Part shown: in pieces, positions 1 through 64,000 of the stretch
Numbering within the stretch: position 1 is the stretch's first letter
Layout of the letters: each line of letters opens with the position of its first letter
Source: Kiritimatiellales bacterium
GTDB taxonomy: Bacteria > Verrucomicrobiota > Kiritimatiellia > Kiritimatiellales > Tichowtungiaceae
Reading direction: 5' to 3'
DNA: 64,000 nt
NCBI GenBank assembly: GCA_041661845.1
Contig: JBAZTQ010000001.1
Coordinates: 11,361 to 75,360 of the forward strand
Position numbers and translations under genes: made by a program
Notes under the pieces: model-generated
What the model saw: the letters and a program-made list of their open reading frames with translations, nothing else
What the model was told of the DNA's origin: nothing
Database searches by the model: none

Positions 1-248
1 TAACCCGCGAGATAAAACGAGGTGATCAGATAAATCATGCTGATCATCAGCAGTACCAGCCGTCCGGCGGGATCCAGTCCGATCCATTCGGACGCGAGCG
101 GCTTGTCGTTGAAGAAAACGGCGGCCAGCGTCAGGACGAAATGAATGATTCCGGCAGCCGGTATCGCCCACGGCCTCCAGCGGTTGGACGGGATGAGCCA
201 GGCGGCGAGCGCCGCGATAAACGGAAAAATCAGCAGAGTGAGTGTCAT
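1..248 (-). CDS. NuoN/HyfF-like antiporter-type membrane subunit, N-terminal fragment (gene continues beyond the window start)
   Basis: Absent from the ORF track because it is truncated. Hand translation of the reverse strand from ATG at 248-246 gives MTLTLLIFPFIAALAAWLIPSNRWRPWAIP..., which is hydrophobic. An AAGGA Shine-Dalgarno lies about 8 nt upstream, and the start is 4 nt after the TAG stop of the HyfE-like gene. Confidence 0.55.
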   Translation of the reverse strand, partial: MTLTLLIFPFIAALAAWLIPSNRWRPWAIPAAGIIHFVLTLAAVFFNDKPLASEWIGLDPAGRLVLLMISMIYLITSFYLAG

Positions 249-251
249 AAC

Positions 252-893
252 CTATTCCTTCAGCGCCGCCATCCGGCGCGTGTCCAATGTTGAAAAAGTC
301 TGGTTGATGTGGTTCACGATAATGCAGATAACGAAAATGGCGACGAACAGGTCGAGCAGGGCTCCGAGCTCGACAACCAGCGGCATCGCGCCCACCAGCA
401 GCAGACCGAAGATGTAGATGCCGTTTTCAAGCACCAGATAGCCCATGATCTGCGTAATGGCTTTGGCGCGCGTCGTCAGAAGAATGAAGCCGGCGAAGAT
501 GGTGGCGAGCGACGCCGGAACCAGCAGCGGCGTGGTGTGTTCGCTGGCGAGCGGCAGGGCTGAGGCAAACAACAGCGCGAAGCCGGTGGCCAGCGCGCCC
601 AGCAGCATGGAGGGCAGAAAGCCGATCAGCGGTTCCATCTCGCGCTTAATCTGCACATCGCGCATGGCTCGCATCATCATGGACGGGATGACGGTTCCTT
701 TCAGAATGATGGCGGCGGCGGCGGCGAATACGGCGGCGAGGGTAAGATGTTCTTCCATGATCAGCGGAATAATACCCAGCAGGATACCTTGCAGGGAGAC
801 GACTTTGATGACGGTGATAATCCGGCTGGTGCCCAGCGCAAACAGATTGAGCGCGAGAACGATAACCAGCAGTGCGTTTAATAATGAATTCAT
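252..893 (-). CDS. HyfE-like small polytopic membrane subunit of a Hyf/Hyc-type complex
   Basis: 213-aa all-hydrophobic ORF. Its size and its position between a HycD/HyfC-like and a NuoN/HyfF-like gene match hydrogenase-4 component E. It is tightly packed with its neighbours. Confidence 0.65.
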   Translation of the reverse strand: MNSLLNALLVIVLALNLFALGTSRIITVIKVVSLQGILLGIIPLIMEEHLTLAAVFAAAAAIILKGTVIPSMMMRAMRDVQIKREMEPLIGFLPSMLLGALATGFALLFASALPLASEHTTPLLVPASLATIFAGFILLTTRAKAITQIMGYLVLENGIYIFGLLLVGAMPLVVELGALLDLFVAIFVICIIVNHINQTFSTLDTRRMAALKE

Positions 894-897
894 AGAA

Positions 898-1806
898 TTA
901 CCTCATGAGGAGAACAAAACCGAAACCGCAGAGCAGAATGGCGGCTATCAGCAGATGCTGAACGTTACGCATTTGCAGGCGGGCCATTACCGATTCCACG
1001 ACGCCGACGGCCACGGCCGTCGCCAGCATTTCGACGATGAACAGCGACCAGTCCAGCAAAGGCGAACCGCTCTGAAAGGGAAATACAATGTGCAGCAGCA
1101 CCGCGCTCAGCACAAACAGTTTGACGGCGGCCCCGTACAGAATGAGTCCGAGCAGCGGGCCGCTGTGATCCAGCACCATGACTTCGTGAATCATCGTCAG
1201 TTCCAGATGCGTATTGGGATCGTCCACCGGAATGCGGCTGTTTTCCGCCAGCAGCAGAATGAACAGACCACCTGCCACCAGCACCAGTGAAGCGGCGGAG
1301 GCCTGGCTTCCGGCGGTCAGCGGCGCGTGCAGCATATCCGTCAGCACCAGCGTACCGGACATTTTTGCCAGCACCAGCAGCCCGAAGAACAGCGCGGGCT
1401 CCGACAGGCAGGCGAAGGTGACTTCGCGGGCGGCGCCCATTCCTTCGAACGGCGAGCCGGTGTCCAGCGCCGCCGTGGTGGTGAAGAACCGGCTGAGAGC
1501 CAGCAGATAGGCAAAAAGAATCAGGTCGCCGGTGAACGCGACGGGCGACTGGAACGGGCCCATCGGTACCATCAGTCCGGCCAGTGTGATGGCAACCAGC
1601 GTAATGACGGGTGCGGCGGTGAAAACCCAGGTGGTGACTTGGCTGATCACCACGCCCTTACGGGCCAGTTTAAACAGGTCGTAATAAAGCTGAAGAACCG
1701 GCGGCCCGCGCCGCCCGGCGAACAGGGCTTTGGTCTTGTTGATTACGCCCAGCAGCAGCGGAGGCATAATCAGCAGCAACGCGATATGGATGAAAATATT
1801 AATCAT
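898..1806 (-). CDS. NuoH/HycD/HyfC-family membrane subunit
   Basis: 302-aa polytopic ORF. The loop ENSRIPVDDPNTHLELTMIHEVMVLDHSG corresponds to the conserved RxPFDxxExExEL loop of NuoH/HycD. It starts 4 nt after the stop of the upstream HyfB-like gene. Confidence 0.8.
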   Translation of the reverse strand: MINIFIHIALLLIMPPLLLGVINKTKALFAGRRGPPVLQLYYDLFKLARKGVVISQVTTWVFTAAPVITLVAITLAGLMVPMGPFQSPVAFTGDLILFAYLLALSRFFTTTAALDTGSPFEGMGAAREVTFACLSEPALFFGLLVLAKMSGTLVLTDMLHAPLTAGSQASAASLVLVAGGLFILLLAENSRIPVDDPNTHLELTMIHEVMVLDHSGPLLGLILYGAAVKLFVLSAVLLHIVFPFQSGSPLLDWSLFIVEMLATAVAVGVVESVMARLQMRNVQHLLIAAILLCGFGFVLLMR

Positions 1807-1809
1807 GGC

Positions 1810-3798
1810 TTATCTTCCTATTCCCAAATTCTCCCAGCAAAGTAAAAACAGCAGGATGATCAGAATGTAGAGCAGATAAATTTCGGTGCGGCCCTGCTGG
1901 AGCAGGCGCAGTTTCATCATCTGCCGTCCGGCGTACTGGAAAACCGGCAGAACAATCCGATCCAGCACGGTGTCAGGAACCTCTGTTGAAAATCCGGTTT
2001 TGCGCGGGAACGGCGACTCGATAACCGGTTGCTGCGTGCGGGGACGCAGCGCCCAGGCAAACCGGTTGACCAGCATCTCAGCGAAGGAAGTCGCCGTGTA
2101 TTGAATGCGCGGCGTCGGCCGGGCGTAGCCGCAGCCCCAGGTTCCGATGGATACAGAAGGATGCCGCCGGATATTTTTCCGGACGGCCGTAATGATGATT
2201 CCGCTGACGGCGATCAGCGCGAGCGCCGCACAGCTGATCCACTGAACCGGTGCCAGCGAAGCCGGTAAAGCGGTCACTTGTGTCGCCGGATCCATCCACT
2301 GCACGACGGCCTGCTGAATCAGCGGCAGACCGAGCTGCGGTAGAATGCCGAGCACGACGCAACCGGCGGCCAGCAGAAACATAGGATAATGCATCAATGG
2401 TTTCGGATCGTGCGGAGCGGAGTGGCTGGGGAAGCGCGGTGTACCGAGAAAAACGGTGCTGTAGATTTTGACGAAGCATGCCAGCGCCAGCGCGCCGATC
2501 AAGGCGAGCGCTACCGCGCCGATTCCGACGGCGGGGCATCCGGCGTTCACACTTTGGAAAAGGCCCAGATAAATCAGCCATTCGCTGACAAAGCCGTTGA
2601 GCGGCGGAAGCCCGCAGATGGCGACGGCTCCGAGGATGAACAGTCCGGCGGTGCGCGGCATAAATTTGGTCAAGCCGCCCATCCGGTTCATGTCGCGGGT
2701 ATGCACGGCGTGCATGATTGCGCCGGAGTTTAAAAAGAGCAGCGATTTGAAAAGGCTGTGGTTCCAGACGTGCAACAGCGCGCCGCCGAGCCCCAGCAGA
2801 ATAAAATCAACCCGGTGAAGCGTCCGGCCGATCATGGCGAGGCCGATGCCCATGGTGATGATGCCGATGTTTTCGATGCTGCTGTAGGCCAGCAGGCGTT
2901 TAATATCGCTTTGGCCGATGGCGAAGGCGATGCCGAGAATACCGGTGATCGCGCCGAGACTCAGCAGCAGTTCGCCGTTCCACATTTCGGTTACGGGCAG
3001 CAGGGTCAGCATGCGCAGAATGCCGTAGATGCCCATTTTGAGCATCACGCCCGACATGACGGCGGAGACGTGGCTGGGTGCGTTGGCGTGTGCACCCGGC
3101 AGCCAAACGTGCAAAGGCATAATGCCCGCTTTGAAGCCGAAACCGATGACGGTCAGAATAAAGAGCGTCGTGGCGACGCCCGATGTCAGTGAACCGGCAT
3201 TAATGGCGGACAGCGCAAAACTTCCGGAGATCTGCCGCAGCAGAGCAAACAGCGCCAGCAGGCAGACGGTGCCGGTGTGAGTCGCCACCAGATAAATCCA
3301 TCCGGCGCGGCGGACTTCCGGTTTTTCATTCTCCGTGGCGGCCAGAAAGAAAGCGGCCAGCGCCATGATTTCCCAGAAAATTAAAAGCAGCACGGAATCC
3401 CGGGCGATCACTACCATGACCATCGCTCCGGCCAGCAGTCCGTAGAACAGGCTGAGTCCGCGTCCGTTTTCCGGATGGTCGGTCTGCCGCCAGTAATCCA
3501 GTCCGTAAACGGAGCCCAGCGTCGGAACGATAAAGACGGGAATCAGAAACACGGCGCTCAGCGCATCCAGTCCGACAGAAAAACTTCCCCACGGCAGATG
3601 CCACGGCAGTGAGATGGCACAGGGTGCTGACGAAAGCAGCACCATCGCCAGCCCGCTCAATCCGGTCAGGCTGCCCAGTATCATCAAAACTGATGCCAGC
3701 CGCTGCGCCGCGCCGGATTTCCGCGGACCGAAGCCCGCCGGAAAGCCGCTGGCCATCATCAGCCCTGCGGCTGCGAGAATCATCCATAACCCGTTCAT
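1810..3798 (-). CDS. HyfB/HycC/NuoL-type proton-conducting antiporter-like subunit (paralogue 2)
   Basis: 662 aa with many TM segments. NuoL/MrpA-type motifs are present: WLPGAHANAPSHVSAVMSGVMLKMGIYG, LLAYSSIENIG and AICGLPPLNGFVSEW. Confidence 0.85.
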   Translation of the reverse strand: MNGLWMILAAAGLMMASGFPAGFGPRKSGAAQRLASVLMILGSLTGLSGLAMVLLSSAPCAISLPWHLPWGSFSVGLDALSAVFLIPVFIVPTLGSVYGLDYWRQTDHPENGRGLSLFYGLLAGAMVMVVIARDSVLLLIFWEIMALAAFFLAATENEKPEVRRAGWIYLVATHTGTVCLLALFALLRQISGSFALSAINAGSLTSGVATTLFILTVIGFGFKAGIMPLHVWLPGAHANAPSHVSAVMSGVMLKMGIYGILRMLTLLPVTEMWNGELLLSLGAITGILGIAFAIGQSDIKRLLAYSSIENIGIITMGIGLAMIGRTLHRVDFILLGLGGALLHVWNHSLFKSLLFLNSGAIMHAVHTRDMNRMGGLTKFMPRTAGLFILGAVAICGLPPLNGFVSEWLIYLGLFQSVNAGCPAVGIGAVALALIGALALACFVKIYSTVFLGTPRFPSHSAPHDPKPLMHYPMFLLAAGCVVLGILPQLGLPLIQQAVVQWMDPATQVTALPASLAPVQWISCAALALIAVSGIIITAVRKNIRRHPSVSIGTWGCGYARPTPRIQYTATSFAEMLVNRFAWALRPRTQQPVIESPFPRKTGFSTEVPDTVLDRIVLPVFQYAGRQMMKLRLLQQGRTEIYLLYILIILLFLLCWENLGIGR

Positions 3799-3824
3799 CC
3801 AAAACTCCTCGAAAGCAAAAGTGT

Positions 3825-5855
3825 CTAGCGTGTGAATAGTCGTTTAAAAATGGTTAATATCGGCAGTGTCCAAATCAGCAGAATAATTACGGTAAGCGCA
3901 ACATAGATCAAGTACTGATGTGTCAAACCCCGTTGCAGCGGGCGCGCCCGGCTGAAAAGCTGTTTCATAAAGTGCGCCGCCGGAATCAGTTTCCGGTCCA
4001 GCACCGGTTCATCCTGATGGGTTTCATAGCGTGACGGTTCGGCGAAAACCGAACGGATTTCCGGCTCGTGAATCCGCGGCGAGAGTACCGAGCGGAACAG
4101 AGTGGTCAGCATCTGGGCGAAAGAGGAAGCGGTGTACTGCATGCGCACTGTCGGACGGGCATAGCCGCACGACCAGGTGATCGTATGCGGCGCTTTGCTC
4201 CACTGAATACGGCGGGAGAGGCGGAAATACAGAATGAGACAGGCGCCAATCAGTGCCAGGCTGGTCAAAGTGATGGCCGGCAGCGGCGTCAGTGCGCTTA
4301 GCGGGCAGGACGATTGCAGCAACCCGGCGATGTCGCACGACAGAATGGTTTGGCTCAGAACCGGCGCGACGAGCCACGGAAACAAACCGATCAGAGCGCA
4401 GCATCCGGCCAGTACGCCCATCGGAATCTGCATGGAGAGCGGCGCTTCATGCGGAACCGATTCCAGCGGCTGGCGCGGCTGACCCAGAAAAACCGCGCCG
4501 TACACTTTAACAAAACAGGCCAGCGCCAGCGCGCCGATAATCGCCAGTACCGGTGCCGCGAGCGCGGCGGCCGTCCAGCCCATGGAAGTGTCAGCTGTGG
4601 CGGCATGGAAAAGTCCAAGATACACAAACCACTCGCTGACGAAACCGTTCAGCGGCGGAAGTCCGCAGATGGCGACGGCTCCGATCAGAAAAAACGCCGC
4701 CGTCCACGGCAGGGATTTGGCCAGTCCGCCCATTTGGTCAATCTGCCGCGTTTCGCTGCTATGAATCGCAGAACCGGCGCTTAAGAAGAGCAGCGTTTTA
4801 AACAGCCCGTGGTTCCAGACGTGGAGCAGGCAGCCTGCCATGCCGAGGATTACCCACAGCGGATGTCCCAGCGACCGGCCGATCATAGCGAGGCCGAAGC
4901 CCATCAGGATGATGCCGATGTTTTCGATGCTGTGGTACGCCAGCAGGCGTTTGAGATCGTGCTGGCCGATGGCGAATACGACGCCGAGTACGCCGCTGAT
5001 GCAGCCGGAGGCCAGAATGATTGCGCCCCAGCTGACGGGCGGATCCGGCAGAAAACCGACGAAACGGATCAGTCCGTAAATGCCGATTTTCAGCATGACG
5101 CCGGAGAGCAGGGCAGAGATGTGGCTCGGTGCATTGGCGTGTGCGGCGGGCAGCCAGAAGTGAAACGGCATCATGCCGGCTTTCACGCCGAAGCCCACCA
5201 GCGCCAGAAAGAAAATCACGGTGAGCGTGCCCAGTCCGGCTTCGCTGGCGGCGAGCGCCCGCATTTCGAAGGAACCTGTGATCCAGTGGAAGAGGGCGAA
5301 CAGCGCGAAGAGCGACAGCGTACCGATGTGGGTGGCCACCAGATAAATCCATCCGGCGCGACGGACTTCCGGCTGGCGGTGTTCGGTGCTGACCAGAAAG
5401 AAGGCGGGCAGCGCCATGATTTCCCAGCCCATCAGGAATAGTACAGCGTGGCGCGCCAGCAGGAGCAGCGTCATGCCCGCGATCGCCAAGCCCCAGAACA
5501 GGCGCAGCGAATGTCCGTTGTCTGCGTGCTTCGACTGCGGCCAGTAGCCGAGTCCGTAAACCGAACCCAGCGCGCCCATCACCAGCACCGGAACAATGAA
5601 AAACGCGCTCAGCCCGTCCGCGGCAACCTTCATCGGCTCGCCCATCACGCTCCACGGCAGAACCGCAGAATCGGTTCCGCGCAGAAAAACCAGCGCGACT
5701 CCGGCGAGACCAATGGCGGTCGCGGTGCAGGAGAAGATGGTGGTCACACGTTCGCTGGCCGCCGTGCGGCGCGACATCAGCAGTCCGGGGATTCCGCTCA
5801 GCGTGTGCAGCGCGGCGGAAACCAGAAGCAGCAGGATGGACAGGTGAGATTGCAT
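3825..5855 (-). CDS. HyfB/HycC/NuoL-type proton-conducting antiporter-like subunit (paralogue 1)
   Basis: 676 aa with the same motif set: WLPAAHANAPSHISALLSGVMLKIGIYG, LLAYHSIENIG and AICGLPPLNGFVSEW. Clearly paralogous to 1810..3798. Confidence 0.85.
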   Translation of the reverse strand: MQSHLSILLLLVSAALHTLSGIPGLLMSRRTAASERVTTIFSCTATAIGLAGVALVFLRGTDSAVLPWSVMGEPMKVAADGLSAFFIVPVLVMGALGSVYGLGYWPQSKHADNGHSLRLFWGLAIAGMTLLLLARHAVLFLMGWEIMALPAFFLVSTEHRQPEVRRAGWIYLVATHIGTLSLFALFALFHWITGSFEMRALAASEAGLGTLTVIFFLALVGFGVKAGMMPFHFWLPAAHANAPSHISALLSGVMLKIGIYGLIRFVGFLPDPPVSWGAIILASGCISGVLGVVFAIGQHDLKRLLAYHSIENIGIILMGFGLAMIGRSLGHPLWVILGMAGCLLHVWNHGLFKTLLFLSAGSAIHSSETRQIDQMGGLAKSLPWTAAFFLIGAVAICGLPPLNGFVSEWFVYLGLFHAATADTSMGWTAAALAAPVLAIIGALALACFVKVYGAVFLGQPRQPLESVPHEAPLSMQIPMGVLAGCCALIGLFPWLVAPVLSQTILSCDIAGLLQSSCPLSALTPLPAITLTSLALIGACLILYFRLSRRIQWSKAPHTITWSCGYARPTVRMQYTASSFAQMLTTLFRSVLSPRIHEPEIRSVFAEPSRYETHQDEPVLDRKLIPAAHFMKQLFSRARPLQRGLTHQYLIYVALTVIILLIWTLPILTIFKRLFTR

Positions 5856-5876
5856 TTTACTGCACGGACGAAGTTC

Positions 5877-6563
5877 CTATTCGGGTTTGATTGCAGGAAG
5901 CGCGCTTTCCGCCCGTGCCAGTTCTTCCAAGATTTTATCGCTCGGCAGTTTCTTCTTCAGTGCCTCTTTGAAGGCCGGATTCTGCAGGACAAAGCCGAGG
6001 CGTGACAGCAGTTGCAGATGCGTCCGGACCGTCGGGCTGATCAGAGTGAACAGCGTATCCACCGGTTCTCCGTCAAGCGCGCCGAAATTAACCGGATGTT
6101 CCAGAAAGCAAAGCGTGATCATCGGCTGGGTAATGTGCAGGACAATCGGATTGCGGACGTGCGGAATGGCGATGCCGTCACCGATGCCGGTCGAGCCGAG
6201 ATTTTCTCGCGCCAACAGGATCTGATAGAGAAACTCGCGATCCACTTCTTCCGGCAGATGCATTGCATCGACCACATTACGGAGAACAGTCGGCGTATCG
6301 GCACCGCTCAGCCGGTGGACGATTCCTCCCGTTTTGATGATGTCCACGAGGCTCGCCGACGGTTTGCTGCCGTCGGATTCCTTCAGGATATCCGCCGAAA
6401 GCGGTATCCGCCGGGCGGTGGCCCACTCGATGATCTCCGCACGGTTAAACCGGCACTGCTCGTTGCTGCGGTGAACCGGGATGTTTTCCTGCTTAATCCA
6501 GCGGTAAATTGTTTCCTCGGTGACATTTAACAGCTTCGCGACGTCTTTGACGGATAATTGCAT
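5877..6563 (-). CDS. DNA-binding HTH (excisionase/MerR-type) fused to a PTS EIIA type-2 (PtsN-like) domain; putative regulator
   Basis: The N-terminus MQLSVKDVAKLLNVTEETIYRWIKQENIP is an HTH_17-type helix-turn-helix. The C-terminal part, ...LARENLGSTGIGDGIAIPHVRNP..., resembles EIIA-Ntr/EIIA-Fru and keeps the His. I chose the ATG at 6563; the track ORF extends to 6617. Confidence 0.75.
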   Translation of the reverse strand: MQLSVKDVAKLLNVTEETIYRWIKQENIPVHRSNEQCRFNRAEIIEWATARRIPLSADILKESDGSKPSASLVDIIKTGGIVHRLSGADTPTVLRNVVDAMHLPEEVDREFLYQILLARENLGSTGIGDGIAIPHVRNPIVLHITQPMITLCFLEHPVNFGALDGEPVDTLFTLISPTVRTHLQLLSRLGFVLQNPAFKEALKKKLPSDKILEELARAESALPAIKPE

Positions 6564-6701
6564 AAGTTTCCTTGAAAAAATTGAGACAGATATAGACCCG
6601 ATGTCCGTAAATGTCAAATAGCAGGCCCGATTGTCATTAATTAAAAAGTTATTGGTTTTCTGACTGTGCCGGGCGCGGGGTTTGAATATGCTTCCGGGCT
6701 C

Positions 6702-8390
6702 ATGAAACTTCGCATCAATCAGCTTGATCTGCCGCCGGGCTATACGCCTGAACAGCTCCTGAAAGCCGCCGCCAAAGCGCTGTGCTGCAATTCGTCGGCT
6801 CTGTGCGGACTCAAAACCATTCGTCGCTCGATTGACGCCCGCGGCCGTTCACCGCGCATGACCGTCGCGGTCGAAGTCGAATTTTCCGGAACGCTGAAAG
6901 CGTCTATCCATAATGTTGAGGTAGTGGAACAAAGCTTCCTCAGTGCAGAGGCTCAAAAAAAATCGGCAATCGGCAATCAAAAATCGCCAATCCTCGTCGT
7001 CGGTGCTGGGCCCGCCGGACTGATGGCCGCGCTCGGTCTGGCGGAAGCCGGACTGAAACCACTATTGATTGAGCGCGGCGAAGCTGCCGCGCCACGCGCC
7101 AAACGGGTCGAAGCGTTTTGGAAGAACGGAACGCTGGATGTCGAAAGCAATGTGCTCTACGGCGAAGGCGGCGCAGGCCTTTTTTCCGACGGCAAGCTGA
7201 CTTCGCGGAGCAAGGATCGTCCGCGCGTTCACCGCTTCCTCGGAGCGCTGGTCAGTTGCGGTGCGTCGCCCGATATTCTGATCGACGCCGAGCCGCACAT
7301 CGGCAGTGATGTACTCGAAGAACTGGTTCCGGCGTTGCGCAACCGGATCATCGAACTCGGCGGCGAAGTGCGTTTCGGTGCGCGGCTTGACCGGCTGGAA
7401 ATTGAAAACGGCGCGGTGCGCGGCGCGGTGATTTCCGGCGAACAGTTTCGCACCGACTGCTGTGTACTGGCGACCGGTCACAGCGCCCGCGATATTTACG
7501 AAATGCTGGCGGAGCAGGGCGTACCGCTCGAAGCCAAACCGTTTGCTGTCGGCGTGCGGCTTGAAATTCCTCAGCATCGCATCGATACCGCGCAGTGGGG
7601 CGGATCTTTTCCGACGCTTGGAAAGGCGAGCTTCCGGCTGACACGCCGCGAAGAGGAAAACGCCCGCGCGTGCTATTCCTTCTGCATGTGTCCCGGCGGA
7701 CTGGTCATTTCCTGCGCTTCATCGGTTGGCCTGATGACCACTAACGGCATGAGCCTTTCTAAACGTGACAAGCCGATGGGCAACGCCGCGTTTCTGGTGC
7801 CGGTGATGCCTGAAGATTTTATTGTAGGACAGGCTTCCCTGGTACCCCAGGGAGCCTGTGGTTGCAACAGGCACACGCTCCCGAATACGGGAAGCGTGTC
7901 CTACAATAAGACAGGAAATTATCCGGTGCTGGCCGGAATTGAATTTCAGAAAAAACTGGAAGCGGCGGCGTTTGCGGCGGGCGGATCGGATTATTCGTTA
8001 CCCGCCCAGAGGCTGGTCGATTTTCTGGAAGGCGCCGCGCCGTCAGCGCTTCCTGTCGAGCGCTCCTGTACGCGGGCGGTTCCGGCGCAGCTGCGCGGAC
8101 TGCTGCCGGAGTTTGTCGAACACACGTTGCGGAGCGCGATACCGAAAATGCTGCGCAGTATGCGCGGCGTGGTTCTTGATGAGGCGTTGCTCTATGCTTC
8201 CGAAACCCGCAGTTCCAGTCCGGTGCGCGTCGTGCGCGGCGAAGACGGACAGTCGGCGGTTCGCGGACTCTATCCCTGCGGCGAAGGGGCGGGTTACGCC
8301 GGCGGTATCGTCAGCTCCGGCATCGACGGCCTGCGAATCGCCGAAGCGGTTGGTGAAAACCGCGGCGCTAACAACAGCCGGCCCGATTAG
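6702..8390 (+). CDS. FAD-dependent oxidoreductase of the COG2509 type, carrying an in-frame repeat insertion
   Basis: Dinucleotide-binding motif VVGAGPAGLMAAL. N-terminal MKLRINQLDLPPGY...IRRSIDARG and C-terminal ...YPCGEGAGYAGGIVSSGIDG are typical of this family. I chose the ATG at 6702; the track ORF starts at a GTG at 6666. Confidence 0.8.
   Translation: MKLRINQLDLPPGYTPEQLLKAAAKALCCNSSALCGLKTIRRSIDARGRSPRMTVAVEVEFSGTLKASIHNVEVVEQSFLSAEAQKKSAIGNQKSPILVVGAGPAGLMAALGLAEAGLKPLLIERGEAAAPRAKRVEAFWKNGTLDVESNVLYGEGGAGLFSDGKLTSRSKDRPRVHRFLGALVSCGASPDILIDAEPHIGSDVLEELVPALRNRIIELGGEVRFGARLDRLEIENGAVRGAVISGEQFRTDCCVLATGHSARDIYEMLAEQGVPLEAKPFAVGVRLEIPQHRIDTAQWGGSFPTLGKASFRLTRREEENARACYSFCMCPGGLVISCASSVGLMTTNGMSLSKRDKPMGNAAFLVPVMPEDFIVGQASLVPQGACGCNRHTLPNTGSVSYNKTGNYPVLAGIEFQKKLEAAAFAAGGSDYSLPAQRLVDFLEGAAPSALPVERSCTRAVPAQLRGLLPEFVEHTLRSAIPKMLRSMRGVVLDEALLYASETRSSSPVRVVRGEDGQSAVRGLYPCGEGAGYAGGIVSSGIDGLRIAEAVGENRGANNSRPD
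7821..7907. repeat. REP/REPIN-like nested palindromic element (copy A), located inside the FAD-oxidoreductase CDS
   Basis: Sequence: attgtaggacaggcttccctggtaccccagggagcctgtggttgcaacaggcacacgctcccgaatacgggaagcgtgtcctacaat. The terminal inverted repeats are GTAGGACA(G/C)GCTTCCC and there are two internal hairpins. A second copy lies at 54596..54672. Confidence 0.85.
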
Positions 8391-8899
8391 TTCGTCTTAA
8401 CTTTAACATCCACGGACTTCATGCAGCCAATATTCTCATGCACACTTCCGGTATAACCTTCCTGCAGAGGAATTGTTAAGCTCCGGAAGTTTTCTCCAAA
8501 GTGCGTGCGGGACTCTATGCGAAGAACATACTTTCCGTTCAGCAGATCAATTGTGCCGATTTGTGCAGGAATGCTGATCGTGCTGCTCTGGTTCCAGCCA
8601 ACGGTTGCTCCGCTCACCGCGTCAATATCGTCAGGTTTTTCAATCTCTTTCGATTTCGACGCCCAGCCCTTCAGGTTTTCGTAATGGGTTTTTCTTTTGG
8701 AAAACATGTGCAGAGTTTTAATAAAATCGCCGTCGTTATTTTCCAGCCAGAGCACCATCATTGGATTATCGTTGCTGCCATCACGAATTGAGACCGTTAT
8801 TTCCAGTGTTTTGGCGGTGCTGTCTGCATACAGTGCAGAGACCAGCGGGAAGGCAGTTAATGCTATTACCGTTAGAATCAGTTTGATTCGAATTTTCAT
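8387..8899 (-). CDS. Secreted protein, possibly DUF2271-like
   Basis: 170 aa with an N-terminal signal-like segment MKIRIKLILTVIALTAFPLVSALYA. The pattern ...MMVLWLENNDGDFIKTL...DAVSGATVGW... resembles DUF2271 as I remember it. The gene is AT-richer than its flanks. Confidence 0.45.
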   Translation of the reverse strand: MKIRIKLILTVIALTAFPLVSALYADSTAKTLEITVSIRDGSNDNPMMVLWLENNDGDFIKTLHMFSKRKTHYENLKGWASKSKEIEKPDDIDAVSGATVGWNQSSTISIPAQIGTIDLLNGKYVLRIESRTHFGENFRSLTIPLQEGYTGSVHENIGCMKSVDVKVKTN

Positions 8900-8950
8900 A
8901 TTACCAATCTTTATTTATGAGATTTAACAACGGGTTATACTGTATTCCGG

Positions 8951-9592
8951 TCACTCCGCCTGGACTCCCAGAATGCAGTAAAGGATAATATAGTTGGTTA
9001 CATCAAAGTTGTCCGGCGGAAGCGCCACTGTACGCTGGTCGGATCCTATGACGTATTCTCCTGCCGGAGGAATAGCTACCGCACGGTTATCGGTACCGAC
9101 AATACTGATCCATCCCTTCGGAGTGGCAATTGTTCGGCCGTCCGGGCCTTCGAGTGTTGTTCCTTTAGGCGGAACAGCAACGATACGCCCGTCTTTGCCT
9201 TCAACCTGTTTCCAGCCTTTAGGAACAGCAACGAGCCGGTTGTCCGGTCCTTCAACAGCCATGCCGCCGGGAGGAATTGCCACGGCACGGCCGTCTGACC
9301 CCTCTCCGGAACTCCATCCTTTCGGGATGGCGACCAGACGTTGATCTTTTCCTTTTTTCGCCGTTCCTTGCGGCGGAATTGCAACAAGCCGTCCGTCCGA
9401 CCCCTGTGCTTTATCCCATCCCGCAGGAATGGATGTTGTTCTTTCGTCCAGTCCGCAATATCCGCCGCCGTTTGGAGCAACGGCGACGGCCCGCCCATCC
9501 GGGCAGGTTTCCGATTTCCACGCCGCAGAAGCATTCATCGCGCTGACAATTAAAATCGAAGCAGTAATCGAGGATTTTGTGCAACTTTTCAT
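8951..9592 (-). CDS. Secreted tandem-repeat protein (10 x 17 aa), unknown function
   Basis: Signal peptide MKSCTKSSITASILIVSAMNASA is followed by ten contiguous 17-aa units of type D-[GNQE]-R-x-[VIT]-[AS]-[IVTL]-P-..., and then a hydrophobic tail. Confidence 0.7.
   Translation of the reverse strand: MKSCTKSSITASILIVSAMNASAAWKSETCPDGRAVAVAPNGGGYCGLDERTTSIPAGWDKAQGSDGRLVAIPPQGTAKKGKDQRLVAIPKGWSSGEGSDGRAVAIPPGGMAVEGPDNRLVAVPKGWKQVEGKDGRIVAVPPKGTTLEGPDGRTIATPKGWISIVGTDNRAVAIPPAGEYVIGSDQRTVALPPDNFDVTNYIILYCILGVQAE
8990..9499 (-). repeat. Coding tandem repeat, period 51 nt (17 aa), 10 units
   Basis: The units DGRAVAVAPNGGGYCGL / DERTTSIPAGWDKAQGS / DGRLVAIPPQGTAKKGK / DQRLVAIPKGWSSGEGS / DGRAVAIPPGGMAVEGP / DNRLVAVPKGWKQVEGK / DGRIVAVPPKGTTLEGP / DGRTIATPKGWISIVGT / DNRAVAIPPAGEYVIGS / DQRTVALPPDNFDVTNY run without indels. 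Confidence 0.85.
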
Positions 9593-9962
9593 AGCGTACT
9601 CTTTCGTTCGGATGCGACTTGCTTTACCGGCTTGATTATAAGTTTATATCATTGAGACCAGAGTCCGGCAAACAGGAAAGTCGCAGATATTCAACCGGCT
9701 GTGCCGGCAGCATCGTCAGCTCCGGCATACCGTGGGACTAAACCATCAGGCCCAATGCAGAGTGTTTAATGGCTTAGTTTGTTTTCATTTTGTTGCATCA
9801 AACAGTGTTGTCAGCCATGTTCAATGTTACCGGTCTTTGCTGCGGTAAGCGGGTGGCCCGGCGCTGTCAAAACGGAATCCTCGCCAAAAATCCCCGTTTT
9901 TCCGCTTGTTTTCGATATTGGGGAAAGAATATACAGCGTCTCGGATTGGTCGGGAGAAGGTA

Positions 9963-10187
9963 ATGGCGAAGCAGGATGACACTTTGGTTTCTTTGGACGG
10001 GACGGTGATTGAAGTACTTCCCGGCACGATGTATCGCGTGAAGTTCGATAACGGACACACGGTGCTGGCGCACGTCTCCGGAAAAATCCGCAAAAATTTC
10101 ATCCGCATTTCCATCGGCGACAAAGTGACAGTCGAAATCTCCACCTACGACCTGACCAAAGGCCGTATCACCTACCGCCACGCCTGA
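9963..10187 (+). CDS. infA: Translation initiation factor IF-1
   Basis: [74 protein letters not shown] is 74 aa and is a canonical IF-1 S1-fold sequence. Confidence 0.95.
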
Positions 10188-10229
10188 ACCGGCTCCGCCG
10201 GAGGCGTCGCCCCACCAATCAATGCGAAG

Positions 10230-10499
10230 GTAGGGCGAGTTCTCTGAACGAGCCGCTGATTTGACGTGCAAACAATGGTTTGGGAAGTAGCGGCATCGCG
10301 TTGTCAAAAATACCTGAATCATCAGTGTCTTTTGTTTTGGTATGTAGTACCGGCTTCAGCCGGAACAGTCGGAGCCGCCTGAAGGCGGTACTACATGCCC
10401 GTTCCGCCGGACGCAGCTGCAACCCTAAGATGGAACGCGCGTCCCGCTCGTTTTAAGCAAGCGGGACGCTTGCGGTACGTATCGCAACCGTCCCGGTTG
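10230..10499. repeat. Cluster of GC-rich palindromic (REP-like) units in the infA-nspC intergenic region
   Basis: A degenerate GTAGGGCGAG... unit starts at 10230. A nested palindrome gtagtaccggcttcagccgg...ccgcctgaaggcggtactac spans 10344-10394. A 10-bp-stem hairpin gcgtcccgct/agcgggacgc spans 10439-10469. The 22-nt block cgtatcgcaaccgtcccggttg at 10478-10499 is repeated at 24367-24388. Confidence 0.75.
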
Positions 10500-10567
10500 A
10501 CTTGTAATTAAAATATGGCCGCACAATTTGGCGTGCAATCGGGAAGACCGGAAGTTAAAACCGCCGC

Positions 10568-11689
10568 ATGAATTTTCAAACGGTTCCAACTCCCGGTTTT
10601 ATCGTCGATGAAGCCAAACTTCAGCGCAACCTTGCCGTGCTGGCTGCGGTGAAAGCGCGTACCGGCTGTAAAATCCTGCTGGCGCTCAAAGGTTTCGCCA
10701 TGTGGAGCACTTTTCCGCTGTTCCGTAAAACACTCGACGGCGTGTGCGCCAGCTCGCCGTGGGAAGCGCGGCTCGGACGCGAAGAGTTCGGCGGCGAAGT
10801 TCACGCTTTCGCCGCCGCCTACAGTGAGGCTGATATCCGCGAACTGCTGATTCTTTGCGACGAGATCGATTTCAACTCCTTCGCGCAGTGGAAGCGGTTT
10901 AAGCCGCTTTTTCGCAATCAAAAAACAAAAGTCGGCTTGCGCATTAATCCGGAATGCTCGACGGGCCGGACACCGATGTATGATCCGTGCGCGCCGAAGT
11001 CGCGTCTCGGCATTACGCGTGATCAGTTTGACGGTGAAAGTCTGGACGGAATCAGCGGGCTGCATTTTCATACGCTGTGCGAGCAGAACGCCGACTCGCT
11101 GGAAATCACACTGAAGGCGGTTGAAGAAAGGTTCGGCGAATTCCTGCCGCAGATGGATTGGGTGAACTTCGGCGGCGGACACCACATCACGCGGCCGGAC
11201 TATGACGTCGATTTACTCTGTCGCCTGATTAACGACTTTAAGAAAAAGTACGGCGTTCAGGTGATTCTGGAACCGGGCGAAGCGGTGGCGCTGAATACCG
11301 GCGTGCTGATTACCACCGTGCTTGATGTGGTGCATAACGCCGGTGCAATCGCGATTCTCGATTGCTCCTGCACGTGCCACATGCCTGACGTGCTGGAAAT
11401 GCCGTACCGTCCGAACATTACCGGCGCGGGGCAGGCGGGTGAAAAGGCGTACACCTACCGGCTGGCGGGAATGAGCTGTCTGGCGGGCGACGTGATCGGC
11501 GACTATTCGTTCGACCGGCCGCTCAAACCGGGCGACCGGCTGATCTTTGAAGACATGGCGCACTACACAATGGTGAAGACTTCGATGTTCAATGGCATTC
11601 ACCATCCGTTGATCGCCATTCAGCGCGGCGACGAAGTCGAAATCGTCCGCGAGTTCCATTACGAAGACTACAAGAACCGGCTTTCATGA
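10568..11689 (+). CDS. nspC: Carboxynorspermidine/carboxyspermidine decarboxylase
   Basis: 373 aa. N-terminus ...TPGFIVDEAKLQRNLAVLAAVKARTGCKILLALKGFAMWSTFPL..., plus HFHTLCEQ and ...FNGIHHP..., typical of NspC. Confidence 0.9.
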   Translation: MNFQTVPTPGFIVDEAKLQRNLAVLAAVKARTGCKILLALKGFAMWSTFPLFRKTLDGVCASSPWEARLGREEFGGEVHAFAAAYSEADIRELLILCDEIDFNSFAQWKRFKPLFRNQKTKVGLRINPECSTGRTPMYDPCAPKSRLGITRDQFDGESLDGISGLHFHTLCEQNADSLEITLKAVEERFGEFLPQMDWVNFGGGHHITRPDYDVDLLCRLINDFKKKYGVQVILEPGEAVALNTGVLITTVLDVVHNAGAIAILDCSCTCHMPDVLEMPYRPNITGAGQAGEKAYTYRLAGMSCLAGDVIGDYSFDRPLKPGDRLIFEDMAHYTMVKTSMFNGIHHPLIAIQRGDEVEIVREFHYEDYKNRLS

Positions 11690-12486
11690 AATTCACTTTT
11701 CTAGGCACAGGAACCTCGCACGGCATTCCGATGATCGGATGTCACTGCACGGTCTGCCGGTCGGGCAACCCGAAAAACAAACGCCGCCGATGCAGTCTCT
11801 ACGTTCAGGCGGGAGGAAAACATCTGCTGTTCGACACGCCGCCGGACTTGCGCGATCAGGTGCTGACGTTCGGCGTAGAACGGGTGGATGCGGTTTTTAT
11901 CACCCATCCGCACGCCGACCATATTTTCGGCTTCGATGACATCCGCCGCTTCAGCGACATGCAGAAAGAGCACATTCACGTCTACGGCTCACCGGCGACG
12001 ATTGCTTCGATGCGTACGAAATTTGATTATGTAGACAAGCCGAGCCACTCGTTCGGCGGCGTGCCGCGCGTAATTTTCACGGAAACGGATGCGCCGGTTG
12101 AGGCCGGCGGAACCCGGGTGACGCCGGTTCCGGTCATGCATGGCGAAGACCGGATTTACGGTTATCTGGTCGAAGCGGACGGCAAGCGGCTGGCTTACAT
12201 TCCCGACTGCTCCGGCATTCCGGAAGAACGCTTCCATCCGCCTTCGCCGGAGGGCTCCGGCGTGACAGGCTTATTGGAAAATCTGGATGTCATGATTCTC
12301 GACGGCCTGCGTCCCGGTAAGCACGCGACCCATTTCTCCATCGAGGAAAGCGTGGAGCATTTGCAACGGATCGGTGCCAGACGGTCGTTTCTGACTCACC
12401 TGACGCACCATTCAGATCACGACGCACTTCAAGCCTCGCTGCCCGCCGGGATTGAGGTGCCCTGGGACGGGCTGACGGTTTCCTGA
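11686..12486 (+). CDS. MBL-fold metallo-hydrolase (PhnP-like)
   Basis: MKFTFLGTGTSHGIPMIGCHCTVC... and the HPHADH metal-binding motif. There is a 4-nt start/stop overlap with nspC. Confidence 0.8.
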   Translation: MKFTFLGTGTSHGIPMIGCHCTVCRSGNPKNKRRRCSLYVQAGGKHLLFDTPPDLRDQVLTFGVERVDAVFITHPHADHIFGFDDIRRFSDMQKEHIHVYGSPATIASMRTKFDYVDKPSHSFGGVPRVIFTETDAPVEAGGTRVTPVPVMHGEDRIYGYLVEADGKRLAYIPDCSGIPEERFHPPSPEGSGVTGLLENLDVMILDGLRPGKHATHFSIEESVEHLQRIGARRSFLTHLTHHSDHDALQASLPAGIEVPWDGLTVS

Positions 12487-12504
12487 AATAGACGGGGATG
12501 CCGA

Positions 12505-12534
12505 TTGACACTTCCGTCAGCGCCGTGCTAAAAG
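12505..12534 (+). promoter_or_regulatory. Candidate sigma-70-type promoter upstream of the DksA-like gene
   Basis: TTGACA (12505-12510), an 18-nt spacer, then TAAAAG (12529-12534), about 57 nt upstream of the ATG at 12591. Pattern match only. Confidence 0.3.
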
Positions 12535-12590
12535 CCCCCCCTCATTTTTCCGCAGGTATGGCAATTTTGGATAACGGAAGGGCTTTGCGA

Positions 12591-13190
12591 ATGACTGTAA
12601 AAAAGGTTTCGAAGAAGAAAACAGTGAAAAAAGCTGTTGAAAAAGCGCCAGCCAAAAAGGCTGTCAAAAAAGCTCCGGCTCCCAAGGCAGTTGTCGTGAA
12701 GAAAGCGGTCAAGAAAGCCGCTCCGGCTCCTGTACGCAAACCGGTCATTCCGGTTCATGTGCATAAACCGGTTGCTCCGGTGCCTGCCGGACCTGCCGCT
12801 AAAAAGCTGACCCCCAAAGAGGTTCGTGAATTTAAAGATATCCTGCTGAGTCTTCGCGAGCGCGTTTCCGGCGAATACAGCACGCTGTCGCGTGACAATC
12901 TCGAAGCCAATCAGCGCGATCCGTCGCTGTCTGATCAGGGTACCGATACGTTCGACCGCGAAATGGAACTCAACATGATGGGCAGCGAACAGGAAGTTCT
13001 CTTTGAAATCGACGCCGCGCTCCGCCGCATCGAAAAAGGCACTTTCGGCATCTGCGAACTGACCAGCCAGCCGATCAATATCGAACGTCTTCAGGCGCTG
13101 CCTTACGTCCGCTATACGGTGCGTGCGCAGTCCGAACTCGAAAAGGGCCGCGCCCACTACCGCCCCTTCGGCAGCACCATGCGCAGCTAA
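12591..13190 (+). CDS. DksA/TraR-family protein with an N-terminal Ala/Lys/Pro-rich histone-H1-like tail
   Basis: The tail is MTVKKVSKKKTVKKAVEKAPAKKAVKKAPAPKAVVVKKAVKKAAPAP.... The C-terminal part ...DQGTDTFDREMELNMMGSEQEVLFEIDAALRRIEKGTFGICELTSQPINIERLQALPYVRYTV matches the DksA coiled-coil and finger region. I chose the ATG at 12591; the track ORF starts at 12498. Confidence 0.7.
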   Translation: MTVKKVSKKKTVKKAVEKAPAKKAVKKAPAPKAVVVKKAVKKAAPAPVRKPVIPVHVHKPVAPVPAGPAAKKLTPKEVREFKDILLSLRERVSGEYSTLSRDNLEANQRDPSLSDQGTDTFDREMELNMMGSEQEVLFEIDAALRRIEKGTFGICELTSQPINIERLQALPYVRYTVRAQSELEKGRAHYRPFGSTMRS

Positions 13191-13202
13191 GGAGAAGACG
13201 GT

Positions 13203-13685
13203 ATGCTGGTACTCATTCTGGGTCTGGTCGTTATTGTGCTCGATCAGTTGACCAAGCTATGGGTGCGCGCAGACTTCATTTACGGCGACGACCCGCAATC
13301 CGTTATTCCCGGCTTTTTCAATCTGGTCTACGTCCGCAACGAAGGTGCGGCGTGGGGCATGTTCGGCGGACAGCAGGCACTGCTGGTGCTTCTCTCGATT
13401 GGTGTCCTCATCGCGCTGGCGGTCTACCACCGCAAACTGCTCAACCCGACGCTCGACCACCGCATCGCGCTGGGACTGATGGTCGGCGGCATTTGCGGAA
13501 ACCTGATCGACCGTGTGCGCGTCGGCTGGGTTACTGACTTTCTCGATTTCTACATCGGTTCTTACCACTGGCCGTCTTTCAACGTCGCCGATTCCGCCAT
13601 TTGCATTGCCGTCGGCATCTATCTGCTTTCCTCGCTTTGGCATACCCGCCATCCGTTGAAAAACGCCGCGAATGAATCCAAATAG
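13203..13685 (+). CDS. lspA: Lipoprotein signal peptidase (signal peptidase II)
   Basis: 160 aa. The motifs NEGAAWGMF and FNVADSAI are characteristic of LspA. Confidence 0.9.
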   Translation: MLVLILGLVVIVLDQLTKLWVRADFIYGDDPQSVIPGFFNLVYVRNEGAAWGMFGGQQALLVLLSIGVLIALAVYHRKLLNPTLDHRIALGLMVGGICGNLIDRVRVGWVTDFLDFYIGSYHWPSFNVADSAICIAVGIYLLSSLWHTRHPLKNAANESK

Positions 13686-14571
13686 TCCCAGTGCGTTTGT
13701 GCTCGTCGGTCCGACGGCGTCGGGCAAAAGCGCTGTTGCCCAGCTTATTGCCGAAAAAACCGGCGCGCCAATAGTTTCCGCCGACTCGATGAACATTTAT
13801 CGCGGTATGGATATCGGCACAGCCAAACCGTCGCCGGAGGAAAGGGCGCGTGTCAAAACCTGGGGTGTCGATCTTGCCGATCCTACGGAATCGTTCAGCG
13901 TCGGCGACTGGCTCCGCGCCGTTCGTCCGGCGGTTGACACCACACAAACGCCGATCGTTGTCGGCGGAACCGGGCTCTATGTAAAATGCCTGCTTCAGGG
14001 ACTCGACGAGCTGCCGACCGCCGACGAGGCGCTTCGTCAGCGAACAGAAAAAATGTCACTTGCCGAATTGCAGAACGAAGCCCGTCACGTCGCGCCCGAA
14101 GCCTACGGGGTGCTCGCTGATAAAGAAAATCCGCGTCGTCTCATCCGGTTGCTGGAAGGCAGAAAAACTTCCGAGCTTTGGAAAACCGAAATGCCGGTTG
14201 TTATCGGACTGCACGTCGAACGCGACATGTTGCACCGGCGGATCGCCGGGCGGGTCGAAAAAATGTACGCGGGCGGTTTGCTGGAGGAGGCGCGCGGACT
14301 GATCTATCTCAAACTTTCTGCGACGGCGCAGCACGCCATCGGCTACGCCGAAGCATTCGCCGTCCTGCGCGGCGAATGCACCGAGGCGGAAGCCAAGGAA
14401 CGGACGATTATCCGTACCCGCCAGCTTTCCAAGCGGCAGATGACCTGGTTCCGCCATCAGCTCAATGTGCAGTGGATCGAAACAGCGGAATATCCGGATA
14501 CGAAAAGTCTGGCCGATAAAATCGCCGGCATATGGGAGAAGGGCGGAGCGGTTCCGGTGAAGGGCGTATAA
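13672..14571 (+). CDS. miaA: tRNA dimethylallyltransferase
   Basis: P-loop LVGPTASGKSAVA and DSMNIYRGMDIGTAKPS, at the typical length of 299 aa. Confidence 0.9.
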   Translation: MNPNSPSAFVLVGPTASGKSAVAQLIAEKTGAPIVSADSMNIYRGMDIGTAKPSPEERARVKTWGVDLADPTESFSVGDWLRAVRPAVDTTQTPIVVGGTGLYVKCLLQGLDELPTADEALRQRTEKMSLAELQNEARHVAPEAYGVLADKENPRRLIRLLEGRKTSELWKTEMPVVIGLHVERDMLHRRIAGRVEKMYAGGLLEEARGLIYLKLSATAQHAIGYAEAFAVLRGECTEAEAKERTIIRTRQLSKRQMTWFRHQLNVQWIETAEYPDTKSLADKIAGIWEKGGAVPVKGV

Positions 14572-14810
14572 ACTCCGGCATGAAACGGACGTTTTTCTTT
14601 TTTCTGTTTCAGCCGGCAGGCGGTTTGTTTGTACAGCTGGCTGATAAGCATTCCGGGATTCTGGATGCCGCGACGGGAAACCCAACGGTCGAATCCGGTA
14701 CACAGATTGAACCTTTTTTAAATCCGGCAGTAACGGACAACTAACGCTAAAACTCTGGCATCCGGGTTCCGCGTAAAAGAGACTGCTCTTTCGAAATTCA
14801 GGGGGAGCTT

Positions 14811-15836
14811 ATGCAAAAGGCAAATTACGCGCGGTCATTCCTGCTTTGCTTGTTTTCTGCGGCAATGGTCTGTGCGCAGGACATGGTGCTGAGCGGTGCG
14901 GGAGCATCGTTTCCGCATCCGTTATATAAACACTGGATTGATCTGTACGGTTCGAATACCGGGGTGCGCATAGCGTATGATTCGGTCGGCTCCGGCGAGG
15001 GCATCAGGCGGCTGCTGGCCGGTGAAGTGGATTTCGGGGCGACCGACGCATTTCTGACCGATGAGCAGCTCTCGAAGGTTCCCGGAACGGTGTTCCATCT
15101 GCCGACCTGTTCGGGTGCGGTGGTGCTGGCCTATCACCTGCCCGGCGATCCGCAACTCCGGCTGACGGAGGAAGTGATCGCGGATATTTTTATGCACAAT
15201 ATCAGTAACTGGTCAGACCCGCGGATCCGCAGGCTGAATCCGGATGTCAACCTGCCGAATCTGGACATCGTGGTATTGCACCGTTCGGACAGCAGCGGTA
15301 CCACGTTTGTGTTTACCGATTATCTGAGCAAAGTGAGTCCGGTTTGGCGGAAGTCAGTCGGATGCGGCAAAGATGTCCGCTGGCCGACCGGAATGGGACT
15401 GGAGCGCAATGACGGAATAGCCGGTTTTATCACGAAGATTCCGGGAAGTATCGGGTACATGGAATACGGTTTTGCCCGCAGCGGGAAGCTGGCTTGTGCT
15501 TCCGTACGCAACCGGTCCGGACGGTTCATTTATCCGTCCGAACAAACCATCACGGCGGCTGCCGATGTGGATATTCCGGATGATACCCGCATGATGATCA
15601 CGGATACCGCGGCGGAAAACGGCTACCCGATCTCCACGTTTAGCTGGCTGATTTTCCGTTCGAAGGACGGGCGGATAACCGGCGCTGAGGAAAAGGACAG
15701 GCAGTTACGCCGGTTTCTGGAGTGGATTCTGAAAGACGGGCAGCAGCAGTACGGCGGGCTGTATTACGCTCCGATGCCGTCCCGGGTGATTGGAAAAGCG
15801 GGCGCCGTGGTGCGACGCATGTATGAAGGACAGTAA
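14811..15836 (+). CDS. PstS-family phosphate-binding periplasmic protein
   Basis: A signal peptide followed by SGAGASFPHPLYKHWI... and ...SDSSGTTFVFTDYL..., typical of PstS. No pstCAB genes are adjacent. Confidence 0.8.
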   Translation: MQKANYARSFLLCLFSAAMVCAQDMVLSGAGASFPHPLYKHWIDLYGSNTGVRIAYDSVGSGEGIRRLLAGEVDFGATDAFLTDEQLSKVPGTVFHLPTCSGAVVLAYHLPGDPQLRLTEEVIADIFMHNISNWSDPRIRRLNPDVNLPNLDIVVLHRSDSSGTTFVFTDYLSKVSPVWRKSVGCGKDVRWPTGMGLERNDGIAGFITKIPGSIGYMEYGFARSGKLACASVRNRSGRFIYPSEQTITAAADVDIPDDTRMMITDTAAENGYPISTFSWLIFRSKDGRITGAEEKDRQLRRFLEWILKDGQQQYGGLYYAPMPSRVIGKAGAVVRRMYEGQ

Positions 15837-15837
15837 T

Positions 15838-18720
15838 ATGCGAGTCCGTTTTTTTGCCGTTCCGGCCGTCTGTCTGTTTTTTTGTGCATCGGTTTTTTCT
15901 CAGGAAGAAACAGGGAGCCGCACCGTGCGGGTGGCTTTCGGCAGTGCAATGACCGGACCGGTTCATGACACATCGGTACAGGAAAGCGACCGGTTTTTCA
16001 GAGAACTTTTCGAACACATCGCCGTGCAGGAAAAATGGAATCCCCGGTATCAAAAACAGTCCGGCCCCGGTTTGCCGCCGGATGACGGCGGAGGTGCCGA
16101 TCTGATTTTGGGGATGGCGTACACCGATAAGACGTCAGGCCGGTTCCGGTTTTCCAAAGAGACAATTCTGTCAACCTGGGGCGAAGTGGCGGCTTCCGAC
16201 CGGTTGAAAATCAGTACATTTATGGATCTGGCAGGCAGCACCGTCGGTCTGGTGCAGGGCGATTTGTATAATGAGGCGTTCCGGCGGATTATCAGCAGTC
16301 TGAATATAGAGTGCCGTTTTATCGAGTTCAGCGATTATGAACAGATTCTCGCTGCACTGAAACGCGGCTGGGTGGATGCCGGGGTTTTTGATCATCTCGG
16401 CGCCCGCGGAACTGCGCTGCCGGAGGGCGCAGCGATCACGCCCATTATTTTTTCGCCAGTGGCCTTGCGGTTTGCCCAGCCGCTTGAAGCCGATCCGCAG
16501 CTGCTGGAGGTTGTGGACTACCAGCTGACACAGCTGAAGAAAACACGGGGCTCGGCGTACTATCAGTTGATGGAAGCGTTTTTTGACAAGGAGCGGCCGG
16601 CTAAAATTTCTCCGCTGGTCTTCTGGCTGCTGGGAGGCGCCGGCCTGCTGGCCTGCTGGCTGGGCGCTTTCAGCTGGATTCTTCATCGCCGGGTGCGGGG
16701 AAAAACACGGGAACTGTTTGATAAGAACAGGGATCTTGAAAACAGCCGATCCCGGCTTCAACTGGCGCTGGATGTGGCAAATGACGGACTGTGGGATCTG
16801 GATGTGCGTTCAGGCCGTCTGTATATGAGTCCCCGCTGGCACACCATGCTCGGCTATGAACAGGGCGACATAGAGCCTGATTACCATTCGATGGCGGACA
16901 TCGTTCATCCGGATGACCGGCAGGCGGTGGAACAGGGCATGCAGTCTCTGGAGAGAACGGTTTATTCCGTTTTCGATCTCGATTACCGGCTTCGGATGAA
17001 AGATGGCGGCTGGAAATGGGTCGCCTCGCGGGCAAAAGCGGTGGAACGCTCGCCGGGAGGAGAACCTCTGCGTATTGTCGGAACGATTCTGGACATCGAC
17101 TCCCGCAAAGCGACCGAATTCGAGCTGGCCGAAGCAAAATTCAGGGCAGAGGCGGCCAGTGTGGCGAAGAGTTCATTTTTGGCTCACATGAGCCATGAGT
17201 TGCGTACTCCGCTGAATGCGGTGATCGGTCTGACCAGTTTATTAATGCGCTCGGAGATGGATGACGAGCAGCATGAACAGGTTAAAACGGTTCAGGCAAG
17301 CGGCGAGATGCTTCTCACACTGATCAATGACATTCTTGATATTTCCAAGGTGGAGGCCGGTGAACTCAAGCTGGAGCATCACATCTTCAATCTGCGCAGG
17401 TGCGTCGAATCCGCCGTGGATTTGGTGGCTTCGCGCGCCGACGAAAAACGGCTGGAATTCAGCTATCATGTGGAGCCGGAGGTTCCGGTTAATATCATCG
17501 GAGATATCGTGCGGTTGCGCCAGATCCTGCTGAATCTGTTGAACAACGCCGTCAAGTTTACGGAGCGCGGCGAGGTCGCTCTGACGATCCGGTCCGTACC
17601 GCATCCGGAATCCGGCAAATGCAATATTCATTTCACGGTTCGCGATACCGGCATCGGCATTTCGTCCGGGCAGATGCAGTACATCTTTCAGCCGTTCCGG
17701 CAGGCAGACTCTTCGACAACCCGCCGCTACGGCGGAACCGGTCTGGGGCTGACGATTTGCGATAAACTTGTCCGGTTGATGCACGGCACGGTGGAGGTCG
17801 AGAGTGTGCCGGGGAAGGGCAGCAGCTTCGGTTTCAATATTGAAGCCGGCGTGGCGGCGGCAGAAGCCGGCGAACAGGATCAAAGCCTCAAAAACAATCT
17901 GCCGGCGCTGCTGGACAAACAGGTTCTGGTGGTGGACGACAACGCGACAAACCGTTGTATTCTGGAAAAATATCTCCGGTTGTGGGGGGCGAATCCGGTC
18001 ATGGCCTCCTCCGGATTTGAAGCGCTGGCGATTCTTGAAAATCATCCGCCGTTTGCGTTTGCTCTTCTCGATATGGCGATGCCGGGGATGGACGGAATGG
18101 AACTGGCCCGCACCATTCGCGACCGGCCTGCGTTCAAAAAATTCCCAATGATTATGCTCACCTCGGCCATGGGGCACGATGATGAATTCAAAAGTTTTGA
18201 CTTTGCAGGGGTTCTTTTTAAACCGGTCAAACCGGCTGTCCTTTGTAAAACTGTTCTGCGCATTTTTTCCAGACAGCCTGTTCGGGAACAGGCCGGAAAA
18301 AGCGCCTCTGTTTCGGTGGATGAAACGAGGCCGCTGCGTATTTTGATGGCAGAGGACAATCCGATCAACCAGAGAGTCTGTGCGCTGCTGCTCGGAAAGC
18401 TGGGTTTTACGGCCGATGTGGCGGCGAACGGTGAAGAGGCTCTGCTGGCAGTGGAGCGTTCTTCGTATGATGTGATCCTGATGGATGTGCAGATGCCGGT
18501 TATGGGCGGACTGGAGGCGACACAGGAGATTTGCCGGCGGTGGCCGGAAAAAATCCGTCCCTATATCATCGGCGTTTCGGCTCATGCCATGCCGGAAGAA
18601 CGCGAGCGGGCATTAAGTTATGGAATGAACGATTATCTTTCCAAGCCGTTCAATATTGATGAACTGCGCTACGCTTTGCTGAAAGTCCCGTCACGGCTGC
18701 CCGATTTAGAGACGGCTTGA
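15838..18720 (+). CDS. Hybrid sensor histidine kinase (periplasmic SBP-like domain, TM, PAS, HisKA, HATPase, two REC domains)
   Basis: H-box FLAHMSHELRTPLNAV. HATPase motifs NLLNNAVKFT and DTGIGI...GGTGLGL. REC1 is VLVVDDNATN...LLDMAMPGMDG and REC2 is ILMAEDNPINQ...ILMDVQMPVMGG...SKPF. I chose the ATG at 15838, 1 nt after the pstS-like stop. Confidence 0.9.
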   Translation: MRVRFFAVPAVCLFFCASVFSQEETGSRTVRVAFGSAMTGPVHDTSVQESDRFFRELFEHIAVQEKWNPRYQKQSGPGLPPDDGGGADLILGMAYTDKTSGRFRFSKETILSTWGEVAASDRLKISTFMDLAGSTVGLVQGDLYNEAFRRIISSLNIECRFIEFSDYEQILAALKRGWVDAGVFDHLGARGTALPEGAAITPIIFSPVALRFAQPLEADPQLLEVVDYQLTQLKKTRGSAYYQLMEAFFDKERPAKISPLVFWLLGGAGLLACWLGAFSWILHRRVRGKTRELFDKNRDLENSRSRLQLALDVANDGLWDLDVRSGRLYMSPRWHTMLGYEQGDIEPDYHSMADIVHPDDRQAVEQGMQSLERTVYSVFDLDYRLRMKDGGWKWVASRAKAVERSPGGEPLRIVGTILDIDSRKATEFELAEAKFRAEAASVAKSSFLAHMSHELRTPLNAVIGLTSLLMRSEMDDEQHEQVKTVQASGEMLLTLINDILDISKVEAGELKLEHHIFNLRRCVESAVDLVASRADEKRLEFSYHVEPEVPVNIIGDIVRLRQILLNLLNNAVKFTERGEVALTIRSVPHPESGKCNIHFTVRDTGIGISSGQMQYIFQPFRQADSSTTRRYGGTGLGLTICDKLVRLMHGTVEVESVPGKGSSFGFNIEAGVAAAEAGEQDQSLKNNLPALLDKQVLVVDDNATNRCILEKYLRLWGANPVMASSGFEALAILENHPPFAFALLDMAMPGMDGMELARTIRDRPAFKKFPMIMLTSAMGHDDEFKSFDFAGVLFKPVKPAVLCKTVLRIFSRQPVREQAGKSASVSVDETRPLRILMAEDNPINQRVCALLLGKLGFTADVAANGEEALLAVERSSYDVILMDVQMPVMGGLEATQEICRRWPEKIRPYIIGVSAHAMPEERERALSYGMNDYLSKPFNIDELRYALLKVPSRLPDLETA

Positions 18721-18799
18721 TTTTTCTTCTAAAAACCGCGGGCGGGGATAAAGTACGCTTTTTGAATGCAGGGAGAAGTGTCTGTCTGCCGGAGAGTGT

Positions 18800-20083
18800 A
18801 TGAAAGAAATGAAGACAACCGTACCGCATGCGCAGGAACGCGCGCTGCTGGTCGGCGTGATGGTGCGCGGGCGGAATGACGAGCGGGATGTCAAAGATAC
18901 GCTCGACGAGCTGGCGCAGCTGACCGGAAGCGCGGGCGCGGAAGTGCTCGTCCGGATGCTCTGCAAACAGTCCAAAGTTCATGCCGCCCATTTCATCGGC
19001 AAGGGCAAAGTGGATGAACTGGCGCAGATGGCGAAGGACACCGGCGCCAATCTGGTGATTTTCGACGAAGATCTTTCTCCGGCGCAGGGCCGTAATCTGG
19101 AAGAAGTGCTCGCCGTGCGCGTGCTCGACCGTACGCAGCTGATTCTCGACATTTTCGCCAAGCGGGCGAGGACGCGCGAAGGCTGTTTGCAGGTTCAGCT
19201 GGCGCAGCATCGTTACCTGCTTCCCCGTTTGCGCCGGATGTGGACGCATCTGGAGCGGCAGGCGGGCGGTATCGGTCTGAAAGGGCCGGGCGAAACGCAG
19301 ATCGAAATGGACCGCCGCAGTATTCAGAATCTGATCCGCACGCTGACGCATGAGCTGGAGCTGGTGCGTACACGCCGCGCGGAACAGCGGCGCGGACGCC
19401 AGCGCCATGGCTGGGCGCTGGTTTCCATCGTCGGCTATACCAATGCCGGTAAATCCACACTGCTCAACCGGCTGGCGGGCGCGGATATTTATGCCGAAAA
19501 CCAGCTTTTCGCCACGCTCGACCCGACGACACGGCAGGTGGAACTGCCAAACCGCGAACCATGTCTCATGACCGATACCGTCGGATTCATCCGCAAACTG
19601 CCGCACCATCTGGTGGATTCGTTCAAAGCGACGCTCGAAGAAGTCGTCGAAGCCGATCTGATTCTTCATGTGATCGACTGCGCGCATCCGCAGGTCGAAC
19701 AGCAGATCGACGCGGTTCATGCGGTCATGCAGGAGATCGGCGCGGACGACAAGCCGGTGCTTTATGTGCTGAACAAGATTGATCAGGAAGAGGGGCGGCA
19801 CGCCGCGAGCCGGCTGTCGCACACTATCGGCCGTTCTGCGGCAGTTTCGGCGATTACCGGCGAAGGCGTTGAGAACCTGCTGAACGAACTGGCCGACTGC
19901 CTGAAAGGCGATAAGCAGGTGATGAAACTGGCTATTCCGCTCAGCGAAGGCCGTCTGCTGGCGCAGTTAAAGCAGTCGGCGACGGTGCTCGAAGAAAAAT
20001 ATGAAGGCGAATTCGCCGAACTGCTCGTCCGCGTTCCCGTTCTGCTTATTCCGCGCTGCGAGCCGTATAAAGTAGAAGGCTGA
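18800..20083 (+). CDS. hflX: GTPase HflX
   Basis: 427 aa. ...GKGKVDEL..., [28 protein letters not shown], and G-motifs [16 protein letters not shown] and NKID. Confidence 0.9.
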
Positions 20084-20436
20084 ATTTCAGGGAAGTTTTA
20101 ATACTGCCCAAAACAGGCAGACAGTTACCAAAGACTTATGGTAAGCATGCTGCCATGACTTCTGTGTACAGCTACGACCGGCAGACCGCTTCGTAGGCGA
20201 TAATGCCGCGCACGCACTTTTTATCCAGCGCGTCGTCCGGTACATTCAGTTCGCCGAGGGAGTCTTTTTATTTTCTCATGCGCAACCTTTTAACCGGTTC
20301 CGGCGGGTTTTGACATCCAAAAAATTCATGGGTCGTTCATCCTGTTCAGAATATTCCGCCGTACACTTCCAAAGTCTGATTTAATCCGGTAAAACAAATG
20401 CCAATCGGACCGGAATTCTCAGCATAAGAGGAAACC

Positions 20437-21189
20437 ATGGCAAAAATACGACCCAGCGGCGGCTATCGGGAGACCTGCAGTTTTCAAACCTCGACTCTGA
20501 TCTATGATGCCACCGTCTGGTTTTGCGAAAAGTTTATCGATCCGCACTCCCGCACAGTGGATCAAATGGTGCAGGCCGCCCGCTCCGGACGGCAGAATAT
20601 CGCCAAAGGCAGCCGCGCCGCCGCGACCTCTTCGCAAACCGAACTCCGGCTGGTGAACGTCGCCCGCGCCAGCCTTGAAGAACTCCTGCTCGACTACGAA
20701 GATTTTCTGCGCCACCGCCACCTCGCACAGTGGGCCCCCGACAGCACCGAAGCGCTGGCCGTGCGCAATGTTCCCCGCAATTTCAAACAGGATTCTCCCG
20801 ATCAGTCCAATCTGACATCTCTGTCTGATCAAGAGCGCTGGACACTCTATTCCCGCTGGCTGGAGCACGCCGACTCTGCCGTGCGGGCCAACGCCCTGAT
20901 CTGTCTGATCAACCAGGCCAATTACCTGCTCGACCAGCAGATTGCCGCGCTCGAAAAGCAGTTTATCGAAGGCGGCGGCTATAGTGAACAACTCGCCACC
21001 GCCCGGCTGACGGAGCGCAGCCGCAAGCGTGAGCCGTCGGAGCGGCCCAATCCGCCGGCTCAAATTCCCTCTTGCCCGAAATGCGGAAAACCAACGGTGC
21101 TGCGCACTGCGAAAAGCGGCAAAACCGCCGGCAAACAGTTCTGGGGCTGCACCGGCTATCCCGACTGCAAAGGAGTCGTTAACATTTGA
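20437..21189 (+). CDS. Four-helix-bundle (23S rRNA IVS-protein family) protein with a C-terminal topoisomerase-type C4 zinc ribbon
   Basis: N-terminus ...FQTSTLIYDATVWFCEKF...QMVQAARSGRQNIAKGS...SLEELLLDYEDFLRH. C-terminus CPKCGKPTVLRTAKSGKTAGKQFWGCTGYPDCKG. Confidence 0.65.
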   Translation: MAKIRPSGGYRETCSFQTSTLIYDATVWFCEKFIDPHSRTVDQMVQAARSGRQNIAKGSRAAATSSQTELRLVNVARASLEELLLDYEDFLRHRHLAQWAPDSTEALAVRNVPRNFKQDSPDQSNLTSLSDQERWTLYSRWLEHADSAVRANALICLINQANYLLDQQIAALEKQFIEGGGYSEQLATARLTERSRKREPSERPNPPAQIPSCPKCGKPTVLRTAKSGKTAGKQFWGCTGYPDCKGVVNI

Positions 21190-21274
21190 CGAAACCGTCC
21201 AATCCTCACGATCCGTCCAATCGGGCGAATTCGTCCGCCAAACCGCTGACACCGGACACCCTTGCGAGCCTTTT

Positions 21275-21527
21275 TGCACAGGCAGGGATGCCTGTGCACA
21301 AAGGTGGAAGCGGCATCCTTGCCGCTGGATTGAAATTGAGGTGGAGCGGGCACTCCGTGCACGCTTCTTGTTTAAAACGCGCCGGGACGGCGCGTTCCAC
21401 CTTATCTTGCATCTGTAGGCCGGGTGACCGCACCCGGCGAAAACGCCCGCTGATGGCAGCGGGCCTACATTTTTTGGATTGGCTCGTAGAGCCAACGCTA
21501 CAATGTAGAGTCGGCTCTCAGAGCCGA
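21275..21527. repeat. Cluster of six GC-rich hairpins, including a GTAG/CTAC-bounded double hairpin (REP/REPIN-like)
   Basis: Hairpins: tgcacaggca-ggga-tgcctgtgca (21275-21298), agcggca-tcct-tgccgct (21309-21326) and aacgcgcc-gggac-ggcgcgtt (21376-21396). Next is tgtaggcc[ccgggtg..cacccgg][gcccgctg..cagcgggc]ggcctaca (21414-21469), followed by TTTTTT. The last two are ggctc-gta-gagcc (21481-21493) and tcggctc-tca-gagccga (21511-21527). Confidence 0.8.
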
Positions 21528-22403
21528 TTACGGAGCCAGTTCGACCTGAACGCGGTAGAAACGGAAGCCGTCGGTTCCGGCGTTGGTGTAGGAGAGCGTT
21601 CCGGCGACACCGGTGAAGCTGGTGATGGAGGTAAAGGTCTCGGTGAGGTTGGTTGCGCCTTTGACGGTATAAACGCGGCCGGTGGCGGAATGCCAACTCA
21701 GGGCGGAGTCCGCAACGGTGATGCGGAAGAAAGAGTTGGAGCTGTTTGGATCGCTATCGGCAATATATTCCTGCCAGTTGGCGAAGCCGTCACTATCATT
21801 GTCATCCAGAGCCGCCGCCGCATAGCTGGCGGAACTGTTGGTGTCGGCCACCAGATTATGATCTTTCAGCCAGCCGAACGAAGTGCCGTTGGTGGAGGTT
21901 TGGGAGCGGGTGATGGGAACCGTAACGTCTAATGTTTGCGTTGGGCCTTCATTTGAAAGTCCATAGCTTCCAGCCTGTTCATTCCCTATTACAAGGCTCT
22001 TATCAATATAAGCAAAAAAAGTTGTTGGGAATCCTGGAGGAAGTGCTTCCCCATTAGCATTTATCTCAAAATAACTAGTGCTACCGGGTGAAAAAGCCCA
22101 CCCGTCAGGAAAGTCAACGTTATCAAAACCGTACATGCCTTTAGAAACTAAGTCTGACTGTACAGAATAGCCCCACACTAAATCATTTATACCGCCACCT
22201 TGTCCGCTCTGATTAAAAATGATCCATCCATATTTTAATTGATCCCCCTGCATATTCGGATCTTGGTCTTCCTCTCCTCCGTAAGAACCACCAGAAATAA
22301 CTGTATTTGCATAAGCTAAGGTAGTTGCTTTCGCGTTCATCGGCATCAAAAGCACCAGACCGGCCAGAACGAGCCACACTGAATGGGTGAAGAAAAGTTT
22401 CAT
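21528..22403 (-). CDS. Secreted protein with a DxDxDG calcium-binding-type motif and a conserved C-terminal beta-rich tail; variable AT-rich N-terminal half
   Basis: Signal peptide MKLFFTHSVWLVLAGLVLLMPMNAKA. The motif DDNDSDGFANWQEYIADSDPNSSNS is TSP3/dockerin-like. The C-terminus is ...GRVYTVKGATNL...FRFYRVQVELAP. Confidence 0.65.
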   Translation of the reverse strand: MKLFFTHSVWLVLAGLVLLMPMNAKATTLAYANTVISGGSYGGEEDQDPNMQGDQLKYGWIIFNQSGQGGGINDLVWGYSVQSDLVSKGMYGFDNVDFPDGWAFSPGSTSYFEINANGEALPPGFPTTFFAYIDKSLVIGNEQAGSYGLSNEGPTQTLDVTVPITRSQTSTNGTSFGWLKDHNLVADTNSSASYAAAALDDNDSDGFANWQEYIADSDPNSSNSFFRITVADSALSWHSATGRVYTVKGATNLTETFTSITSFTGVAGTLSYTNAGTDGFRFYRVQVELAP

Positions 22404-22475
22404 ACGGAGGTGCCGCCTCTTCTATACCTCTCCACTCGTCAGTTCAACTGGAAAATCAGCTCCGTTCCATTTTCC

Positions 22476-22546
22476 AACGTAGACGCGGTGTCCTCACCGC
22501 GTTATCCGTTGCGCATGAAACGCGGTGAGGACACCGCGTCTACGTT
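22476..22546. repeat. Perfect 28-bp inverted repeat with a 15-nt spacer (GTAG-headed REPIN-like element)
   Basis: The arms are aacgtagacgcggtgtcctcaccgcgtt (22476-22503) and aacgcggtgaggacaccgcgtctacgtt (22519-22546). Each arm contains its own hairpin gcggtg-tcct-caccgc. It lies between the recN stop and the start of the next gene. Confidence 0.9.
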
Positions 22547-22565
22547 AATACGGCACGTTCCACCT

Positions 22566-24236
22566 TTAAAAATTCTTATTCTGCAGCAGTTCCTGCGCAT
22601 GTCGGAGGGTGACCTTTGTGAGATCTTTTCCGCCGAGCATGCGGGCGATTTCTTCGGTACGCTCGGTGCCGGTCAGCGGTGTAATCTGCGTGAAGGTGCG
22701 GCCGTCCTGTACCCGTTTGGCGACGGCGTAGTGCGCGGCGCCACAGACGGCGACTTGCGGCAGATGGGTAATGGCGATAACCTGATGGGTCTGGCCTACC
22801 TGAGCCAGCTTGTCGCCGACGGCGTTGGCGATTTCGCCGCCGACGTTGGCGTCGATTTCGTCAAAGACGAGCAGGGGAATCCGGTCGTGGCGCGCCAGTA
22901 CGGCTTTGACGGCTAGCATGACGCGTGAAATTTCACCGCTGGAAGCAATCGCCCTCAGCGGACGCATGGTTTCACCGGCGTTGGGGGCGAAGCCGAATTC
23001 GATTTCGTCCATGCCGGAAGCGGTCGGTTCGTCGGCATCCAGCAGTTGAACTTCAAAGAGTCCGTGTTCGAAACCGAGGTCGCGCAGTTCGGTGGTAATC
23101 GCGTCGGCCAGTTCGCTGGCGACCTTCTGCCGTTTTTTACGCAGAGAGCGTCCGGCTTTTTCTGTTTCAGTCAGCGCGGCGGCGCGGTCGGTGCCGACGG
23201 CAGTGCGCTGTTCATCGCGGGATTGCAGGTCTTTGAGCCGCGCTTCCCATTCATCCAGTTTGACGAGGACTTCCGGAACGGTCGGGGCGTATTTGCGTTT
23301 AAAGCTGCGGTAGAGAGAAAGGCGTTCATCAAGGAACTGCAACCGTTCCGGCCCGGCGTTAATGTCTTCGACCGCGCTCTGGATGGCGGCGGAAATTTCC
23401 TGCGCGGTGCGCGCAGCGCCTTCAAGTTCTTCAGCCCATGCTTCGGCGTCCGGCATATATTTTGCCAGCTGGGTGCAGGCTTTGCGGGCGGCGGCGAGTC
23501 CTTCCATGGCGGAGTATTCGGCTTCGGTCAGTCCGCCGACGGCGGTTTGCGCCAGTTCGAGAATGTTCTGCGCATTGGCGATCTGTTCGTGTTCCTGCTG
23601 AACGGCGGTTTCATCCTCTTCAGAAATTTTGGCCTCTTCGATTTCTTTGACCTTCCACGAGAGCAGGTCGATCTGTTCGGCGAGGCCGGACTCGTCGATA
23701 TTGGAAAGTTCCTGGAACCGTTTTTCCAGCGTCTGGAACCGTTTGTATTTTTCCTGATAGGCCGCGCGGTCGGCGGCGAGCTGACCAAAGGCGTCGAGGA
23801 TGTCCATCTGCGCGTCGGTTTTCAGCAGCGACTGGTGGTCGTACGGGCCGTGCATATCGACCAGTACGTCGCCGAGCGCTTTGAGGACGGGCAGGGTGAC
23901 CGGCGAGTCGTTGATCAGATTTTTTGAACTGCTCTCGGTGATGGTGCGGCGGATGATGAGCTGGCCGTCTTCGCACGGCGGCAGGCCGACCGCTTCGAGC
24001 GCGGCGTTGACGTCCGTCGGGTCGGCCAGTTCAAAAACCGCTTCGATGTTGCAGACGGTTTCGCCGGTGCGGATGAGCGATTTGTCGGCCCGTTCGCCGA
24101 GCACCAGCCGGAGCGCGCCGATCAGGAGCGATTTACCCGCGCCGGTTTCGCCGGTGATGACGTTGAGTCCGTTTTCAAACGAGACGGCGAGGCTGTCCAC
24201 CAGCGCCAGATTACGGATATTCAGACGGCTCAACAT
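22566..24236 (-). CDS. recN: DNA repair protein RecN
   Basis: MLSRLNIRNLALVDSLAVSFENGLNVITGETGAGKSLLIGAL... (Walker A) and a C-terminal ...LLVFDEIDANVGG... (Walker B). I chose the ATG at 24236; the track ORF extends to 24284. Confidence 0.9.
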   Translation of the reverse strand: MLSRLNIRNLALVDSLAVSFENGLNVITGETGAGKSLLIGALRLVLGERADKSLIRTGETVCNIEAVFELADPTDVNAALEAVGLPPCEDGQLIIRRTITESSSKNLINDSPVTLPVLKALGDVLVDMHGPYDHQSLLKTDAQMDILDAFGQLAADRAAYQEKYKRFQTLEKRFQELSNIDESGLAEQIDLLSWKVKEIEEAKISEEDETAVQQEHEQIANAQNILELAQTAVGGLTEAEYSAMEGLAAARKACTQLAKYMPDAEAWAEELEGAARTAQEISAAIQSAVEDINAGPERLQFLDERLSLYRSFKRKYAPTVPEVLVKLDEWEARLKDLQSRDEQRTAVGTDRAAALTETEKAGRSLRKKRQKVASELADAITTELRDLGFEHGLFEVQLLDADEPTASGMDEIEFGFAPNAGETMRPLRAIASSGEISRVMLAVKAVLARHDRIPLLVFDEIDANVGGEIANAVGDKLAQVGQTHQVIAITHLPQVAVCGAAHYAVAKRVQDGRTFTQITPLTGTERTEEIARMLGGKDLTKVTLRHAQELLQNKNF

Positions 24237-24306
24237 GCCGCGCATCATTCCAGATTTACGCCCGTCCCGACAAGCGGGAAACATGAACGCTCTTTAAGAC
24301 TGCAAG

Positions 24307-24393
24307 GCCGGCTGGAAGCCGGCGGTACGGAAGACAGGGCCGCCGGGACGGCGGCGGTACAGATAGCGTATCGCAACCGTCCCGGTTGCCTTG
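24307..24393. repeat. Two direct copies of [GC hairpin + GGTAC], followed by the conserved 22-nt block shared with 10478-10499
   Basis: gccggc-tggaa-gccggc-ggtac (24307-24328), gccgcc-gggac-ggcggc-ggtac (24339-24360), then cgtatcgcaaccgtcccggttg (24367-24388). Confidence 0.75.
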
Positions 24394-24492
24394 TCTCATC
24401 TTCAGCGGATTATCCCGGCCGGTAAAAAATCAGGACAAAGGTTTCAATGGCGGGAAAATCCTGTAAAAGCTTCAAAGAAGCAGGAGGGTTCT

Positions 24493-25332
24493 ATGTCTAA
24501 AGATGCCGTGGCGGTGTACTGGGACTTCGAGAATATTCACGCGAGCCTGTTTGACACAAAAAACGGGAGAGGATCGTATCATAAGCAGAATCGATACACG
24601 CCGCAGGAGGTTCTTGTGGATGTTCAGGCACTGTATGACTTTGCCGCAACCTATGGGAATGTCGCGATCAACAAGGCTTATTGCCACTGGCAGTGGTTTT
24701 CGAAATACCGGCAGTCCCTGCTGAAAACGGCGGTGGAACTGATTCAGATTTTTCCGCCCGGCGCCTCCGCCAAAAACGGCGCGGATATCAAGCTGTCGCT
24801 GGACGCGCTGGACGATGTGCTGCGGTTTCCATACATCTCATCCGTCGTTGTAGTCGGCGGAGACAGTGATTTCATTCCGCTGGCTCAGAAAATCAAGACG
24901 GCCGGCAAGCAGTTGATCGGTGTCGGATGCAAAGCCAGCACGAATCCGCATTGGGCTAACAGCTGTTCCGAATTCAAGTACTATGAGTCGCTGATGATCA
25001 AAGGGGCTGCGGTTGTCGAAGAGCCGGAAAACGACGAAGCGGCCGTGAAAGATGCGGTCGAGCTGATTACCCGGGCCATCAAACAGATTGAAGCCAAATC
25101 GGGGGATGAGTGGGCATTGAATTCGAGTGTCCGCAATATGGTGAAGCGCCTGGATCCGACCTTTGATGAAGCCAATTACGAATGCAAAACTTTCGGCGCC
25201 TTGCTCAAAAAATACCCAAGCAAGTTCAAGGTAAAGAAAGGTGAACACGACAACCTCGTCAGCCTTGCGGAGCAAGCCGCCCATAAGCCGCCACATGCCG
25301 CCAAGGCCGTAAAAACTATTTCTCCCAAGTGA
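24493..25332 (+). CDS. NYN (LabA-like, PIN-fold) domain protein with a C-terminal OST-HTH/LOTUS domain
   Basis: MSKDAVAVYWDFENIH...VVVVGGDSDFIPLAQKIK..GKQLIGVG is the NYN part. The C-terminal ...WALNSSVRNMVKRLDPTFDEANYECKTFGALLKKYPSKFKV is OST-HTH-like. An AGGAGGG SD lies before the ATG at 24493. Confidence 0.8.
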   Translation: MSKDAVAVYWDFENIHASLFDTKNGRGSYHKQNRYTPQEVLVDVQALYDFAATYGNVAINKAYCHWQWFSKYRQSLLKTAVELIQIFPPGASAKNGADIKLSLDALDDVLRFPYISSVVVVGGDSDFIPLAQKIKTAGKQLIGVGCKASTNPHWANSCSEFKYYESLMIKGAAVVEEPENDEAAVKDAVELITRAIKQIEAKSGDEWALNSSVRNMVKRLDPTFDEANYECKTFGALLKKYPSKFKVKKGEHDNLVSLAEQAAHKPPHAAKAVKTISPK

Positions 25333-25349
25333 AGGACAGAAGGCTTGCT

Positions 25350-26684
25350 ATGCGTTTCCTGATGTTGTCTATCGTATGGTTTGCGATGTCGGCTCAAGCG
25401 GACTGGCCGCAGTTTCTGGGAGAAACCCGTGACGGAAAATCGGCGGAGACCGGGCTGACAACCAATCTGCCGGCGATCCGGATACTCTGGTCGCATCCGC
25501 GGGGCGAAAGTTATTCCGCGCCCTCGATCCATAACGGACGTCTTGTTCACCACGGGCGTTTCCAAGGTGTGGAAAAAGTGGAATGCCTCGACGCCGCGAC
25601 GGGCAAACTGATCTGGTCGAATGAAACGCCGACCACCTATCACGACCGCTTCAATTATCTCAACGGGCCGCGCGCCTCTCCGGCCATTGACGGCGACCGG
25701 GTTTACACGCTCGGTGCGCAAGGCGTACTGAGCTGCCTCAGCCTGCAGGACGGACGGCTTCTGTGGCGCCGTCCGCTAATGGAGGAATTTGCGGTCGGCG
25801 AGGATTTTTTCGGCTTCTGCTCGTCGCCGCTGATTGAAGGCGATGCGCTCATCCTGAATGTCGGCGAGGGGAAATGTGTCGTCGCGCTCGATAAGTTCAG
25901 CGGAGCGATCCGCTGGATTGCGGATGATCCGTGGGGCCGCAGCTATGCCACACCCGTTGCGGCAACCGTGTACGGACGGCGCGTTCTGTTTGTTTTTTCC
26001 GGCGGCGAATCCAGTCCGCCCTCCGGCGGCCTGCTCTGCCTGGATGCGGCCACCGGGAAAATTTATTCCCGTTTTCCTTGGCGCAGTCCGCGCTACACCT
26101 CGGTGAACGCCTCGACGCCGGTGGTTTCCGGCAGCCGGGTTTTCATTTCATCGTCCTACGACGTGGGCGGGGTGATGCTGGAGGTGCAGCCGGACTTCAC
26201 GTTTAAGGAGATTTATCGCACCAAGGCCTATGCCTCGCATTGGGCGACGCCGATTCTCGTTGGCGGGCATCTGTACGGCTTTGCCAATAACCAGCTCACC
26301 TGTATGGAGTGGTCAACCGGAACGCGCGTCTGGCGCAGTGCGGTTAGGCTCGCGGGCGTTGAATCTCAGGTAACGACCGGCAGCGGAAGCGGTGCCGACC
26401 AGTACCGCGAACCGCCCGGCAAAGCGGGCTTCGGCATCGGCTCGCTGCTCTATGCCGACGGCCGGTTTCTCTGCCTCGGCGAAAACGGACTGTTGGCGTG
26501 GCTGGAGATTTCGCCCGAAGGGTTCCGTATCATTTCGTCCGTGAGGTTGTTCAACGCCGAGCAGGCGTGGACCGCGCCAGTGCTGAGCGACGGACGCGCC
26601 TATATCTGCCAGAATCTTCCCGACTCCGAAAATCTTTCGCGCCTGATCTGCCTCGATCTGAGTCCGGCAGGACGCAGGGACTAA
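25350..26684 (+). CDS. PQQ-like beta-propeller repeat protein (BamB-like fold), secreted
   Basis: Signal peptide [17 protein letters not shown] followed by [12 protein letters not shown]..., with repeated ...G..iW... blades. Confidence 0.7.
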
Positions 26685-27229
26685 CCGATCGTGCCGATCA
26701 GGCGGAGGAATTCGGTGCGGGTCGCGAGCTGGGAGCGGAAGGTGCCGTGCATGGCCGAAGTGATCATCTTGGAATTCTGCTTTTCCACACCGCGCATCAT
26801 CATGCAGAGATGCTGGGCTTCGATCACTACGCCGACACCCTGTGCGCCGGTTTTTTCCATGATGACACGGGCGATCTGGTTGGTCAGCCGCTCCTGAATC
26901 TGGAGGCGGCGGGCGAAGACATCCACGACGCGGGCCAGCTTGCTGACCCCGATCACTTTCTTTTCCGGAATGTAGCCGATGTGGCATTTGCCGATGAAGG
27001 GAAGCATATGGTGTTCGCACAGGCTGTAGATTTCGATGTCCTTGACGATCACCATGTGGCTGTCTTCCGCTTCGAAAAAAGCGTTGTTGAGCACATCATC
27101 AATGTTCTGGTGGTAGCCGTGCGTCAGAAATTTATAGGCTTCGGCGACGCGCGCCGGCGTTCCCTGCAGCCCTTCACGGCCCGGATCTTCGCCCAGTTCA
27201 ACCAGCAGTTTACGAATCAGCTCTTCCAT
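26681..27229 (-). CDS. folE: GTP cyclohydrolase I
   Basis: 182 aa with ...[13 protein letters not shown]... and [20 protein letters not shown]. Confidence 0.95.
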
Positions 27230-27302
27230 GACGTTGCTCCCGTTAAATCGTGCCGGAGTGTTCCAAACCTTGGAAAATTAAGCCACGAAAAACACAAAAC
27301 TT

Positions 27303-28610
27303 TCAGAGCTGGGTTTTCAGCCAGCCGAGCAGGGCGTCGCGGTCGGGAAAGCGGTTTTCGAGCTGGGCGTCGTAGGCCAGCCGGATGAGTTCACCCATAC
27401 GCGGGCCGGGGGCGACGCCGAGTTCGCGCAGCTCTTTTCCGGTGATCCACCGTTCGGGCAGGATCGGCTCGTTTTTCATCTCTTCGGCTTTTGCGAGCAG
27501 GAAGTGATAGTTGTCCAGCAGGCCGTGACTGCCGGAGCAATCAACACGGTGCAGCTCCAGTTCCAGAACAAAGGTTTCCGCGCCCATCAGTTTGCGCAGG
27601 GTGGATTTATTCATTTTCTGCACGTCTTTAAAACGCATGTGGCCGTCGATGGCGGTGACGATCTGTTTAATCTCTTTGGTCGGCAGTTTCAGGCGGCGCA
27701 GAATTTCTTCGGCCATTTCAGCGCTCTTGCGTTCGTGTCCGTGAAAGCGCAGGCGGTCTTCACCCATGAAGGCGGTGGCCGGTTTGCCGACGTCGTGCAA
27801 AAGGACGGTGTAGGCAAGGGCGCGGCTTGCATTTTTCATGAGGTTGAGCATGAGGCAGGTGTGGACGAAGACGTCGCCTTCGGGATGGAACTGCGGCGGC
27901 TGCTCCTGTCCGATCATCGGAAGAATTTCCGGTATGATGTATTTCATCAGGCCGAGCTCGACCAGTTCTTTCAGGGCGTCGCCGGGGCGAAGACTTTCGG
28001 TGAGGGTGCGCGAGAATTCGTTTTCGATGCGCTCTGCACTGATTTTGGCGAGGCCGGGGGCGTATTTCTGAATCGCGGCGCGGGTGGCCGGTTCAATTTC
28101 AAAACCGAGGGTGTGCGCAAAGCGTACGGCGCGCAGCATGCGCAGATGGTCTTCGGCAAAACGCTTTTCCGGATCGCCGATGGCGCGGATGATTTTCTGT
28201 TCGAGGTCGGCTTGTCCGCCGACGTAGTCGATGATTTTGTTTTCGACCGGATCGTAAAACATGCCGTTGACGGTGAAGTCGCGCCGCTTGGCATCTTCTT
28301 CCGCACCGCAAAAGTGGATGCTGTCGGGGCGGCGTCCGTCCTGATAGCCGCCGTCGGCGCGGAAGGTGGCGACCTCGGTTTCGGTGCCGTCTTCAACAAC
28401 GACGATGACGCCGAAGGCTTTGCCGACGGCGACCGTTTTCGGAAAGAGCGCTTCAATCTGGTCGGGGGTGGCACGGGTGGCGATGTCGTAGTCCTTGGCG
28501 ATGCGGCCGAGCAGCCGGTCACGTACGGAACCGCCGGCAAAAAAAGCGGTGAAACCCGCGGCGCGGATTTGCTTCAGGATCTTCAACGCGGTATGCTCGG
28601 TGCTGTTCAT
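27303..28610 (-). CDS. cca: CCA-adding tRNA nucleotidyltransferase (PolyA-pol head plus HD domain)
   Basis: FFAGGSVRDRLLGR..DYDIAT, RDFTVNGMFYD, and the HD motif LLHDVGKP. Confidence 0.85.
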   Translation of the reverse strand: MNSTEHTALKILKQIRAAGFTAFFAGGSVRDRLLGRIAKDYDIATRATPDQIEALFPKTVAVGKAFGVIVVVEDGTETEVATFRADGGYQDGRRPDSIHFCGAEEDAKRRDFTVNGMFYDPVENKIIDYVGGQADLEQKIIRAIGDPEKRFAEDHLRMLRAVRFAHTLGFEIEPATRAAIQKYAPGLAKISAERIENEFSRTLTESLRPGDALKELVELGLMKYIIPEILPMIGQEQPPQFHPEGDVFVHTCLMLNLMKNASRALAYTVLLHDVGKPATAFMGEDRLRFHGHERKSAEMAEEILRRLKLPTKEIKQIVTAIDGHMRFKDVQKMNKSTLRKLMGAETFVLELELHRVDCSGSHGLLDNYHFLLAKAEEMKNEPILPERWITGKELRELGVAPGPRMGELIRLAYDAQLENRFPDRDALLGWLKTQL

Positions 28611-28636
28611 AAGTGCGGTGAGTCTGGAGCGAACCT

Positions 28637-29878
28637 ATGAAAAAGTTAATCCTTTTCTCTCTTCTTCTTGCGGCGGCGCTGACGGGTGCCGCCCAGACGA
28701 ATAATACTTTCTGGGCCGAAAGTCTGCAGCAGTTTGAAGTGTCCTATACCGGTTCCGGCTATATGGGTCCGTCCGACTTCAATGCATTTCTTGACCGGGC
28801 CGAAGGAGGCCGTCCGGCGCAAAGTTTTTATGCGCGGTTTTCGGATGATCCGGTGGTTTTTCTTCGGCAGTGGGGACTGTGGCGTACGCTGTTTTTAATT
28901 CTGCTGGGCGGATTGGCGCTGAATCTGACGCCGTGCGTGCTGCCGATGATTCCGGTGAATCTGGCAATTATCGGGGCGGGGGTGCAATCGGAATCGCGCC
29001 GCAAGGGTTTCTCACTCGGCGCGGTATACGGTTTGGGTATCACGGTGGTGTACGGTATTCTGGGGCTGGCTGTGGTGCTGGGCGGCGCGCGCTTCGGCGC
29101 GCTGAATGCCAGCCCGTGGTTCAATTCGGGCATTGCGGCGGTTTTTCTGATCCTGTCGCTTTCGATGTTCGGCGTACTGCATATCGACCTTTCCCGTTTT
29201 CAGAGCGGACTGGGCGGTACGCAGTTTAAAAGCCGGTTTGCCGCTGCGTTTGTCATGGGCGGCGTTGCGGCGCTGCTGGCCGGAGCCTGTGTGGCACCGG
29301 TGGTGATTGCGGTGCTGCTGCTTTCCGGCAATCTGTATACGCATGGCGTACAGGCCGGACTGGTGCTGCCGTTTGTTCTCGGATTAGGCATGGCGCTGCC
29401 GTGGCCGTTCGCAGGCGCGGGGCTGTCATTCCTGCCGAAACCGGGCGCGTGGATGGAGTGGGTGAAGCGCGGGTTCGGAATACTGATTCTGCTGTTCGCC
29501 GTTTATTACGGACTGCTGGCAGCGCGTTTGCTGCGAACTCACGCAGCGCCGCCTGCCGGCGGAGAACAGCTGGTGGATAGCGCCGGTTTCCGTGGCGCGC
29601 TCGACGAAGCCCATGCCGCCGGCCGGCCGGTATTCATCGACTTCTGGGCCGACTGGTGCAAAAACTGCCACGCGATGGATACGGCCACTCTGGCCAACCC
29701 TGAAATCAAAAAACGGCTGGCGCGATACAGGGTGATCAAGTTTGACGCTTCGAAGTATGACGAGTCACCGGCGAAAGAAATCCTTGACCGCTTCGGCGTG
29801 GTCGGATTACCTGCCTACGTCATTCTGAGCCCCTTACAACAGGGCGATTCCGCAGTCCGGCGGAATGAAAAAAAATAA
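28637..29878 (+). CDS. DsbD/CcdA-type thiol:disulfide interchange membrane protein with a C-terminal thioredoxin domain
   Basis: Signal peptide. TM core with LNLTPCVLPMIPV and LLAGACVAPVV. C-terminal FIDFWADWCKNCHAMD (WCxxC). Confidence 0.85.
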   Translation: MKKLILFSLLLAAALTGAAQTNNTFWAESLQQFEVSYTGSGYMGPSDFNAFLDRAEGGRPAQSFYARFSDDPVVFLRQWGLWRTLFLILLGGLALNLTPCVLPMIPVNLAIIGAGVQSESRRKGFSLGAVYGLGITVVYGILGLAVVLGGARFGALNASPWFNSGIAAVFLILSLSMFGVLHIDLSRFQSGLGGTQFKSRFAAAFVMGGVAALLAGACVAPVVIAVLLLSGNLYTHGVQAGLVLPFVLGLGMALPWPFAGAGLSFLPKPGAWMEWVKRGFGILILLFAVYYGLLAARLLRTHAAPPAGGEQLVDSAGFRGALDEAHAAGRPVFIDFWADWCKNCHAMDTATLANPEIKKRLARYRVIKFDASKYDESPAKEILDRFGVVGLPAYVILSPLQQGDSAVRRNEKK

Positions 29879-29943
29879 TTTCTTTTCTTTCTTTTTTTAC
29901 GCGCTACCATCCGGTTTAAGAAACCAGACGGACGGAGTTGTGT

Positions 29944-30159
29944 ATGAAAAATAATGAAAACGGTTCCGGTTGCAATAAAGGTACACATCTTGAAGGTTGC
30001 GGCAGGAAGTGTGATAACGCCTGTCCGGTAATCGATACGGTTGGAAGGAAGGTTCTGTTCGTGAACAAAACCCGCACAGAAAGCTGTCCCTTTGAACTGT
30101 TTTTTGGCGATTCGGTTGTCTGCACCTGCCCGGTTCGCATGGAAAATTACTTTGCCTGA
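29944..30159 (+). CDS. Small Cys-rich hypothetical protein (71 aa)
   Basis: MKNNENGSGCNKGTHLEGCGRKCDNACPVIDTVGRKVLFVNKTRTESCPFELFFGDSVVCTCPVRMENYFA has 7 Cys. A GGAG motif lies 6 nt before the ATG. I recognise no homology. Confidence 0.35.
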   Translation: MKNNENGSGCNKGTHLEGCGRKCDNACPVIDTVGRKVLFVNKTRTESCPFELFFGDSVVCTCPVRMENYFA

Positions 30160-30243
30160 AGATTCTCCGATTTCAGGAGATGCGAACAGGTACAGAACAA
30201 AGTGCGTGAACGGCTCCGTCTGCTGACCGCCGGAGAATCGGAA

Positions 30244-30935
30244 TTATAGTTCTTCCAGAATATTCAAAACCTGCCCTGCGGCCTGCTTCCAGCTCAACCG
30301 GGCATTGTAATCATCGAAAGCTTTCATCGCCAGTATGCGGTATTCGTACGGGTTGCTGAAGAGCTGTCCGATGCATTCTGCATAACGTCCCGCCGCTTCC
30401 GGATCAAAGCAGCAGCCGTTAATTCTTTCATGCACCGCCGTGGGAATGCCGCCGGTGTTTGAGGCGGCAACGGGCAGGGCGAAACTGCCGGCCTCCGGAA
30501 AAATATGGCCGAAACACTCGGCCCGGCACGGCTGAATCAGAAAATGGGCATTGCGATAGAGTTTGTTCCATCCGGGCGCGTTCATCCGGCTTGGCGGGCG
30601 AAAGAAAGCCCGCGCTTTTTACAAAATCCGGAACCCGTGCCATGTGCTTTGCCGGATCGGTTCCCAGAAAAGCAATCTCTGTCCGGAATCTCTGCGCATT
30701 CAGAATTTCCACGGCCTTGATGGCGGTATCGCCGCCTTTACGCTTCCACTCCACGCCGGTAAAAAGCAGGCGGCAGGCGGTGTGCAGATATTGCGCAGCG
30801 GTGCGAGATAGTGAAAACCGTCCGAATCTGCCTTGAGATGCAAAGCGATGTTTTCCGCTGCGCTGTGAATTCCGACAGCGCCCGGCTTGCGCGTTTCGGC
30901 GGACTGCCGGACATCCAGATGATGTGCAAAGGCCA
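30244..30935 (-). pseudogene. Glycosyltransferase family 4 (GT1-fold) remnant, 5'-truncated and frameshifted
   Basis: GT4 C-terminal-domain sequence is split over frames. The first piece is ...LLFTGVEWKRKGGDTAIKAVEILN...AFLGTDP...GFLSPAKPDERARMEQ. After a 1-nt frame change near 30556-30571 it continues as ...KLYRNAHFLIQPCRAECFGHIFPEAGSFALPVAASNTGGIPTAVHERINGCCF. A further frame change lies near 30795-30815. Only about 230 codons remain after the GT2 stop. Confidence 0.6.
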
Positions 30936-30938
30936 GAT

Positions 30939-32033
30939 TCACCGGTTGATCTCCCCGCTGGTGGTGCGGGTGTCGCGCCACAGTTTTTTAAGTTTTCCGC
31001 GGCAGAGCATATTCAGTGCCGACAGGAATTGAAGCGAGTCGAGCAGGACTTGAATTGCCAGCACCGGCAGATAGGCCGCTTTTTTGGAAGCACCGGAATT
31101 ACGGAACCGGATGAAGCGGGTCGCAATGAGAATCCGGTAAATGCGGATGTAGTCCCGGTTTTTAATTTTATCGGCAATCAGCTGGCGCGACCAGTCCGGT
31201 GCGGTGCGGTCCAGATTTTCAATCAGCGCGGCGGCATCCGGCGCATCCGTCAGATGCTGTTGCAGATATTCCCAGATCCAGCGGTGGATAATGTAGCCCG
31301 CGATCTGCCGCCGGTGTGTGGCCAGTACGTCGGGCAGACGGGTGTACGCTTCAAAAACGTGCGAAGCGGTGTCGGCCATCACCAGCCGGCGTGCCGCGTC
31401 TTCGGGCTCGGTGAGAAAGTTTGATACCGCCATCTTTTTTATAAAGCCGTCTTCAACGATGATCTGTTCGGGAATCCGGAGACGGCGCAGCCAGGCGGCG
31501 CGCGCGCAGTAAAGCTGTCCGCAAAGCTGGCCGGAAGCCGACTGGTTGATCCGTGCGCTGTGCATTGAAATCTGGTCGAGCAGGCTGTAGCGCTGTTTAA
31601 ATACGATATGTTTGACCGGCAGGTCGGTGCAGATGAATGCCTCCGGATTCTGCACCAGCTTATCGAGCATGTTACTGAGCGTGTCGGGCATGTATATCTG
31701 GATGTCGGCATCGACCATAAAAATGACGTCGGACTGCGGATCGGCCAGTTCATGGACGAATACATTCCATGCATTGGTTTTTCCCGGACGCTGCAACGAA
31801 TGAACCCGCCAGCGAAGGTTTTCCGGATGATTGAGTTTTTCGGCGGCAGCCAGCATCGCGCCGCTGGCGGCCAGTGTTGTATTGTCGGTGCAGCCGTTCG
31901 GCACGCAGATCAGTTCAACCTGATGTCCGCTCTGCCCGAGATTGCGCAGGAGACTCTGTGCAAAAACGCTGTGAATGGTCGAGCGGATGCTGCTCTCTTC
32001 ATTCCACGCCAGAATTCCGATGCTGATTTTCAT
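30939..32033 (-). CDS. Glycosyltransferase family 2
   Basis: MKISIGILAWNEESSIRSTIHSVFAQS...ICVPNGCTDNT...FMVDADI (the DxD region). It starts 4 nt after the PPTase stop. Confidence 0.8.
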   Translation of the reverse strand: MKISIGILAWNEESSIRSTIHSVFAQSLLRNLGQSGHQVELICVPNGCTDNTTLAASGAMLAAAEKLNHPENLRWRVHSLQRPGKTNAWNVFVHELADPQSDVIFMVDADIQIYMPDTLSNMLDKLVQNPEAFICTDLPVKHIVFKQRYSLLDQISMHSARINQSASGQLCGQLYCARAAWLRRLRIPEQIIVEDGFIKKMAVSNFLTEPEDAARRLVMADTASHVFEAYTRLPDVLATHRRQIAGYIIHRWIWEYLQQHLTDAPDAAALIENLDRTAPDWSRQLIADKIKNRDYIRIYRILIATRFIRFRNSGASKKAAYLPVLAIQVLLDSLQFLSALNMLCRGKLKKLWRDTRTTSGEINR

Positions 32034-32037
32034 AGAA

Positions 32038-32739
32038 TTAAAAACTTCGCAGGTTGACCGGAACCGGCGGAGCTTCAGAAACTACCGCCGCCGCATAGCC
32101 GGAATCAATTTTCAATGTTTGGAAAAACCACTGTCCACCGCTTCCGATATCCGGAGAAAACGGTTTTCCGCCGACCGGCACGGCGAAGGTGTTGAGGTTT
32201 TTATAGATGCCGGCGCCCAGCGCCTTTACATACGCCTCTTTTTTGGCCCAGATTTCAAAAAAACCGTCAGCCGGATTTTCCAGCGATTGAAAAAACAGCT
32301 GTTCTTCCGGCGCAAACCACCTTTTGGCGATGGTTGCCATATTCAGTCCGGTGCGCCGGAATTCAATATCTACGCCGACTGCCCGCCCGGCGGTGACGGC
32401 AATCAGCAGGCGGTCGCGGGAGTGTGATACGTTGAATTCCAGACTGCCGTCTTTCAAAAACGGTTTACCCTGAGCATTCCGGTTGAACTGCAGCGCGGAC
32501 GGATTGGTGTTCAGGCAGTCGGCCAGAACCCGGCGCAGCAATCCGCGACTCAAAATGAAGCCGTTGGCATCGTCCGGTTTGATGAATTTGGCTGCGCGTT
32601 CCAGTTCTTCACCGGTCAGCAGGCTGCGGCACAGGTCTCTATCATGCTGGTGGTCGGGCAGACGGATGTTCCAGACCTCGATCGATTTTCTAAAAGTTTC
32701 CATATTGTTCTTCATCAAAACCGGCGCTTTATATAGCAT
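32038..32739 (-). CDS. 4'-phosphopantetheinyl transferase, Sfp type
   Basis: ...FNVSHSRDRLLIAVT..AVGVDIE... and ...EIWAKKEAYVKALGAG.... It is divergent from the NRPS gene. The start could instead be the ATG at 32715. Confidence 0.85.
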   Translation of the reverse strand: MLYKAPVLMKNNMETFRKSIEVWNIRLPDHQHDRDLCRSLLTGEELERAAKFIKPDDANGFILSRGLLRRVLADCLNTNPSALQFNRNAQGKPFLKDGSLEFNVSHSRDRLLIAVTAGRAVGVDIEFRRTGLNMATIAKRWFAPEEQLFFQSLENPADGFFEIWAKKEAYVKALGAGIYKNLNTFAVPVGGKPFSPDIGSGGQWFFQTLKIDSGYAAAVVSEAPPVPVNLRSF

Positions 32740-32771
32740 TCGAACTCCAGTGACGCGAGTACCGGATACCT

Positions 32772-35700
32772 ATGAATTTAAAAGACGACCAGACGCTGAT
32801 TGCCCGGTTTATCAGACAGGCCGCCGAACATCCGGGCCTCGCCGCTGTCCGTTACGGCGAAACCGTTATCTCATACGCCGAACTGAATCGCCGCTCACTG
32901 GAGCTTGCCCGGGTGTTGCGTGCGAACGGAGCGGGGCGCGATGTGCCGGTTGCCATCTGTCTGGAGCGCTCGCCGGAGCTGATTATTGCAATACTGGCGG
33001 TTCTGCGTGCCGGCAGCGCTTATTTGGCGCTCGATCCCGTTTATCCGCAGGAACGCCTTATGTTTATGCTGGCGGACAGCGGCGCGCCGGTTGTGATCAC
33101 GACAGCGGCGCGCCGGTCTCATTTCATTGCCGGTGCCGCGGTTGTTGCACCGGATGAATCGTTGCCGTTTTCAGCTGACTGGGAACTGCCGGAAACTGAT
33201 GATCTCGCCTACGTTATTTATACCTCCGGCTCCACCGGAAAACCGAAAGGGGTGCTTTGTCCCCATCGCGGCGCGCTCAATATGCTTGATGATGCGCAGC
33301 ACCGCCGCCCGCTCGGCCTTGACGACGTGTGCAGCTGGTGGACCGGCGTTGGTTTTGATGTTTCCGTCTATGAAATTTTTTCGCCGCTCATTTGCGGGGC
33401 TGCGCTGTTTATCATGCCGGATGAAATCCGTCTGGATGCTGCCAGATTAATGGATTGGCTCTGTGCAAAAAAGATCACTTCCGCTTATATCCCGCCGGCC
33501 ATGATCGCCGATCTGGAAATCTGGACGCGCGAGCATTCCGGGCATAGCCGCCTGCGCCGCCTGCTTACCGGTGTCGAACCGGTTCCGGAACGGCGGCTGA
33601 TGAATATTGCCCGCGCTGTGCCTGAGCTGTGTATCATCAACGGCTACGGCCCGACCGAGGCCGCAGTTTATTGCACCTGCTATTGCGTGGACGTTTCCGG
33701 CGACCCGCACCGTAGCACGCCGATCGGCAAGGCACTTGAGGGCGTTGAAATTTTTCTGTTCAACAGCCGGATGGAACCCGTTGCCGGCGGTGAAGAGGGC
33801 GAAATCTATATCGGCGGCGTGCAGGTGGCGCGCGGGTACCTGAACTGTCCCCGCCTGACGGCGGAACACTTCCTTGAAACACCGTACGGGCGGCTCTACC
33901 GCACCGGCGACCGGGCCGTGCGGCTGCCCGGCGGCAATCTGCTGTTTTCCGGACGCACGGACCGGCAGATAAAAATTCTCGGCTGCCGCGTGGAGCCCGG
34001 CGAAATTGAATCCGCACTTTGCCGGATCGACGGGGTGCGCGAAGCGGTGGTGGCGGTTTGCGAAGATATTCCCGGCATCCAGCGCCTCGTCGGCTATTAC
34101 ACCATACAGGGAGCCTGCACCCTTACGGACGATAAAATACGCCGCTCGCTTGAACGTGAACTGCCGGCATATATGATTCCGTCGCTGTTTATCCGGCTGA
34201 CGCATATTCCGCTCACGCCCAACGGTAAAACCGACCGCAAGGCGCTGCCCCCGCCGGCCCCCGCCGCTCTCCGGCAATTGCGCGCCGGGGAGTTCAAGCC
34301 GCCGGTTTCGGCAACCGAGAAGACGGTCGCAGAGCTGTTCGCAGCGGTACTGAAGACCGGCCCGGCCGGATTGAACGACCACTTTTTTGCACTCGGCGGT
34401 CACTCGCTGCTGGCCACGCAGCTGGCGTCGAAAATACAGACCGAGCTGCGGGTGGATGTTTCGCTCAGGGATATTTATGAAAATCCGGCGGCGGGACAGC
34501 TTGCCGCTTTGATCAGCTCCCGTCACAGCACAGGAACCGTTTCCGGCGACATTCCTCTTGCCGCCGGGCGTTCTTCATATCCGCTGACACCGTCGCAGCG
34601 TACCATGTGGATGCTTCATCAGTCTGACCGTTCGGGCATTCTGTCTAATATTCCCGAAGTGGTTCATCTGCGCGGCCCGCTGAATATTGAAGTGATGGAA
34701 CGTGCGTTCAACGAAGTTATCCGGCGCCACGACTCGCTGCGTATGGTTTACACCATGGAAAAAGGCGAAATGGTGCAGCGCCCGCTCGACAAAGTTCATG
34801 TGCCCGTCAAGTTCACGGATTTGAGCGGGCTCGATGCCGCCGAACGTGACCGCCGCGCAGCGGAAATGCGGCTGAAAAACGGCCGCCGTATTTTTGATCT
34901 TTCCGAAGGCCCGCTCATTTATGCTGAATTGGTCAAGCTGGCCGAAAACTATTTTCAGCTTTTCTTTAACATTCATCACATCGCTGCTGACGGCTGGGGC
35001 ATCAGCCTGTTTAACACGGAATTCGCTGAACTTTATGAGGCATTTCTCGATGGCCGTCCATCGCCGCTGCCGCCGGTCGGCCGGCAGTATTCCGATGTCG
35101 CCGCATGGCTTGATGAACGCATCCGGAGCGGCGCGCTGCAATCGCAGCTTGATTACTGGAAAGAAAAGCTGGCTGCACCGCGTCCCGATCTCCATTTCCC
35201 TCTCGATCACAAACGGCCTGAAGTTTCTGCGCACCGCGGTACGCGTCATGCTTTCGTCATTTCGCCGGACATCACTAAGGCGCTCACGGCGCTGGGCCGC
35301 CGCGAAAGCGCTTCGCTGTTTATGGTGCTGTCCGCCGTCTGGCAGACGCTGCTGCATCGCGCCACCGGCTCGGCCGACGTCATTACCGGCACCGCTATCG
35401 CCAACCGCAACCACCCGCAGACCGAAAAAATCATCGGCACTTTTATCAACGCACTCTCATTGCGCACTGATTTCACCGGCGCACTTTCATTTTCCGCCGT
35501 GCTTGACAGAGTACGGCGCGCCGCCCTCGAAGCTTACGCACAGCAGGATATACCGTTCGAAAAAGTCATGGAGGCCGTCAATGACGGAACGCACCATCCT
35601 GTTTTCCGCAACTCGCTCATTCTGCATAACATGGCGCTGCCGGCCAAACAGTTTGCCGGCCTCACACTGACGGATGATGAAGTCGGCAACGGCACGTCCA

Positions 35701-38700
35701 AAATGGACATGCTGCTCTACTTCATCGAGCGCGACGGGCAGCTGGAAGGGCAGCTGGAATATGATGCGGAACTTTTCGATGCCGCCACCGCCGAACAGAC
35801 GGCGGCCGATTTTTTGATGCTGGCGCGGCAGGCGGTCAAAGATCCGTGCCGTCCGCTCGGCGACTATCTGCGGACGGGCGGCGAAGAGGCACCAACCTGT
35901 TTTGTAATCGGCGAGGGTTCCCTGTGTCTGCGCTGCACCGAAGTGCTGCGCCGCCGGGGCCTGCGGGTGCTCGGACTTATTTCGCCTGATACCGCCAACC
36001 GCCGCCGGGCGAAAGAAAAGGGTGTGCCGTGGCATCATCCGGATGAAGGGTTCGTCAAAATTCTTTCTGCGCAGCCGTTCGATTTTCTCTTCAGCATCGT
36101 CAACAGTTTCATTCTCAAGCCGGAGGTGCTTGCGCTGCCGCGCCGCTGTGCCATCAATTATCACGACGCGCCGCTGCCGCGCTATGCCGGGGTTTATTCC
36201 ACCGCGTGGGCCATTATCAACCGCGAGCGGTTCCACGGTATCAGCTGGCATTTGATGGCGGATGAGGTGGACGCGGGCGACCTGCTCAAGCAGCGTACCG
36301 TGAAAATTTTTGAAAACGACACTTCGTTCACGCTTAACGCCCGCTGCTACGACACAGCCATTGAAGCACTCAGCGAACTGGCGCTGGAACTGGTCGAAGG
36401 GCGCGAAATCCGTACGCCGCAGGATCTGCGCAAACGCAGCTATTATCCGCTTTATAAACGGCCGGTTTACGGCGGTATGATCGACTGGAGCCGCCCGCAG
36501 GCCGAAACCGATGCACTGCGCCGCGCGCTTGATTTCGGGAATCAGCCTAACGATCTCGGTCTTCCAAAAGTACTGTTTGGCGGCGAACTCTATGTGCTTA
36601 AATCCGACGGCACCATGTTTACCCTGGACGGCGATCCGACTGAGTTTCGCCTTTCCGCGGTCGGCGAGTCGGCCGCCTGGGTTGTCAATGAACCGTTGTT
36701 TTTAAACCTTGGAAAAAAGCTGGAAGCGCTGAATGCTGAACTGGCCGGGCATGAACATTTCTGGGTGCGCTGTTTCGAAAACCTCCAGCCTTTGGAAATC
36801 CCCGCCGGTATTGACCGTGCGAACCATCACTATACGCTTACCGACTTGCCGTTATTTCTGTGTTTCCTTTCCCGTTTCTGTTCACAGGAACATTTCACTG
36901 CCGGGTGGAAAACCGAAACACCGGTGCCGGAATTTTCCGCCGATATTGTTCCCCTTCATGTCGAGCTGAATACCAATGAGTTGCTGGCGGATAATCTGTT
37001 CCGCGCGGAAAAGTCGCTTGAAACCTGCCGGAAGCGGAAAACCTATGTGCGCGACCTGTTCCAGAGGTTTCCGTCGCTGCGCAAGCCGCCGGTTTACCAT
37101 GTTTTACTTGGTGAAAACGAAGTGCGCTGCCCGGCTGAAATATGGGAGCACTTTCGCGCCTTCCGCCAGGCAGCAGACCTCCGTCAGCCGCTCTATGCTC
37201 AATCGGTGCTGACGGTACACGATCGGCGTGATCTCGAAAAATTCCAGGTGTGCACTCCCGGTTTCGATGAAACCCGCTGCATCCACGAGCTCTTCGAGGC
37301 ACAGGCTGAAAAGACACCGCGCGCGACAGCCGTTGAGGGAGCGGATAAAAAACTGACCTATGCTGAACTTAATTTGCGGGCCGATGCGCTGGCGGTGCGG
37401 TTGCAGGCACTGGGAGTCACGCCCGACACACCGGTCGGCCTTTTTGTAAATCGCTCGCCCGAAATGTGCATTGGTATTCTTGGTATTCTCAAAGCGGGCG
37501 GCGCCTATGTTCCGCTCGATCCCGACTATCCAGCGGACCGCCTCGAATTTATCATGGGCGACATGGCTATGCCGATGATCGTCACCGTCGAAGCGCTCAG
37601 CGAACGGGTTGAGGCGGCGGGACGTGCAGTTGTTTGCATCGACCTGATTAAAGACGCCGGAACTAAACCGGACGTCCGTGTCACAGGCTCCAATCTGGCA
37701 TACATCTTCTACACGTCCGGTTCCACCGGCAAACCGAAGGGTGTGATGGTGGAACACCGCAATGTGGTGAACCACTGTCTGGCCTCGGTTCAAACGTATG
37801 GCATCGGTGCCAAAGACCGCGTCCTTCAGTTTTTCTCGATGAACTTCGACGGCTCGGTCGAAGAGCTTTTCCCGGCGTGGGCTTCCGGCGGTACGGTGGT
37901 GCTGCGCAGTAATGAACTGTCCAGTTCGGTTTCAGAGTTTGAAGAATTTATTGCGCGCCGGAAAATCACTGTCGCCGATCTGCCGACGGCCTACTGGCAC
38001 GAATGGGTGCGCAACCTGCGCGCTGTGCCGCAAATTCTGCGCGCCGTCATTATCGGCGGCGAAAAAGTTTCAGCGGAACTCTGCCGCGTCTGGCTGCAGA
38101 AAGACGGCGGCAAGGTTCGGCTTTTCAATACCTACGGCCCGACGGAATGCACGGTGGTGGCCACCGTTCATGAACTGACCGGTGCTGTCACCGGCGAAGT
38201 GCCGATCGGTCTGCCGATTGCCGGCACGGCGCTCTACGTGGCGGACACGCGGCAACAGCTTGTACCGCTGGGTATGCCCGGTGAACTGCTCATCGGCGGC
38301 GAAGGCGTTGCACGCGGTTATCTCAACCGGCCCGATCTGACCCGCGAAAAATTCATCCGCAATCCGTGGGGCGACGGAATGCTTTACCGCACCGGCGACC
38401 TCGTTTGCCGTCAGCCGGACGGAAGTATCGGCTTTATGGGGCGTGTGGATAATCAGGTTAAGATCCGCGGTTTCCGCATTGAGCCCGACGGAATCGCCGC
38501 CGTATTGGAGCAGCACAGCGACATTGCTCAGGCGGTTGTGACAGCCCGTGACGATCTTTCGGAGCAGAAGGAACTGGCCGCTTACTACATTCCGGAACCG
38601 GGCCTTTCGCCGTCGGTCAGCGAATTGCGTGCTTTTCTCGCCGCCAACCTGCCTGAGTACATGGTTCCTGTTGCTTTCATGGAACTGGATGAATTTCCGG

Positions 38701-39818
38701 TTGCGCCCGGCGGAAAGGTCGACCGGAAGGCGTTACCATCGCCGGTAAAATCTGTGACCCGATCGTTTAATAACTATGCGGAGCCCGTGACAATTCAGCA
38801 AAAAACGCTGGCGGAAATCTGGTCGGCGGTGCTCGGTATGGATCCGGTCGGCATCCACGATAATTTCTTTGATCTCGGCGGCCATTCGCTGCTGGCCATT
38901 CAGCTGGTCGAACGGATTCTTTCCTCCGGACTGTCGCTCACCGTCGCACAGCTCTTTCAATATCCAACGATTGCACAAATGGCTGAAATCATCGGAACAC
39001 GCGGTGATACGGAATATAAATCGCTGGTCTGCCTCAAGGAAGGTGTGCCGGGCCGTGTGCCGTTATTCCTGCTGCACAGTGCGCCGGGCGATCTGCTGGG
39101 TTATTCGAATCTGGTACACAATCTGCCGCCGGAGCAGCCGGTATACGGCTTTCAGTCGCTCGGGCTGATTGATCCGGACAATGTCCATTCAACCATTCCG
39201 GAAATGGCCGCTCATTATGTTTCCGTGCTGCGCGAATTTCTGCCGGCCGGGCCGTATCTTCTCGGCGGCTGGTGCTATGGCGGCTATGTCGCCATGGAAA
39301 TGGCCCGCCGGCTGATGGAGCAGGGATGCACTGTGAAACTGCTCGCGCTGATCGACGCATGGGCCTATCCGCCCGCCGAGCGGCGAATCGCTTTCTATTG
39401 GCGGCGCCTCCGGCTCATGCGCATCATCGGACTCCGGCAATGGCTGGATATCATTTTTAAACGCGCCATGAATTTGTTTCATGATGAAGCCGCCGACGCC
39501 GTCAAAATGCTCGACGGCGTGCAGGCCACGGAGGGGGTGCTGGCTAACCGCGAAGAGGTTTACCGCCGCAACCGCGAAGCCGCGCTGCGCTACAACCCGC
39601 GGTTTTATCCCGGTCACGTCGCGCTTTTCCGTTCAGACGAGCTGGCGGCCTGGTTTCTTCCTGATATGACTATGGAATGGGCGGTGCTCACGGAAGATCA
39701 GGATATCTATCTGATTCCCGGCGGGCACCGCGATATGCTGCGCGAACCTGCTGTCAAGGTGCTCGCCGCGCGTCTCAACGACAGTATCGAAAAAGCATTA
39801 CAACAAAGCCGGAGCTGA
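32772..39818 (+). CDS. Bimodular non-ribosomal peptide synthetase: A1-T1-C-(formyltransferase-like)-(unassigned ~245 aa)-A2-T2-TE
   Basis: A1: LAYVIYTSGSTGKPKGV, NGYGPTE, YRTGD, GRTDRQIKILGCRVEPGEIE, NGKTDRKAL. T1: FFALGGHSLLA (Ser545). C: NIHHIAADGWG (aa 735-741). Fmt-like region: INYHDAPLPRYAG...EVDAGDLL. A2: LAYIFYTSGSTGKPKGV, NTYGPTE, YRTGD, GRVDNQVKIRGFRIEPDGI, GGKVDRKAL. T2: FFDLGGHSLLA (Ser2039). TE: LFLLHSAPGD, GGWCYGG, IPGGHRDML. Confidence 0.97.
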   Translation: MNLKDDQTLIARFIRQAAEHPGLAAVRYGETVISYAELNRRSLELARVLRANGAGRDVPVAICLERSPELIIAILAVLRAGSAYLALDPVYPQERLMFMLADSGAPVVITTAARRSHFIAGAAVVAPDESLPFSADWELPETDDLAYVIYTSGSTGKPKGVLCPHRGALNMLDDAQHRRPLGLDDVCSWWTGVGFDVSVYEIFSPLICGAALFIMPDEIRLDAARLMDWLCAKKITSAYIPPAMIADLEIWTREHSGHSRLRRLLTGVEPVPERRLMNIARAVPELCIINGYGPTEAAVYCTCYCVDVSGDPHRSTPIGKALEGVEIFLFNSRMEPVAGGEEGEIYIGGVQVARGYLNCPRLTAEHFLETPYGRLYRTGDRAVRLPGGNLLFSGRTDRQIKILGCRVEPGEIESALCRIDGVREAVVAVCEDIPGIQRLVGYYTIQGACTLTDDKIRRSLERELPAYMIPSLFIRLTHIPLTPNGKTDRKALPPPAPAALRQLRAGEFKPPVSATEKTVAELFAAVLKTGPAGLNDHFFALGGHSLLATQLASKIQTELRVDVSLRDIYENPAAGQLAALISSRHSTGTVSGDIPLAAGRSSYPLTPSQRTMWMLHQSDRSGILSNIPEVVHLRGPLNIEVMERAFNEVIRRHDSLRMVYTMEKGEMVQRPLDKVHVPVKFTDLSGLDAAERDRRAAEMRLKNGRRIFDLSEGPLIYAELVKLAENYFQLFFNIHHIAADGWGISLFNTEFAELYEAFLDGRPSPLPPVGRQYSDVAAWLDERIRSGALQSQLDYWKEKLAAPRPDLHFPLDHKRPEVSAHRGTRHAFVISPDITKALTALGRRESASLFMVLSAVWQTLLHRATGSADVITGTAIANRNHPQTEKIIGTFINALSLRTDFTGALSFSAVLDRVRRAALEAYAQQDIPFEKVMEAVNDGTHHPVFRNSLILHNMALPAKQFAGLTLTDDEVGNGTSKMDMLLYFIERDGQLEGQLEYDAELFDAATAEQTAADFLMLARQAVKDPCRPLGDYLRTGGEEAPTCFVIGEGSLCLRCTEVLRRRGLRVLGLISPDTANRRRAKEKGVPWHHPDEGFVKILSAQPFDFLFSIVNSFILKPEVLALPRRCAINYHDAPLPRYAGVYSTAWAIINRERFHGISWHLMADEVDAGDLLKQRTVKIFENDTSFTLNARCYDTAIEALSELALELVEGREIRTPQDLRKRSYYPLYKRPVYGGMIDWSRPQAETDALRRALDFGNQPNDLGLPKVLFGGELYVLKSDGTMFTLDGDPTEFRLSAVGESAAWVVNEPLFLNLGKKLEALNAELAGHEHFWVRCFENLQPLEIPAGIDRANHHYTLTDLPLFLCFLSRFCSQEHFTAGWKTETPVPEFSADIVPLHVELNTNELLADNLFRAEKSLETCRKRKTYVRDLFQRFPSLRKPPVYHVLLGENEVRCPAEIWEHFRAFRQAADLRQPLYAQSVLTVHDRRDLEKFQVCTPGFDETRCIHELFEAQAEKTPRATAVEGADKKLTYAELNLRADALAVRLQALGVTPDTPVGLFVNRSPEMCIGILGILKAGGAYVPLDPDYPADRLEFIMGDMAMPMIVTVEALSERVEAAGRAVVCIDLIKDAGTKPDVRVTGSNLAYIFYTSGSTGKPKGVMVEHRNVVNHCLASVQTYGIGAKDRVLQFFSMNFDGSVEELFPAWASGGTVVLRSNELSSSVSEFEEFIARRKITVADLPTAYWHEWVRNLRAVPQILRAVIIGGEKVSAELCRVWLQKDGGKVRLFNTYGPTECTVVATVHELTGAVTGEVPIGLPIAGTALYVADTRQQLVPLGMPGELLIGGEGVARGYLNRPDLTREKFIRNPWGDGMLYRTGDLVCRQPDGSIGFMGRVDNQVKIRGFRIEPDGIAAVLEQHSDIAQAVVTARDDLSEQKELAAYYIPEPGLSPSVSELRAFLAANLPEYMVPVAFMELDEFPVAPGGKVDRKALPSPVKSVTRSFNNYAEPVTIQQKTLAEIWSAVLGMDPVGIHDNFFDLGGHSLLAIQLVERILSSGLSLTVAQLFQYPTIAQMAEIIGTRGDTEYKSLVCLKEGVPGRVPLFLLHSAPGDLLGYSNLVHNLPPEQPVYGFQSLGLIDPDNVHSTIPEMAAHYVSVLREFLPAGPYLLGGWCYGGYVAMEMARRLMEQGCTVKLLALIDAWAYPPAERRIAFYWRRLRLMRIIGLRQWLDIIFKRAMNLFHDEAADAVKMLDGVQATEGVLANREEVYRRNREAALRYNPRFYPGHVALFRSDELAAWFLPDMTMEWAVLTEDQDIYLIPGGHRDMLREPAVKVLAARLNDSIEKALQQSRS
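35898..36540 (+). other. Formyltransferase (Fmt/GART N-terminal domain)-like domain embedded in the NRPS (aa ~1043-1256)
   Basis: CFVIGEGSLCLRC...FDFLFSIVNSFILKPEVLALPRRCAINYHDAPLPRYAGVYSTAWAIINRERFHGISWHLMADEVDAGDLL. Asn1129, His1131 and Asp1167 are spaced exactly like Asn108/His110/Asp146 of E. coli Fmt, as I remember that numbering. Confidence 0.7.
39021..39815 (+). other. Type I thioesterase domain of the NRPS with Cys in the nucleophile position (GWCYG)
   Basis: VPLFLLHSAPGDLLGY...PYLLGGWCYGGYVAMEMA...LALIDAW...IPGGHRDML. TGC at 39273-39275 encodes Cys2168, where GxSxG normally has Ser. Confidence 0.85.
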
Positions 39819-42800
39819 GCTGTTGCGACGGTGCTGTTTGAAAAAGTTCCACATCACGGTGTTGGCATCAAAAGTGGCGGTTTTTCCGTAGGTCTTTTCC
39901 GGCAGCTGCCCGGCGCGGCCCGGCCAGGTGTGTCCTCCGTTTTCGATGCGGCAGAAGATTACTTCGGCGTGATTGCGGGGACAGGAATATTCCGTGCGGG
40001 TAACGTGCGTTCCGCTGTCAGCGTCCTGAGTAAGTTCGGTCTGAACAGGTACTTTGTCGCAACCGTTCTTTTCGGCCCACCACGCGATGTATTGATTGGC
40101 GGAAAGACCGGAGCCGCGGTGAGTGCCCGCGCTTCCGCCGCTGTAATAGGCAAACGGATCGGCGGTGCCGTGAAAATAGAGAACCGGCACCGGAACGGCG
40201 GGTTTCCAGTCATCGGCCGCGCGGGTACCGATGGTTCCGGCAACCGGCGCGATGGCGGCGATTCGCCCTGAAAGTTCAACGGCGATCCGGTTGGCCATGC
40301 TGGCACCGTTGGAGTAGCCCGTCACATAAACGCGTTCGGGGTCGGCGTGAAAGTGGCGGACGGCTTGATCAATCAGCGCGGAAATAAAAGCGGTGTCGTT
40401 GACTTCGGGAACGCGCCCGTCGTTCCAGTACAGCTTGCCTTTGTACAGGCCGACGGCATTCGGATAGGCGGCAATAAAACCGTTCTGATCCGCTGTGTCG
40501 GACATTCCCGTCAGCTTTTCCATTTCGCTGCCGGTCATCTGCCCGCCGTGCAGGACGATCACCATCGGCAGCGGCCCGCCGGAAGTCTTTCCGGACGGCA
40601 GGTGAAAATGGCAGGTGCGCGGGCGGCCGTCAACCGTCAGCGTGCAGTCGGAGACAGGTTGAGGGGTTTTTCCGGAAAGCGGGTGGCGCTTGAAAAAGTC
40701 CCAGATAAAACCGGTGGCATCGAGTTTGTCAGTTGTTTGGCCGACCCAGCTTTCCGGCAGCAGACTCTTGCCGCCGGCCCAGGTATGCCCCTGACCGGCG
40801 ACGGTCACAAAAACGATCGCCGGATTTTCCGGCACGGAACCGAAGGTTTCGATGCGGACGCCGTTGTTTTCGCTTGTCGTTTCCGCCGTTTCGGGACAGC
40901 CGATGGCCTTGGCCCATTTCACGATGGAGTCCCGTACCGGCGGTTTTGGCTTGGCCCGCATCGAATCACTGCTGCCGCCGAATTTCATCTTCGGTACGCC
41001 GCCGGCGAGGAGATTGAGCGGGTCGTCTGCGCCCGTGAGATAACACATGGGAAGGGGGCGCTCCAGTCTGTCCGGCTCAATCCAGCACGCGCCGGCATCA
41101 GGCGCAATGGCGGCGATCCGCTTTGATGCCGCAGCGCCGAACCGGAACGCCATCGAAGCGCCGTTGGAAAAGCCGGTGACAAAAATCCGCCGCGAATCCA
41201 CAGCAAATTTTGCACACAGCTCGTCGAGCACCGCGTTGAGAAAAGCGACGTCATCAACCGGCGTCTGGCCGGGATAAAAACGGTCGGAACCGTCATTCCA
41301 GAGCTGCGGATTGCGAGAAAAACTGCCCGGCTTTGAAGGATCGCGGGCCAGCGCATCGGGAAAGGCGGCAAGGAAATTTTCCTGATCGGCCTTGCCGCCC
41401 CAGCCGGTTTCCTGCGCGGCGGCTTTGCCGGTTCCGCCGCCGCCGTGCAGCATGACCACCGCCGGAACCGCTTTCTTTCCGTCATACTGCGGCGGCACGT
41501 GAACAGTGTAATGCCGGTTGAGTTCTCCGCACCGGAGAGTGAATTCATGATCACCGGGAGGCACCGCCGCTTTTTCCGGCTGCTGCGGAGTGCTGATCAG
41601 TGCTTCAACTTGCGATTTTGTCATGCAGCGGGTTTCCGGATAATAAACGCCCATCCGTTTGCGGACAGCATCCGGGTTGCGGTTGCGTACGGAAAGATCG
41701 GCCTCCTGCCAGGTGACGAGCTGCGGCGCGTATTTCCAGACATTGGAAGCGGTGGACATAATGCGCATATTGATGCTCAGCGTTGAGCCGGCCGGCCAGT
41801 CTCGCCAGGTGATGCCGTTGGCTTCTGTTGCACAGGCCGGACGATCCTCTTTGCGCCCGATCACGATGGTGTAAAAACCGTTCGAACCGGTCGCAACCGT
41901 TTCGTCGGTGACGTTGACAACCGGTGTCAGGCGGGTCGGGCTTCCGGCGTGCATGGAAAGATTCCAGTAGCGCAGTTCATTGTCCGGCTCCATGACCGGA
42001 TTGCCCTGAAGAGTGTGCGGCACGCGCGGCATTTTTCCGCGGAAGACCAGCATCTGTCCGGGGCCGATGTTGGCGGAGCTGACCAGATAGGTGTTGTAGA
42101 TGTGGTGATCGCTGACGTGTTCATCATTGCCGGGTGGCGGCGTATCCGGGCCCATCTCTCCGAAGGCCCGGCGGTAGCGGGCGGACAGTTCACAGCGGCC
42201 TCCGGCAAGGTTGTCTTTTCCGAGGTAGTCTTTGAAATAGGTAACGAGCCACGGCGTCTGGAACACCTTGTATAGCATGATTTGTCCATCCGGCCCGTCG
42301 AGCAGCCGGTGGGTTTCCGGATTGTACGTGCCGGGTTGTCCACCAGCCTGCACGGCTTTGCGGGCATAGTCGCGCAGCAGTTCGTCGGCTTCTTTTTCTT
42401 TGAGGGAGAGACCGTCAGCCAGGGCAGGATTTTCCTGAAGCGAATAGCCGGCCACGAATTTACGGAGGTTCACCGGCATGGCGCGGCTGACGGGTGCCAG
42501 TACCGGTTCTTTACCCGGAAGCTGCAGGCGGATCACCGGCGGCTCCACGCCGCCGTACGGATCGTAATGATCAGGCAGATACATGCGCATATAAACCACC
42601 GGGCCGCGCGCTTTCGGACTGCCGAAAAGTTTGCCCGGCTCCGTCGTCGCGGTTCCGCCGATGCGCAGGTTGCCGGGTGCGCGGTACGGCGGAACCGCCG
42701 CCGCGCCGTTCAGCAGCACCGGATCGCCGTCACGCAGTTCAAAAGTGATATGAAAGTGGCGCTTTTGCGCGTTGCGGTCGGCACCGGGCCGGAAGGGATT

Positions 42801-43241
42801 GATGCTGCCGGGGTCGGGGACGATGTCTTCGTCCAGCAGATGGATTTCCGGAAGACCCGTGCCGTCGCTGGCGACCAGCGCTTTGCCGCTCCACGGCGCG
42901 GTCACCTGAAAACTCATCATGCGGGCGTGCGGGAAATCGCCTTCGATCAGAATTTTTGTTCCTTCGAGGAGCGGCTTATCGAACCGCCACAGATAATAGG
43001 TGTTGTCCGGCGGCTCGCCTTTGGCGTGGTTGAGATAACCCGATGCTTTCCAAGCTTCCGGGCTTTCCGCGAAAATTTTAAACCACTGGGCGCGCAGATT
43101 TTTTGCGCCGGCCCAGTCGGCAGGCCATGTGATCTGCTCCGGACGGCCGGTGTCAGTGGTTCCCCACTGTCCGGGAACCGGCTTTGCTTCGGCACCGAAA
43201 GCGATGAGAACGAGGCTGAGAATGGCAGAAATGTATTTCAT
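39798..43241 (-). CDS. Large secreted protein: ~560-aa N-terminal region of unknown function plus two tandem PHB-depolymerase/LpqC-type (CE1-like) esterase domains
   Basis: Signal peptide MKYISAILSLVLIAFGAEA. Esterase 1: VVMLHGGGGTGKAAA...VTGFSNGASMAFRF. Esterase 2: MVIVLHGGQMTGSEM...VTGYSNGASMANRIA. I chose the ATG at 43241; the track ORF extends to 43307. The 3' end overlaps the NRPS 3' end by 21 nt (convergent). Confidence 0.8.
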   Translation of the reverse strand: MKYISAILSLVLIAFGAEAKPVPGQWGTTDTGRPEQITWPADWAGAKNLRAQWFKIFAESPEAWKASGYLNHAKGEPPDNTYYLWRFDKPLLEGTKILIEGDFPHARMMSFQVTAPWSGKALVASDGTGLPEIHLLDEDIVPDPGSINPFRPGADRNAQKRHFHITFELRDGDPVLLNGAAAVPPYRAPGNLRIGGTATTEPGKLFGSPKARGPVVYMRMYLPDHYDPYGGVEPPVIRLQLPGKEPVLAPVSRAMPVNLRKFVAGYSLQENPALADGLSLKEKEADELLRDYARKAVQAGGQPGTYNPETHRLLDGPDGQIMLYKVFQTPWLVTYFKDYLGKDNLAGGRCELSARYRRAFGEMGPDTPPPGNDEHVSDHHIYNTYLVSSANIGPGQMLVFRGKMPRVPHTLQGNPVMEPDNELRYWNLSMHAGSPTRLTPVVNVTDETVATGSNGFYTIVIGRKEDRPACATEANGITWRDWPAGSTLSINMRIMSTASNVWKYAPQLVTWQEADLSVRNRNPDAVRKRMGVYYPETRCMTKSQVEALISTPQQPEKAAVPPGDHEFTLRCGELNRHYTVHVPPQYDGKKAVPAVVMLHGGGGTGKAAAQETGWGGKADQENFLAAFPDALARDPSKPGSFSRNPQLWNDGSDRFYPGQTPVDDVAFLNAVLDELCAKFAVDSRRIFVTGFSNGASMAFRFGAAASKRIAAIAPDAGACWIEPDRLERPLPMCYLTGADDPLNLLAGGVPKMKFGGSSDSMRAKPKPPVRDSIVKWAKAIGCPETAETTSENNGVRIETFGSVPENPAIVFVTVAGQGHTWAGGKSLLPESWVGQTTDKLDATGFIWDFFKRHPLSGKTPQPVSDCTLTVDGRPRTCHFHLPSGKTSGGPLPMVIVLHGGQMTGSEMEKLTGMSDTADQNGFIAAYPNAVGLYKGKLYWNDGRVPEVNDTAFISALIDQAVRHFHADPERVYVTGYSNGASMANRIAVELSGRIAAIAPVAGTIGTRAADDWKPAVPVPVLYFHGTADPFAYYSGGSAGTHRGSGLSANQYIAWWAEKNGCDKVPVQTELTQDADSGTHVTRTEYSCPRNHAEVIFCRIENGGHTWPGRAGQLPEKTYGKTATFDANTVMWNFFKQHRRNSSAPALL

Positions 43242-43254
43242 CAAACTTTTCCTT

Positions 43255-43689
43255 TTACTGTTCAGTACCGGAGGATGACGGGTTCCACAGTTTCCGCAGA
43301 CGCTCAAACCGTTCGTCCAGTTTCTGCACCTGTTCCGGTGTAAGCAGCTTGTTGATCTCCAGCCGGGCCGCTTGCAGCCGCATCAAACCCCTCATCCGGC
43401 TTCTGGCCTGCAGCACCCGCAGATCATCGGTTGTCTGTGAGACAATCGTCTGCACTGCGGTTTTCTGTTCGCCGGTCAGATGGAGATATTTGTCCATGCG
43501 GGCGATAGTACGATCGACCGCCTTTTCCGGTTCGCGCGCCGCTTCCCGCATCCGGTGGACAATGGCCGAAACGGTCAGTGCGCTGCCGAGCACCGTACCG
43601 CCGGTAAAAATTCCCAGCATGAGTAGTACAGTCCACAGCCGGCGGCGGGCCGGGCGCGGAAGAGATTCAGTTGATTTGTCCTTTTTCAT
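43255..43689 (-). CDS. Periplasmic LTXXQ-motif protein (Spy/CpxP family), membrane-anchored
   Basis: One N-terminal TM (LWTVLLMLGIFTGGTVLGSAL) and two LTxxQ motifs (LHLTGEQKTAV and LLTPEQVQKL). I chose the ATG at 43689. Confidence 0.7.
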   Translation of the reverse strand: MKKDKSTESLPRPARRRLWTVLLMLGIFTGGTVLGSALTVSAIVHRMREAAREPEKAVDRTIARMDKYLHLTGEQKTAVQTIVSQTTDDLRVLQARSRMRGLMRLQAARLEINKLLTPEQVQKLDERFERLRKLWNPSSSGTEQ

Positions 43690-43709
43690 TTCGATTCCTT
43701 TCCGCCGGG

Positions 43710-43946
43710 TCATCCGGCAAACATTGCAAAACAGGTGCTCCACGGATCGGTAAACAGGTCGAGCAGCGGCACGGTCAAAACTGCGGCGGCGGCTGAACAG
43801 GCAAGGGTTGTAACAGCCGGCCAGACCGGTGCACGGCGTGTCCGGCGGAGCCGGGGGATTACACGGTCGGCGATATCGAGCGGGAAGGCGGCGTCCATGC
43901 GGGCGCAGGCGGCCAGTTGTTCTACAGCTTTGAGGCGGTCATTCAT
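43710..43946 (-). CDS. Small single-pass membrane protein, possible anti-sigma factor
   Basis: 78 aa with one TM (VWPAVTTLACSAAAAVLTVPLL). Its start overlaps the upstream stop (ATGA). It lies in an ECF-sigma operon but has no zf-HC2 motif. Confidence 0.4.
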   Translation of the reverse strand: MNDRLKAVEQLAACARMDAAFPLDIADRVIPRLRRTRRAPVWPAVTTLACSAAAAVLTVPLLDLFTDPWSTCFAMFAG

Positions 43947-45178
43947 TTTATGTCTCCTTGTTTCAATTCACAGGAACCGGCTTTGCGTCCTGTGAGTGTG
44001 CGGAAATGTTCACCGAGTCCGTTCGGAGTTCCGGCACGGATGGCGGCGAAGGCCCTTGGATTCAGACGGCGCGTGATCTCATGATAGGGAATCCGGTCAA
44101 GCTCCGCAGAGTAGTCGAGATCGGCATAGAAATAACTGCTCCAGTAAAAGGAGAGCAGGCTCACCTGTTCGTGGCGGGCGAGATCGAACATGAGCGTCAT
44201 GAATTTACGATCCAGCGGTTGCCAGAACGAGAAAGCATCCCGACGGAAAACCTCCGCAGACGCAGCCACGTTTTCGCTGCCCGGACGCGCTGTTTTGTAA
44301 AGCCAGGATTCGTCGATACAGCATTGTTTCCCGGCGGCGCGGGCGATGCGGGCCGTCTGCCGGGCATTGTCCATGAATTTTGCGTTGACCGGGTAAACAT
44401 GAACGGCGAGGTAGTCCAGTTCCGGAATCGCGGCAAGACTCCGCGCGAAATCCAATGAGCTCCAGCTTCCTGACCCGGCACCGCACAGGATGCCCGTGTG
44501 ATCCCAGCCTTGGAGAGCGTTTTGCACAACCTCAGCAATCACAGCAGGTGTGTTAAGCTCGCGCAGGCCGGTCAGTTTGGCGTGAGTGTCGGGTTCCGTG
44601 AGCATATCGAGGTAATCGGGTTTCAGTTCGCGGGCCACCCGCATAACCATCAGGCGGTAATCGGCCTTGAATTTTTCGATGGTGAGATCGCGGTAAATAC
44701 CCTGAAACGGACTGAAGGGCGTATCAGCAAAGATAACCGAGACATGAGGCATGACCTTGATGCCGAGTTTATGCGCTTCGTCCACAACCTGCCGGTAGAA
44801 GGCCAGATATTCATCATTGCGGGGAAAGTCCGGCGTCAGCAGCGGATATTGAAGCGCGAACTTTACGCAGTCCACTCCCAGTTCGCGGAAGCTGCGCAGG
44901 GTGGTGACCACCGCCGGCATGGTTTCCGGCATCAGGAGCGCTTCGCCGCGGTTGGAATTCGCCACAAGCAGATCCGTGCAAAGCAGCGGGCCGTGCTGAT
45001 CCGGCTTCGTACCTGCTGCGGACTCAATCCGGAGCTGTTCATCGAGACTTCGCTCCAGCGTGCTGTACAGCGCGGTGTAGGCGGCAGGCACAGCATTCTG
45101 TGCAAAGCCCGGGCCGCCGCCGGGCATCGCCGCAGAAAACAGAAGTACGCCTAATAACCGGGTGTAATTCATCTGCAT
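43943..45178 (-). CDS. Secreted TIM-barrel glycoside-hydrolase-like protein (clan GH-A-like), putative
   Basis: Signal peptide MQMNYTRLLGVLLFSAAMPGG. ...DYLDMLTEPD... could be an NEP-like acid/base motif and ...CCIDESWLY... a candidate nucleophile Glu. The family assignment is tentative. Confidence 0.5.
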   Translation of the reverse strand: MQMNYTRLLGVLLFSAAMPGGGPGFAQNAVPAAYTALYSTLERSLDEQLRIESAAGTKPDQHGPLLCTDLLVANSNRGEALLMPETMPAVVTTLRSFRELGVDCVKFALQYPLLTPDFPRNDEYLAFYRQVVDEAHKLGIKVMPHVSVIFADTPFSPFQGIYRDLTIEKFKADYRLMVMRVARELKPDYLDMLTEPDTHAKLTGLRELNTPAVIAEVVQNALQGWDHTGILCGAGSGSWSSLDFARSLAAIPELDYLAVHVYPVNAKFMDNARQTARIARAAGKQCCIDESWLYKTARPGSENVAASAEVFRRDAFSFWQPLDRKFMTLMFDLARHEQVSLLSFYWSSYFYADLDYSAELDRIPYHEITRRLNPRAFAAIRAGTPNGLGEHFRTLTGRKAGSCELKQGDIK

Positions 45179-45187
45179 ATGTCTTCC

Positions 45188-45742
45188 TTATTTGTGATGG
45201 ATAAACAACTCTCTCAGCCGGTTGCGGGCCCGGTGCAGCCGGACTTTTACCGCGGCAAGGCTCCAGCCGGTCCGGTCGGCAATCTCTTGGGTTTCGCAGT
45301 CGTCAAAATAAAACAGAGTCAGCACCAGACGATCCGCCGGATTCAACCGGGCAAGCAGATGGAACAGCATCTCCCCGGCTTCGGAGCAGGTTAAGGTGCC
45401 GGGCTCCGCCGGAAGCTCCGGCAGGTTGCCGGGCAGAGCCGTTTCCCGCTCGCGGCAGCGGGTTTGCATTTTCCAGTAGCGGTAGCCGGTACGGGTGGCC
45501 AGCCGCCGCAGCCAGTGCAGAAACGGCACTTTCCCCCGGAAGCTTTTCAGGCTCAGGTAGGCTTCCACAAAAACCTCCTGTACCAGTTCTTCGAGCACCA
45601 CGGGATCGCGCGAAAAGCGGCGCATCTGCCCGGCAATGAGATGCTGGTGTTTTACAACCAGCCGGCGGTACGCCTCGCCGTCGCCCTTCAGGCTGGCCGC
45701 GATGTCGTTCCTTTCTTCCGTATTGTCCGCATTTGTCATCAT
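45188..45742 (-). CDS. ECF-type RNA polymerase sigma factor
   Basis: Region 2: YRRLVVKHQHLIAGQMRRFSRDPVVLEELVQEVFVEAYLSL. Region 4: LNPADRLVLTLFYFDDCETQEIADRTGWSLAAVKVRLHRARNRL. I chose the ATG at 45742; the track ORF begins at a GTG at 45835. Confidence 0.85.
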   Translation of the reverse strand: MMTNADNTEERNDIAASLKGDGEAYRRLVVKHQHLIAGQMRRFSRDPVVLEELVQEVFVEAYLSLKSFRGKVPFLHWLRRLATRTGYRYWKMQTRCRERETALPGNLPELPAEPGTLTCSEAGEMLFHLLARLNPADRLVLTLFYFDDCETQEIADRTGWSLAAVKVRLHRARNRLRELFIHHK

Positions 45743-46015
45743 ACGTTCATGAATTCCGTTCCACGGCAGGCCGAATTCTGTTGCTGCCGCAGGTTCCCGC
45801 AACTCGATATCAATTGCAATGCTTCGGCTGTCCACAGTTTAATCCTCATTCTTCGCCGCTGTTACAGTAATAGTGGACGGAAAGATCCGGCAGGTTACAT
45901 TCTCCGGCAACTTTTTGTTCAACGGATTAATGGCAGAAAGGATGGCTGACGAAATTCCTTCGCACACCGGTGCGCTTTTGTTAGCTTCTTCCGCCATTAA
46001 CCCGAAGGAGTGTTT

Positions 46016-47089
46016 ATGATGTTCTCCAAACCATGCAAATTTTTACTGGTGATTCTTCCGATTCTTGGATGTGCGCTTTGCGTGCAGGCCGCCACTCACG
46101 CAAAAACGAGCCCGGCAAAAAAGAAGACGGCGGCTCCCGCTGCGGCTGCACCGGCAAAAAAAACCGCCAATACCATTTCACGCGATCCGTACTACAGTGC
46201 CGTGGTGATTGATTCGTCCACCGGACAGATCCTTCAGGAAGATCACGCTTCCGCGGCGGCCTATCCTGCCAGCATGGTGAAGCTGATGAATTTTTTTATC
46301 ATCTTCGACGACGTGAAAGCCGGCAAGCTGCTGCTGGATGAACCGGTAACGGTAACGCGCGAGGTGTCACAAATCGGCGGACGGCAGGTGTGGCTGAAAG
46401 AAGGCGAAGTTTTTCCGTTCGAAGAGCTGGTTTACGCCATGATGATTCATTCGGCCAACGATGCGGCGGCGGCGTTGGCAATCCGTGTTTCCGGCAGTCG
46501 CGACGCGCATGTGGCCAGGATGAACGAAAAGGCGCGCGGACTCGGGCTGCGGAATACGGTTTTTCACAGCGTACACGGCCTTCCGCCCGGGCAGGGGCAG
46601 GAACTCGATAAGAGCTCTGCGCTTGATATGGCCTTAATGGCAAAAGCCCTGCTGGCGGCGCACCCTGAAATACTCAAATACACCTGCATTCCGACGCGTA
46701 CCTTCCGCGAAACCAATCCGGTGCAGCTGACGAGTTCAAATAAACTGCTTGGCAATTTGTCCGGTTGTGACGGCTTAAAGACAGGCTACTTTTATGAAGC
46801 CGGTTTTTCCATCACGGCCGCCGCCGAGCGTGAAGGCCGGCGGGTGATTGCCGTGGTTATGGGAAGCAAGGATAAGAATGTGCGCGACGCCAAAGCCGCC
46901 GAGTTGATTGAAAAGGGATTTGCGCGTCTTCCGCCTCCGCCTGTTGTTGAAACCAATCAACTTCCCGAAGTGGTCGTTGCCGAGCCCGTGGTGGAGAAAC
47001 AGCACAGTATTCTTCTGCCGGTATTAATCGGTTCGGCCGCACTGATTGGCGCGGTGATTCTGCTGGTTCGCCGCCGGAAGAAAATGTAA
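46016..47089 (+). CDS. D-alanyl-D-alanine carboxypeptidase (peptidase S11, PBP5/6-like)
   Basis: Signal peptide. SxxK (PASMVKLM), SxN (HSANDAA) and KTG (LKTGYF) motifs, plus a C-terminal membrane anchor. A GAAGGAG SD lies 5 nt before the ATG. Confidence 0.85.
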   Translation: MMFSKPCKFLLVILPILGCALCVQAATHAKTSPAKKKTAAPAAAAPAKKTANTISRDPYYSAVVIDSSTGQILQEDHASAAAYPASMVKLMNFFIIFDDVKAGKLLLDEPVTVTREVSQIGGRQVWLKEGEVFPFEELVYAMMIHSANDAAAALAIRVSGSRDAHVARMNEKARGLGLRNTVFHSVHGLPPGQGQELDKSSALDMALMAKALLAAHPEILKYTCIPTRTFRETNPVQLTSSNKLLGNLSGCDGLKTGYFYEAGFSITAAAEREGRRVIAVVMGSKDKNVRDAKAAELIEKGFARLPPPPVVETNQLPEVVVAEPVVEKQHSILLPVLIGSAALIGAVILLVRRRKKM

Positions 47090-47101
47090 TCAGCATGTTT
47101 G

Positions 47102-48646
47102 TCAGAGCACCGGATAGCCGATCAGTGTCATCAGCCGTTTGGCGAGTGCCTGCATGCGTGTGCCGCCTTCGTATGCCAGGTCGAGAAGATCCTTCTGGAT
47201 GTCTTTTTCGGCATGGCGCAGGGCGGCTTCTACCGAAACATTGACGACGGTGAGCGGCTGGAGCAGAGCCAGCATCAGCTGGGAAACCTCGATCACCAGT
47301 TCTTCGCGGTTCAAGTGTCTGGCATGATCTTCAACTGTGACCGGATGTCGCCGGTGCAGCTGGATCTGTGTTTCAAGTTCCTGAACCCGTTTTTCAATCT
47401 GGTCGGTATATGTGTTAAGTCCATCGCGCGTGTCGCTGACGGCGGTTTTTACCCGTGACGGGTTGCTGCACTCAAACTGCATAAGCCTTTCAAGATTTTC
47501 GAGGACGACGGCGAGAGCACCCATATTCAGATCTCCGTCACCGCTTGCGGTTCCGCCGTTCATAGAAGTTCCGCCGGCCTTTATCATCAGCCGCTGCCAC
47601 TCCTTATACGGAACATCTGAAGCTTTCAGCTGACCGCGCGCGCTTTCTGCACCTTGTTCCCGGATGCTTTCAATTATCTTCGCTTCCACCTTATCCAATC
47701 TGCGGAGCTGGTCGAAATAGTGTGCGGTGAGCATTTCAAACTGCTGCTGCTCTTCCATTTCGCGGATGGCATCGAAAATACGGCGGTCGATTTCCGGATG
47801 CTGCACACCGAGCACATTATGAATTTTATCCAGCACGTTCTTTTCCAGCAGCATCATGGCCTTGGTTAGATTAACCTTGCCTTGCGGGGACTGGAACTCG
47901 GCCTCTTTGCGCAATCCTCCATAGGTGCGGCGCAGGCAGCCGACTATGATATCAGCAAGCGACTCACCGTCGTGCAGGCCGCCGCCGGATTGCCGGATAG
48001 TCGCGGCCTCCAGAATCATTTGCCCAAGTCTCTCAGGGTCAGAGAGCATTTTTTTTACATCTTCCGCCGCTTCAATTCCGGAGGTGCCCCCTTTGAGGAA
48101 GGCGATGATCTGACTGACTTTTACGGATGCAATTTCGTCTGTGCCGGAGCCGGGGACATTTTTCCCTTTGCCGGGGCTCTGTTCACCGCTGCGCAGTGCG
48201 ACATATTTGACATCCGTCATTTCAATATGATCCAGTCCGGCGGCTGAAAGAGCCTCTTTCATCTGCATATCACATGGTGTGCCGAGGGCGCTGAGCAGTT
48301 GTTTCAGTTCGTTTTTCGTAAGTCCTTTGCTGAGCGCAAGGCGGGAAACCCTCATGGCGGCCAGCCGCTTTTCGAGTGTACGGACCGGCACATCGCGCGC
48401 AATAACGGGCTGATCATTAACGGTCAGCGTGCCGTTGAATGTGCCGATGGCAATGAATTTTCTGTCTTGCAGTACGTGCTGCAGGTCTTCGAATGTTTTA
48501 TCGATGATCAGTTCTGCAGAAGGATGTTCTGTTCCGTAAACCGAGACTGTACCCAAACTTCTTCCCAGCGAAACCAGTATCGAACTGAACTCGTCCGGAA
48601 TTTCTTTGCCATTTATGTGCGGAAGCGAAACAACGGCCTGTTCCAT
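47102..48646 (-). CDS. Hypothetical cytoplasmic protein (514 aa), largely helical
   Basis: Long uninterrupted ORF with a GGGGAG SD 9 nt before the ATG at 48646. The N-terminal ~125 aa (…VYGTEHPSAELIIDKTFEDL…FNGTLTVNDQPV…SKGLTKNELKQLL) resemble sensor-like N-terminal modules I have seen on HD-GYP-type proteins. I recognise no catalytic domain. Confidence 0.65.
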   Translation of the reverse strand: MEQAVVSLPHINGKEIPDEFSSILVSLGRSLGTVSVYGTEHPSAELIIDKTFEDLQHVLQDRKFIAIGTFNGTLTVNDQPVIARDVPVRTLEKRLAAMRVSRLALSKGLTKNELKQLLSALGTPCDMQMKEALSAAGLDHIEMTDVKYVALRSGEQSPGKGKNVPGSGTDEIASVKVSQIIAFLKGGTSGIEAAEDVKKMLSDPERLGQMILEAATIRQSGGGLHDGESLADIIVGCLRRTYGGLRKEAEFQSPQGKVNLTKAMMLLEKNVLDKIHNVLGVQHPEIDRRIFDAIREMEEQQQFEMLTAHYFDQLRRLDKVEAKIIESIREQGAESARGQLKASDVPYKEWQRLMIKAGGTSMNGGTASGDGDLNMGALAVVLENLERLMQFECSNPSRVKTAVSDTRDGLNTYTDQIEKRVQELETQIQLHRRHPVTVEDHARHLNREELVIEVSQLMLALLQPLTVVNVSVEAALRHAEKDIQKDLLDLAYEGGTRMQALAKRLMTLIGYPVL

Positions 48647-48706
48647 AATAAACAACTCCCCTTGTCGTGGAGGAGTTTAATGACAACCCTTGGCGCTTCC
48701 CAGTGC

Positions 48707-48741
48707 AAAAACAAAAAAGCTCACCTCGTCAAAGGTGAGCT
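48707..48741 (-). terminator. Rho-independent terminator downstream of tkt
   Basis: Read on the minus strand: AGCTCACC-TTTGACGA-GGTGAGCT followed by TTTTTTGTTTTTG, about 23 nt after the tkt stop. Confidence 0.75.
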
Positions 48742-48763
48742 TTCAAGCGGTCGAAAGATGTTT

Positions 48764-50749
48764 TTACACCAGCATTTCTTTGGCAACGTTATAGACGTTG
48801 TCAGCCGTGAAACCGAACTCCTTGGCCAGCGTGCCGGCCGGTGCGGAGGCACCGAAATGGTTGAGGCCGATGACGCGGCCCTGTTCGCCGACATATTTTT
48901 CCCAGCCCTGTGAATGTCCCGCTTCGACGGCGAGACGGTTTCTGCATTCCGCCGGGAAGACGGAGGCTTTGTACGCAGCGTCCTGCGTTTCGAACAGTTC
49001 CCAGCTCGGAAAGCTGACGACGCGTACGGCTTTGCCTTCGGCGGCCAGCTTCTTACCGGCTTCGATCGACAGCCACACTTCAGAACCGCTCGCGACAATC
49101 AGGATGTCGTGATTGCTCTTGGCGCTTTCCCAAATGGTGTATGCACCTTTTTTGAGGTTGCAGGCGCCGGCCAGTTCTTTGCGGTCAAAGATCGGCAGGT
49201 TCTGGCGGGTGAGAAGCAGGGCGGTCGGTCCGGTTTTGTTTTCGAGCGCCGCAATCCACGCGCATTTGGTTTCGGTGGCGTCGGACGGACGGATCACCGT
49301 GACGTTCGGCGTAATGCGCAGGCTCATCAGCGTTTCGATCGGCTGATGGGTCGGGCCGTCTTCGCCGACGTAGAAGCTGTCGTGCGTGTAAACGTAAATG
49401 ACCGGCAGGTTCATCAGCGCGGCGACGCGGGTCGTCGGGCGGACATAGTCGGCGAATACCAGAAAGGTGGCGCCGTAGATACGGAAGCCGCCGTGTACCT
49501 GAACGCCGTTCATGACGGCACCCATACCCAGTTCGCGTACGCCGAAGTGGAAGTTGCGGCCTTTGAACGACTTCTTGCTGATGTCGCCCATGTCTTTCAG
49601 GTGCGTGTTGTTGCTCGGTGCGAGGTCGGACGATCCGCCGACGAGATACGGCACCGCTTTAGCCAGATCCTGCAACACCTTGCCGGACGCGGCGCGGGTG
49701 GCGATGGTTGTTCCGGGTTCGAAGTCGGCGATTTTTTTGGCGAGGTTGGCCGGCAGTTCGCCGGTCATACAGGCGTTCCACTCTTTGGCTTTTTTCGGTT
49801 TGGCCTGTGCGAATTCGGCGAACGTCGCGTTCCAACCGGTTTCGATCGCGGCATTCTTTTTTGCGACTTCAGCAAAGGCGGCGCGGACTTCGGCGGGAAC
49901 AAAAAACTTCTCCGGCGAAATGCCGAGCGCGGCTTTGGTGAGTTTTACTTCTTCTTCGCCGAGCGGCGCGCCGTGGCAATCGTGCGAACCGGCTTTATTC
50001 GGCGAACCGAAGCCGATGGTTGTGTTGCAGATGATGACGGACGGTTTTTTCGTCTGGGCCTGCGCTGCTTTGGTGGCGGCGGCGATCTCGTCGTGGTTGT
50101 GGCCGTTGATTTCCTGAACGTGCCAGCCATAGGACAGCATGCGCTTTTTGACATCGTCGGTGTAGGTGATGTGTGTGTCGCCTTCGATGCTGATGAAATT
50201 CTGATCGTAGAACACGATCATTTTCCCGAGGCCGAGATTGCCGGCCATCGAGAATACTTCGTGCGAGATGCCTTCCATGAATTCGCCTTCGCTGGCGAAG
50301 ACATAGGTGAAATGGTCTACCAGTTTGTGCGCCTTACTGTTAAAGCGGGTCGCCAGCATCTTTTCAGCAATCGCCATACCGATGGCGTTGCCGCAGCCCT
50401 GGCCGAGCGGGCCGGTGGTGGTTTCGACGCCGACGGTGTGGCCGTATTCCGGATGACCCGGCGTTTTGCTGCCCCACTGGCGGAATTTTTTGAGTTCTTC
50501 GAGCGGCAGGTTGTAGCCTGAGAGGTGCAGCAGGCTGTAGATCAGCATGGAGCCGTGGCCGGCAGAGAGGACGAAGCGGTCGCGGTCGGCCCACTGCGGG
50601 TTCTGCGGGTTGTGCTTCAGAAACTGCGTCCAGACAACGGCGGCAACGTCCGCCATGCCGAGAGGGAGGCCGGGGTGGCCCGAATTGGCCGCCTGCACGC
50701 CATCCATTGAAAGTCCGCGAATTGTATTGGCAATCAGTTTGAGATCCAT
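48764..50749 (-). CDS. tkt: Transketolase
   Basis: 661 aa. MDLKLIANTIRGLSMDGVQAANSGHPGLPLGMADVA..., GHGSMLIYSLLHLSGY, and a typical length. Confidence 0.95.
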   Translation of the reverse strand: MDLKLIANTIRGLSMDGVQAANSGHPGLPLGMADVAAVVWTQFLKHNPQNPQWADRDRFVLSAGHGSMLIYSLLHLSGYNLPLEELKKFRQWGSKTPGHPEYGHTVGVETTTGPLGQGCGNAIGMAIAEKMLATRFNSKAHKLVDHFTYVFASEGEFMEGISHEVFSMAGNLGLGKMIVFYDQNFISIEGDTHITYTDDVKKRMLSYGWHVQEINGHNHDEIAAATKAAQAQTKKPSVIICNTTIGFGSPNKAGSHDCHGAPLGEEEVKLTKAALGISPEKFFVPAEVRAAFAEVAKKNAAIETGWNATFAEFAQAKPKKAKEWNACMTGELPANLAKKIADFEPGTTIATRAASGKVLQDLAKAVPYLVGGSSDLAPSNNTHLKDMGDISKKSFKGRNFHFGVRELGMGAVMNGVQVHGGFRIYGATFLVFADYVRPTTRVAALMNLPVIYVYTHDSFYVGEDGPTHQPIETLMSLRITPNVTVIRPSDATETKCAWIAALENKTGPTALLLTRQNLPIFDRKELAGACNLKKGAYTIWESAKSNHDILIVASGSEVWLSIEAGKKLAAEGKAVRVVSFPSWELFETQDAAYKASVFPAECRNRLAVEAGHSQGWEKYVGEQGRVIGLNHFGASAPAGTLAKEFGFTADNVYNVAKEMLV

Positions 50750-50907
50750 ATTTTCTCCTTATTGGTCGTTTGCTCCGTCGATGTCCTGTTTAAAATCCTC
50801 GGGAACTTAGCGAAAACCGTGTCCAATGACTAATAGGAACTGCTGAAATTTTAAACGAAAGAGAAACGAAAGCAGGAGTGCGCGACCTGTTTCGTTTACC
50901 CCGGCCC

Positions 50908-51747
50908 ATGATCGATTTACATTCCCATTCGATATTTTCTGATGGCTCCAGCACACCCGAAGAGCTGGTAACCCTTGCAGAGCAGGGCGGACTTACCGCG
51001 CTGGCGCTGACCGACCATGACACCACTGACGGGTTGCCGCGTTTTATGGCGGCCGGGGCCAAGTCGTCCGTTCAAACGGTTGCCGGCATTGAGCTGAGCG
51101 CGGAATTCGGTGCCGTGACTTTTCATATCCTCGGTTATTTCTTCGATCCCGCGAATGCGGAGTTGCAGACGGCGCTCAAATGGGTGCGGGAAGGACGCAT
51201 AGAAAGAAACGTCCGGATATTGGAAAAACTGAACCGGCTTGGCTACAACCTGACACACGCTGACGTTCGCAAGCATGCCGGCGATGATCTGATCGGCCGG
51301 CCGCATTTCGCCGCCGCGCTGATTGAAAAAGGACACTTCAAACACAAAGACAAAATTTTCCAGCAGTTGCTGGGTAAAGGCAAAGCGGCCTATGTCGAAC
51401 GCCTCCGGCTCACACCCGAAGCGTGTGTTGAAGTCATCCGCAAAGCGGGCGGCGTACCGGTCATCGCGCATCCCGGACAGATGAAACTCACCGCGCGCAG
51501 CCTGCGCCGGCTCGTCAAGCAGCTTAAAGATCACGGACTGGGCGGAATCGAAGTCTGGCACCCGATTCACAAACCGTATCAGGCGGCTTCGTATCTGCGC
51601 ATCTGTGAAGACTTCGATCTGGTCGCCACCGGCGGCTCCGACTTTCACGGCAAACTGACGCCGGATCTCACGCTGGGCCGCGGCTTCGGCGATCTGGATA
51701 TTCCCGACACCGTGCTCGAAATCCTGCATAAAAAAGCAATCGCATGA
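50908..51747 (+). CDS. PHP-domain phosphoesterase (TrpH/YciV-like)
   Basis: MIDLHSHSIFSDGSSTPEELV...ALTDHDTTDG...IAHPG...GGSDFHG. Confidence 0.85.
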   Translation: MIDLHSHSIFSDGSSTPEELVTLAEQGGLTALALTDHDTTDGLPRFMAAGAKSSVQTVAGIELSAEFGAVTFHILGYFFDPANAELQTALKWVREGRIERNVRILEKLNRLGYNLTHADVRKHAGDDLIGRPHFAAALIEKGHFKHKDKIFQQLLGKGKAAYVERLRLTPEACVEVIRKAGGVPVIAHPGQMKLTARSLRRLVKQLKDHGLGGIEVWHPIHKPYQAASYLRICEDFDLVATGGSDFHGKLTPDLTLGRGFGDLDIPDTVLEILHKKAIA

Positions 51748-53834
51748 AAGTGGTCATTGCAGAAAAGCCGTCCGTCGCCCGCGAACTCGCGGCGGTGCTG
51801 AATATTACCGGGAAAAAGAACGGCTACATCGAAGGACGCGGCTGCGCGATCACCTGGGCGTTCGGGCATCTGGTCACCTTGCAGGAGCCGGGCGAATACG
51901 ACCCGGCGCTCAAACGTTGGTCTCTGGAAACGCTGCCGTTTATTCCGGACGATTTTAAACTCAAGCTGACCGGTAACCGCGGCGCGGACGAACAGTTTCA
52001 GGTGATCAAGAGCCTTTGCGAACAGGCCGAAGAAATTGTCTGCGCGACCGACGCCGGGCGGGAAGGGGAGCTTATCTTCCGCTACATTCTCGCGCTGAGC
52101 GGATGCGAAGATAAACCGATCCGCCGCCTCTGGCTGAACTCGCTCACGCCCGACGCCATCAAAGAAGCGTTCAAGAATCTGAAGGACGGACACGAGTACG
52201 ATCCGCTCTACGCGGCGGCGCGCTGCCGCAGTGAATCCGACTGGATCGTCGGCCTCAACGCCACGCGCTACTACACGGTGCGGCACGGCCGCTTCGGCGG
52301 CGGAACCGACCGCGTACTCTGGAGTATCGGCCGCGTGCAGACGCCGGTGCTGGCAATGATTGTAAAGCGAGATGACGAGATTGATCAGTTCCGCTCGCAG
52401 CCGTTCTGGGAGCTGACGACCAAGTATCGCGAGGTACTATTCAAATACACCGGCAAACGGTTTGAAAAGCCGGAGCTGGCGCAGGTATTGCTTGCCAAAA
52501 TTACCGGTCAGCCGTTTGAAATCACCGGTATTGACGGCAAAGAGAAAAAGGAGCCGCCGCCGCAGCTCTTCGACCTCACCACACTTCAGCGCGACGTGAA
52601 CAAGACGCACGGACTTTCCGCCGCCGATACGCTGGCGGCCACGCAGAATCTGTACGAGTCCAAGCTGGTAACCTATCCGCGTACCGACTCGCGCTATCTC
52701 AACAACGACATGAAGCCGCGCATTCCGCAGATTCTGGAACAGCTCAAAGCGATCCGCGCCGAACAGATCGCGCCGCTCAACCTCGCTAAACTGCCGTTCA
52801 CCAGCCGGATCATTGACGATAAAAAAGTGACCGACCACCACGCCATCATTCCTACCGGTGTCGAACCGCGCAGTCTCGGCGTAAATGATCAGCTGGTATA
52901 CGACGCGATCGTCACGCAGTTTATCGCCGCTTTTTATCCGGTCTGTCTGAAGACACTCACCACCGTGGACGGTGTCAGTAACGAGGTGCCGTTTCAGGCC
53001 AAAGGGACGCAGATTATCAAGCCCGGCTGGACGGTTCTTTTTCCGAAAAAGAAAAAGCAGTCCGACGAAGACGAAGAGCAGTCGTTGCCCGCATTTGAAA
53101 AAGGGGAAACCGGTCCGCATGAGCCGGTGCTGCGTGAAGGAAAAACCAATCCGCCCAAACACTTCACCGAAAACTCGCTGCTCGGCGCGATGGAAGCCGC
53201 CGGGAAATTTGTTGAGGATGATGCCTTGCGCGAAGCGCTCAAGGAGCGCGGCATCGGAACGCCCGCTACCCGCGCGGCGATTATCGAGACGCTGCTTTCC
53301 CGCAACTATATCCGGCGCGAGAAAAAACTGCTGCTGGCCACCGACATGGGGCGCTGCCTGATCGCGCTGATCCGTGATCCGCTCCTGAAGTCGCCGGAAA
53401 TGACCGGCGAGTGGGAAGAAAAGCTCAAGCAGATCGAACGGCAGAAGCTCGCCGCCGGCGAATTTATGCACGGCATTTGCGGCTACATTCGCGGACTGAT
53501 TCAAAACAGCGCGTCCGGACGGCTTGATTCGTCGCGCATCGGAAACTGTCCGCTGTGCGGCAAAGAGGTGATTAAAGGCCGTACGGCTTACGGCTGTTCC
53601 GGCTGGAAAGAAGGCTGTGCGTTTGTGCTCTCGCCGGATTACAAAGGACTGTCGCTGACACCGAATCAGATTCAGATATTACTGCAACTGCACATCCTGC
53701 CGCACCCGGTGCAGATCGACGGCGAACCGCGCCTGCTTATCCTCTCCACCCAAGGCCAGCCGATGGATTTACATCTGCCTTCTGCCGACCGGCAAAAGTC
53801 CGAAACAAAAAACGCCCGCCCCGCGAAGGACTAG
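51744..53834 (+). CDS. topB: DNA topoisomerase III
   Basis: MKVVIAEKPSVARELAAVL...ITWAFGHLVTL (TOPRIM), ...TYPRTDSRYL (active-site Tyr region) and a C-terminal zinc ribbon CPLCGKEVIKGRTAYGCSGWKEGCAF. The ATGA start/stop overlaps the PHP gene. Confidence 0.9.
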   Translation: MKVVIAEKPSVARELAAVLNITGKKNGYIEGRGCAITWAFGHLVTLQEPGEYDPALKRWSLETLPFIPDDFKLKLTGNRGADEQFQVIKSLCEQAEEIVCATDAGREGELIFRYILALSGCEDKPIRRLWLNSLTPDAIKEAFKNLKDGHEYDPLYAAARCRSESDWIVGLNATRYYTVRHGRFGGGTDRVLWSIGRVQTPVLAMIVKRDDEIDQFRSQPFWELTTKYREVLFKYTGKRFEKPELAQVLLAKITGQPFEITGIDGKEKKEPPPQLFDLTTLQRDVNKTHGLSAADTLAATQNLYESKLVTYPRTDSRYLNNDMKPRIPQILEQLKAIRAEQIAPLNLAKLPFTSRIIDDKKVTDHHAIIPTGVEPRSLGVNDQLVYDAIVTQFIAAFYPVCLKTLTTVDGVSNEVPFQAKGTQIIKPGWTVLFPKKKKQSDEDEEQSLPAFEKGETGPHEPVLREGKTNPPKHFTENSLLGAMEAAGKFVEDDALREALKERGIGTPATRAAIIETLLSRNYIRREKKLLLATDMGRCLIALIRDPLLKSPEMTGEWEEKLKQIERQKLAAGEFMHGICGYIRGLIQNSASGRLDSSRIGNCPLCGKEVIKGRTAYGCSGWKEGCAFVLSPDYKGLSLTPNQIQILLQLHILPHPVQIDGEPRLLILSTQGQPMDLHLPSADRQKSETKNARPAKD

Positions 53835-53900
53835 GCGTTTTTAACGTTAAGCGTCTCCCTGAGCGCGGAGCAAGCGATAGAGTGAACTCGCTGGTTCGCT

Positions 53901-54392
53901 TTATTTTATCGGTTCAAACATTTCTATGAGCATTGGCTTCTGTTTTTTTACCTCAAACCAAAATCCACCGGAGACAAGAGCCCATCCGAACACCAGCATG
54001 CCCAAGGGGATGAGCGAGTCTATCGAAAATGTTGTGGTGCCACTAAGCATGCTAGCTAGGAAAATGATGCTGATAAGACCAACCCCACCAAACCAGATGC
54101 ATATGAATGCGGTTACAAAAGGATGAAGACCCATTCGAATTTCAACTTTTAGTCTGGGATTACCGGGCAGGAACTTGCCAGTGATAATAGGGAGAAATGA
54201 GTTACGGTAATGGATGATGCGCGTGATCTTGAATCCATTTTGTGTGATTTCGCCCTGAAATGGTTTTTGATTTGACGATGACGACATTCGAAATAGTTTT
54301 TTTGGTTCAATACTCAAGTGAAGGGCATCAACGATGGCCGTGGGCGACAACGTGGTTTCGATTTCGAATTTATCTGATGGCCAAAATTTCAT
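53901..54392 (-). CDS. Hypothetical membrane protein (orphan, AT-richer)
   Basis: 163 aa with a soluble N-terminal half followed by 3 predicted TM segments. I recognise no homology, and the composition is visibly AT-richer than the flanks. Confidence 0.5.
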   Translation of the reverse strand: MKFWPSDKFEIETTLSPTAIVDALHLSIEPKKLFRMSSSSNQKPFQGEITQNGFKITRIIHYRNSFLPIITGKFLPGNPRLKVEIRMGLHPFVTAFICIWFGGVGLISIIFLASMLSGTTTFSIDSLIPLGMLVFGWALVSGGFWFEVKKQKPMLIEMFEPIK

Positions 54393-54595
54393 TTATATTC
54401 TCTCAAGCGAACGTTGTTTAGGCGTCATGACGCTTTATCGTTAAAAACGGTGTCAGGATAATGAGGTCGAGTTTGTACAACAATCGCAAACTACCAGCAA
54501 ACGGAAGGTTGCGAATCGGAAGTGACACAAAATCCTGTGATTTCACCATTTTTCAATGGCAGAGCATTTCGCGATCAAAGTGCCGCATCTTGATT

Positions 54596-54672
54596 TTGTA
54601 GGACAGGCTTCTTTGTATTCAAAGAGCCTGTGTTCATCACACGCTCCCGAATACGGGAAGCATGTCCTACAA
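54596..54672. repeat. REP/REPIN-like nested palindromic element (copy B), intergenic
   Basis: Sequence: ttgtaggacaggcttctttgtattcaaagagcctgtgttcatcacacgctcccgaatacgggaagcatgtcctacaa. It has the same termini and second hairpin as copy A (7821-7907). The first hairpin apex differs by paired changes. Confidence 0.85.
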
Positions 54673-54692
54673 GCGAACTGACCGGCATCACT

Positions 54693-56243
54693 TCACTTCG
54701 CGTCGGGCGGAGTGCCGGATTTTTTATCGTTGCGCAGGAGTTTCTGCACGGCGCCTTTAGCACGTCCCGCCGACTGTACGAACATATCTTTTGTTTTTTC
54801 AACCGAGGAGACGATGGCTCCGTTGAAGCCGTAGACATCGCGGGCCATGCGCAGCGGGTTGGTGACGAAGATATGCGACAGCGCTTTCACCACCGACATA
54901 TCGGTTGGCACACTTTTCAGTTTTTTCGCCATCGGCAGCGCGATCATCCAAATTAATGCCGCGTGCAGAATCAGCAGCAGGTGCATGTAAGAGAACGCTG
55001 TGCCGTGATAAAGCGGCCAATGCACCGGGTGAAGCTCCAGCAGGTCTTTGATCTTTCCTGCGAGCAGCGGAGCGACCGCGGAAACGGTTCCAACCAGAAA
55101 CCAGTGCATGGCCATTGCAATCGTCCGGCCGTCACGCGGGACAATCGACGTCAGCATGTTGAGCTGGTACATGCCGACCGCGGCAAACACGCTGCCGGAT
55201 ACGAGTGCGTTGACCGCCATGAGAAAAACAAAGCGCGGGAAGGTGAACGCTCCCAGGATCGGCAGCGTTAAGGTTATCGACGAGTGATCGAGGAAAAACC
55301 ATACCGTGTGGAAGAACGGTGCCAGCAGCAGCATAACGATGCCGAAGGTGCGGATTCCGGCCCGCTGAATCAGCCGTCCGGCGTAAAAGCTGGTTCCGAT
55401 AGAACCGATCAGTCCGGCCATTTGAATGATGGAAAGGTGGCTGTAAAGGGCCTGAAAATCCTGTTTCAGATACACCATGGTGAACGGGCCGATCAAACCC
55501 AGTCCGAAAAACCAGACGCACATGATCAGGGTGAAGTAGCGGAAATTGCGGTCGCGCAACGGGCGGACAATACGTTCCAACAGGCTGATCCCGGCCGGAG
55601 CCGGCGTGGATGCCGGTTCCGGCACGCGGAGATGAATGATGCTTTCCAGCACACCGAAGAAAGTTCCCAGCAAAAGCAAAATGGAGAAGCCGGTAAAATT
55701 TCCTTTTTGAAACAGGTCGAGGAACCAGCCCGCCGCGCCGAGTGTAGCCAGCATGACGGCCGTACACACCCCTTGCCGGATATTCCAGAAACGGCTGCGC
55801 AGATGATCCGGAATCAAGTCGGCCATCCAGCTCCACCACGAAGAGGCGCTGCTTTGAATCAGTATGGCACTGATGCCGGTAATTGCCAGAGTGCTCACGA
55901 TGACGGTATGCTGGCCGCCTTTCCAGATCAGCAGCATGACGGCGGGCAGCAGCCATAGCAGGCGAGCCAGCAGCACCGTGATAAACCAGAAACGTTTGCG
56001 GTGAATCAGCTTGTCCGCCAGCAAAGACGCCGGAATCTGAATCAGCATGGCCGCCTGATTCAGTGTGGAAATCATACCGATCATTACGCCGGTGGCACCG
56101 AGCGCTTCCAGCAGCATGGTCAGCGGCAGACCTTGCACGATCACAAACCAGATGATGCCGAAACCGGCTGAAAAAATATTGATGCGCAGGCCGCTGCGGA
56201 CCTGCTGTTCGGTAAATTCTTGCGGCGAAGGTGTCGGATTCAT
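54693..56243 (-). CDS. MFS-type transporter
   Basis: 516 aa with about 12 or more TM segments and a polar C-terminal tail. Confidence 0.75.
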   Translation of the reverse strand: MNPTPSPQEFTEQQVRSGLRINIFSAGFGIIWFVIVQGLPLTMLLEALGATGVMIGMISTLNQAAMLIQIPASLLADKLIHRKRFWFITVLLARLLWLLPAVMLLIWKGGQHTVIVSTLAITGISAILIQSSASSWWSWMADLIPDHLRSRFWNIRQGVCTAVMLATLGAAGWFLDLFQKGNFTGFSILLLLGTFFGVLESIIHLRVPEPASTPAPAGISLLERIVRPLRDRNFRYFTLIMCVWFFGLGLIGPFTMVYLKQDFQALYSHLSIIQMAGLIGSIGTSFYAGRLIQRAGIRTFGIVMLLLAPFFHTVWFFLDHSSITLTLPILGAFTFPRFVFLMAVNALVSGSVFAAVGMYQLNMLTSIVPRDGRTIAMAMHWFLVGTVSAVAPLLAGKIKDLLELHPVHWPLYHGTAFSYMHLLLILHAALIWMIALPMAKKLKSVPTDMSVVKALSHIFVTNPLRMARDVYGFNGAIVSSVEKTKDMFVQSAGRAKGAVQKLLRNDKKSGTPPDAK

Positions 56244-56303
56244 CGGAGTGTTAATAGCAAGGTGTTGGAAACAATCAATCCCGATTCATAACAGACTTGA
56301 TAT

Positions 56304-57200
56304 TCAGGCCGCCGGCTTTGGGTTCCAGGCGGCAATGCAATCGTCAACGGTCAGTTCATAGCGCTGATTGCAGAATTGGCACTGGATAGCGAGTGGTTCG
56401 CCTTTTTTCACAATCTCCATCCGTTCGGGAATCGGCAAGGTGCGGACGACCGCCGCCATTTTTTCGTGATTACACGAACAGATAAAGCGCGGGGCGGGAC
56501 AGACTTCCATGTGCAGGCCGGCAAAGCCGGGATCCCCGTCAATCAGCGAGTTGGCAATGGATTCAAAATAGCCGTCCGTTTCGTTTGCCCGGCTGAGCAG
56601 CTCACGGAAGGAGAAACCTTCCATCCGGTGACGGACACGTTCGAAGTGTTCGAGATCGGTTCCCGGCAGCGCCTGAATCATCCAGCCCTGACAGAGCCGG
56701 ACCGGGGTTTCCGGGTCGGGATTGAAACCGATCATCACGCTGAGGCCGGTTTCGACCTGATCGCTGATACAGAAATAGTACGCCAGATCTCTGGCGGCAT
56801 CCTGAAGGGAAACCGGTGCGGTGCCGGAGTTGAGAATCTTTCCATCCTGCGAAGTGACAACCTGCAGGTCGCCGATATCGCCGTACAGCGCATCGGGATT
56901 GTCTTCCGTCAGATTGAGCTGTGACGGCGAAATAAACCCGCGGACGGTTCCGTCCTGCCCGGCATCGGCCACAATCGTCCGCAGAATTCCTTTGTACCTC
57001 CAGCAGGCATTCATGTGCCGACCTTCGGGAAGAACCGCCGCCGCCAGCAGCGCGCCGGTGACCGCCCGGCCCAGAATATGGGCGGCGGCGGGGTCGCAAT
57101 CGTGCTTCACCACAATTTCGTTCACGGCCTTGGTCGTCACCGCGTAGGTGAACGCAATATCGAGTCCCTTAAATTGTCCTTTGATCAGCAGGTCGTCCAC
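56304..57200 (-). CDS. hslO: Hsp33-family redox-regulated chaperone
   Basis: The C-terminal zinc centre is ...[11 protein letters not shown]...[13 protein letters not shown] (CxC...CxxC). I chose a GTG start at 57200 ([10 protein letters not shown]...) preceded by AAGGA; the track ORF extends to 57260. Confidence 0.8.
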
Positions 57201-57276
57201 GGTAGTTTCCTTTTCCAATTTTGAAGCGGAGAGGGTAGGTGAGCGGCTGGCAATCGGCAAGCACCTGTTTTTAATT

Positions 57277-57774
57277 ATGGATGAATCAGTTGAAATTTAT
57301 ACAGACGGCGCGTGCAAGGGAAATCCCGGGCCGGGCGGCTACGGCGTGGTGCTGCTCTCCGGCGGCCGGCGGAAAGAGCTTTCCGGAGGATTCCGTAAAA
57401 CGACCAATAACCGGATGGAACTGCTCGCCTGCATCGAAGGGCTGCGCTCGCTGAAGCGTCCCTGCACCGTGGTGCTGACCAGCGATTCCAGCTATGTGGT
57501 GAATGCCATCGAAAAAGGCTGGGCCAAGCGGTGGCGTTCAAAAAACTGGATGCTTTCTCCGGGCAAACCGGCAAAAAATTCCGATCTTTGGAAACAGCTT
57601 CTCGAGTTGTGCGCCGGACACACCGTCAAATTCCATTGGGTAAAAGGGCATGCCGGTCATCCCGAAAACGAATGCTGCGACGTGCTGGCCGTGGCGGCGT
57701 CGCAGTTGAAGGAACTGCCCGTCGATATGGGTTTTGAAAACAACCTCATCGCCGACGGTCTTTTCAGCGAATGA
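57277..57774 (+). CDS. rnhA: Ribonuclease HI
   Basis: [26 protein letters not shown]...TNNRMELLA...TSDSSYVVN...[17 protein letters not shown]. Confidence 0.9.
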
Positions 57775-57825
57775 TCCTTCATTTGATTATTTGACTCCCC
57801 GCCGGTTCCCCGTATCCTGCGCCGC

Positions 57826-59346
57826 ATGAATTTTGAACGTAAAAGCGGAATTTTACTGCACATCACTTCACTGCCGGGACGCTGGGGTATGGGCGAACTC
57901 GGCCCGCAGGCGCGGGCCTTCGGCGGATTTCTCGCCGAAGCCGGGCAGAAGCTCTGGCAGATTCTGCCGACCGGGCCGGTCGGTTACGGATATTCACCGT
58001 ACTCGTCGCTTTCCGCGTTTGCCGGCAACCACCTGCTGATCAGTTTTGACGAACTGATCGAAGAAGGGCTGCTGACGGAAAAACAGCTGAAAAATTTTCC
58101 GCAGTTTGATCCGCACCGGATCGACTTTCCCGCCGCGATTGAAGCGCGTGAAAAAATCCTGTTTCGTGTCGCCGATCGTTTTGAACCGGATGTTGATTTT
58201 GCGGAGTTCTGTGAGTGCGAGGCCGGCTGGCTTTCCGACTACGCGCTGTTCATGGCAATCCGGGAAGCTCAGGATTTCCGTCCGTGGACAGAATGGCCTG
58301 CCGAACTGCGCGACCGCGATTCCCAGGCGATGGAAAAAGCGCGGCGCAAACTGGCCAAACGTGTACGCCGTCACGAAGTGCTCCAATACCTTTTTTCCAA
58401 ACATTGGAAAAAGACGGCGGAGTTTTTCCGAAGCTTGGAAATTTCCATCGTCGGCGACATTCCGATTTTCGTCGCCGGCGATTCCGCCGACGTCTGGGCA
58501 AACCGTGAACTGTTTTTCTTAAACGATGACGGCACGCCGTCGGTCGTTGCAGGCGTCCCGCCGGACTATTTTTCCGCCACCGGACAGCGCTGGGGCAATC
58601 CGCTTTACGACTGGGCGGCGCACCGCGAAACCGGCTTTGCGTGGTGGACGCAGCGGATGCACCGCATCCTTGAAATGACCGGCATCGTGCGCATCGACCA
58701 TTTCCGCGGCTTCGAGGATTACTGGGAGATTCCGGCGGACGAGCCGACCGCGATTAAAGGCCGCTGGGTGAAAGGGCCTGGTCTCGATTTTTTTCAAACC
58801 ATAGAAAAAAATATCCGTAAAATTCCGGAGTTCGGAAAGAAGTTCCGGTTAGATGAGCATGTGATTGCCGAAAATCTGGGAATTATTACTGACGAAGTCG
58901 AAGCGTTGCGGGAGGCGTGCGGATTCCCCGGCATGTGGGTGCTCCAGTTCCGTTTCGGCGCGGAGCCGATGCGCACACCAGGCTACCATCCGGAAGGAAT
59001 CGAGAAGAACTGGGCGGTTTACACCGGCACGCACGATAACGATACGACGCATAACTGGTTCCAAAGTCTGGACGCCGAAACGCGGCATTGTGTCCGCATA
59101 CGGCTGCACACCGACGGTGCGCATATTCACCGCACTCTTGCGGAGCTGGCACTGCGCGCTCCGGCCAAATGGGCGATTCTGCCGCTGCAGGATGTGCTGG
59201 GACTTGACGGCGGTTCGCGCATGAACACGCCGGGCACGACGCAGGGGAATTGGGGTTGGCGGTTTTCAGAGGATATGATAAGCCCTGAAACCGTTCACTG
59301 GCTGCATGATGCGGTACGGAAAAACGGAAGATTAGGAGTTGATTGA
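57826..59346 (+). CDS. malQ: 4-alpha-glucanotransferase (amylomaltase, GH77)
   Basis: RKSGILLHITSLPGRWGMGELG..., ...GDIPIFVAGDSADVW..., ...RIDHFRGF..., ...YTGTHDNDT. Confidence 0.9.
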   Translation: MNFERKSGILLHITSLPGRWGMGELGPQARAFGGFLAEAGQKLWQILPTGPVGYGYSPYSSLSAFAGNHLLISFDELIEEGLLTEKQLKNFPQFDPHRIDFPAAIEAREKILFRVADRFEPDVDFAEFCECEAGWLSDYALFMAIREAQDFRPWTEWPAELRDRDSQAMEKARRKLAKRVRRHEVLQYLFSKHWKKTAEFFRSLEISIVGDIPIFVAGDSADVWANRELFFLNDDGTPSVVAGVPPDYFSATGQRWGNPLYDWAAHRETGFAWWTQRMHRILEMTGIVRIDHFRGFEDYWEIPADEPTAIKGRWVKGPGLDFFQTIEKNIRKIPEFGKKFRLDEHVIAENLGIITDEVEALREACGFPGMWVLQFRFGAEPMRTPGYHPEGIEKNWAVYTGTHDNDTTHNWFQSLDAETRHCVRIRLHTDGAHIHRTLAELALRAPAKWAILPLQDVLGLDGGSRMNTPGTTQGNWGWRFSEDMISPETVHWLHDAVRKNGRLGVD

Positions 59347-59347
59347 A

Positions 59348-60436
59348 ATGGATACGGCGACGGTTACAACGGTTGTTCAGCAGGCGGCGCAAACCAACAG
59401 TTTCTGGGATTTTCTGATGATGATTCTGCTGGCGCTGTCCGGTTTTCTGGCCGGGCGCTTCATGAAATATTTCTGCGAGCAGGCCATCCGCAAAACTCCG
59501 CTCGGCCAGAACAGTCTGCACCGGACAGCACTGGAACTGTCGGCGCGCACGACGACTTTTCCGGCTTCAATCATTGGCGCCTGTCTGGCCCTAAGGATTT
59601 TTGCCGGCCACGACGCGCTGCGCAAAGATGTGACAGCGGTACTGATCACCATTGCGGTGACCTATGTGGTTTACCAGACGGTTGAACTGTCCGGCTGGTG
59701 GGTCCGTCATTTAAGAGCCAAAACGCGCACGGCGCTGGACGATATGATGGAGCCGGTGGTGCGTAAAACGCTGCGCTCGGTGGTTGTGATTCTCGGGCTG
59801 GTGCAGGTCGCCCAGCAGCTGAGCGATAAACCGATCACCTCGATCCTTGCCGGACTCGGCGTCGGCGGTCTGGCCGTCGCGCTGGCGGCGCAGGATACGA
59901 TCAAAAACTTTTTCGGCTCGCTGGTTATTTTTGCCGACCGCCCGTTTCAGATGGGCGACTGCGTCAGCGTGGATGGCACGGACGGCACGGTGGAAGAAGT
60001 CGGTATGCGCTCGACCCGTTTGCGCACGGTGGATGGTCATTTGGTAACGATCCCGAACGGCGAGCTGGCGAATAAAACCATTCGGAATATTACGCGGCGG
60101 CCTTATATCAAACGTCTGGCCAATATCACCGTTGCCTGCGACACGCCGCCGGAAAAGGTGGAGCGGGCCGTGGCGGTTATCAAAGAGGAGCTGAACCGCG
60201 CCAATGAAAAGATGCATCCGGACATGCTGCCGCGCGTTCATTTCAATGAATTCAATGCCGCTTCACTGAATATTCAGGTGATCTACTGGTTTGTACCGGC
60301 TTCTGATTACTGGGCCTTTATGGAATTCGACCAGTCGTTCAATCTGGCTCTGCTTCGCCGGTTCAATGAAGAGGGAATCGAGTTGGCCTTCCCGGGACGG
60401 ATGCCGCTGGCAGGCGATTCAAAACGGATCAGTTAG
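59348..60436 (+). CDS. Mechanosensitive ion channel family protein (MscS-like)
   Basis: N-terminal TM segments followed by ...LAGLGVGGLAVALAAQDTIKNFFGSLVIFADRPFQMGDCV...G.VEEVGMRSTRLRT.DGHLVTIPNG. I chose the ATG at 59348. Confidence 0.85.
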   Translation: MDTATVTTVVQQAAQTNSFWDFLMMILLALSGFLAGRFMKYFCEQAIRKTPLGQNSLHRTALELSARTTTFPASIIGACLALRIFAGHDALRKDVTAVLITIAVTYVVYQTVELSGWWVRHLRAKTRTALDDMMEPVVRKTLRSVVVILGLVQVAQQLSDKPITSILAGLGVGGLAVALAAQDTIKNFFGSLVIFADRPFQMGDCVSVDGTDGTVEEVGMRSTRLRTVDGHLVTIPNGELANKTIRNITRRPYIKRLANITVACDTPPEKVERAVAVIKEELNRANEKMHPDMLPRVHFNEFNAASLNIQVIYWFVPASDYWAFMEFDQSFNLALLRRFNEEGIELAFPGRMPLAGDSKRIS

Positions 60437-62549
60437 TTCCGGTCTTGGTGACAACGGCACCGGATTTTGCTCCGGAAAGATCAACCAGATCGGCAAGAAT
60501 TTTAAGCGTTTCATCGAGGATCGGATCCTCTTTGTTTTTATCGTCCTTCTTGCCTTCCAGTGTTTCGTCCTGAAGTTTTTCCATGTCCTTCTCGGCGACA
60601 ATTTCGCCGACACGGTCGGTAAGCTTCAGCGAAACATCCGGTGTCTCCATCCGTTTACGGATGCGGTCGCGCTGCGCCAGAAAAGATGTAAAGGCCGGAT
60701 TCCCCGCCATGCGCGCTTCCGAATGGGTGCGCAGTTCCGGAATAGCCGGTTTGACCGTTTCAGTCCACGGACGGTAGTAAGCACCGCGGACCTGCGACCA
60801 CGGCAGAGCATTCGGCAGCGATTCCTCGCCGATATCGAGTGCATCATAGAGCGACGGAAGTATTACATCGGGCACGACGCCTTTAAGCTGTGTAGAGCCG
60901 CCGGCGATGCGGTAGAAGCTGGCCGTGGTGACTTTAAGCGAACCGAGGTCGTCGGAGAGTTTAGAGAGCGGATAAACGGTCTGCACGGTGCCTTTGCCGT
61001 GTGTTTTGCTGTCGCCGACAATCACGGCGCGGCCGTAGTCCTGCAAAGCCGCCGCAACAATTTCCGAGGCCGAGGCGCTCAGCCGGTTGACCAGCACAAC
61101 GAGCGGCCCGCTGTAAACTGTATCGGGATCACCGTCGGGCAGAACCGTCACGCCGCGCTGCTCGCGCACCTGCACGACAGGGCCGACGGAGATGAAAAGT
61201 CCGGCGATATCAATCGCTTCGGTGAGCGATCCTCCGCCGTCGTTGCGCAGGTCGAGTACGAGACCGTCAATACGGTTGGTGGCAAATTCATTGAGGATGC
61301 GGCGCACATCAACGGACGAGCGCCGGGCACCGTTATCGCCGTTGCGGGCGGCGGCAAAGTCGGCATAAAACTCGGGCAGGGTGAGTACGCCGAGACGGTA
61401 CGGCACGCCGTTGGTTTCGGTGATTTCGCGCACGGCTCCTTTGGCGGCCTGTGCTTCCAGTTTCACTTCTTCGCGGATGAGATCGACCGTCTTGGTGCGT
61501 GTGCCGGTGGTGTCATCGGCGGGAATGACGGTGAGTACCACTTTGGTTCCTTTTTCGCCGCGAATGAGCCGTACCGCTTTGCTGAGCGGCCAGTAAAGAA
61601 TGCTCACCGGAGCTTTGTCGCTCTGGGCGACCGCGATGATTTTATCGCCGGCTTTAAGCCGTCCGTCCAGTTCGGCCGGCCCGCCTGCAATGAACTGCGA
61701 TATTTTGGCCATGCCGTCTTCGCTGCGAAGCATCGCGCCGATGCCGACGAGCGAGAGGCTCATGTTAATGTCAAAATCCTCGACGCCGCGCGGGGAGAGG
61801 TAGTCGCTGTGCGGATCGTAGCTGTGGGTGAAGGCGCTCAGATAGCGTTCCAGAATCAGTTCGCTGTCGAAATTATTTTCAATCAGCAGCTGATACTGTT
61901 TGTAGCGCTCGCGGACAAATTCGACCGGCGTGAGCGCCTCAAGGCCTTTGGCTTCGGCGACCGTATTCGTTCCCTCGGGTTTCTTGTCGTCTTTACCGGC
62001 TTCAATGGCGGCGACGCGGGCGACATAGTCGTTTTTAACTTTTTTGCGCCAGAGTTCATTCCACTCGGCTTCATCGGCCGGCCACGGAGCGGTGTCGCGT
62101 TTCCAGCGGTAGGCTTCTTCTCCGTTAAGGTCGAATCCTTTGGCGAGCAGCTGATTGACGTACGCTACGCGGTTGGTCACCCGCTCCTTGAAACGGTTCG
62201 CAACAATCTGTGCAAAAGAGGTGTCACCGCCGGTGACCTCATTATCCAGATTGGTGGCCTGTTTCTGAAACTCGGCAATATCAGAGGCAAGGAAGAAGGT
62301 ATGGTCGTAATCGAGCGAATCAATAAAAAGCTTCAGCGCATTCGTGGCGATGGAATCGTTGAACTCGTCGCGGTTCAGGTGGATTCTCGGCAGGCGGTCG
62401 GCCACCCGCGCGGCAATCCGGGCAACCGGCAGCGGATCCTGCGGCGGCGCGTTGGTCGCTGCGACGGTTGCGACAGCGGACGCTTCCGGCTTCCCGCATC
62501 CGGTCAGAATCGCAGTGAGCAGCAACAGGTATAACGGGTATTTACGCAT
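60429..62549 (-). CDS. Carboxy-terminal processing (tail-specific, S41) protease, lipoprotein
   Basis: Lipobox MRKYPLYLLLLTAILTGC. A PDZ region. S41 core LVVLVNRLSASASEIVAAALQDYGRAVIVGDSKTHGKGTVQ. I chose the ATG at 62549; the track ORF extends to 62726. Confidence 0.9.
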   Translation of the reverse strand: MRKYPLYLLLLTAILTGCGKPEASAVATVAATNAPPQDPLPVARIAARVADRLPRIHLNRDEFNDSIATNALKLFIDSLDYDHTFFLASDIAEFQKQATNLDNEVTGGDTSFAQIVANRFKERVTNRVAYVNQLLAKGFDLNGEEAYRWKRDTAPWPADEAEWNELWRKKVKNDYVARVAAIEAGKDDKKPEGTNTVAEAKGLEALTPVEFVRERYKQYQLLIENNFDSELILERYLSAFTHSYDPHSDYLSPRGVEDFDINMSLSLVGIGAMLRSEDGMAKISQFIAGGPAELDGRLKAGDKIIAVAQSDKAPVSILYWPLSKAVRLIRGEKGTKVVLTVIPADDTTGTRTKTVDLIREEVKLEAQAAKGAVREITETNGVPYRLGVLTLPEFYADFAAARNGDNGARRSSVDVRRILNEFATNRIDGLVLDLRNDGGGSLTEAIDIAGLFISVGPVVQVREQRGVTVLPDGDPDTVYSGPLVVLVNRLSASASEIVAAALQDYGRAVIVGDSKTHGKGTVQTVYPLSKLSDDLGSLKVTTASFYRIAGGSTQLKGVVPDVILPSLYDALDIGEESLPNALPWSQVRGAYYRPWTETVKPAIPELRTHSEARMAGNPAFTSFLAQRDRIRKRMETPDVSLKLTDRVGEIVAEKDMEKLQDETLEGKKDDKNKEDPILDETLKILADLVDLSGAKSGAVVTKTGTN

Positions 62550-62678
62550 AACCTGTTCTTTGTACCATAAATACCCGTCAAAACAAGCGTGCGTTGCCGA
62601 CTTTGCCGCATTTTTGGTTTTATCCCGCCGTTGATTGCGGCTACTCTCCGCGCCTGATTTTTTAACCGGAGGAATTAC

Positions 62679-64000
62679 ATGACCCAGCTTAATAGCCGCC
62701 CTGAATGGAAAGCCCTTTCCGAACATTGGAAAAAGACCGGATCAAAACACCTGCGCGAACTGTTCGCCGCTGACCCGCAGCGCGCCGAAACGTTTTCGCT
62801 GACCGCCTGCGACCTGCTCCTTGATTATTCCAAAAACCGTATCACGGACGAAACGATGCAACTGCTGGTCGAACTGGCTGAGTCGGCCGGGCTGCGCGGA
62901 AAAATTGAAGCGATGTTTACCGGCGAAAAGATCAATCGCACCGAAGACCGCGCGGTTCTTCATACGGCTTTGCGCGCTCCGCGCGGCACGAAGGTTCTGA
63001 TGGACGGCGAAGATGTTATGCCCGGCATCCATGAAGTGCTCGACCGCATGGAAGATTTTTCCAACCGTGTCCGCTCCGGCGAATGGAAAGGCTACACCGG
63101 CAAGCCGATAAAGAATATGGTTAACATCGGCATCGGCGGCTCCGACCTCGGTCCCGTCATGGCCTACGAGGCGCTCAAGCCGTATTCTCAGCGCGACCTG
63201 ACCATCCGTTTTGTTTCTAATGTGGACGGTACGCATATTGCCGAAGCCGTGCGCGATTTGAACGCCGACGAAACGCTGTTCATTGTCGCCTCCAAAACGT
63301 TCACCACGCAGGAAACCATGACCAACGCCGAAACGGCACGGACATGGCTGCTGGCCGCACTGAAAGACAAAGCCGCGGTCGCCAGGCATTTCGTGGCGCT
63401 GTCCACCAACGCCGCCGAGGTTTCAAAATTCGGCATTGATACCGCCAATATGTTCGGTTTCTGGGACTGGGTCGGCGGACGCTATTCGCTCTGCTCGGCC
63501 ATCGGTCTGCCGGTGATGCTGGCGGTCGGCCCGGCCAACTTCCGCAAGATGCTCGCGGGCTTCCATGACATGGATTGCCATTTTCGCACCGCGCCGTTTG
63601 AAAAGAACATGCCGGTGGTTCTTGCGCTGCTCGGCATCTGGTACAATAACTTTTTCGACGCCGCGACGCAGGCGATCCTGCCGTACGATCAATATCTCAG
63701 CCGCTTCGCCGCCTACTTCCAGCAGGGCGACATGGAATCGAACGGCAAGTACATCACACAGGACGGCAAGCGTGTTGAGTGGCAGACCGGCCCGGTCATC
63801 TGGGGTGAGCCCGGTACTAACGGTCAGCACGCTTTCTACCAGCTCATCCATCAGGGAACCAAACTGATCCCGTGCGACTTTATCGGTTTCGCTAAATCGC
63901 AGAATCCGCTCGGTGACCACCACGCCAAGCTGATGGCCAACTTTTTCGCGCAGACTCAGGCGCTGGCCTTCGGCAAAACCGCTGAAGAACTGAAAGCCGA
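62679..64000 (+). CDS. pgi: Glucose-6-phosphate isomerase (3' end beyond the window)
   Basis: Absent from the ORF track because there is no stop in the window. Hand translation from the ATG at 62679 (GGAGG SD upstream) gives [41 protein letters not shown]...[20 protein letters not shown]..., a canonical Pgi N-terminus. Confidence 0.9.

Follow-up and report, generated by a model that had tools for sequence, protein, structure and literature searches.

A formyltransferase-like domain behind a condensation domain in a conserved family of two-module peptide synthetases with a predicted diamino acid in the formylating module

Two reviews place the formyltransferase (F) domains of nonribosomal peptide synthetases (NRPSs) exclusively at the N-terminal end of initiation modules, on the grounds that an amine, once formylated, no longer allows chain extension (PMC8949500, PMC10510592). 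In a 64,000-nucleotide stretch of DNA from a Kiritimatiellales bacterium (assembly GCA_041661845.1, contig JBAZTQ010000001.1; here called the window), a domain of this type lies in the middle of an NRPS, directly behind a condensation (C) domain. The initial annotation saw a logic conflict in this order, as formylation would remove the amine that the C domain needs. How, then, might an F domain and a live C domain serve the same module?

The open reading frame (32772..39818, + strand) is single and intact and encodes 2348 aa. Pfam identified two AMP-binding and two PP-binding domains together with Condensation, Formyl_trans_N and Thioesterase, giving the domain order A1-T1-C-F-(FmtC remnant)-(C-lobe remnant)-A2-T2-TE. 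This agrees with the order A-T-C-F-?-A-T-TE that had been read from the sequence before, with Pfam matches and motifs at the same places. Intact orthologues of 2345-2371 aa are present in many independent MAGs of the Kiritimatiellota, the phylum of the window, and one of 2516 aa is encoded in the genome of an isolate, Desulfocicer vacuolatum DSM 3385, so that an assembly artefact as the origin of this reading frame was ruled out.

The C domain (aa 602-1033; 34575..35870, +) is full-length. Its match to Condensation (PF00668, 1.7e-91) spans profile positions 4-445 of 456 and its motif HHIAADG is located at aa 735-741. The second His of the xHxxxDG motif is conserved in 22/22 orthologues and the first in all except one of the 22. 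Thus, the view of an apparently intact C domain, taken originally from the motif, is confirmed by the nearly end-to-end match and by the orthologues. The closest PDB relatives are DhbF (5u89), Txo1/2 and TycC, and judged by sequence the domain resembles ordinary LCL-type domains, which normally use alpha-amines as acceptors. Both carrier domains were recognised by Pfam as PP-binding, T1 (aa 505-590; 34284..34541, +) in two stretches and T2 (aa 2012-2073; 38805..38990, +). A motif search located FFALGGHS at 538 and FFDLGGHS at 2032 and returned Ser545 and Ser2039 as previously positioned. The GGxS motif of T1 is kept in the orthologues, and the motifs of T1, C, T2 and TE are all intact. The thioesterase (aa 2097-2327; 39060..39752, +; PF00975, 2.3e-24) shows a detail that the initial annotation did not contain: the nucleophile position is occupied by Cys2168 (GWCYGG) and not by the Ser of GxSxG. 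A Cys is found at this position in Kiritimatiellota and Lentisphaerae, and a Ser in Desulfobacterales and Parabacteroides.

The catalytic N-terminal subdomain of F (aa 1042-1215; 35895..36416, +) was delimited by Pfam, by alignment with ArnA and by AlphaFold together with Foldseek. Formyl_trans_N (PF00551) matches the full protein at aa 1114-1202 (2.1e-15; 57.4 bits, cut-off 26.1), between Condensation (602-1033) and the second AMP-binding domain (1508-1851) as anticipated, and the excised F region reaches 59.9 bits. The motifs INYHD and EVDAGD start at 1128 and 1165, and N1129/H1131/D1167 align in register with N102/H104/D140 of ArnA, which we take to be its catalytic residues. With a score above threshold and an unshifted triad, the original assignment of the domain and of its Asn/His/Asp residues stands. 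When aa 1034-1508 were modelled with AlphaFold (pLDDT 84.6), Foldseek matched the model to structures of ArnA, Fmt, FDH and WbkC (E ~1e-18; target TM 0.65-0.86). The triad is invariant in a 21-sequence family alignment and is kept, together with the loop HDAPLPRYAG, in 22 full-length orthologues from four phyla. This loop occupies the folate-loop position, where ArnA and WbkC read HxSLLPxxRG; the Arg is shifted and the Ser is replaced by Ala. Throughout the NRPS-embedded F family, N-terminal starter modules included, this variant is the consensus. Moreover, no other domain of the protein is as well conserved as F_N (82% identity inside the phylum, 45% between phyla; 13% invariant columns). By sequence and model, the F domain is genuine and looks active.

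The C domain does not directly adjoin A2, unlike in the canonical C-A-T platform. The two are about 470 aa apart, a distance taken up by F, the FmtC remnant and the C-lobe remnant; from F_N to A2, the two remnants account for ~290 aa. For part of this region, a stretch of ~245 aa, a loose similarity to the C-terminal half of a C domain had been suspected. Pfam gave no match for aa 1210-1508 alone, and the Foldseek matches of the whole F-X model were dominated by the F part and uninformative on X; the identity of aa 1210-1508 comes only from homologues and from profile-profile comparison. At aa 1216-1300 (36417..36671, +), homologues match Formyl_trans_C (PF02911), which points to the C-terminal (beta-barrel) subdomain of Fmt in trimmed form. 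The copy in the window carries deletions and has no Pfam match of its own, and the AlphaFold model displays short strands and a low-confidence segment there. At aa 1301-1500 (36672..37271, +), the C-terminal lobe of a condensation domain persists as a remnant that lacks HHxxxDG. The profile of the X region aligns with a C-domain profile in hhalign (98.4%, E 7.8e-15, C positions 144-440 of 441), and two homologues, P0019 and P0006, match PF00668 at positions ~185-456. The suspected similarity is thereby substantiated, and according to these comparisons the stretch is a trimmed Fmt C-terminal barrel followed by a condensation-domain C-terminal lobe. The remnant lobe is the least conserved region of the protein. 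It takes the position beside A2 and runs into it via what reads as a canonical C-A linker; F is therefore linked in structure to A2-T2, like F in the N-terminal family described below. In Kiritimatiellota both the barrel and the lobe carry deletions, and the gap from F to A amounts to 201 aa in the window copy compared to ~315 aa in the family.

The module F-FmtC-Cremnant-A2-T2 is a trimmed version of a common anatomy. A phmmer search (E<=1e-30) recovered at least 1287 representatives of the F-FmtC-Cremnant-A-T family, whose architectures were seen only by exhaustive search, while a word-indexed homologue search gave mostly fragments. Most members stand at the N-terminus of an NRPS with F at residues ~1-10, and the family, which is mostly unannotated, includes genomes of Nostoc, Stigonema, 'Entotheonella', Chloroflexota and Acidobacteriota. 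The N-terminal starters share with the window module the F consensus, the FmtC, the C-lobe remnant and the junction into A. They differ in that they begin the protein and load many amino acids, whereas the window-type module is internal, behind a live C domain, and has Lys/Orn-type codes only. Their A domains carry textbook codes for Gly, Thr, Cys, Ser, Asn, Tyr, Pro and Ala, by which alpha-N-formylation of the module's own T-bound residue is implied.

In an NJ tree, the window falls within this family and inside one clade that holds the internal layout (45/48 leaves internal). The 45 internal-type sequences, the window and 44 others, come from Kiritimatiellota, Desulfobacterales, Lentisphaerae and Bacteroidales, and all catalytic motifs are conserved in the clade. 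One apparent A-T-F protein without a C domain (P0016) proved to be a fragmented NRPS beside transposases and was left out. On the basis of these sequences, the C-F-A layout is a conserved, widespread and uncharacterised family rather than a single oddity, and an apparently active F directly behind a live C in four phyla contrasts with the N-terminal-only rule of the reviews. The idea of a fusion between an A-T-C unit and an F-A-T-TE module is supported as the historical origin, since the module type is normally N-terminal. The initial annotation named no characterised pathway with this order, and the literature, covered mostly outside subscription journals, likewise describes no internal F domain, no product of this gene family, nor the family itself or such a domain order.

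What sets the internal modules apart is the residue that they are predicted to load. A2 (aa 1508-1995; 37293..38756, +; Pfam AMP-binding at 1508-1851) has the code DGEDIGTVV(K), and DGEDHGTVVK and DGEDHGTVTK are published codes for Lys and Orn, respectively (PMC12283262, PMC3207962). A1 (aa 1-500; 32772..34271, +; AMP-binding, with AMP-binding_C at 411-486) reads DVYYLGGVY(K), one residue off the Met code DVFYLGGVFK, and the Desulfobacterales code DVYYLGGVC is one residue off the second Met code, DVFYLGGVCK (PMC12283262). Substrates were thus called from 9-residue codes that are each one mismatch away from a published Lys or Met code; a Met-like residue is predicted for A1 in Kiritimatiellota and Desulfobacterales, and a diamino acid of the Lys/Orn type beside F. 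Across lineages the A1 code varies and the A2 code stays constant. All 38 readable A2 codes of the internal clade fit D.E[DN].G[TSA][VI]., compared to 11/113 in N-terminal modules. A separate internal case in the cyanobacterium Iningainema (L023; C-F-X-A-T-C) has the code DAENIGTIV, which is also Lys/Orn-like. As this is the only independent internal case found with a readable code, the conservation of A2 inside the clade could partly reflect inheritance rather than constraint. With a diamino acid on T2, one amine would be available for the formyl group and the other for residue 1. Hence, of the logic conflict the unusual layout is real, and the conflict itself disappears if A2 loads the predicted residue. 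The suggestion that F acts on a side-chain amine gains support to the extent that the predicted code provides a second amine. We propose a testable rule, namely that internal formylation can be accommodated provided that the acceptor carries two amino groups.

Taken as a whole, the explanation that we favour, and consider fairly probable, is that the NRPS is a self-contained two-module enzyme whose formylating second module makes an N-formylated dipeptide from a diamino acid and residue 1. The adjacent Sfp-type 4'-phosphopantetheinyl transferase (PPTase) would serve the NRPS, and A2 would load the Lys/Orn-type residue onto T2. With the C-lobe remnant anchoring it to the A2 core, F may then formylate one amine of the T2-bound residue with N10-formyl-tetrahydrofolate as the formyl donor. 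The C domain would join the Met-like residue 1 from T1 to the other amine, and the TE with its Cys nucleophile would release the N-formylated dipeptide. The domain anatomy, the intact catalytic motifs, the conservation of the layout and the strict association of an internal F with a Lys/Orn-type A code were observed, and from them we infer the formyl donor, the carrier domain served by F and the substrates. On this model, a family of formylated dipeptides is to be expected in bacteria that are little studied and mostly uncultured.

Which amine receives the formyl group is a more delicate point. At the thresholds used, no residues set the F domains of the internal clade apart from N-terminal F domains. 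As F has no residues distinct from those of alpha-formylating starter modules, we lean slightly towards an N-alpha-formyl group with an N-epsilon isopeptide bond; the alternative is an ordinary alpha-peptide with an N-epsilon-formyl side chain. The LCL-type C domain counts against the isopeptide, and the absence of F-specific changes counts against side-chain formylation, so that either C or F must behave unconventionally. It is a tentative proposal that the ancestral alpha-N-formylation by F forces the C domain onto the Lys/Orn side chain, with an N-alpha-formyl, N-epsilon-(aminoacyl) isopeptide as the conserved product. If this were true, a cis 'capping' domain that redirects a C domain to a side chain would represent an undescribed NRPS logic, the product of the window would be N-alpha-formyl-N-epsilon-methionyl-lysine, and this type of small molecule would be conserved in Kiritimatiellota, Lentisphaerae, Desulfobacterales and Bacteroidales.

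LgrA of linear gramicidin (F-A-T initiation module; PDB 5ES5-5ES9, 6MFZ) likewise contains a domain of Fmt/ArnA fold inside an NRPS. The LgrA F domain, 193 residues joined directly to A, sits upstream of A, formylates the T-bound residue of A and docks on the A core where a C domain would otherwise sit (PMC10510592). It is N-terminal and compact, whereas F of the window begins at aa ~1042 after a complete A-T-C, and window-type F domains are followed by the Fmt C-terminal barrel and a C-lobe remnant of 200-315 aa. The two are also distant in sequence (E ~1e-6, compared to 3e-16 for the sugar formyltransferase WbkC). Other N-formyl starters have been published for anabaenopeptilide (ApdA), kolossin and discodermin (PMC8949500, PMC12858407). 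The common F starter module is anatomically unlike the LgrA paradigm, in that it keeps half a condensation domain, which forms the interface with A. This anatomy bears on the grafting of tailoring domains into NRPSs and on NRPS engineering.

Instead of the T2-bound residue, the substrate of F might be residue 1, formylated at its alpha-amine while on T1 or as the N-terminus of dipeptidyl-S-T2, so that an otherwise conventional A-T-C-A-T-TE enzyme would yield N-formyl-Met-Lys in this lineage. We regard this as unlikely, although the Met-like A1 code in Kiritimatiellota and Desulfobacterales brings Met and a formyltransferase together, C has the appearance of an ordinary LCL domain that uses alpha-amines, and the linker between C and F comprises only ~8 residues, so that T1 at the donor site may come near F. 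However, the family already has the layout F-X-A-T-C-A-T(-TE) for such chemistry, which makes an F behind C needless, and F is coupled to A2 via the C-lobe remnant and the C-A-type linker. Moreover, it would leave unexplained why A1 is variable while A2 is Lys/Orn-like in every readable case, against a background of ~10%.

The PPTase gene (32038..32739, -; Pfam ACPS 1.9e-16, AASDHPPT_N 1.9e-12) is divergent from the NRPS gene and is the only neighbour common across phyla, being found at 12 Kiritimatiellota loci (window included) and 2 Bacteroidales loci; an ACPS gene lies 3' of the Parabacteroides orthologue. Among 39 internal-type loci compared, no other tailoring, transport or regulatory gene is common. 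No N-hydroxylase or oxygenase was found near the NRPS in the window or at loci L019, L022, L023 and L068, and a hydroxamate (N-hydroxy-Orn/Lys) was rejected on this ground; the host lineages are expected to be mostly anaerobic. PvdF and the N5-hydroxyornithine formyltransferases of malleobactin and ornibactin also formylate a nitrogen in the side chain of a residue that derives from a diamino acid and lies within a nonribosomal peptide (PMC8949500). These enzymes are stand-alone and act in trans on a hydroxylamine formed by an O2-dependent monooxygenase, whereas F of the window is embedded in the NRPS.

It is very unlikely that F acts on a substrate outside the carrier domains, such as an amino sugar or the released product, in connection with neighbouring glycosyltransferases, or that it uses another acyl donor. 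In favour of this, WbkC and the N-terminal domain of ArnA, both sugar N-formyltransferases, are the closest solved relatives and the best matches in sequence and fold, with the same N/H/D triad in register. Furthermore, GT2 and GT4-like genes flank the Kiritimatiellales loci, and the Iningainema locus contains three GT2 genes, a DegT aminotransferase and a hexapeptide-repeat transferase. However, ArnA and WbkC, which either stand alone or are joined to sugar-modifying domains, have nucleotide-linked amino sugars as their substrates, whereas F of the window lies inside an NRPS, and the LgrA F domain, a member of the same formyltransferase family by its PDB match, acts on a T-bound amino acid (PMC10510592). 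The glycosyltransferase neighbours are not shared with the loci of Desulfobacterales, Lentisphaerae and Parabacteroides or with the divergent Kiritimatiellota loci L015 and L016, and the GT4-like gene of the window is a pseudogene beside an intact NRPS. Since the PPTase was the only shared gene of this kind found in the comparison of the 39 loci, the GT2 and GT4-like genes were rejected as part of the system and treated as local synteny.

Least probable of all is a catalytically dead or structural F (a spacer or dimerisation element) with a plain dipeptide or diketopiperazine as the product, because the trimming of barrel and C-lobe remnant in this lineage and the altered folate loop are set against a loop that is the family consensus and an invariant triad across four phyla in the most conserved domain, which is not the pattern of a relic and also disfavours the earlier reading of an inactive F. 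Cultured carriers are D. vacuolatum DSM 3385, with its orthologue from the clade, and Iningainema tapete BLCC-T55.

The gene under study is a single plus-strand ORF of 2348 aa (32772-39818), in which Pfam recognizes two AMP-binding (A) and two PP-binding (T) domains, a near full-length Condensation domain (C; aa 602-1033, E 1.7e-91), a Formyl_trans_N match (aa 1114-1202, E 2.1e-15) and a Thioesterase domain (TE; aa 2097-2327). The Formyl_trans_N match scores 57.4 bits at a curated Pfam cut-off of 26.1 bits and lies between C and the second A domain. The formyltransferase-like (F) domain that had been noted from sequence within the elongation module of this NRPS is thereby confirmed, and the motifs stand where the initial annotation had put them (Ser545, HHIAADG 735, INYHD 1128, EVDAGD 1165, Ser2039). 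The proposed triad Asn1129/His1131/Asp1167 is in register with N102/H104/D140 of ArnA in a HMMER alignment, which we take to be the ArnA catalytic triad. Moreover, when aa 1034-1508 were modelled with AlphaFold (mean pLDDT 84.6), Foldseek matched the model to Fmt, FDH, WbkC and the formyltransferase domain of ArnA (E ~1e-18, target TM 0.65-0.86).

Two reviews describe F domains as confined to initiation modules, on the ground that a formylated residue blocks chain extension (PMC8949500, PMC10510592). In the full-text literature searched, the coverage of which is incomplete, neither an internal F domain, i.e. one behind a complete C domain, nor the present NRPS family is described. Both parts are known, the NRPS as well as the cis-acting formyltransferase domain; their arrangement is new to that literature, is conserved and comes with a clear testable rule. 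Scanning one genome per species, we detected the C-F junction in 16 loci of Kiritimatiellota (Pontiellaceae/Kiritimatiellales; 62-85% identity over the junction), to which the window itself is assigned, and also in Desulfobacterales and Desulfatiglandales (the isolate Desulfocicer vacuolatum DSM 3385 among them), in Victivallales and Lentisphaeria, in Bacteroidales, including Parabacteroides and Porphyromonas cangingivalis, and in the cyanobacterium Iningainema tapete. All full-length orthologues (2345-2552 aa) read A-T-C-F-X-A-T-TE, X being the stretch between F and A2. When 227 F domains were placed in a neighbour-joining tree, those of the internal type fell into one clade (45 of 48 leaves internal), with the Iningainema protein, a C-F-X-A-T-C component of a larger assembly line, placed elsewhere.

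An exhaustive phmmer search with aa 1034-1508 against 1.84 billion representatives returned 1287 proteins at E<=1e-30. Since F starts at residues ~1-10 in most of the best 150 of these (e.g. F-X-A-T, F-X-A-T-TE, F-X-A-T-C-A-T), F-FmtC-Cremnant-A-T, where FmtC is the Fmt C-terminal barrel, is a common NRPS starter-module type. Specificity codes taken by alignment from the A domains of these modules matched textbook codes for Gly (DILQLGLIW), Thr (DFWNIGMVH), Cys (DLYNLSLIW), Ser (DVWHLSLID), Asn/Asp (DLTKIGEVG), Tyr (DASTVAAVC), Pro (DVQFIAHVV) and Ala (DLFNNALTY), which validates the code extraction. The match also implies that starter modules put the formyl group on the alpha-N of whatever residue they load. 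The F domain of LgrA is only a distant relative (E ~1e-6; the sugar formyltransferase WbkC gives 3e-16); it comprises 193 residues and abuts its A domain directly (PMC10510592).

The unassigned ~245 aa between F and A2 gave no Pfam match in the window NRPS. At this position, homologues carry Formyl_trans_C (PF02911), followed by a Condensation match below threshold, which in the homologous proteins P0019 and P0006 spans profile positions ~185-456 of 456. We used hhalign to compare an X-region profile built from 190 family members with one built from 91 complete C domains. The former aligned to positions 144-440 of 441 of the latter with a probability of 98.4% and E 7.8e-15, bearing out the earlier loose impression of half a C domain. 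These positions are the C-terminal lobe of a C domain, that is, everything past the HHxxxDG motif; the end of the X-region reads as a typical C-A linker running into A2. The distance from F to A is 201 aa in the Kiritimatiellota copies and ~315 aa elsewhere; the former are trimmed by deletions in the Fmt C-terminal barrel and the remnant lobe alike.

The A2 code of the window NRPS is DGEDIGTVV(K), and DGEDHGTVVK and DGEDHGTVTK are Lys- and Orn-activating codes, respectively (PMC12283262, PMC3207962). All 38 readable A2 codes of the internal type fit D.E[DN].G[TSA][VI]., compared with 11 of 113 N-terminal modules, and the independently placed Iningainema module fits as well (DAENIGTIV). A1 is DVYYLGGV[YC] in Kiritimatiellota and Desulfobacterales, while Lentisphaerae and Bacteroidales have quite different codes. 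The window form DVYYLGGVY and the Desulfobacterales form DVYYLGGVC are each one residue off a Met code (DVFYLGGVFK and DVFYLGGVCK, respectively; PMC12283262). Because the A2 code is constant while A1 varies, the constant partner of the internal F domain is a predicted two-amine residue. Two amino groups would be exactly what formylation and condensation on one carrier-bound residue need.

We consider the following reading rather probable. A2 would load Lys or Orn onto T2, and F, anchored to A2 by the remnant lobe as in starter modules, would formylate one amine, with N10-formyl-THF as the donor inferred from family membership. C would then join the T1-bound residue 1 to the remaining amine, and TE would release the formylated dipeptide. 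As to regiochemistry, we found no residues that set F of the internal clade apart from alpha-formylating starter F domains, which speaks for alpha-formylation having been retained and, with it, for an N-epsilon isopeptide. The C domain, however, resembles an ordinary LCL domain (best PDB matches DhbF, Txo1/2 and TycC), which speaks for a normal alpha-peptide whose side chain is formylated. The main rival, formylation of residue 1 to give fMet-Lys, is weakened: F is coupled to A2, the family already offers a straightforward F-X-A-T-C-A-T layout for such chemistry, and the A2 restriction would be left unexplained. An inactive F domain, which the initial annotation had also considered, is unlikely, since its catalytic N-terminal subdomain is the best-conserved part of the NRPS (82% identity within the phylum, 45% across phyla; 13% invariant columns) and its catalytic residues are kept.

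Throughout the 22 full-length orthologues, the T1 Ser, the C-domain xHxxxDG, N-x-H and D of F, the T2 Ser and the TE nucleophile elbow are kept; in one Lentisphaerae orthologue CH replaces HH in the C domain. The remnant lobe is the least conserved part (60% within the phylum, 20% across phyla). At the TE elbow the window NRPS has Cys2168 instead of Ser (GWCYGG, aa 2166-2171; 39273-39275). All orthologues from Kiritimatiellota and Lentisphaerae share this Cys, and those from Desulfobacterales and Parabacteroides have Ser (G[IVY]SFGG). Cys-type TEs form strained rings in the obafluorin (ObiF) and sulfazecin (SulM) pathways.

The Iningainema tapete BLCC-T55 locus (NZ_JACXAE010000025.1, 3792-15265 and flanks) has an independent internal F in a larger assembly line, A-T-C-A-T followed by a TubC-dock protein with C-F-FmtC-X-A(DAENIGTIV)-T-C. 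Three GT2 genes, a DegT aminotransferase, a dTDP-sugar isomerase-like gene, a hexapeptide-repeat transferase and a P450 surround it, and it is possibly a glycosylated peptide cluster. On three metagenome contigs (L081/L082/L083, positions 5.5-15 kb) carrying the homologue P0016, the NRPS is spread over several ORFs (A-T-F-FmtC / X-A / T / C-A-T-TE) without a complete C between T1 and F, and adjoins Transposase_mut genes; the gene may be in decay, or may represent another variant of the architecture.

The divergently transcribed Sfp-type PPTase gene beside the window NRPS is the sole neighbour common to loci across phyla. In a Parabacteroides MAG (L068, 2885-13628), the orthologous NRPS is closely flanked by genes for a class I/II aminotransferase, the last 4 nt of which overlap the start of the NRPS, for a PPTase and for a class IV aminotransferase. 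In a Victivallales MAG (L022), a small SAM-dependent methyltransferase gene (14605-15219) is packed equally tightly against its NRPS. These packed genes are lineage-specific and, together with the differing A1 codes, suggest that residue 1 may be non-proteinogenic there. GT2 and GT4-like genes stand beside the NRPS in most Kiritimatiellales loci, are absent elsewhere and from the divergent L015 and L016, and are treated as synteny. The window retains a pseudogene remnant (30247-30942, minus strand) of the ~388-aa gene, called GT4-like from its sequence: tblastn recovered three fragments (aa 1-58, 204-290 and 265-388) in different frames with the middle missing, and 9 related Kiritimatiellota loci have an intact copy next to GT2.

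Downstream, ~6 kb (39798-45835) separate the NRPS from a D-Ala-D-Ala carboxypeptidase gene (46010-47089), whose homologue directly follows the NRPS in loci L003 and L011. The interval encodes a 1169-aa protein with two esterase/alpha-beta-hydrolase regions, an LTXXQ protein, an ECF sigma factor and a 411-aa ORF without a Pfam match; it was probably either inserted in the window's lineage or lost from that of L003/L011. The remainder of the 64-kb window holds ordinary chromosomal genes, and the window has no tRNA genes. At positions 1-6000, AT skew is strongly positive (0.17-0.20) and G+C is the highest of the window (0.58-0.61); the minus strand there encodes membrane subunits of an NADH-dehydrogenase/Mrp-type complex (NADHdh and two Proton_antipo_M proteins), and the composition of these genes for membrane proteins probably accounts for the skew.

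Follow-up and report, generated by a model that had tools for sequence, protein, structure and literature searches.

Introduction

Thioesterase (TE) domains with a Cys nucleophile account for about 2% of known TEs (PMC13288461). They are of interest because the few that have been characterised yield β-lactones, β-lactams or clean macrolactams. Furthermore, Ser-to-Cys swaps improve engineered cyclases. ObiF (ObiF1), which forms the β-lactone of obafluorin, and SulM, which forms the β-lactam of sulfazecin, share an arrangement of catalytic residues. In both TEs, the triad Asp follows strand β7 and a Gly occupies the β6 site (PMC6668435, PMC11298585). This Gly is residue 1173 of ObiF1 (PMC6668435), and the nucleophile elbow of SulM reads Q-C-N (PMC11298585). 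In MacB-TE, of the macolacin synthetase, a side-chain amine of the substrate closes the ring and hydrolysis is undetectable, whereas the C89S mutant only hydrolyses (PMC13288461). The same domain clusters with Ser-type cyclases (PMC13288461) and hence may be an independent Ser-to-Cys lineage. AB3403, from Acinetobacter baumannii, is a further protein with a Cys-TE. Its A domain binds Gly (PMC10212144), and neither its product nor the chemistry of release has been characterised (PMC11298585).

Here, we describe the Cys-TE of an NRPS encoded by a 64-kb stretch of Kiritimatiellales DNA, referred to below as the window. A previous inspection of the bases and their translation (the sequence-only reading) had pointed to the Cys nucleophile. 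It had also linked Cys-TEs to strained-ring formation and suggested that this enzyme releases its product by an unusual, ObiF/SulM-like cyclisation.

Results

Domain organisation of the synthetase

The NRPS gene (32772..39818, + strand) encodes a protein of 2348 aa. From the list of open reading frames, the translation and Pfam matches, the domain order is A1-T1-C-F-A2-T2-TE, and the enzyme is dimodular. An exact-sequence look-up of the window NRPS returned no record. Full-length orthologues are encoded at seven Kiritimatiellales MAG loci. They share 61–83% identity overall, and the catalytic motifs of all NRPS domains are conserved among them.

The A1 adenylation domain extends over aa ~20–486 (32829..34229, + strand; Pfam AMP-binding, with AMP-binding_C at 411–486), these limits being approximate. 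Alignment to GrsA gives the specificity code DVYYLGGVYK, which is kept in the orthologues. Asp235 is present in A1; an α-amino acid would hence be the expected substrate. The T1 carrier domain (34299..34526, + strand) was matched by Pfam PP-binding in two stretches, and motif positions place the phosphopantetheine site at Ser545 (GGHS, codon 34404–34406). The condensation (C) domain covers aa 602–1033 (34575..35870, + strand; Pfam PF00668). Its active-site motif, HHIAADGWG at aa 735, is conserved in the orthologues.

The A2 adenylation domain was placed by Pfam at aa 1508 to ~1985 (37293..38726, + strand). Its code, DGEDIGTVVK, is identical in 7/7 orthologues. It agrees with the Lys code DGEDHGTVVK at 9/10 positions and with the Orn code DGEDHGTVTK at 8/10, both codes being published (PMC12283262). 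When the A-domain codes and related codes were looked for in the full text of the literature, only DGEDHGTVVK was retrieved, in PMC12283262. The top single-domain PDB relative of A2 is ApnA A1. Read from the ten-residue code, the substrate of A2 would be a basic residue of the Lys/Orn type. The T2 carrier domain follows at aa 2012–2073 (38805..38990, + strand; Pfam PP-binding), with Ser2039 encoded at 38886–38888.

The in-line F domain

A formyltransferase-like F domain is located in-line between C and A2 (aa ~1042–1284; 35895..36623, + strand; Pfam Formyl_trans_N at 1114–1202). The domain matches formyltransferases in the PDB and NCBIfam, and the fold of its model (pLDDT 86) matches ArnA, FMT and WbkC. 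It keeps Asn1129 and His1131 (AINYHDAPLP), and Asp1167 and Asp1170 (EVDAGD). These catalytic residues are conserved in the orthologues and in 32 homologues.

A formyltransferase-fold domain is also fused directly upstream of an NRPS A domain in LgrA, the linear gramicidin synthetase, and the Asn/His/Asp catalytic residues are common to both proteins. Conversely, the F domain of LgrA stands at the start of the initiation module and its substrate is the N-terminal α-amine, whereas the window F domain is in the second module, after C. The latter also has a variant motif, N-Y-H-D-A-P-L-P-R-Y-A-G, and is closer to ArnA, WbkC and FMT than to LgrA.

The F domain probably formylates one amine of the dipeptidyl chain. 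The amine capped is probably that on the basic side chain of the terminal residue, because a Dolichospermum locus (L013) has the same F-A pair after a starter without an α-amine. With the basic side chain capped, only a diketopiperazine route or hydrolysis would be left for release.

Between F and A2 is a folded region of ~190 aa without a family match (36690..37271, + strand; model mostly pLDDT 80–95). Pfam searches with the 300 aa separating the two domains gave no match at E≤10. Our guess is that this intervening region is the remnant of a condensation-domain C-lobe.

Gene neighbourhood

An Sfp/HetI-type 4′-phosphopantetheinyl transferase (PPTase) is encoded at 32038..32739 (− strand; Pfam ACPS, NCBIfam HetI-like). 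The gene is divergent from the NRPS gene, the two start codons being 32 bp apart, and adjoins it wherever an orthologous locus continues upstream of the NRPS. A GT2-family glycosyltransferase (30939..32033, − strand; Pfam Glycos_transf_2) is next to the PPTase in loci L001, L003–L009, L012 and L015. GT2 is hence a conserved neighbour of the PPTase-NRPS pair and, at most, a putative functional partner.

A large esterase gene (39798–43307), convergent with the NRPS gene, was rejected as a partner; it belongs to an insertion of ~6 kb that the orthologous loci lack. A hydroxamate siderophore product (N-hydroxy, N-formyl Orn/Lys) was also set aside, the 64-kb window having no N-monooxygenase, TonB receptor or siderophore transporter. 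Cultured Pontiella are anaerobes.

Catalytic triad of the TE domain

The type I TE domain (aa 2081–2348; 39012..39815, + strand) was defined using Pfam PF00975, AlphaFold, Foldseek and a clade profile. The PF00975 (Thioesterase) match is at aa 2097–2327 (2.3e-24), after the carrier domain and at the NRPS C-terminus. The 2348-aa translation of the open reading frame contains PYLLGGWCYGGYVAMEMARRL. Bases 39261–39284 (ctc ggc ggc tgg tgc tat ggc ggc) encode L-G-G-W-C-Y-G-G.

The AlphaFold model of the TE has a pLDDT of 92.1 and a pTM of 0.90. The Cys2168 nucleophile (codon TGC, 39273..39275, + strand; model residue 88) is on the elbow after strand β5. The candidate triad acid, Asp2195 in LALIDAW (codon GAC, 39354..39356, + strand), is positioned directly after strand β6, at C+27. 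His2319 in GGHRDML (codon CAC, 39726..39728, + strand) comes after strand β8. In model numbering, Cys is directly after the strand at 82–87, Asp directly after 108–114 and His after 227–235; the triad geometry is read from these secondary-structure positions and from conservation, rather than from interatomic distances.

Cys is encoded in 13/13 orthologous Kiritimatiellales/Pontiellaceae MAG loci (TE identity 70–86%). The codon is TGC in nine and TGT in four, which rules out a sequencing error at this position. The triad Asp and His are also kept in the orthologues. PDB alignments pair the window Cys with the catalytic Ser in the TEs of SkyXY and Pks13, and with the Cys in AB3403 (GGWCFGG). 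At the Asp2195 column, 107/122 Cys-type and 56/58 Ser-type rows carry an acid (Asp or Glu); the His2319 column is His in all covering rows but two. We also considered a triad acid at position II, after β7. The residues there, S-D-E (model 208–210), vary among both Cys-type and Ser-type relatives; conservation is seen only at position I, after β6.

Taken together, the alignments and the model show that the domain is a canonical type I NRPS TE and that Cys2168 is its true nucleophile, kept by selection, with the predicted triad Cys2168-His2319-Asp2195. The sequence-only reading had proposed this Cys, the same Asp and His partners and a dimodular enzyme, all of which are borne out here. It had also named an alignment placing the elbow elsewhere as a possible refutation. 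Alignments to six solved TEs, and the model, keep the elbow at Cys2168 and rule out any other within the domain.

Relatives of the TE domain

We collected relatives of the TE using an exhaustive, word-index-free search. Cys was found in 101 of the 150 nearest 50%-cluster representatives; the elbow is GWCYG in 46/150 and GWCFG in 31/150. Hence, the rarity ascribed to Cys-TEs by the sequence-only reading applies to TEs overall but not to the clade of this domain, where Cys is the majority. In a neighbour-joining tree with the elbow columns masked, the window TE is inside an all-Cys clade of 81 among 132, the tree being crude and drawn from the 150 best matches only. Cys is the ancestral and majority nucleophile of the large TE clade that holds the window domain.

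AB3403 is the sole solved member of this clade. A clade profile, built on TE columns only, was compared with the PDB. AB3403 was matched over the whole domain (E=3.3e-41) and the next match had E=2.6e-32. Foldseek also ranked AB3403 (4zxh) first for the TE model, and the top matches were all type I TEs. We are thus highly confident that the window TE is an AB3403-type Cys-TE with a position-I acid. The clade is already known, little studied and large in metagenomes; the window adds an example conserved across an order.

The terminal A code could be read for 61 Cys-type relatives. The basic-residue code DxE[DNQ][IV]G..K is present in 32 and a Gly code in 11, as in AB3403. Gly has no side-chain nucleophile, and side-chain lactam formation can therefore not apply to the whole clade. 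The architecture A-T-C-F-A-T-TE(Cys) recurs in several distant lineages. Some close relatives have inactive-looking elbows (GWAYG in P0123; GIGFG in P0141 and P0147). A cluster look-up for ten close TE relatives gave no informative names, and a literature search for further named Cys-TEs found only the MacB paper. As a separate observation, TEs of this clade often occur together with a terminal A domain of the Lys/Orn type.

Discussion

The best explanation as a whole, which we hold with middling confidence, is a canonical AB3403-type Cys-TE coupled to amine-resolved, unstrained release. A dipeptidyl chain, consisting of an α-amino acid and then a Lys/Orn-type residue, would be built by A1-T1-C-(F)-A2-T2. 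Transthioesterification from the T2 phosphopantetheine thiol to Cys2168 would give a thioester acyl-enzyme, a species of higher reactivity than the usual oxoester. The amine left free by F, either the N-terminal α-amine or the basic side chain, would attack the Cys2168 thioester. The product, either a diketopiperazine or a C-terminal lactam, would have an unstrained ring of 6 or 7 members. By analogy, we tentatively favour such aminolysis (amine capture) as the release step, because MacB-TE, which cyclises through a side-chain amine, arranges its Cys, Asp(+27) and His in the same way. The window-like basic terminal code of 32/61 Cys-type relatives argues in the same direction.

Hydrolysis to a linear formyl-dipeptide is a realistic possibility, nearly as likely as aminolysis. 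The Cys would then simply be inherited from the TE lineage, with no special chemistry, and the product would be a linear (formylated) dipeptide acid. The canonical geometry of the modelled triad is consistent with this, as is the status of Cys as a trait of the clade rather than an adaptation specific to this locus. No cyclisation-related accessory genes are nearby. Furthermore, the Dolichospermum locus L013 encodes C-F-A-T-TE with a near-identical A code and uses a Ser TE, which suggests that this type of module does not need Cys. However, the L013 TE is only 27% identical to the window domain; it thus comes from another TE lineage and is no Ser counterpart of the same TE. Also against hydrolysis, the characterised Cys-TEs that we found (ObiF, SulM, MacB and its close homologue PmxB) all cyclise, and dipeptidyl thioesters tend to do so when an amine is free.

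Acyl transfer of the type done by Pks13 is improbable. In this scheme, the dipeptidyl group would pass from Cys2168 to a sugar, or other acceptor, made by the neighbouring GT2. The Pks13 TE does rank with the best full-length matches in both sequence and fold, and the GT2-PPTase-NRPS trio is found in all orthologous loci reaching far enough upstream. However, the likeness to Pks13 is of a kind common to type I TEs in general, and the Pks13 nucleophile is Ser. The link to GT2 may likewise be synteny only, the whole region being syntenic housekeeping DNA.

ObiF/SulM-like release, where a β-substituent of the last residue attacks the Cys2168 thioester to give a β-lactone or β-lactam, is very improbable. 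The window TE, ObiF and SulM are all NRPS-terminal α/β-hydrolase TEs with Cys in a GxCxG-type elbow. Conversely, the acid of ObiF and SulM is after β7 (RifR-like, type II-like), whereas Asp2195 is at β6, where it aligns to the Gly of SulM. The window elbow is W-C-Y rather than Q-C-N. The terminal residue of the ObiF and SulM substrates carries a β-nucleophile (in a β-hydroxy amino acid or sulfamated Dap), whereas the A2 code is Lys/Orn-like and corresponds to neither. No sulfotransferase, aldolase or hydroxylase gene is present in the 64-kb window. ObiF and SulM were absent from the clade-profile PDB matches, even at E≤10, and from the top 50 Foldseek matches. An alignment with both TEs had been put forward by the sequence-only reading. 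BLASTP of the window TE against the SulM TE gave only a 33-residue match at the elbow (E=0.02), and the domain groups with AB3403 instead. The proposed unusual cyclisation is thus not upheld. The wider link between Cys-TEs and strained rings is true of ObiF and SulM but overlooked AB3403 and the macrolactam-forming MacB-TE and PmxB-TE. Because the active-site geometry is ordinary and the domain belongs to a known Cys-TE group, a strained-ring product is unlikely, and we think a four-membered ring highly doubtful.

Finally, an artefact (TGC miscalled for the Ser codons TCC or AGC, or a dead TE domain) is scarcely credible: the prior rarity of Cys and the dead elbows of P0123, P0141 and P0147 are the only points in its favour, whereas thirteen independent assemblies encode Cys by two codons. 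The triad Asp and His are likewise conserved, as are the remaining catalytic motifs of the synthetase.

The locus has wider implications. A Cys nucleophile alone is no marker of strained-ring chemistry, and one also needs to check where the triad acid is located. For genome mining, the window locus should be ranked lower as a β-lactone or β-lactam candidate. A testable coupling of the AB3403-type clade to basic C-terminal residues is also suggested. We speculate, with considerable doubt, that the AB3403-type Cys-TE is not a random variant of the Ser type but serves the release step of a widespread cassette, [F]-A(Lys/Orn-type)-T-TE(Cys), whose thioester acyl-enzyme is adapted for amine-capturing release as a lactam or diketopiperazine. 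The Kiritimatiellales enzyme, kept beside PPTase and GT2, would then yield a conserved, small, formylated cyclic dipeptide. If this is true, the TE nucleophile and the terminal A code would together be a predictive rule for NRPS release chemistry.

Two described systems share features with the window TE. MacB-TE and PmxB-TE, of the macolacin and polymyxin B synthetases, were compared by published description rather than by sequence (PMC13288461). They share the Cys-His-Asp triad with Asp at C+27 (Cys89/Asp116 compared with Cys2168/Asp2195). Conversely, their substrate is a lipodecapeptide closed through Dab4, whereas two modules would supply the window TE with a dipeptide. AB3403 (ABBFA_003403, PDB 4ZXH/4ZXI) has its Cys nucleophile in the equivalent motif, G-G-W-C-[FY]-G-G. 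Its triad Asp is directly after β6 and its His after β8, with MIDT and GDH aligning to the window motifs. The two domains are 38% identical over the N-terminal 106 residues but have diverged in the lid region, identity falling to ~24% across the whole fold alignment. AB3403 is a single C-A-T-TE module, whereas the window enzyme is dimodular, with an F domain and a predicted last residue of the Lys/Orn type.

The cysteine is genuine and lies in a formyltransferase-containing synthetase

The nonribosomal peptide synthetase (NRPS) is encoded by a forward-strand ORF of 2348 aa at 32772-39818. In this frame, ctc ggc ggc tgg tgc tat ggc ggc occupies 39261-39284, and the translation includes GPYLLGGWCYGGYVAMEMARRL. 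Hence, the codon for Cys2168 is TGC at 39273-39275, where the sequence-only reading had placed it. The downstream acid and histidine proposed in that reading were also found: Asp2195 (LALIDAW; GAC, 39354-39356, + strand) and His2319 (GGHRDML; CAC, 39726-39728, + strand). Pfam matched the NRPS to AMP-binding (twice), PP-binding (twice), Condensation, Thioesterase (aa 2097-2327) and, unexpectedly, Formyl_trans_N (aa 1114-1202). From this domain set the predicted architecture is A1-T1-C-F-A2-T2-TE (A, adenylation; T, carrier; C, condensation; F, formyltransferase-like; TE, thioesterase).

Taking one genome per species, we recovered orthologues over the full length of the NRPS from MAGs that carry the labels Kiritimatiellales, Pontiellaceae, Kiritimatiellaeota or Verrucomicrobiota. 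The codon aligned to Cys2168 specified Cys at all 13 loci covering the TE (70-86% identity), as TGC in 9 and TGT in 4. A sequencing artefact is ruled out by these loci; synonymous variation around an invariant Cys excludes base-calling error and shows that the residue is under purifying selection. All catalytic motifs were intact in the 7 full-length orthologues (61-83% identity), including HHxxxDG (C domain), Asn/His/Asp (F domain) and Cys/Asp/His (TE). The A2 specificity code was identical in 7/7. The A1 code was identical in 5/7, with one substitution in each of the other two loci (L004 and L008).

The TE has a canonical catalytic triad

We modelled the TE (aa 2081-2348) with AlphaFold2, using 85 sequences as input (pLDDT 92.1, pTM 0.90). 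The Cys is model residue 88, directly after strand 82-87 and ahead of helix 89-103, which in the model is the position of a classic nucleophile elbow. The Asp (residue 115) directly follows strand 108-114, and the His (residue 239) follows strand 227-235. A long helical lid spans residues 122-193. These secondary-structure positions, with conservation, point to a Cys/Asp/His triad. In the TE alignment, the Asp2195 column was Asp or Glu in 107/122 Cys-type and 56/58 Ser-type rows, and all but two of the rows covering the His column had His. The S-D-E residues following strand b7 were not conserved. The triad is canonical and conserved.

The acid was Glu in 56/122 Cys-type rows vs 1/58 Ser-type rows. 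This Cys-Glu co-variation may be phylogenetic or may tune the thiol/imidazole pair.

Cysteine is common among the nearest relatives

Cys-type TEs make up ~2% of known TEs (PMC13288461). Among the best 120 matches of a word-indexed search, which is biased by shared words, 62 had Cys and 57 Ser. We also searched 1.84 billion cluster representatives exhaustively, without a word index; of the best 150, 101 had Cys (GWCYG in 46, GWCFG in 31). We then masked nine elbow columns and built a neighbour-joining tree of 132 sequences; it is crude, being based on p-distances and top matches only. The window TE fell within an all-Cys clade of 81, and the next node was 82/83 Cys. About 10 nucleophile changes suffice for the whole tree. 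The counts and the masked tree thus indicate that Cys was inherited within a large TE lineage and is no local novelty. Given these statistics and AB3403, an Acinetobacter baumannii NRPS, the Cys itself will not surprise a specialist.

Three close relatives have dead elbows: P0123, the third-best match, has Ala (GWAYG), and P0141 and P0147 have Gly (GIGFG). Since their Asp and His are kept, these domains may be inactive or repurposed.

Substrate codes and the in-line F domain

Specificity codes were read by alignment to GrsA. For the A1 code, DVYYLGGVYK, a literature search found no published match. In the PDB, the nearest single-domain relative of A2 is ApnA A1, an A domain of anabaenopeptin synthesis that activates Arg and Tyr. 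The A2 code, DGEDIGTVVK, shares nine of its ten residues with a published code for Lys (DGEDHGTVVK) and eight with one for Orn (DGEDHGTVTK) (PMC12283262). Its predicted pocket is doubly acidic (Glu239, Asp278), as suits a basic side chain.

The F domain (35895-36623, + strand; aa ~1042-1284) was identified by Pfam, PDB and NCBIfam matches to formyltransferases and by a model (pLDDT 86) whose fold matches ArnA, FMT and WbkC. It keeps the catalytic Asn-x-His and Asp, as do its orthologues. The family motif is A-I-N-Y-H-D-A-P-L-P-R-Y-A-G, vs the usual N-x-H-x-S-L-L-P. Whereas the F domain of LgrA is N-terminal, that of the window NRPS follows C and precedes A2 within the second module. Between F and A2 there is also a ~190-aa folded region (36690-37271, aa ~1307-1500), mostly modelled confidently; Pfam gave no match to it even at E<=10.

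The C-F-A order recurs in fragments from Blastocatellia, Anaerolineales, Gemmatimonadaceae and Burkholderiales. At locus L013, from a Dolichospermum MAG, a C-F-A-T-TE protein (7708-13548) has an A code, DTEDIGTVVK, 9/10 identical to that of A2; its TE is Ser-type (GLSFG) and only 27% identical to the window TE. A separate A-T protein (2175-4052) has a code without Asp235, which argues against an alpha-amino acid as starter. The locus is flanked by an isochorismatase-aldehyde dehydrogenase fusion, an isopropylmalate-dehydrogenase-like protein and a methyltransferase. Because F accompanies the A domain even with a starter lacking an alpha-amine, the basic residue itself is the most likely target of F. 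This would make the product aa1-(N-formyl-Lys/Orn) or an isomer.

We also surveyed terminal A codes in relatives picked by TE sequence alone. Among 61 Cys-type relatives with a readable code, 32 had the Lys/Orn-like pattern of the window (DxE[DNQ][IV]G..K) and 11 a Gly-type code. The A domain of AB3403 binds Gly (PMC10212144). The existence of a Gly-code group shows that side-chain-lactam formation cannot be the rule for the whole Cys-TE clade. The full A-T-C-F-A-T-TE(Cys) architecture is repeated in four relatives of ~2.4 kaa (P0160, P0165, P0167 and P0230), and two more are F-A-T-TE(Cys) (P0234 and P0264). It is mildly interesting that this clade is coupled to basic terminal residues and that several of its lineages also have an in-line F domain.

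Genomic neighbourhood

A Sfp/HetI-type PPTase gene (32038-32739, - strand) and a GT2 gene (30939-32033, - strand) lie directly upstream of the NRPS, as at every orthologous locus reaching far enough. The PPTase and NRPS start codons (32739 and 32772) are divergent and 32 bp apart, with the same spacing in orthologues (e.g. 31 bp in L001). At this distance, either both promoters must extend into coding sequence or the starts are misannotated. Between dsbD and the GT2 gene is a truncated, apparently frameshifted GT4/Glycos_transf_1 remnant (30244-30754, - strand), with its Pfam match confined to the C-terminal ~110 aa.

Genes around are housekeeping (e.g. CCA-adding enzyme, DsbD, transketolase, topoisomerase, S11 carboxypeptidase). 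Among window genes near the NRPS we found no N-monooxygenase, sulfotransferase, TonB receptor or dedicated exporter. A ~6-kb insertion (39798-45835), missing from orthologous loci, separates the NRPS 3' end from the S11 carboxypeptidase gene. It encodes a 1169-aa double esterase with two alpha/beta-hydrolase regions, the C-terminal one matching extracellular short-chain PHA depolymerase (2.9e-86), an ORF without a family match (43943-45178) and an ECF sigma factor (45188-45835). The esterase ORF is convergent with the NRPS and overlaps its stop by 21 bp.

Release mechanism

An energy-neutral transthioesterification would hand the dipeptidyl chain on from the T2 thiol to Cys2168, so that the acyl-enzyme is a thioester. 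The chain would carry two candidate amines, the alpha-amine of aa1 and the basic side chain, with F capping one only. Attack on the thioester by the uncapped amine could close a diketopiperazine or a 6/7-membered lactam. The best biochemical precedent is MacB-TE, which has the same Cys/Asp(+27)/His layout. MacB-TE cyclises through a side-chain amine with undetectable hydrolysis; its C89S mutant is acylated but hydrolyses only (PMC13288461). Because of this precedent, and since F leaves one of two amines free, we tentatively favour aminolytic, unstrained cyclisation over hydrolysis, at slightly under an even chance. The frequent Lys/Orn-like terminal code among Cys-type relatives points the same way. 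Hydrolytic release is only somewhat less probable. It is unlikely that (F)-A(basic)-T-TE(Cys) is a dedicated amine-capturing cassette making a conserved cyclic formyl-dipeptide. Acyl transfer to an external acceptor is quite improbable.

Comparison with known Cys-type TEs

ObiF and SulM, which form a beta-lactone and a beta-lactam, have a Cys nucleophile, with the triad Asp moved to a place after b7 (position II, RifR-like) and its usual b6 site taken by Gly (PMC6668435; PMC11298585). SulM has, in addition, a Q-C-N elbow (PMC11298585). Among structurally characterised NRPS TEs, AB3403 is the only one besides these two to have Cys; its Asp stays after b6 (position I) (PMC11298585). The window TE differs from ObiF and SulM: its Asp is at C+27, position I, and its elbow is W-C-Y. 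Alignment by BLASTP with the SulM TE (sequence from the supplement of PMC11298585), a comparison proposed in the sequence-only reading, gave a 33-residue elbow match only (E=0.02), with Gly opposite Asp2195. Searching all PDB sequences with a TE-only profile of 21 Cys-clade sequences gave AB3403 as top match over the whole domain (E=3.3e-41), followed by the SkyXY TE (2.6e-32), Pks13 TE, NocB, FAS and EntF. ObiF1 (6n8e) and SulM (8w2c) were not among the profile matches, even at E<=10. Foldseek likewise ranked AB3403 first, with ObiF and SulM outside the first 50 matches.

Since Asp position, elbow and all three comparisons agree, the window TE is AB3403-type and not ObiF/SulM-type. The observation first made stands, and its interpretation is supported in part: Cys is the only feature in common with ObiF and SulM, whose defining features are missing, and formation of a four-membered ring on release is very improbable indeed. 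With MacB and PmxB the window TE has a common triad layout and possibly a common chemistry. The window TE belongs to the already known AB3403-type Cys-TE clade, as a further member, and would work as that clade does.
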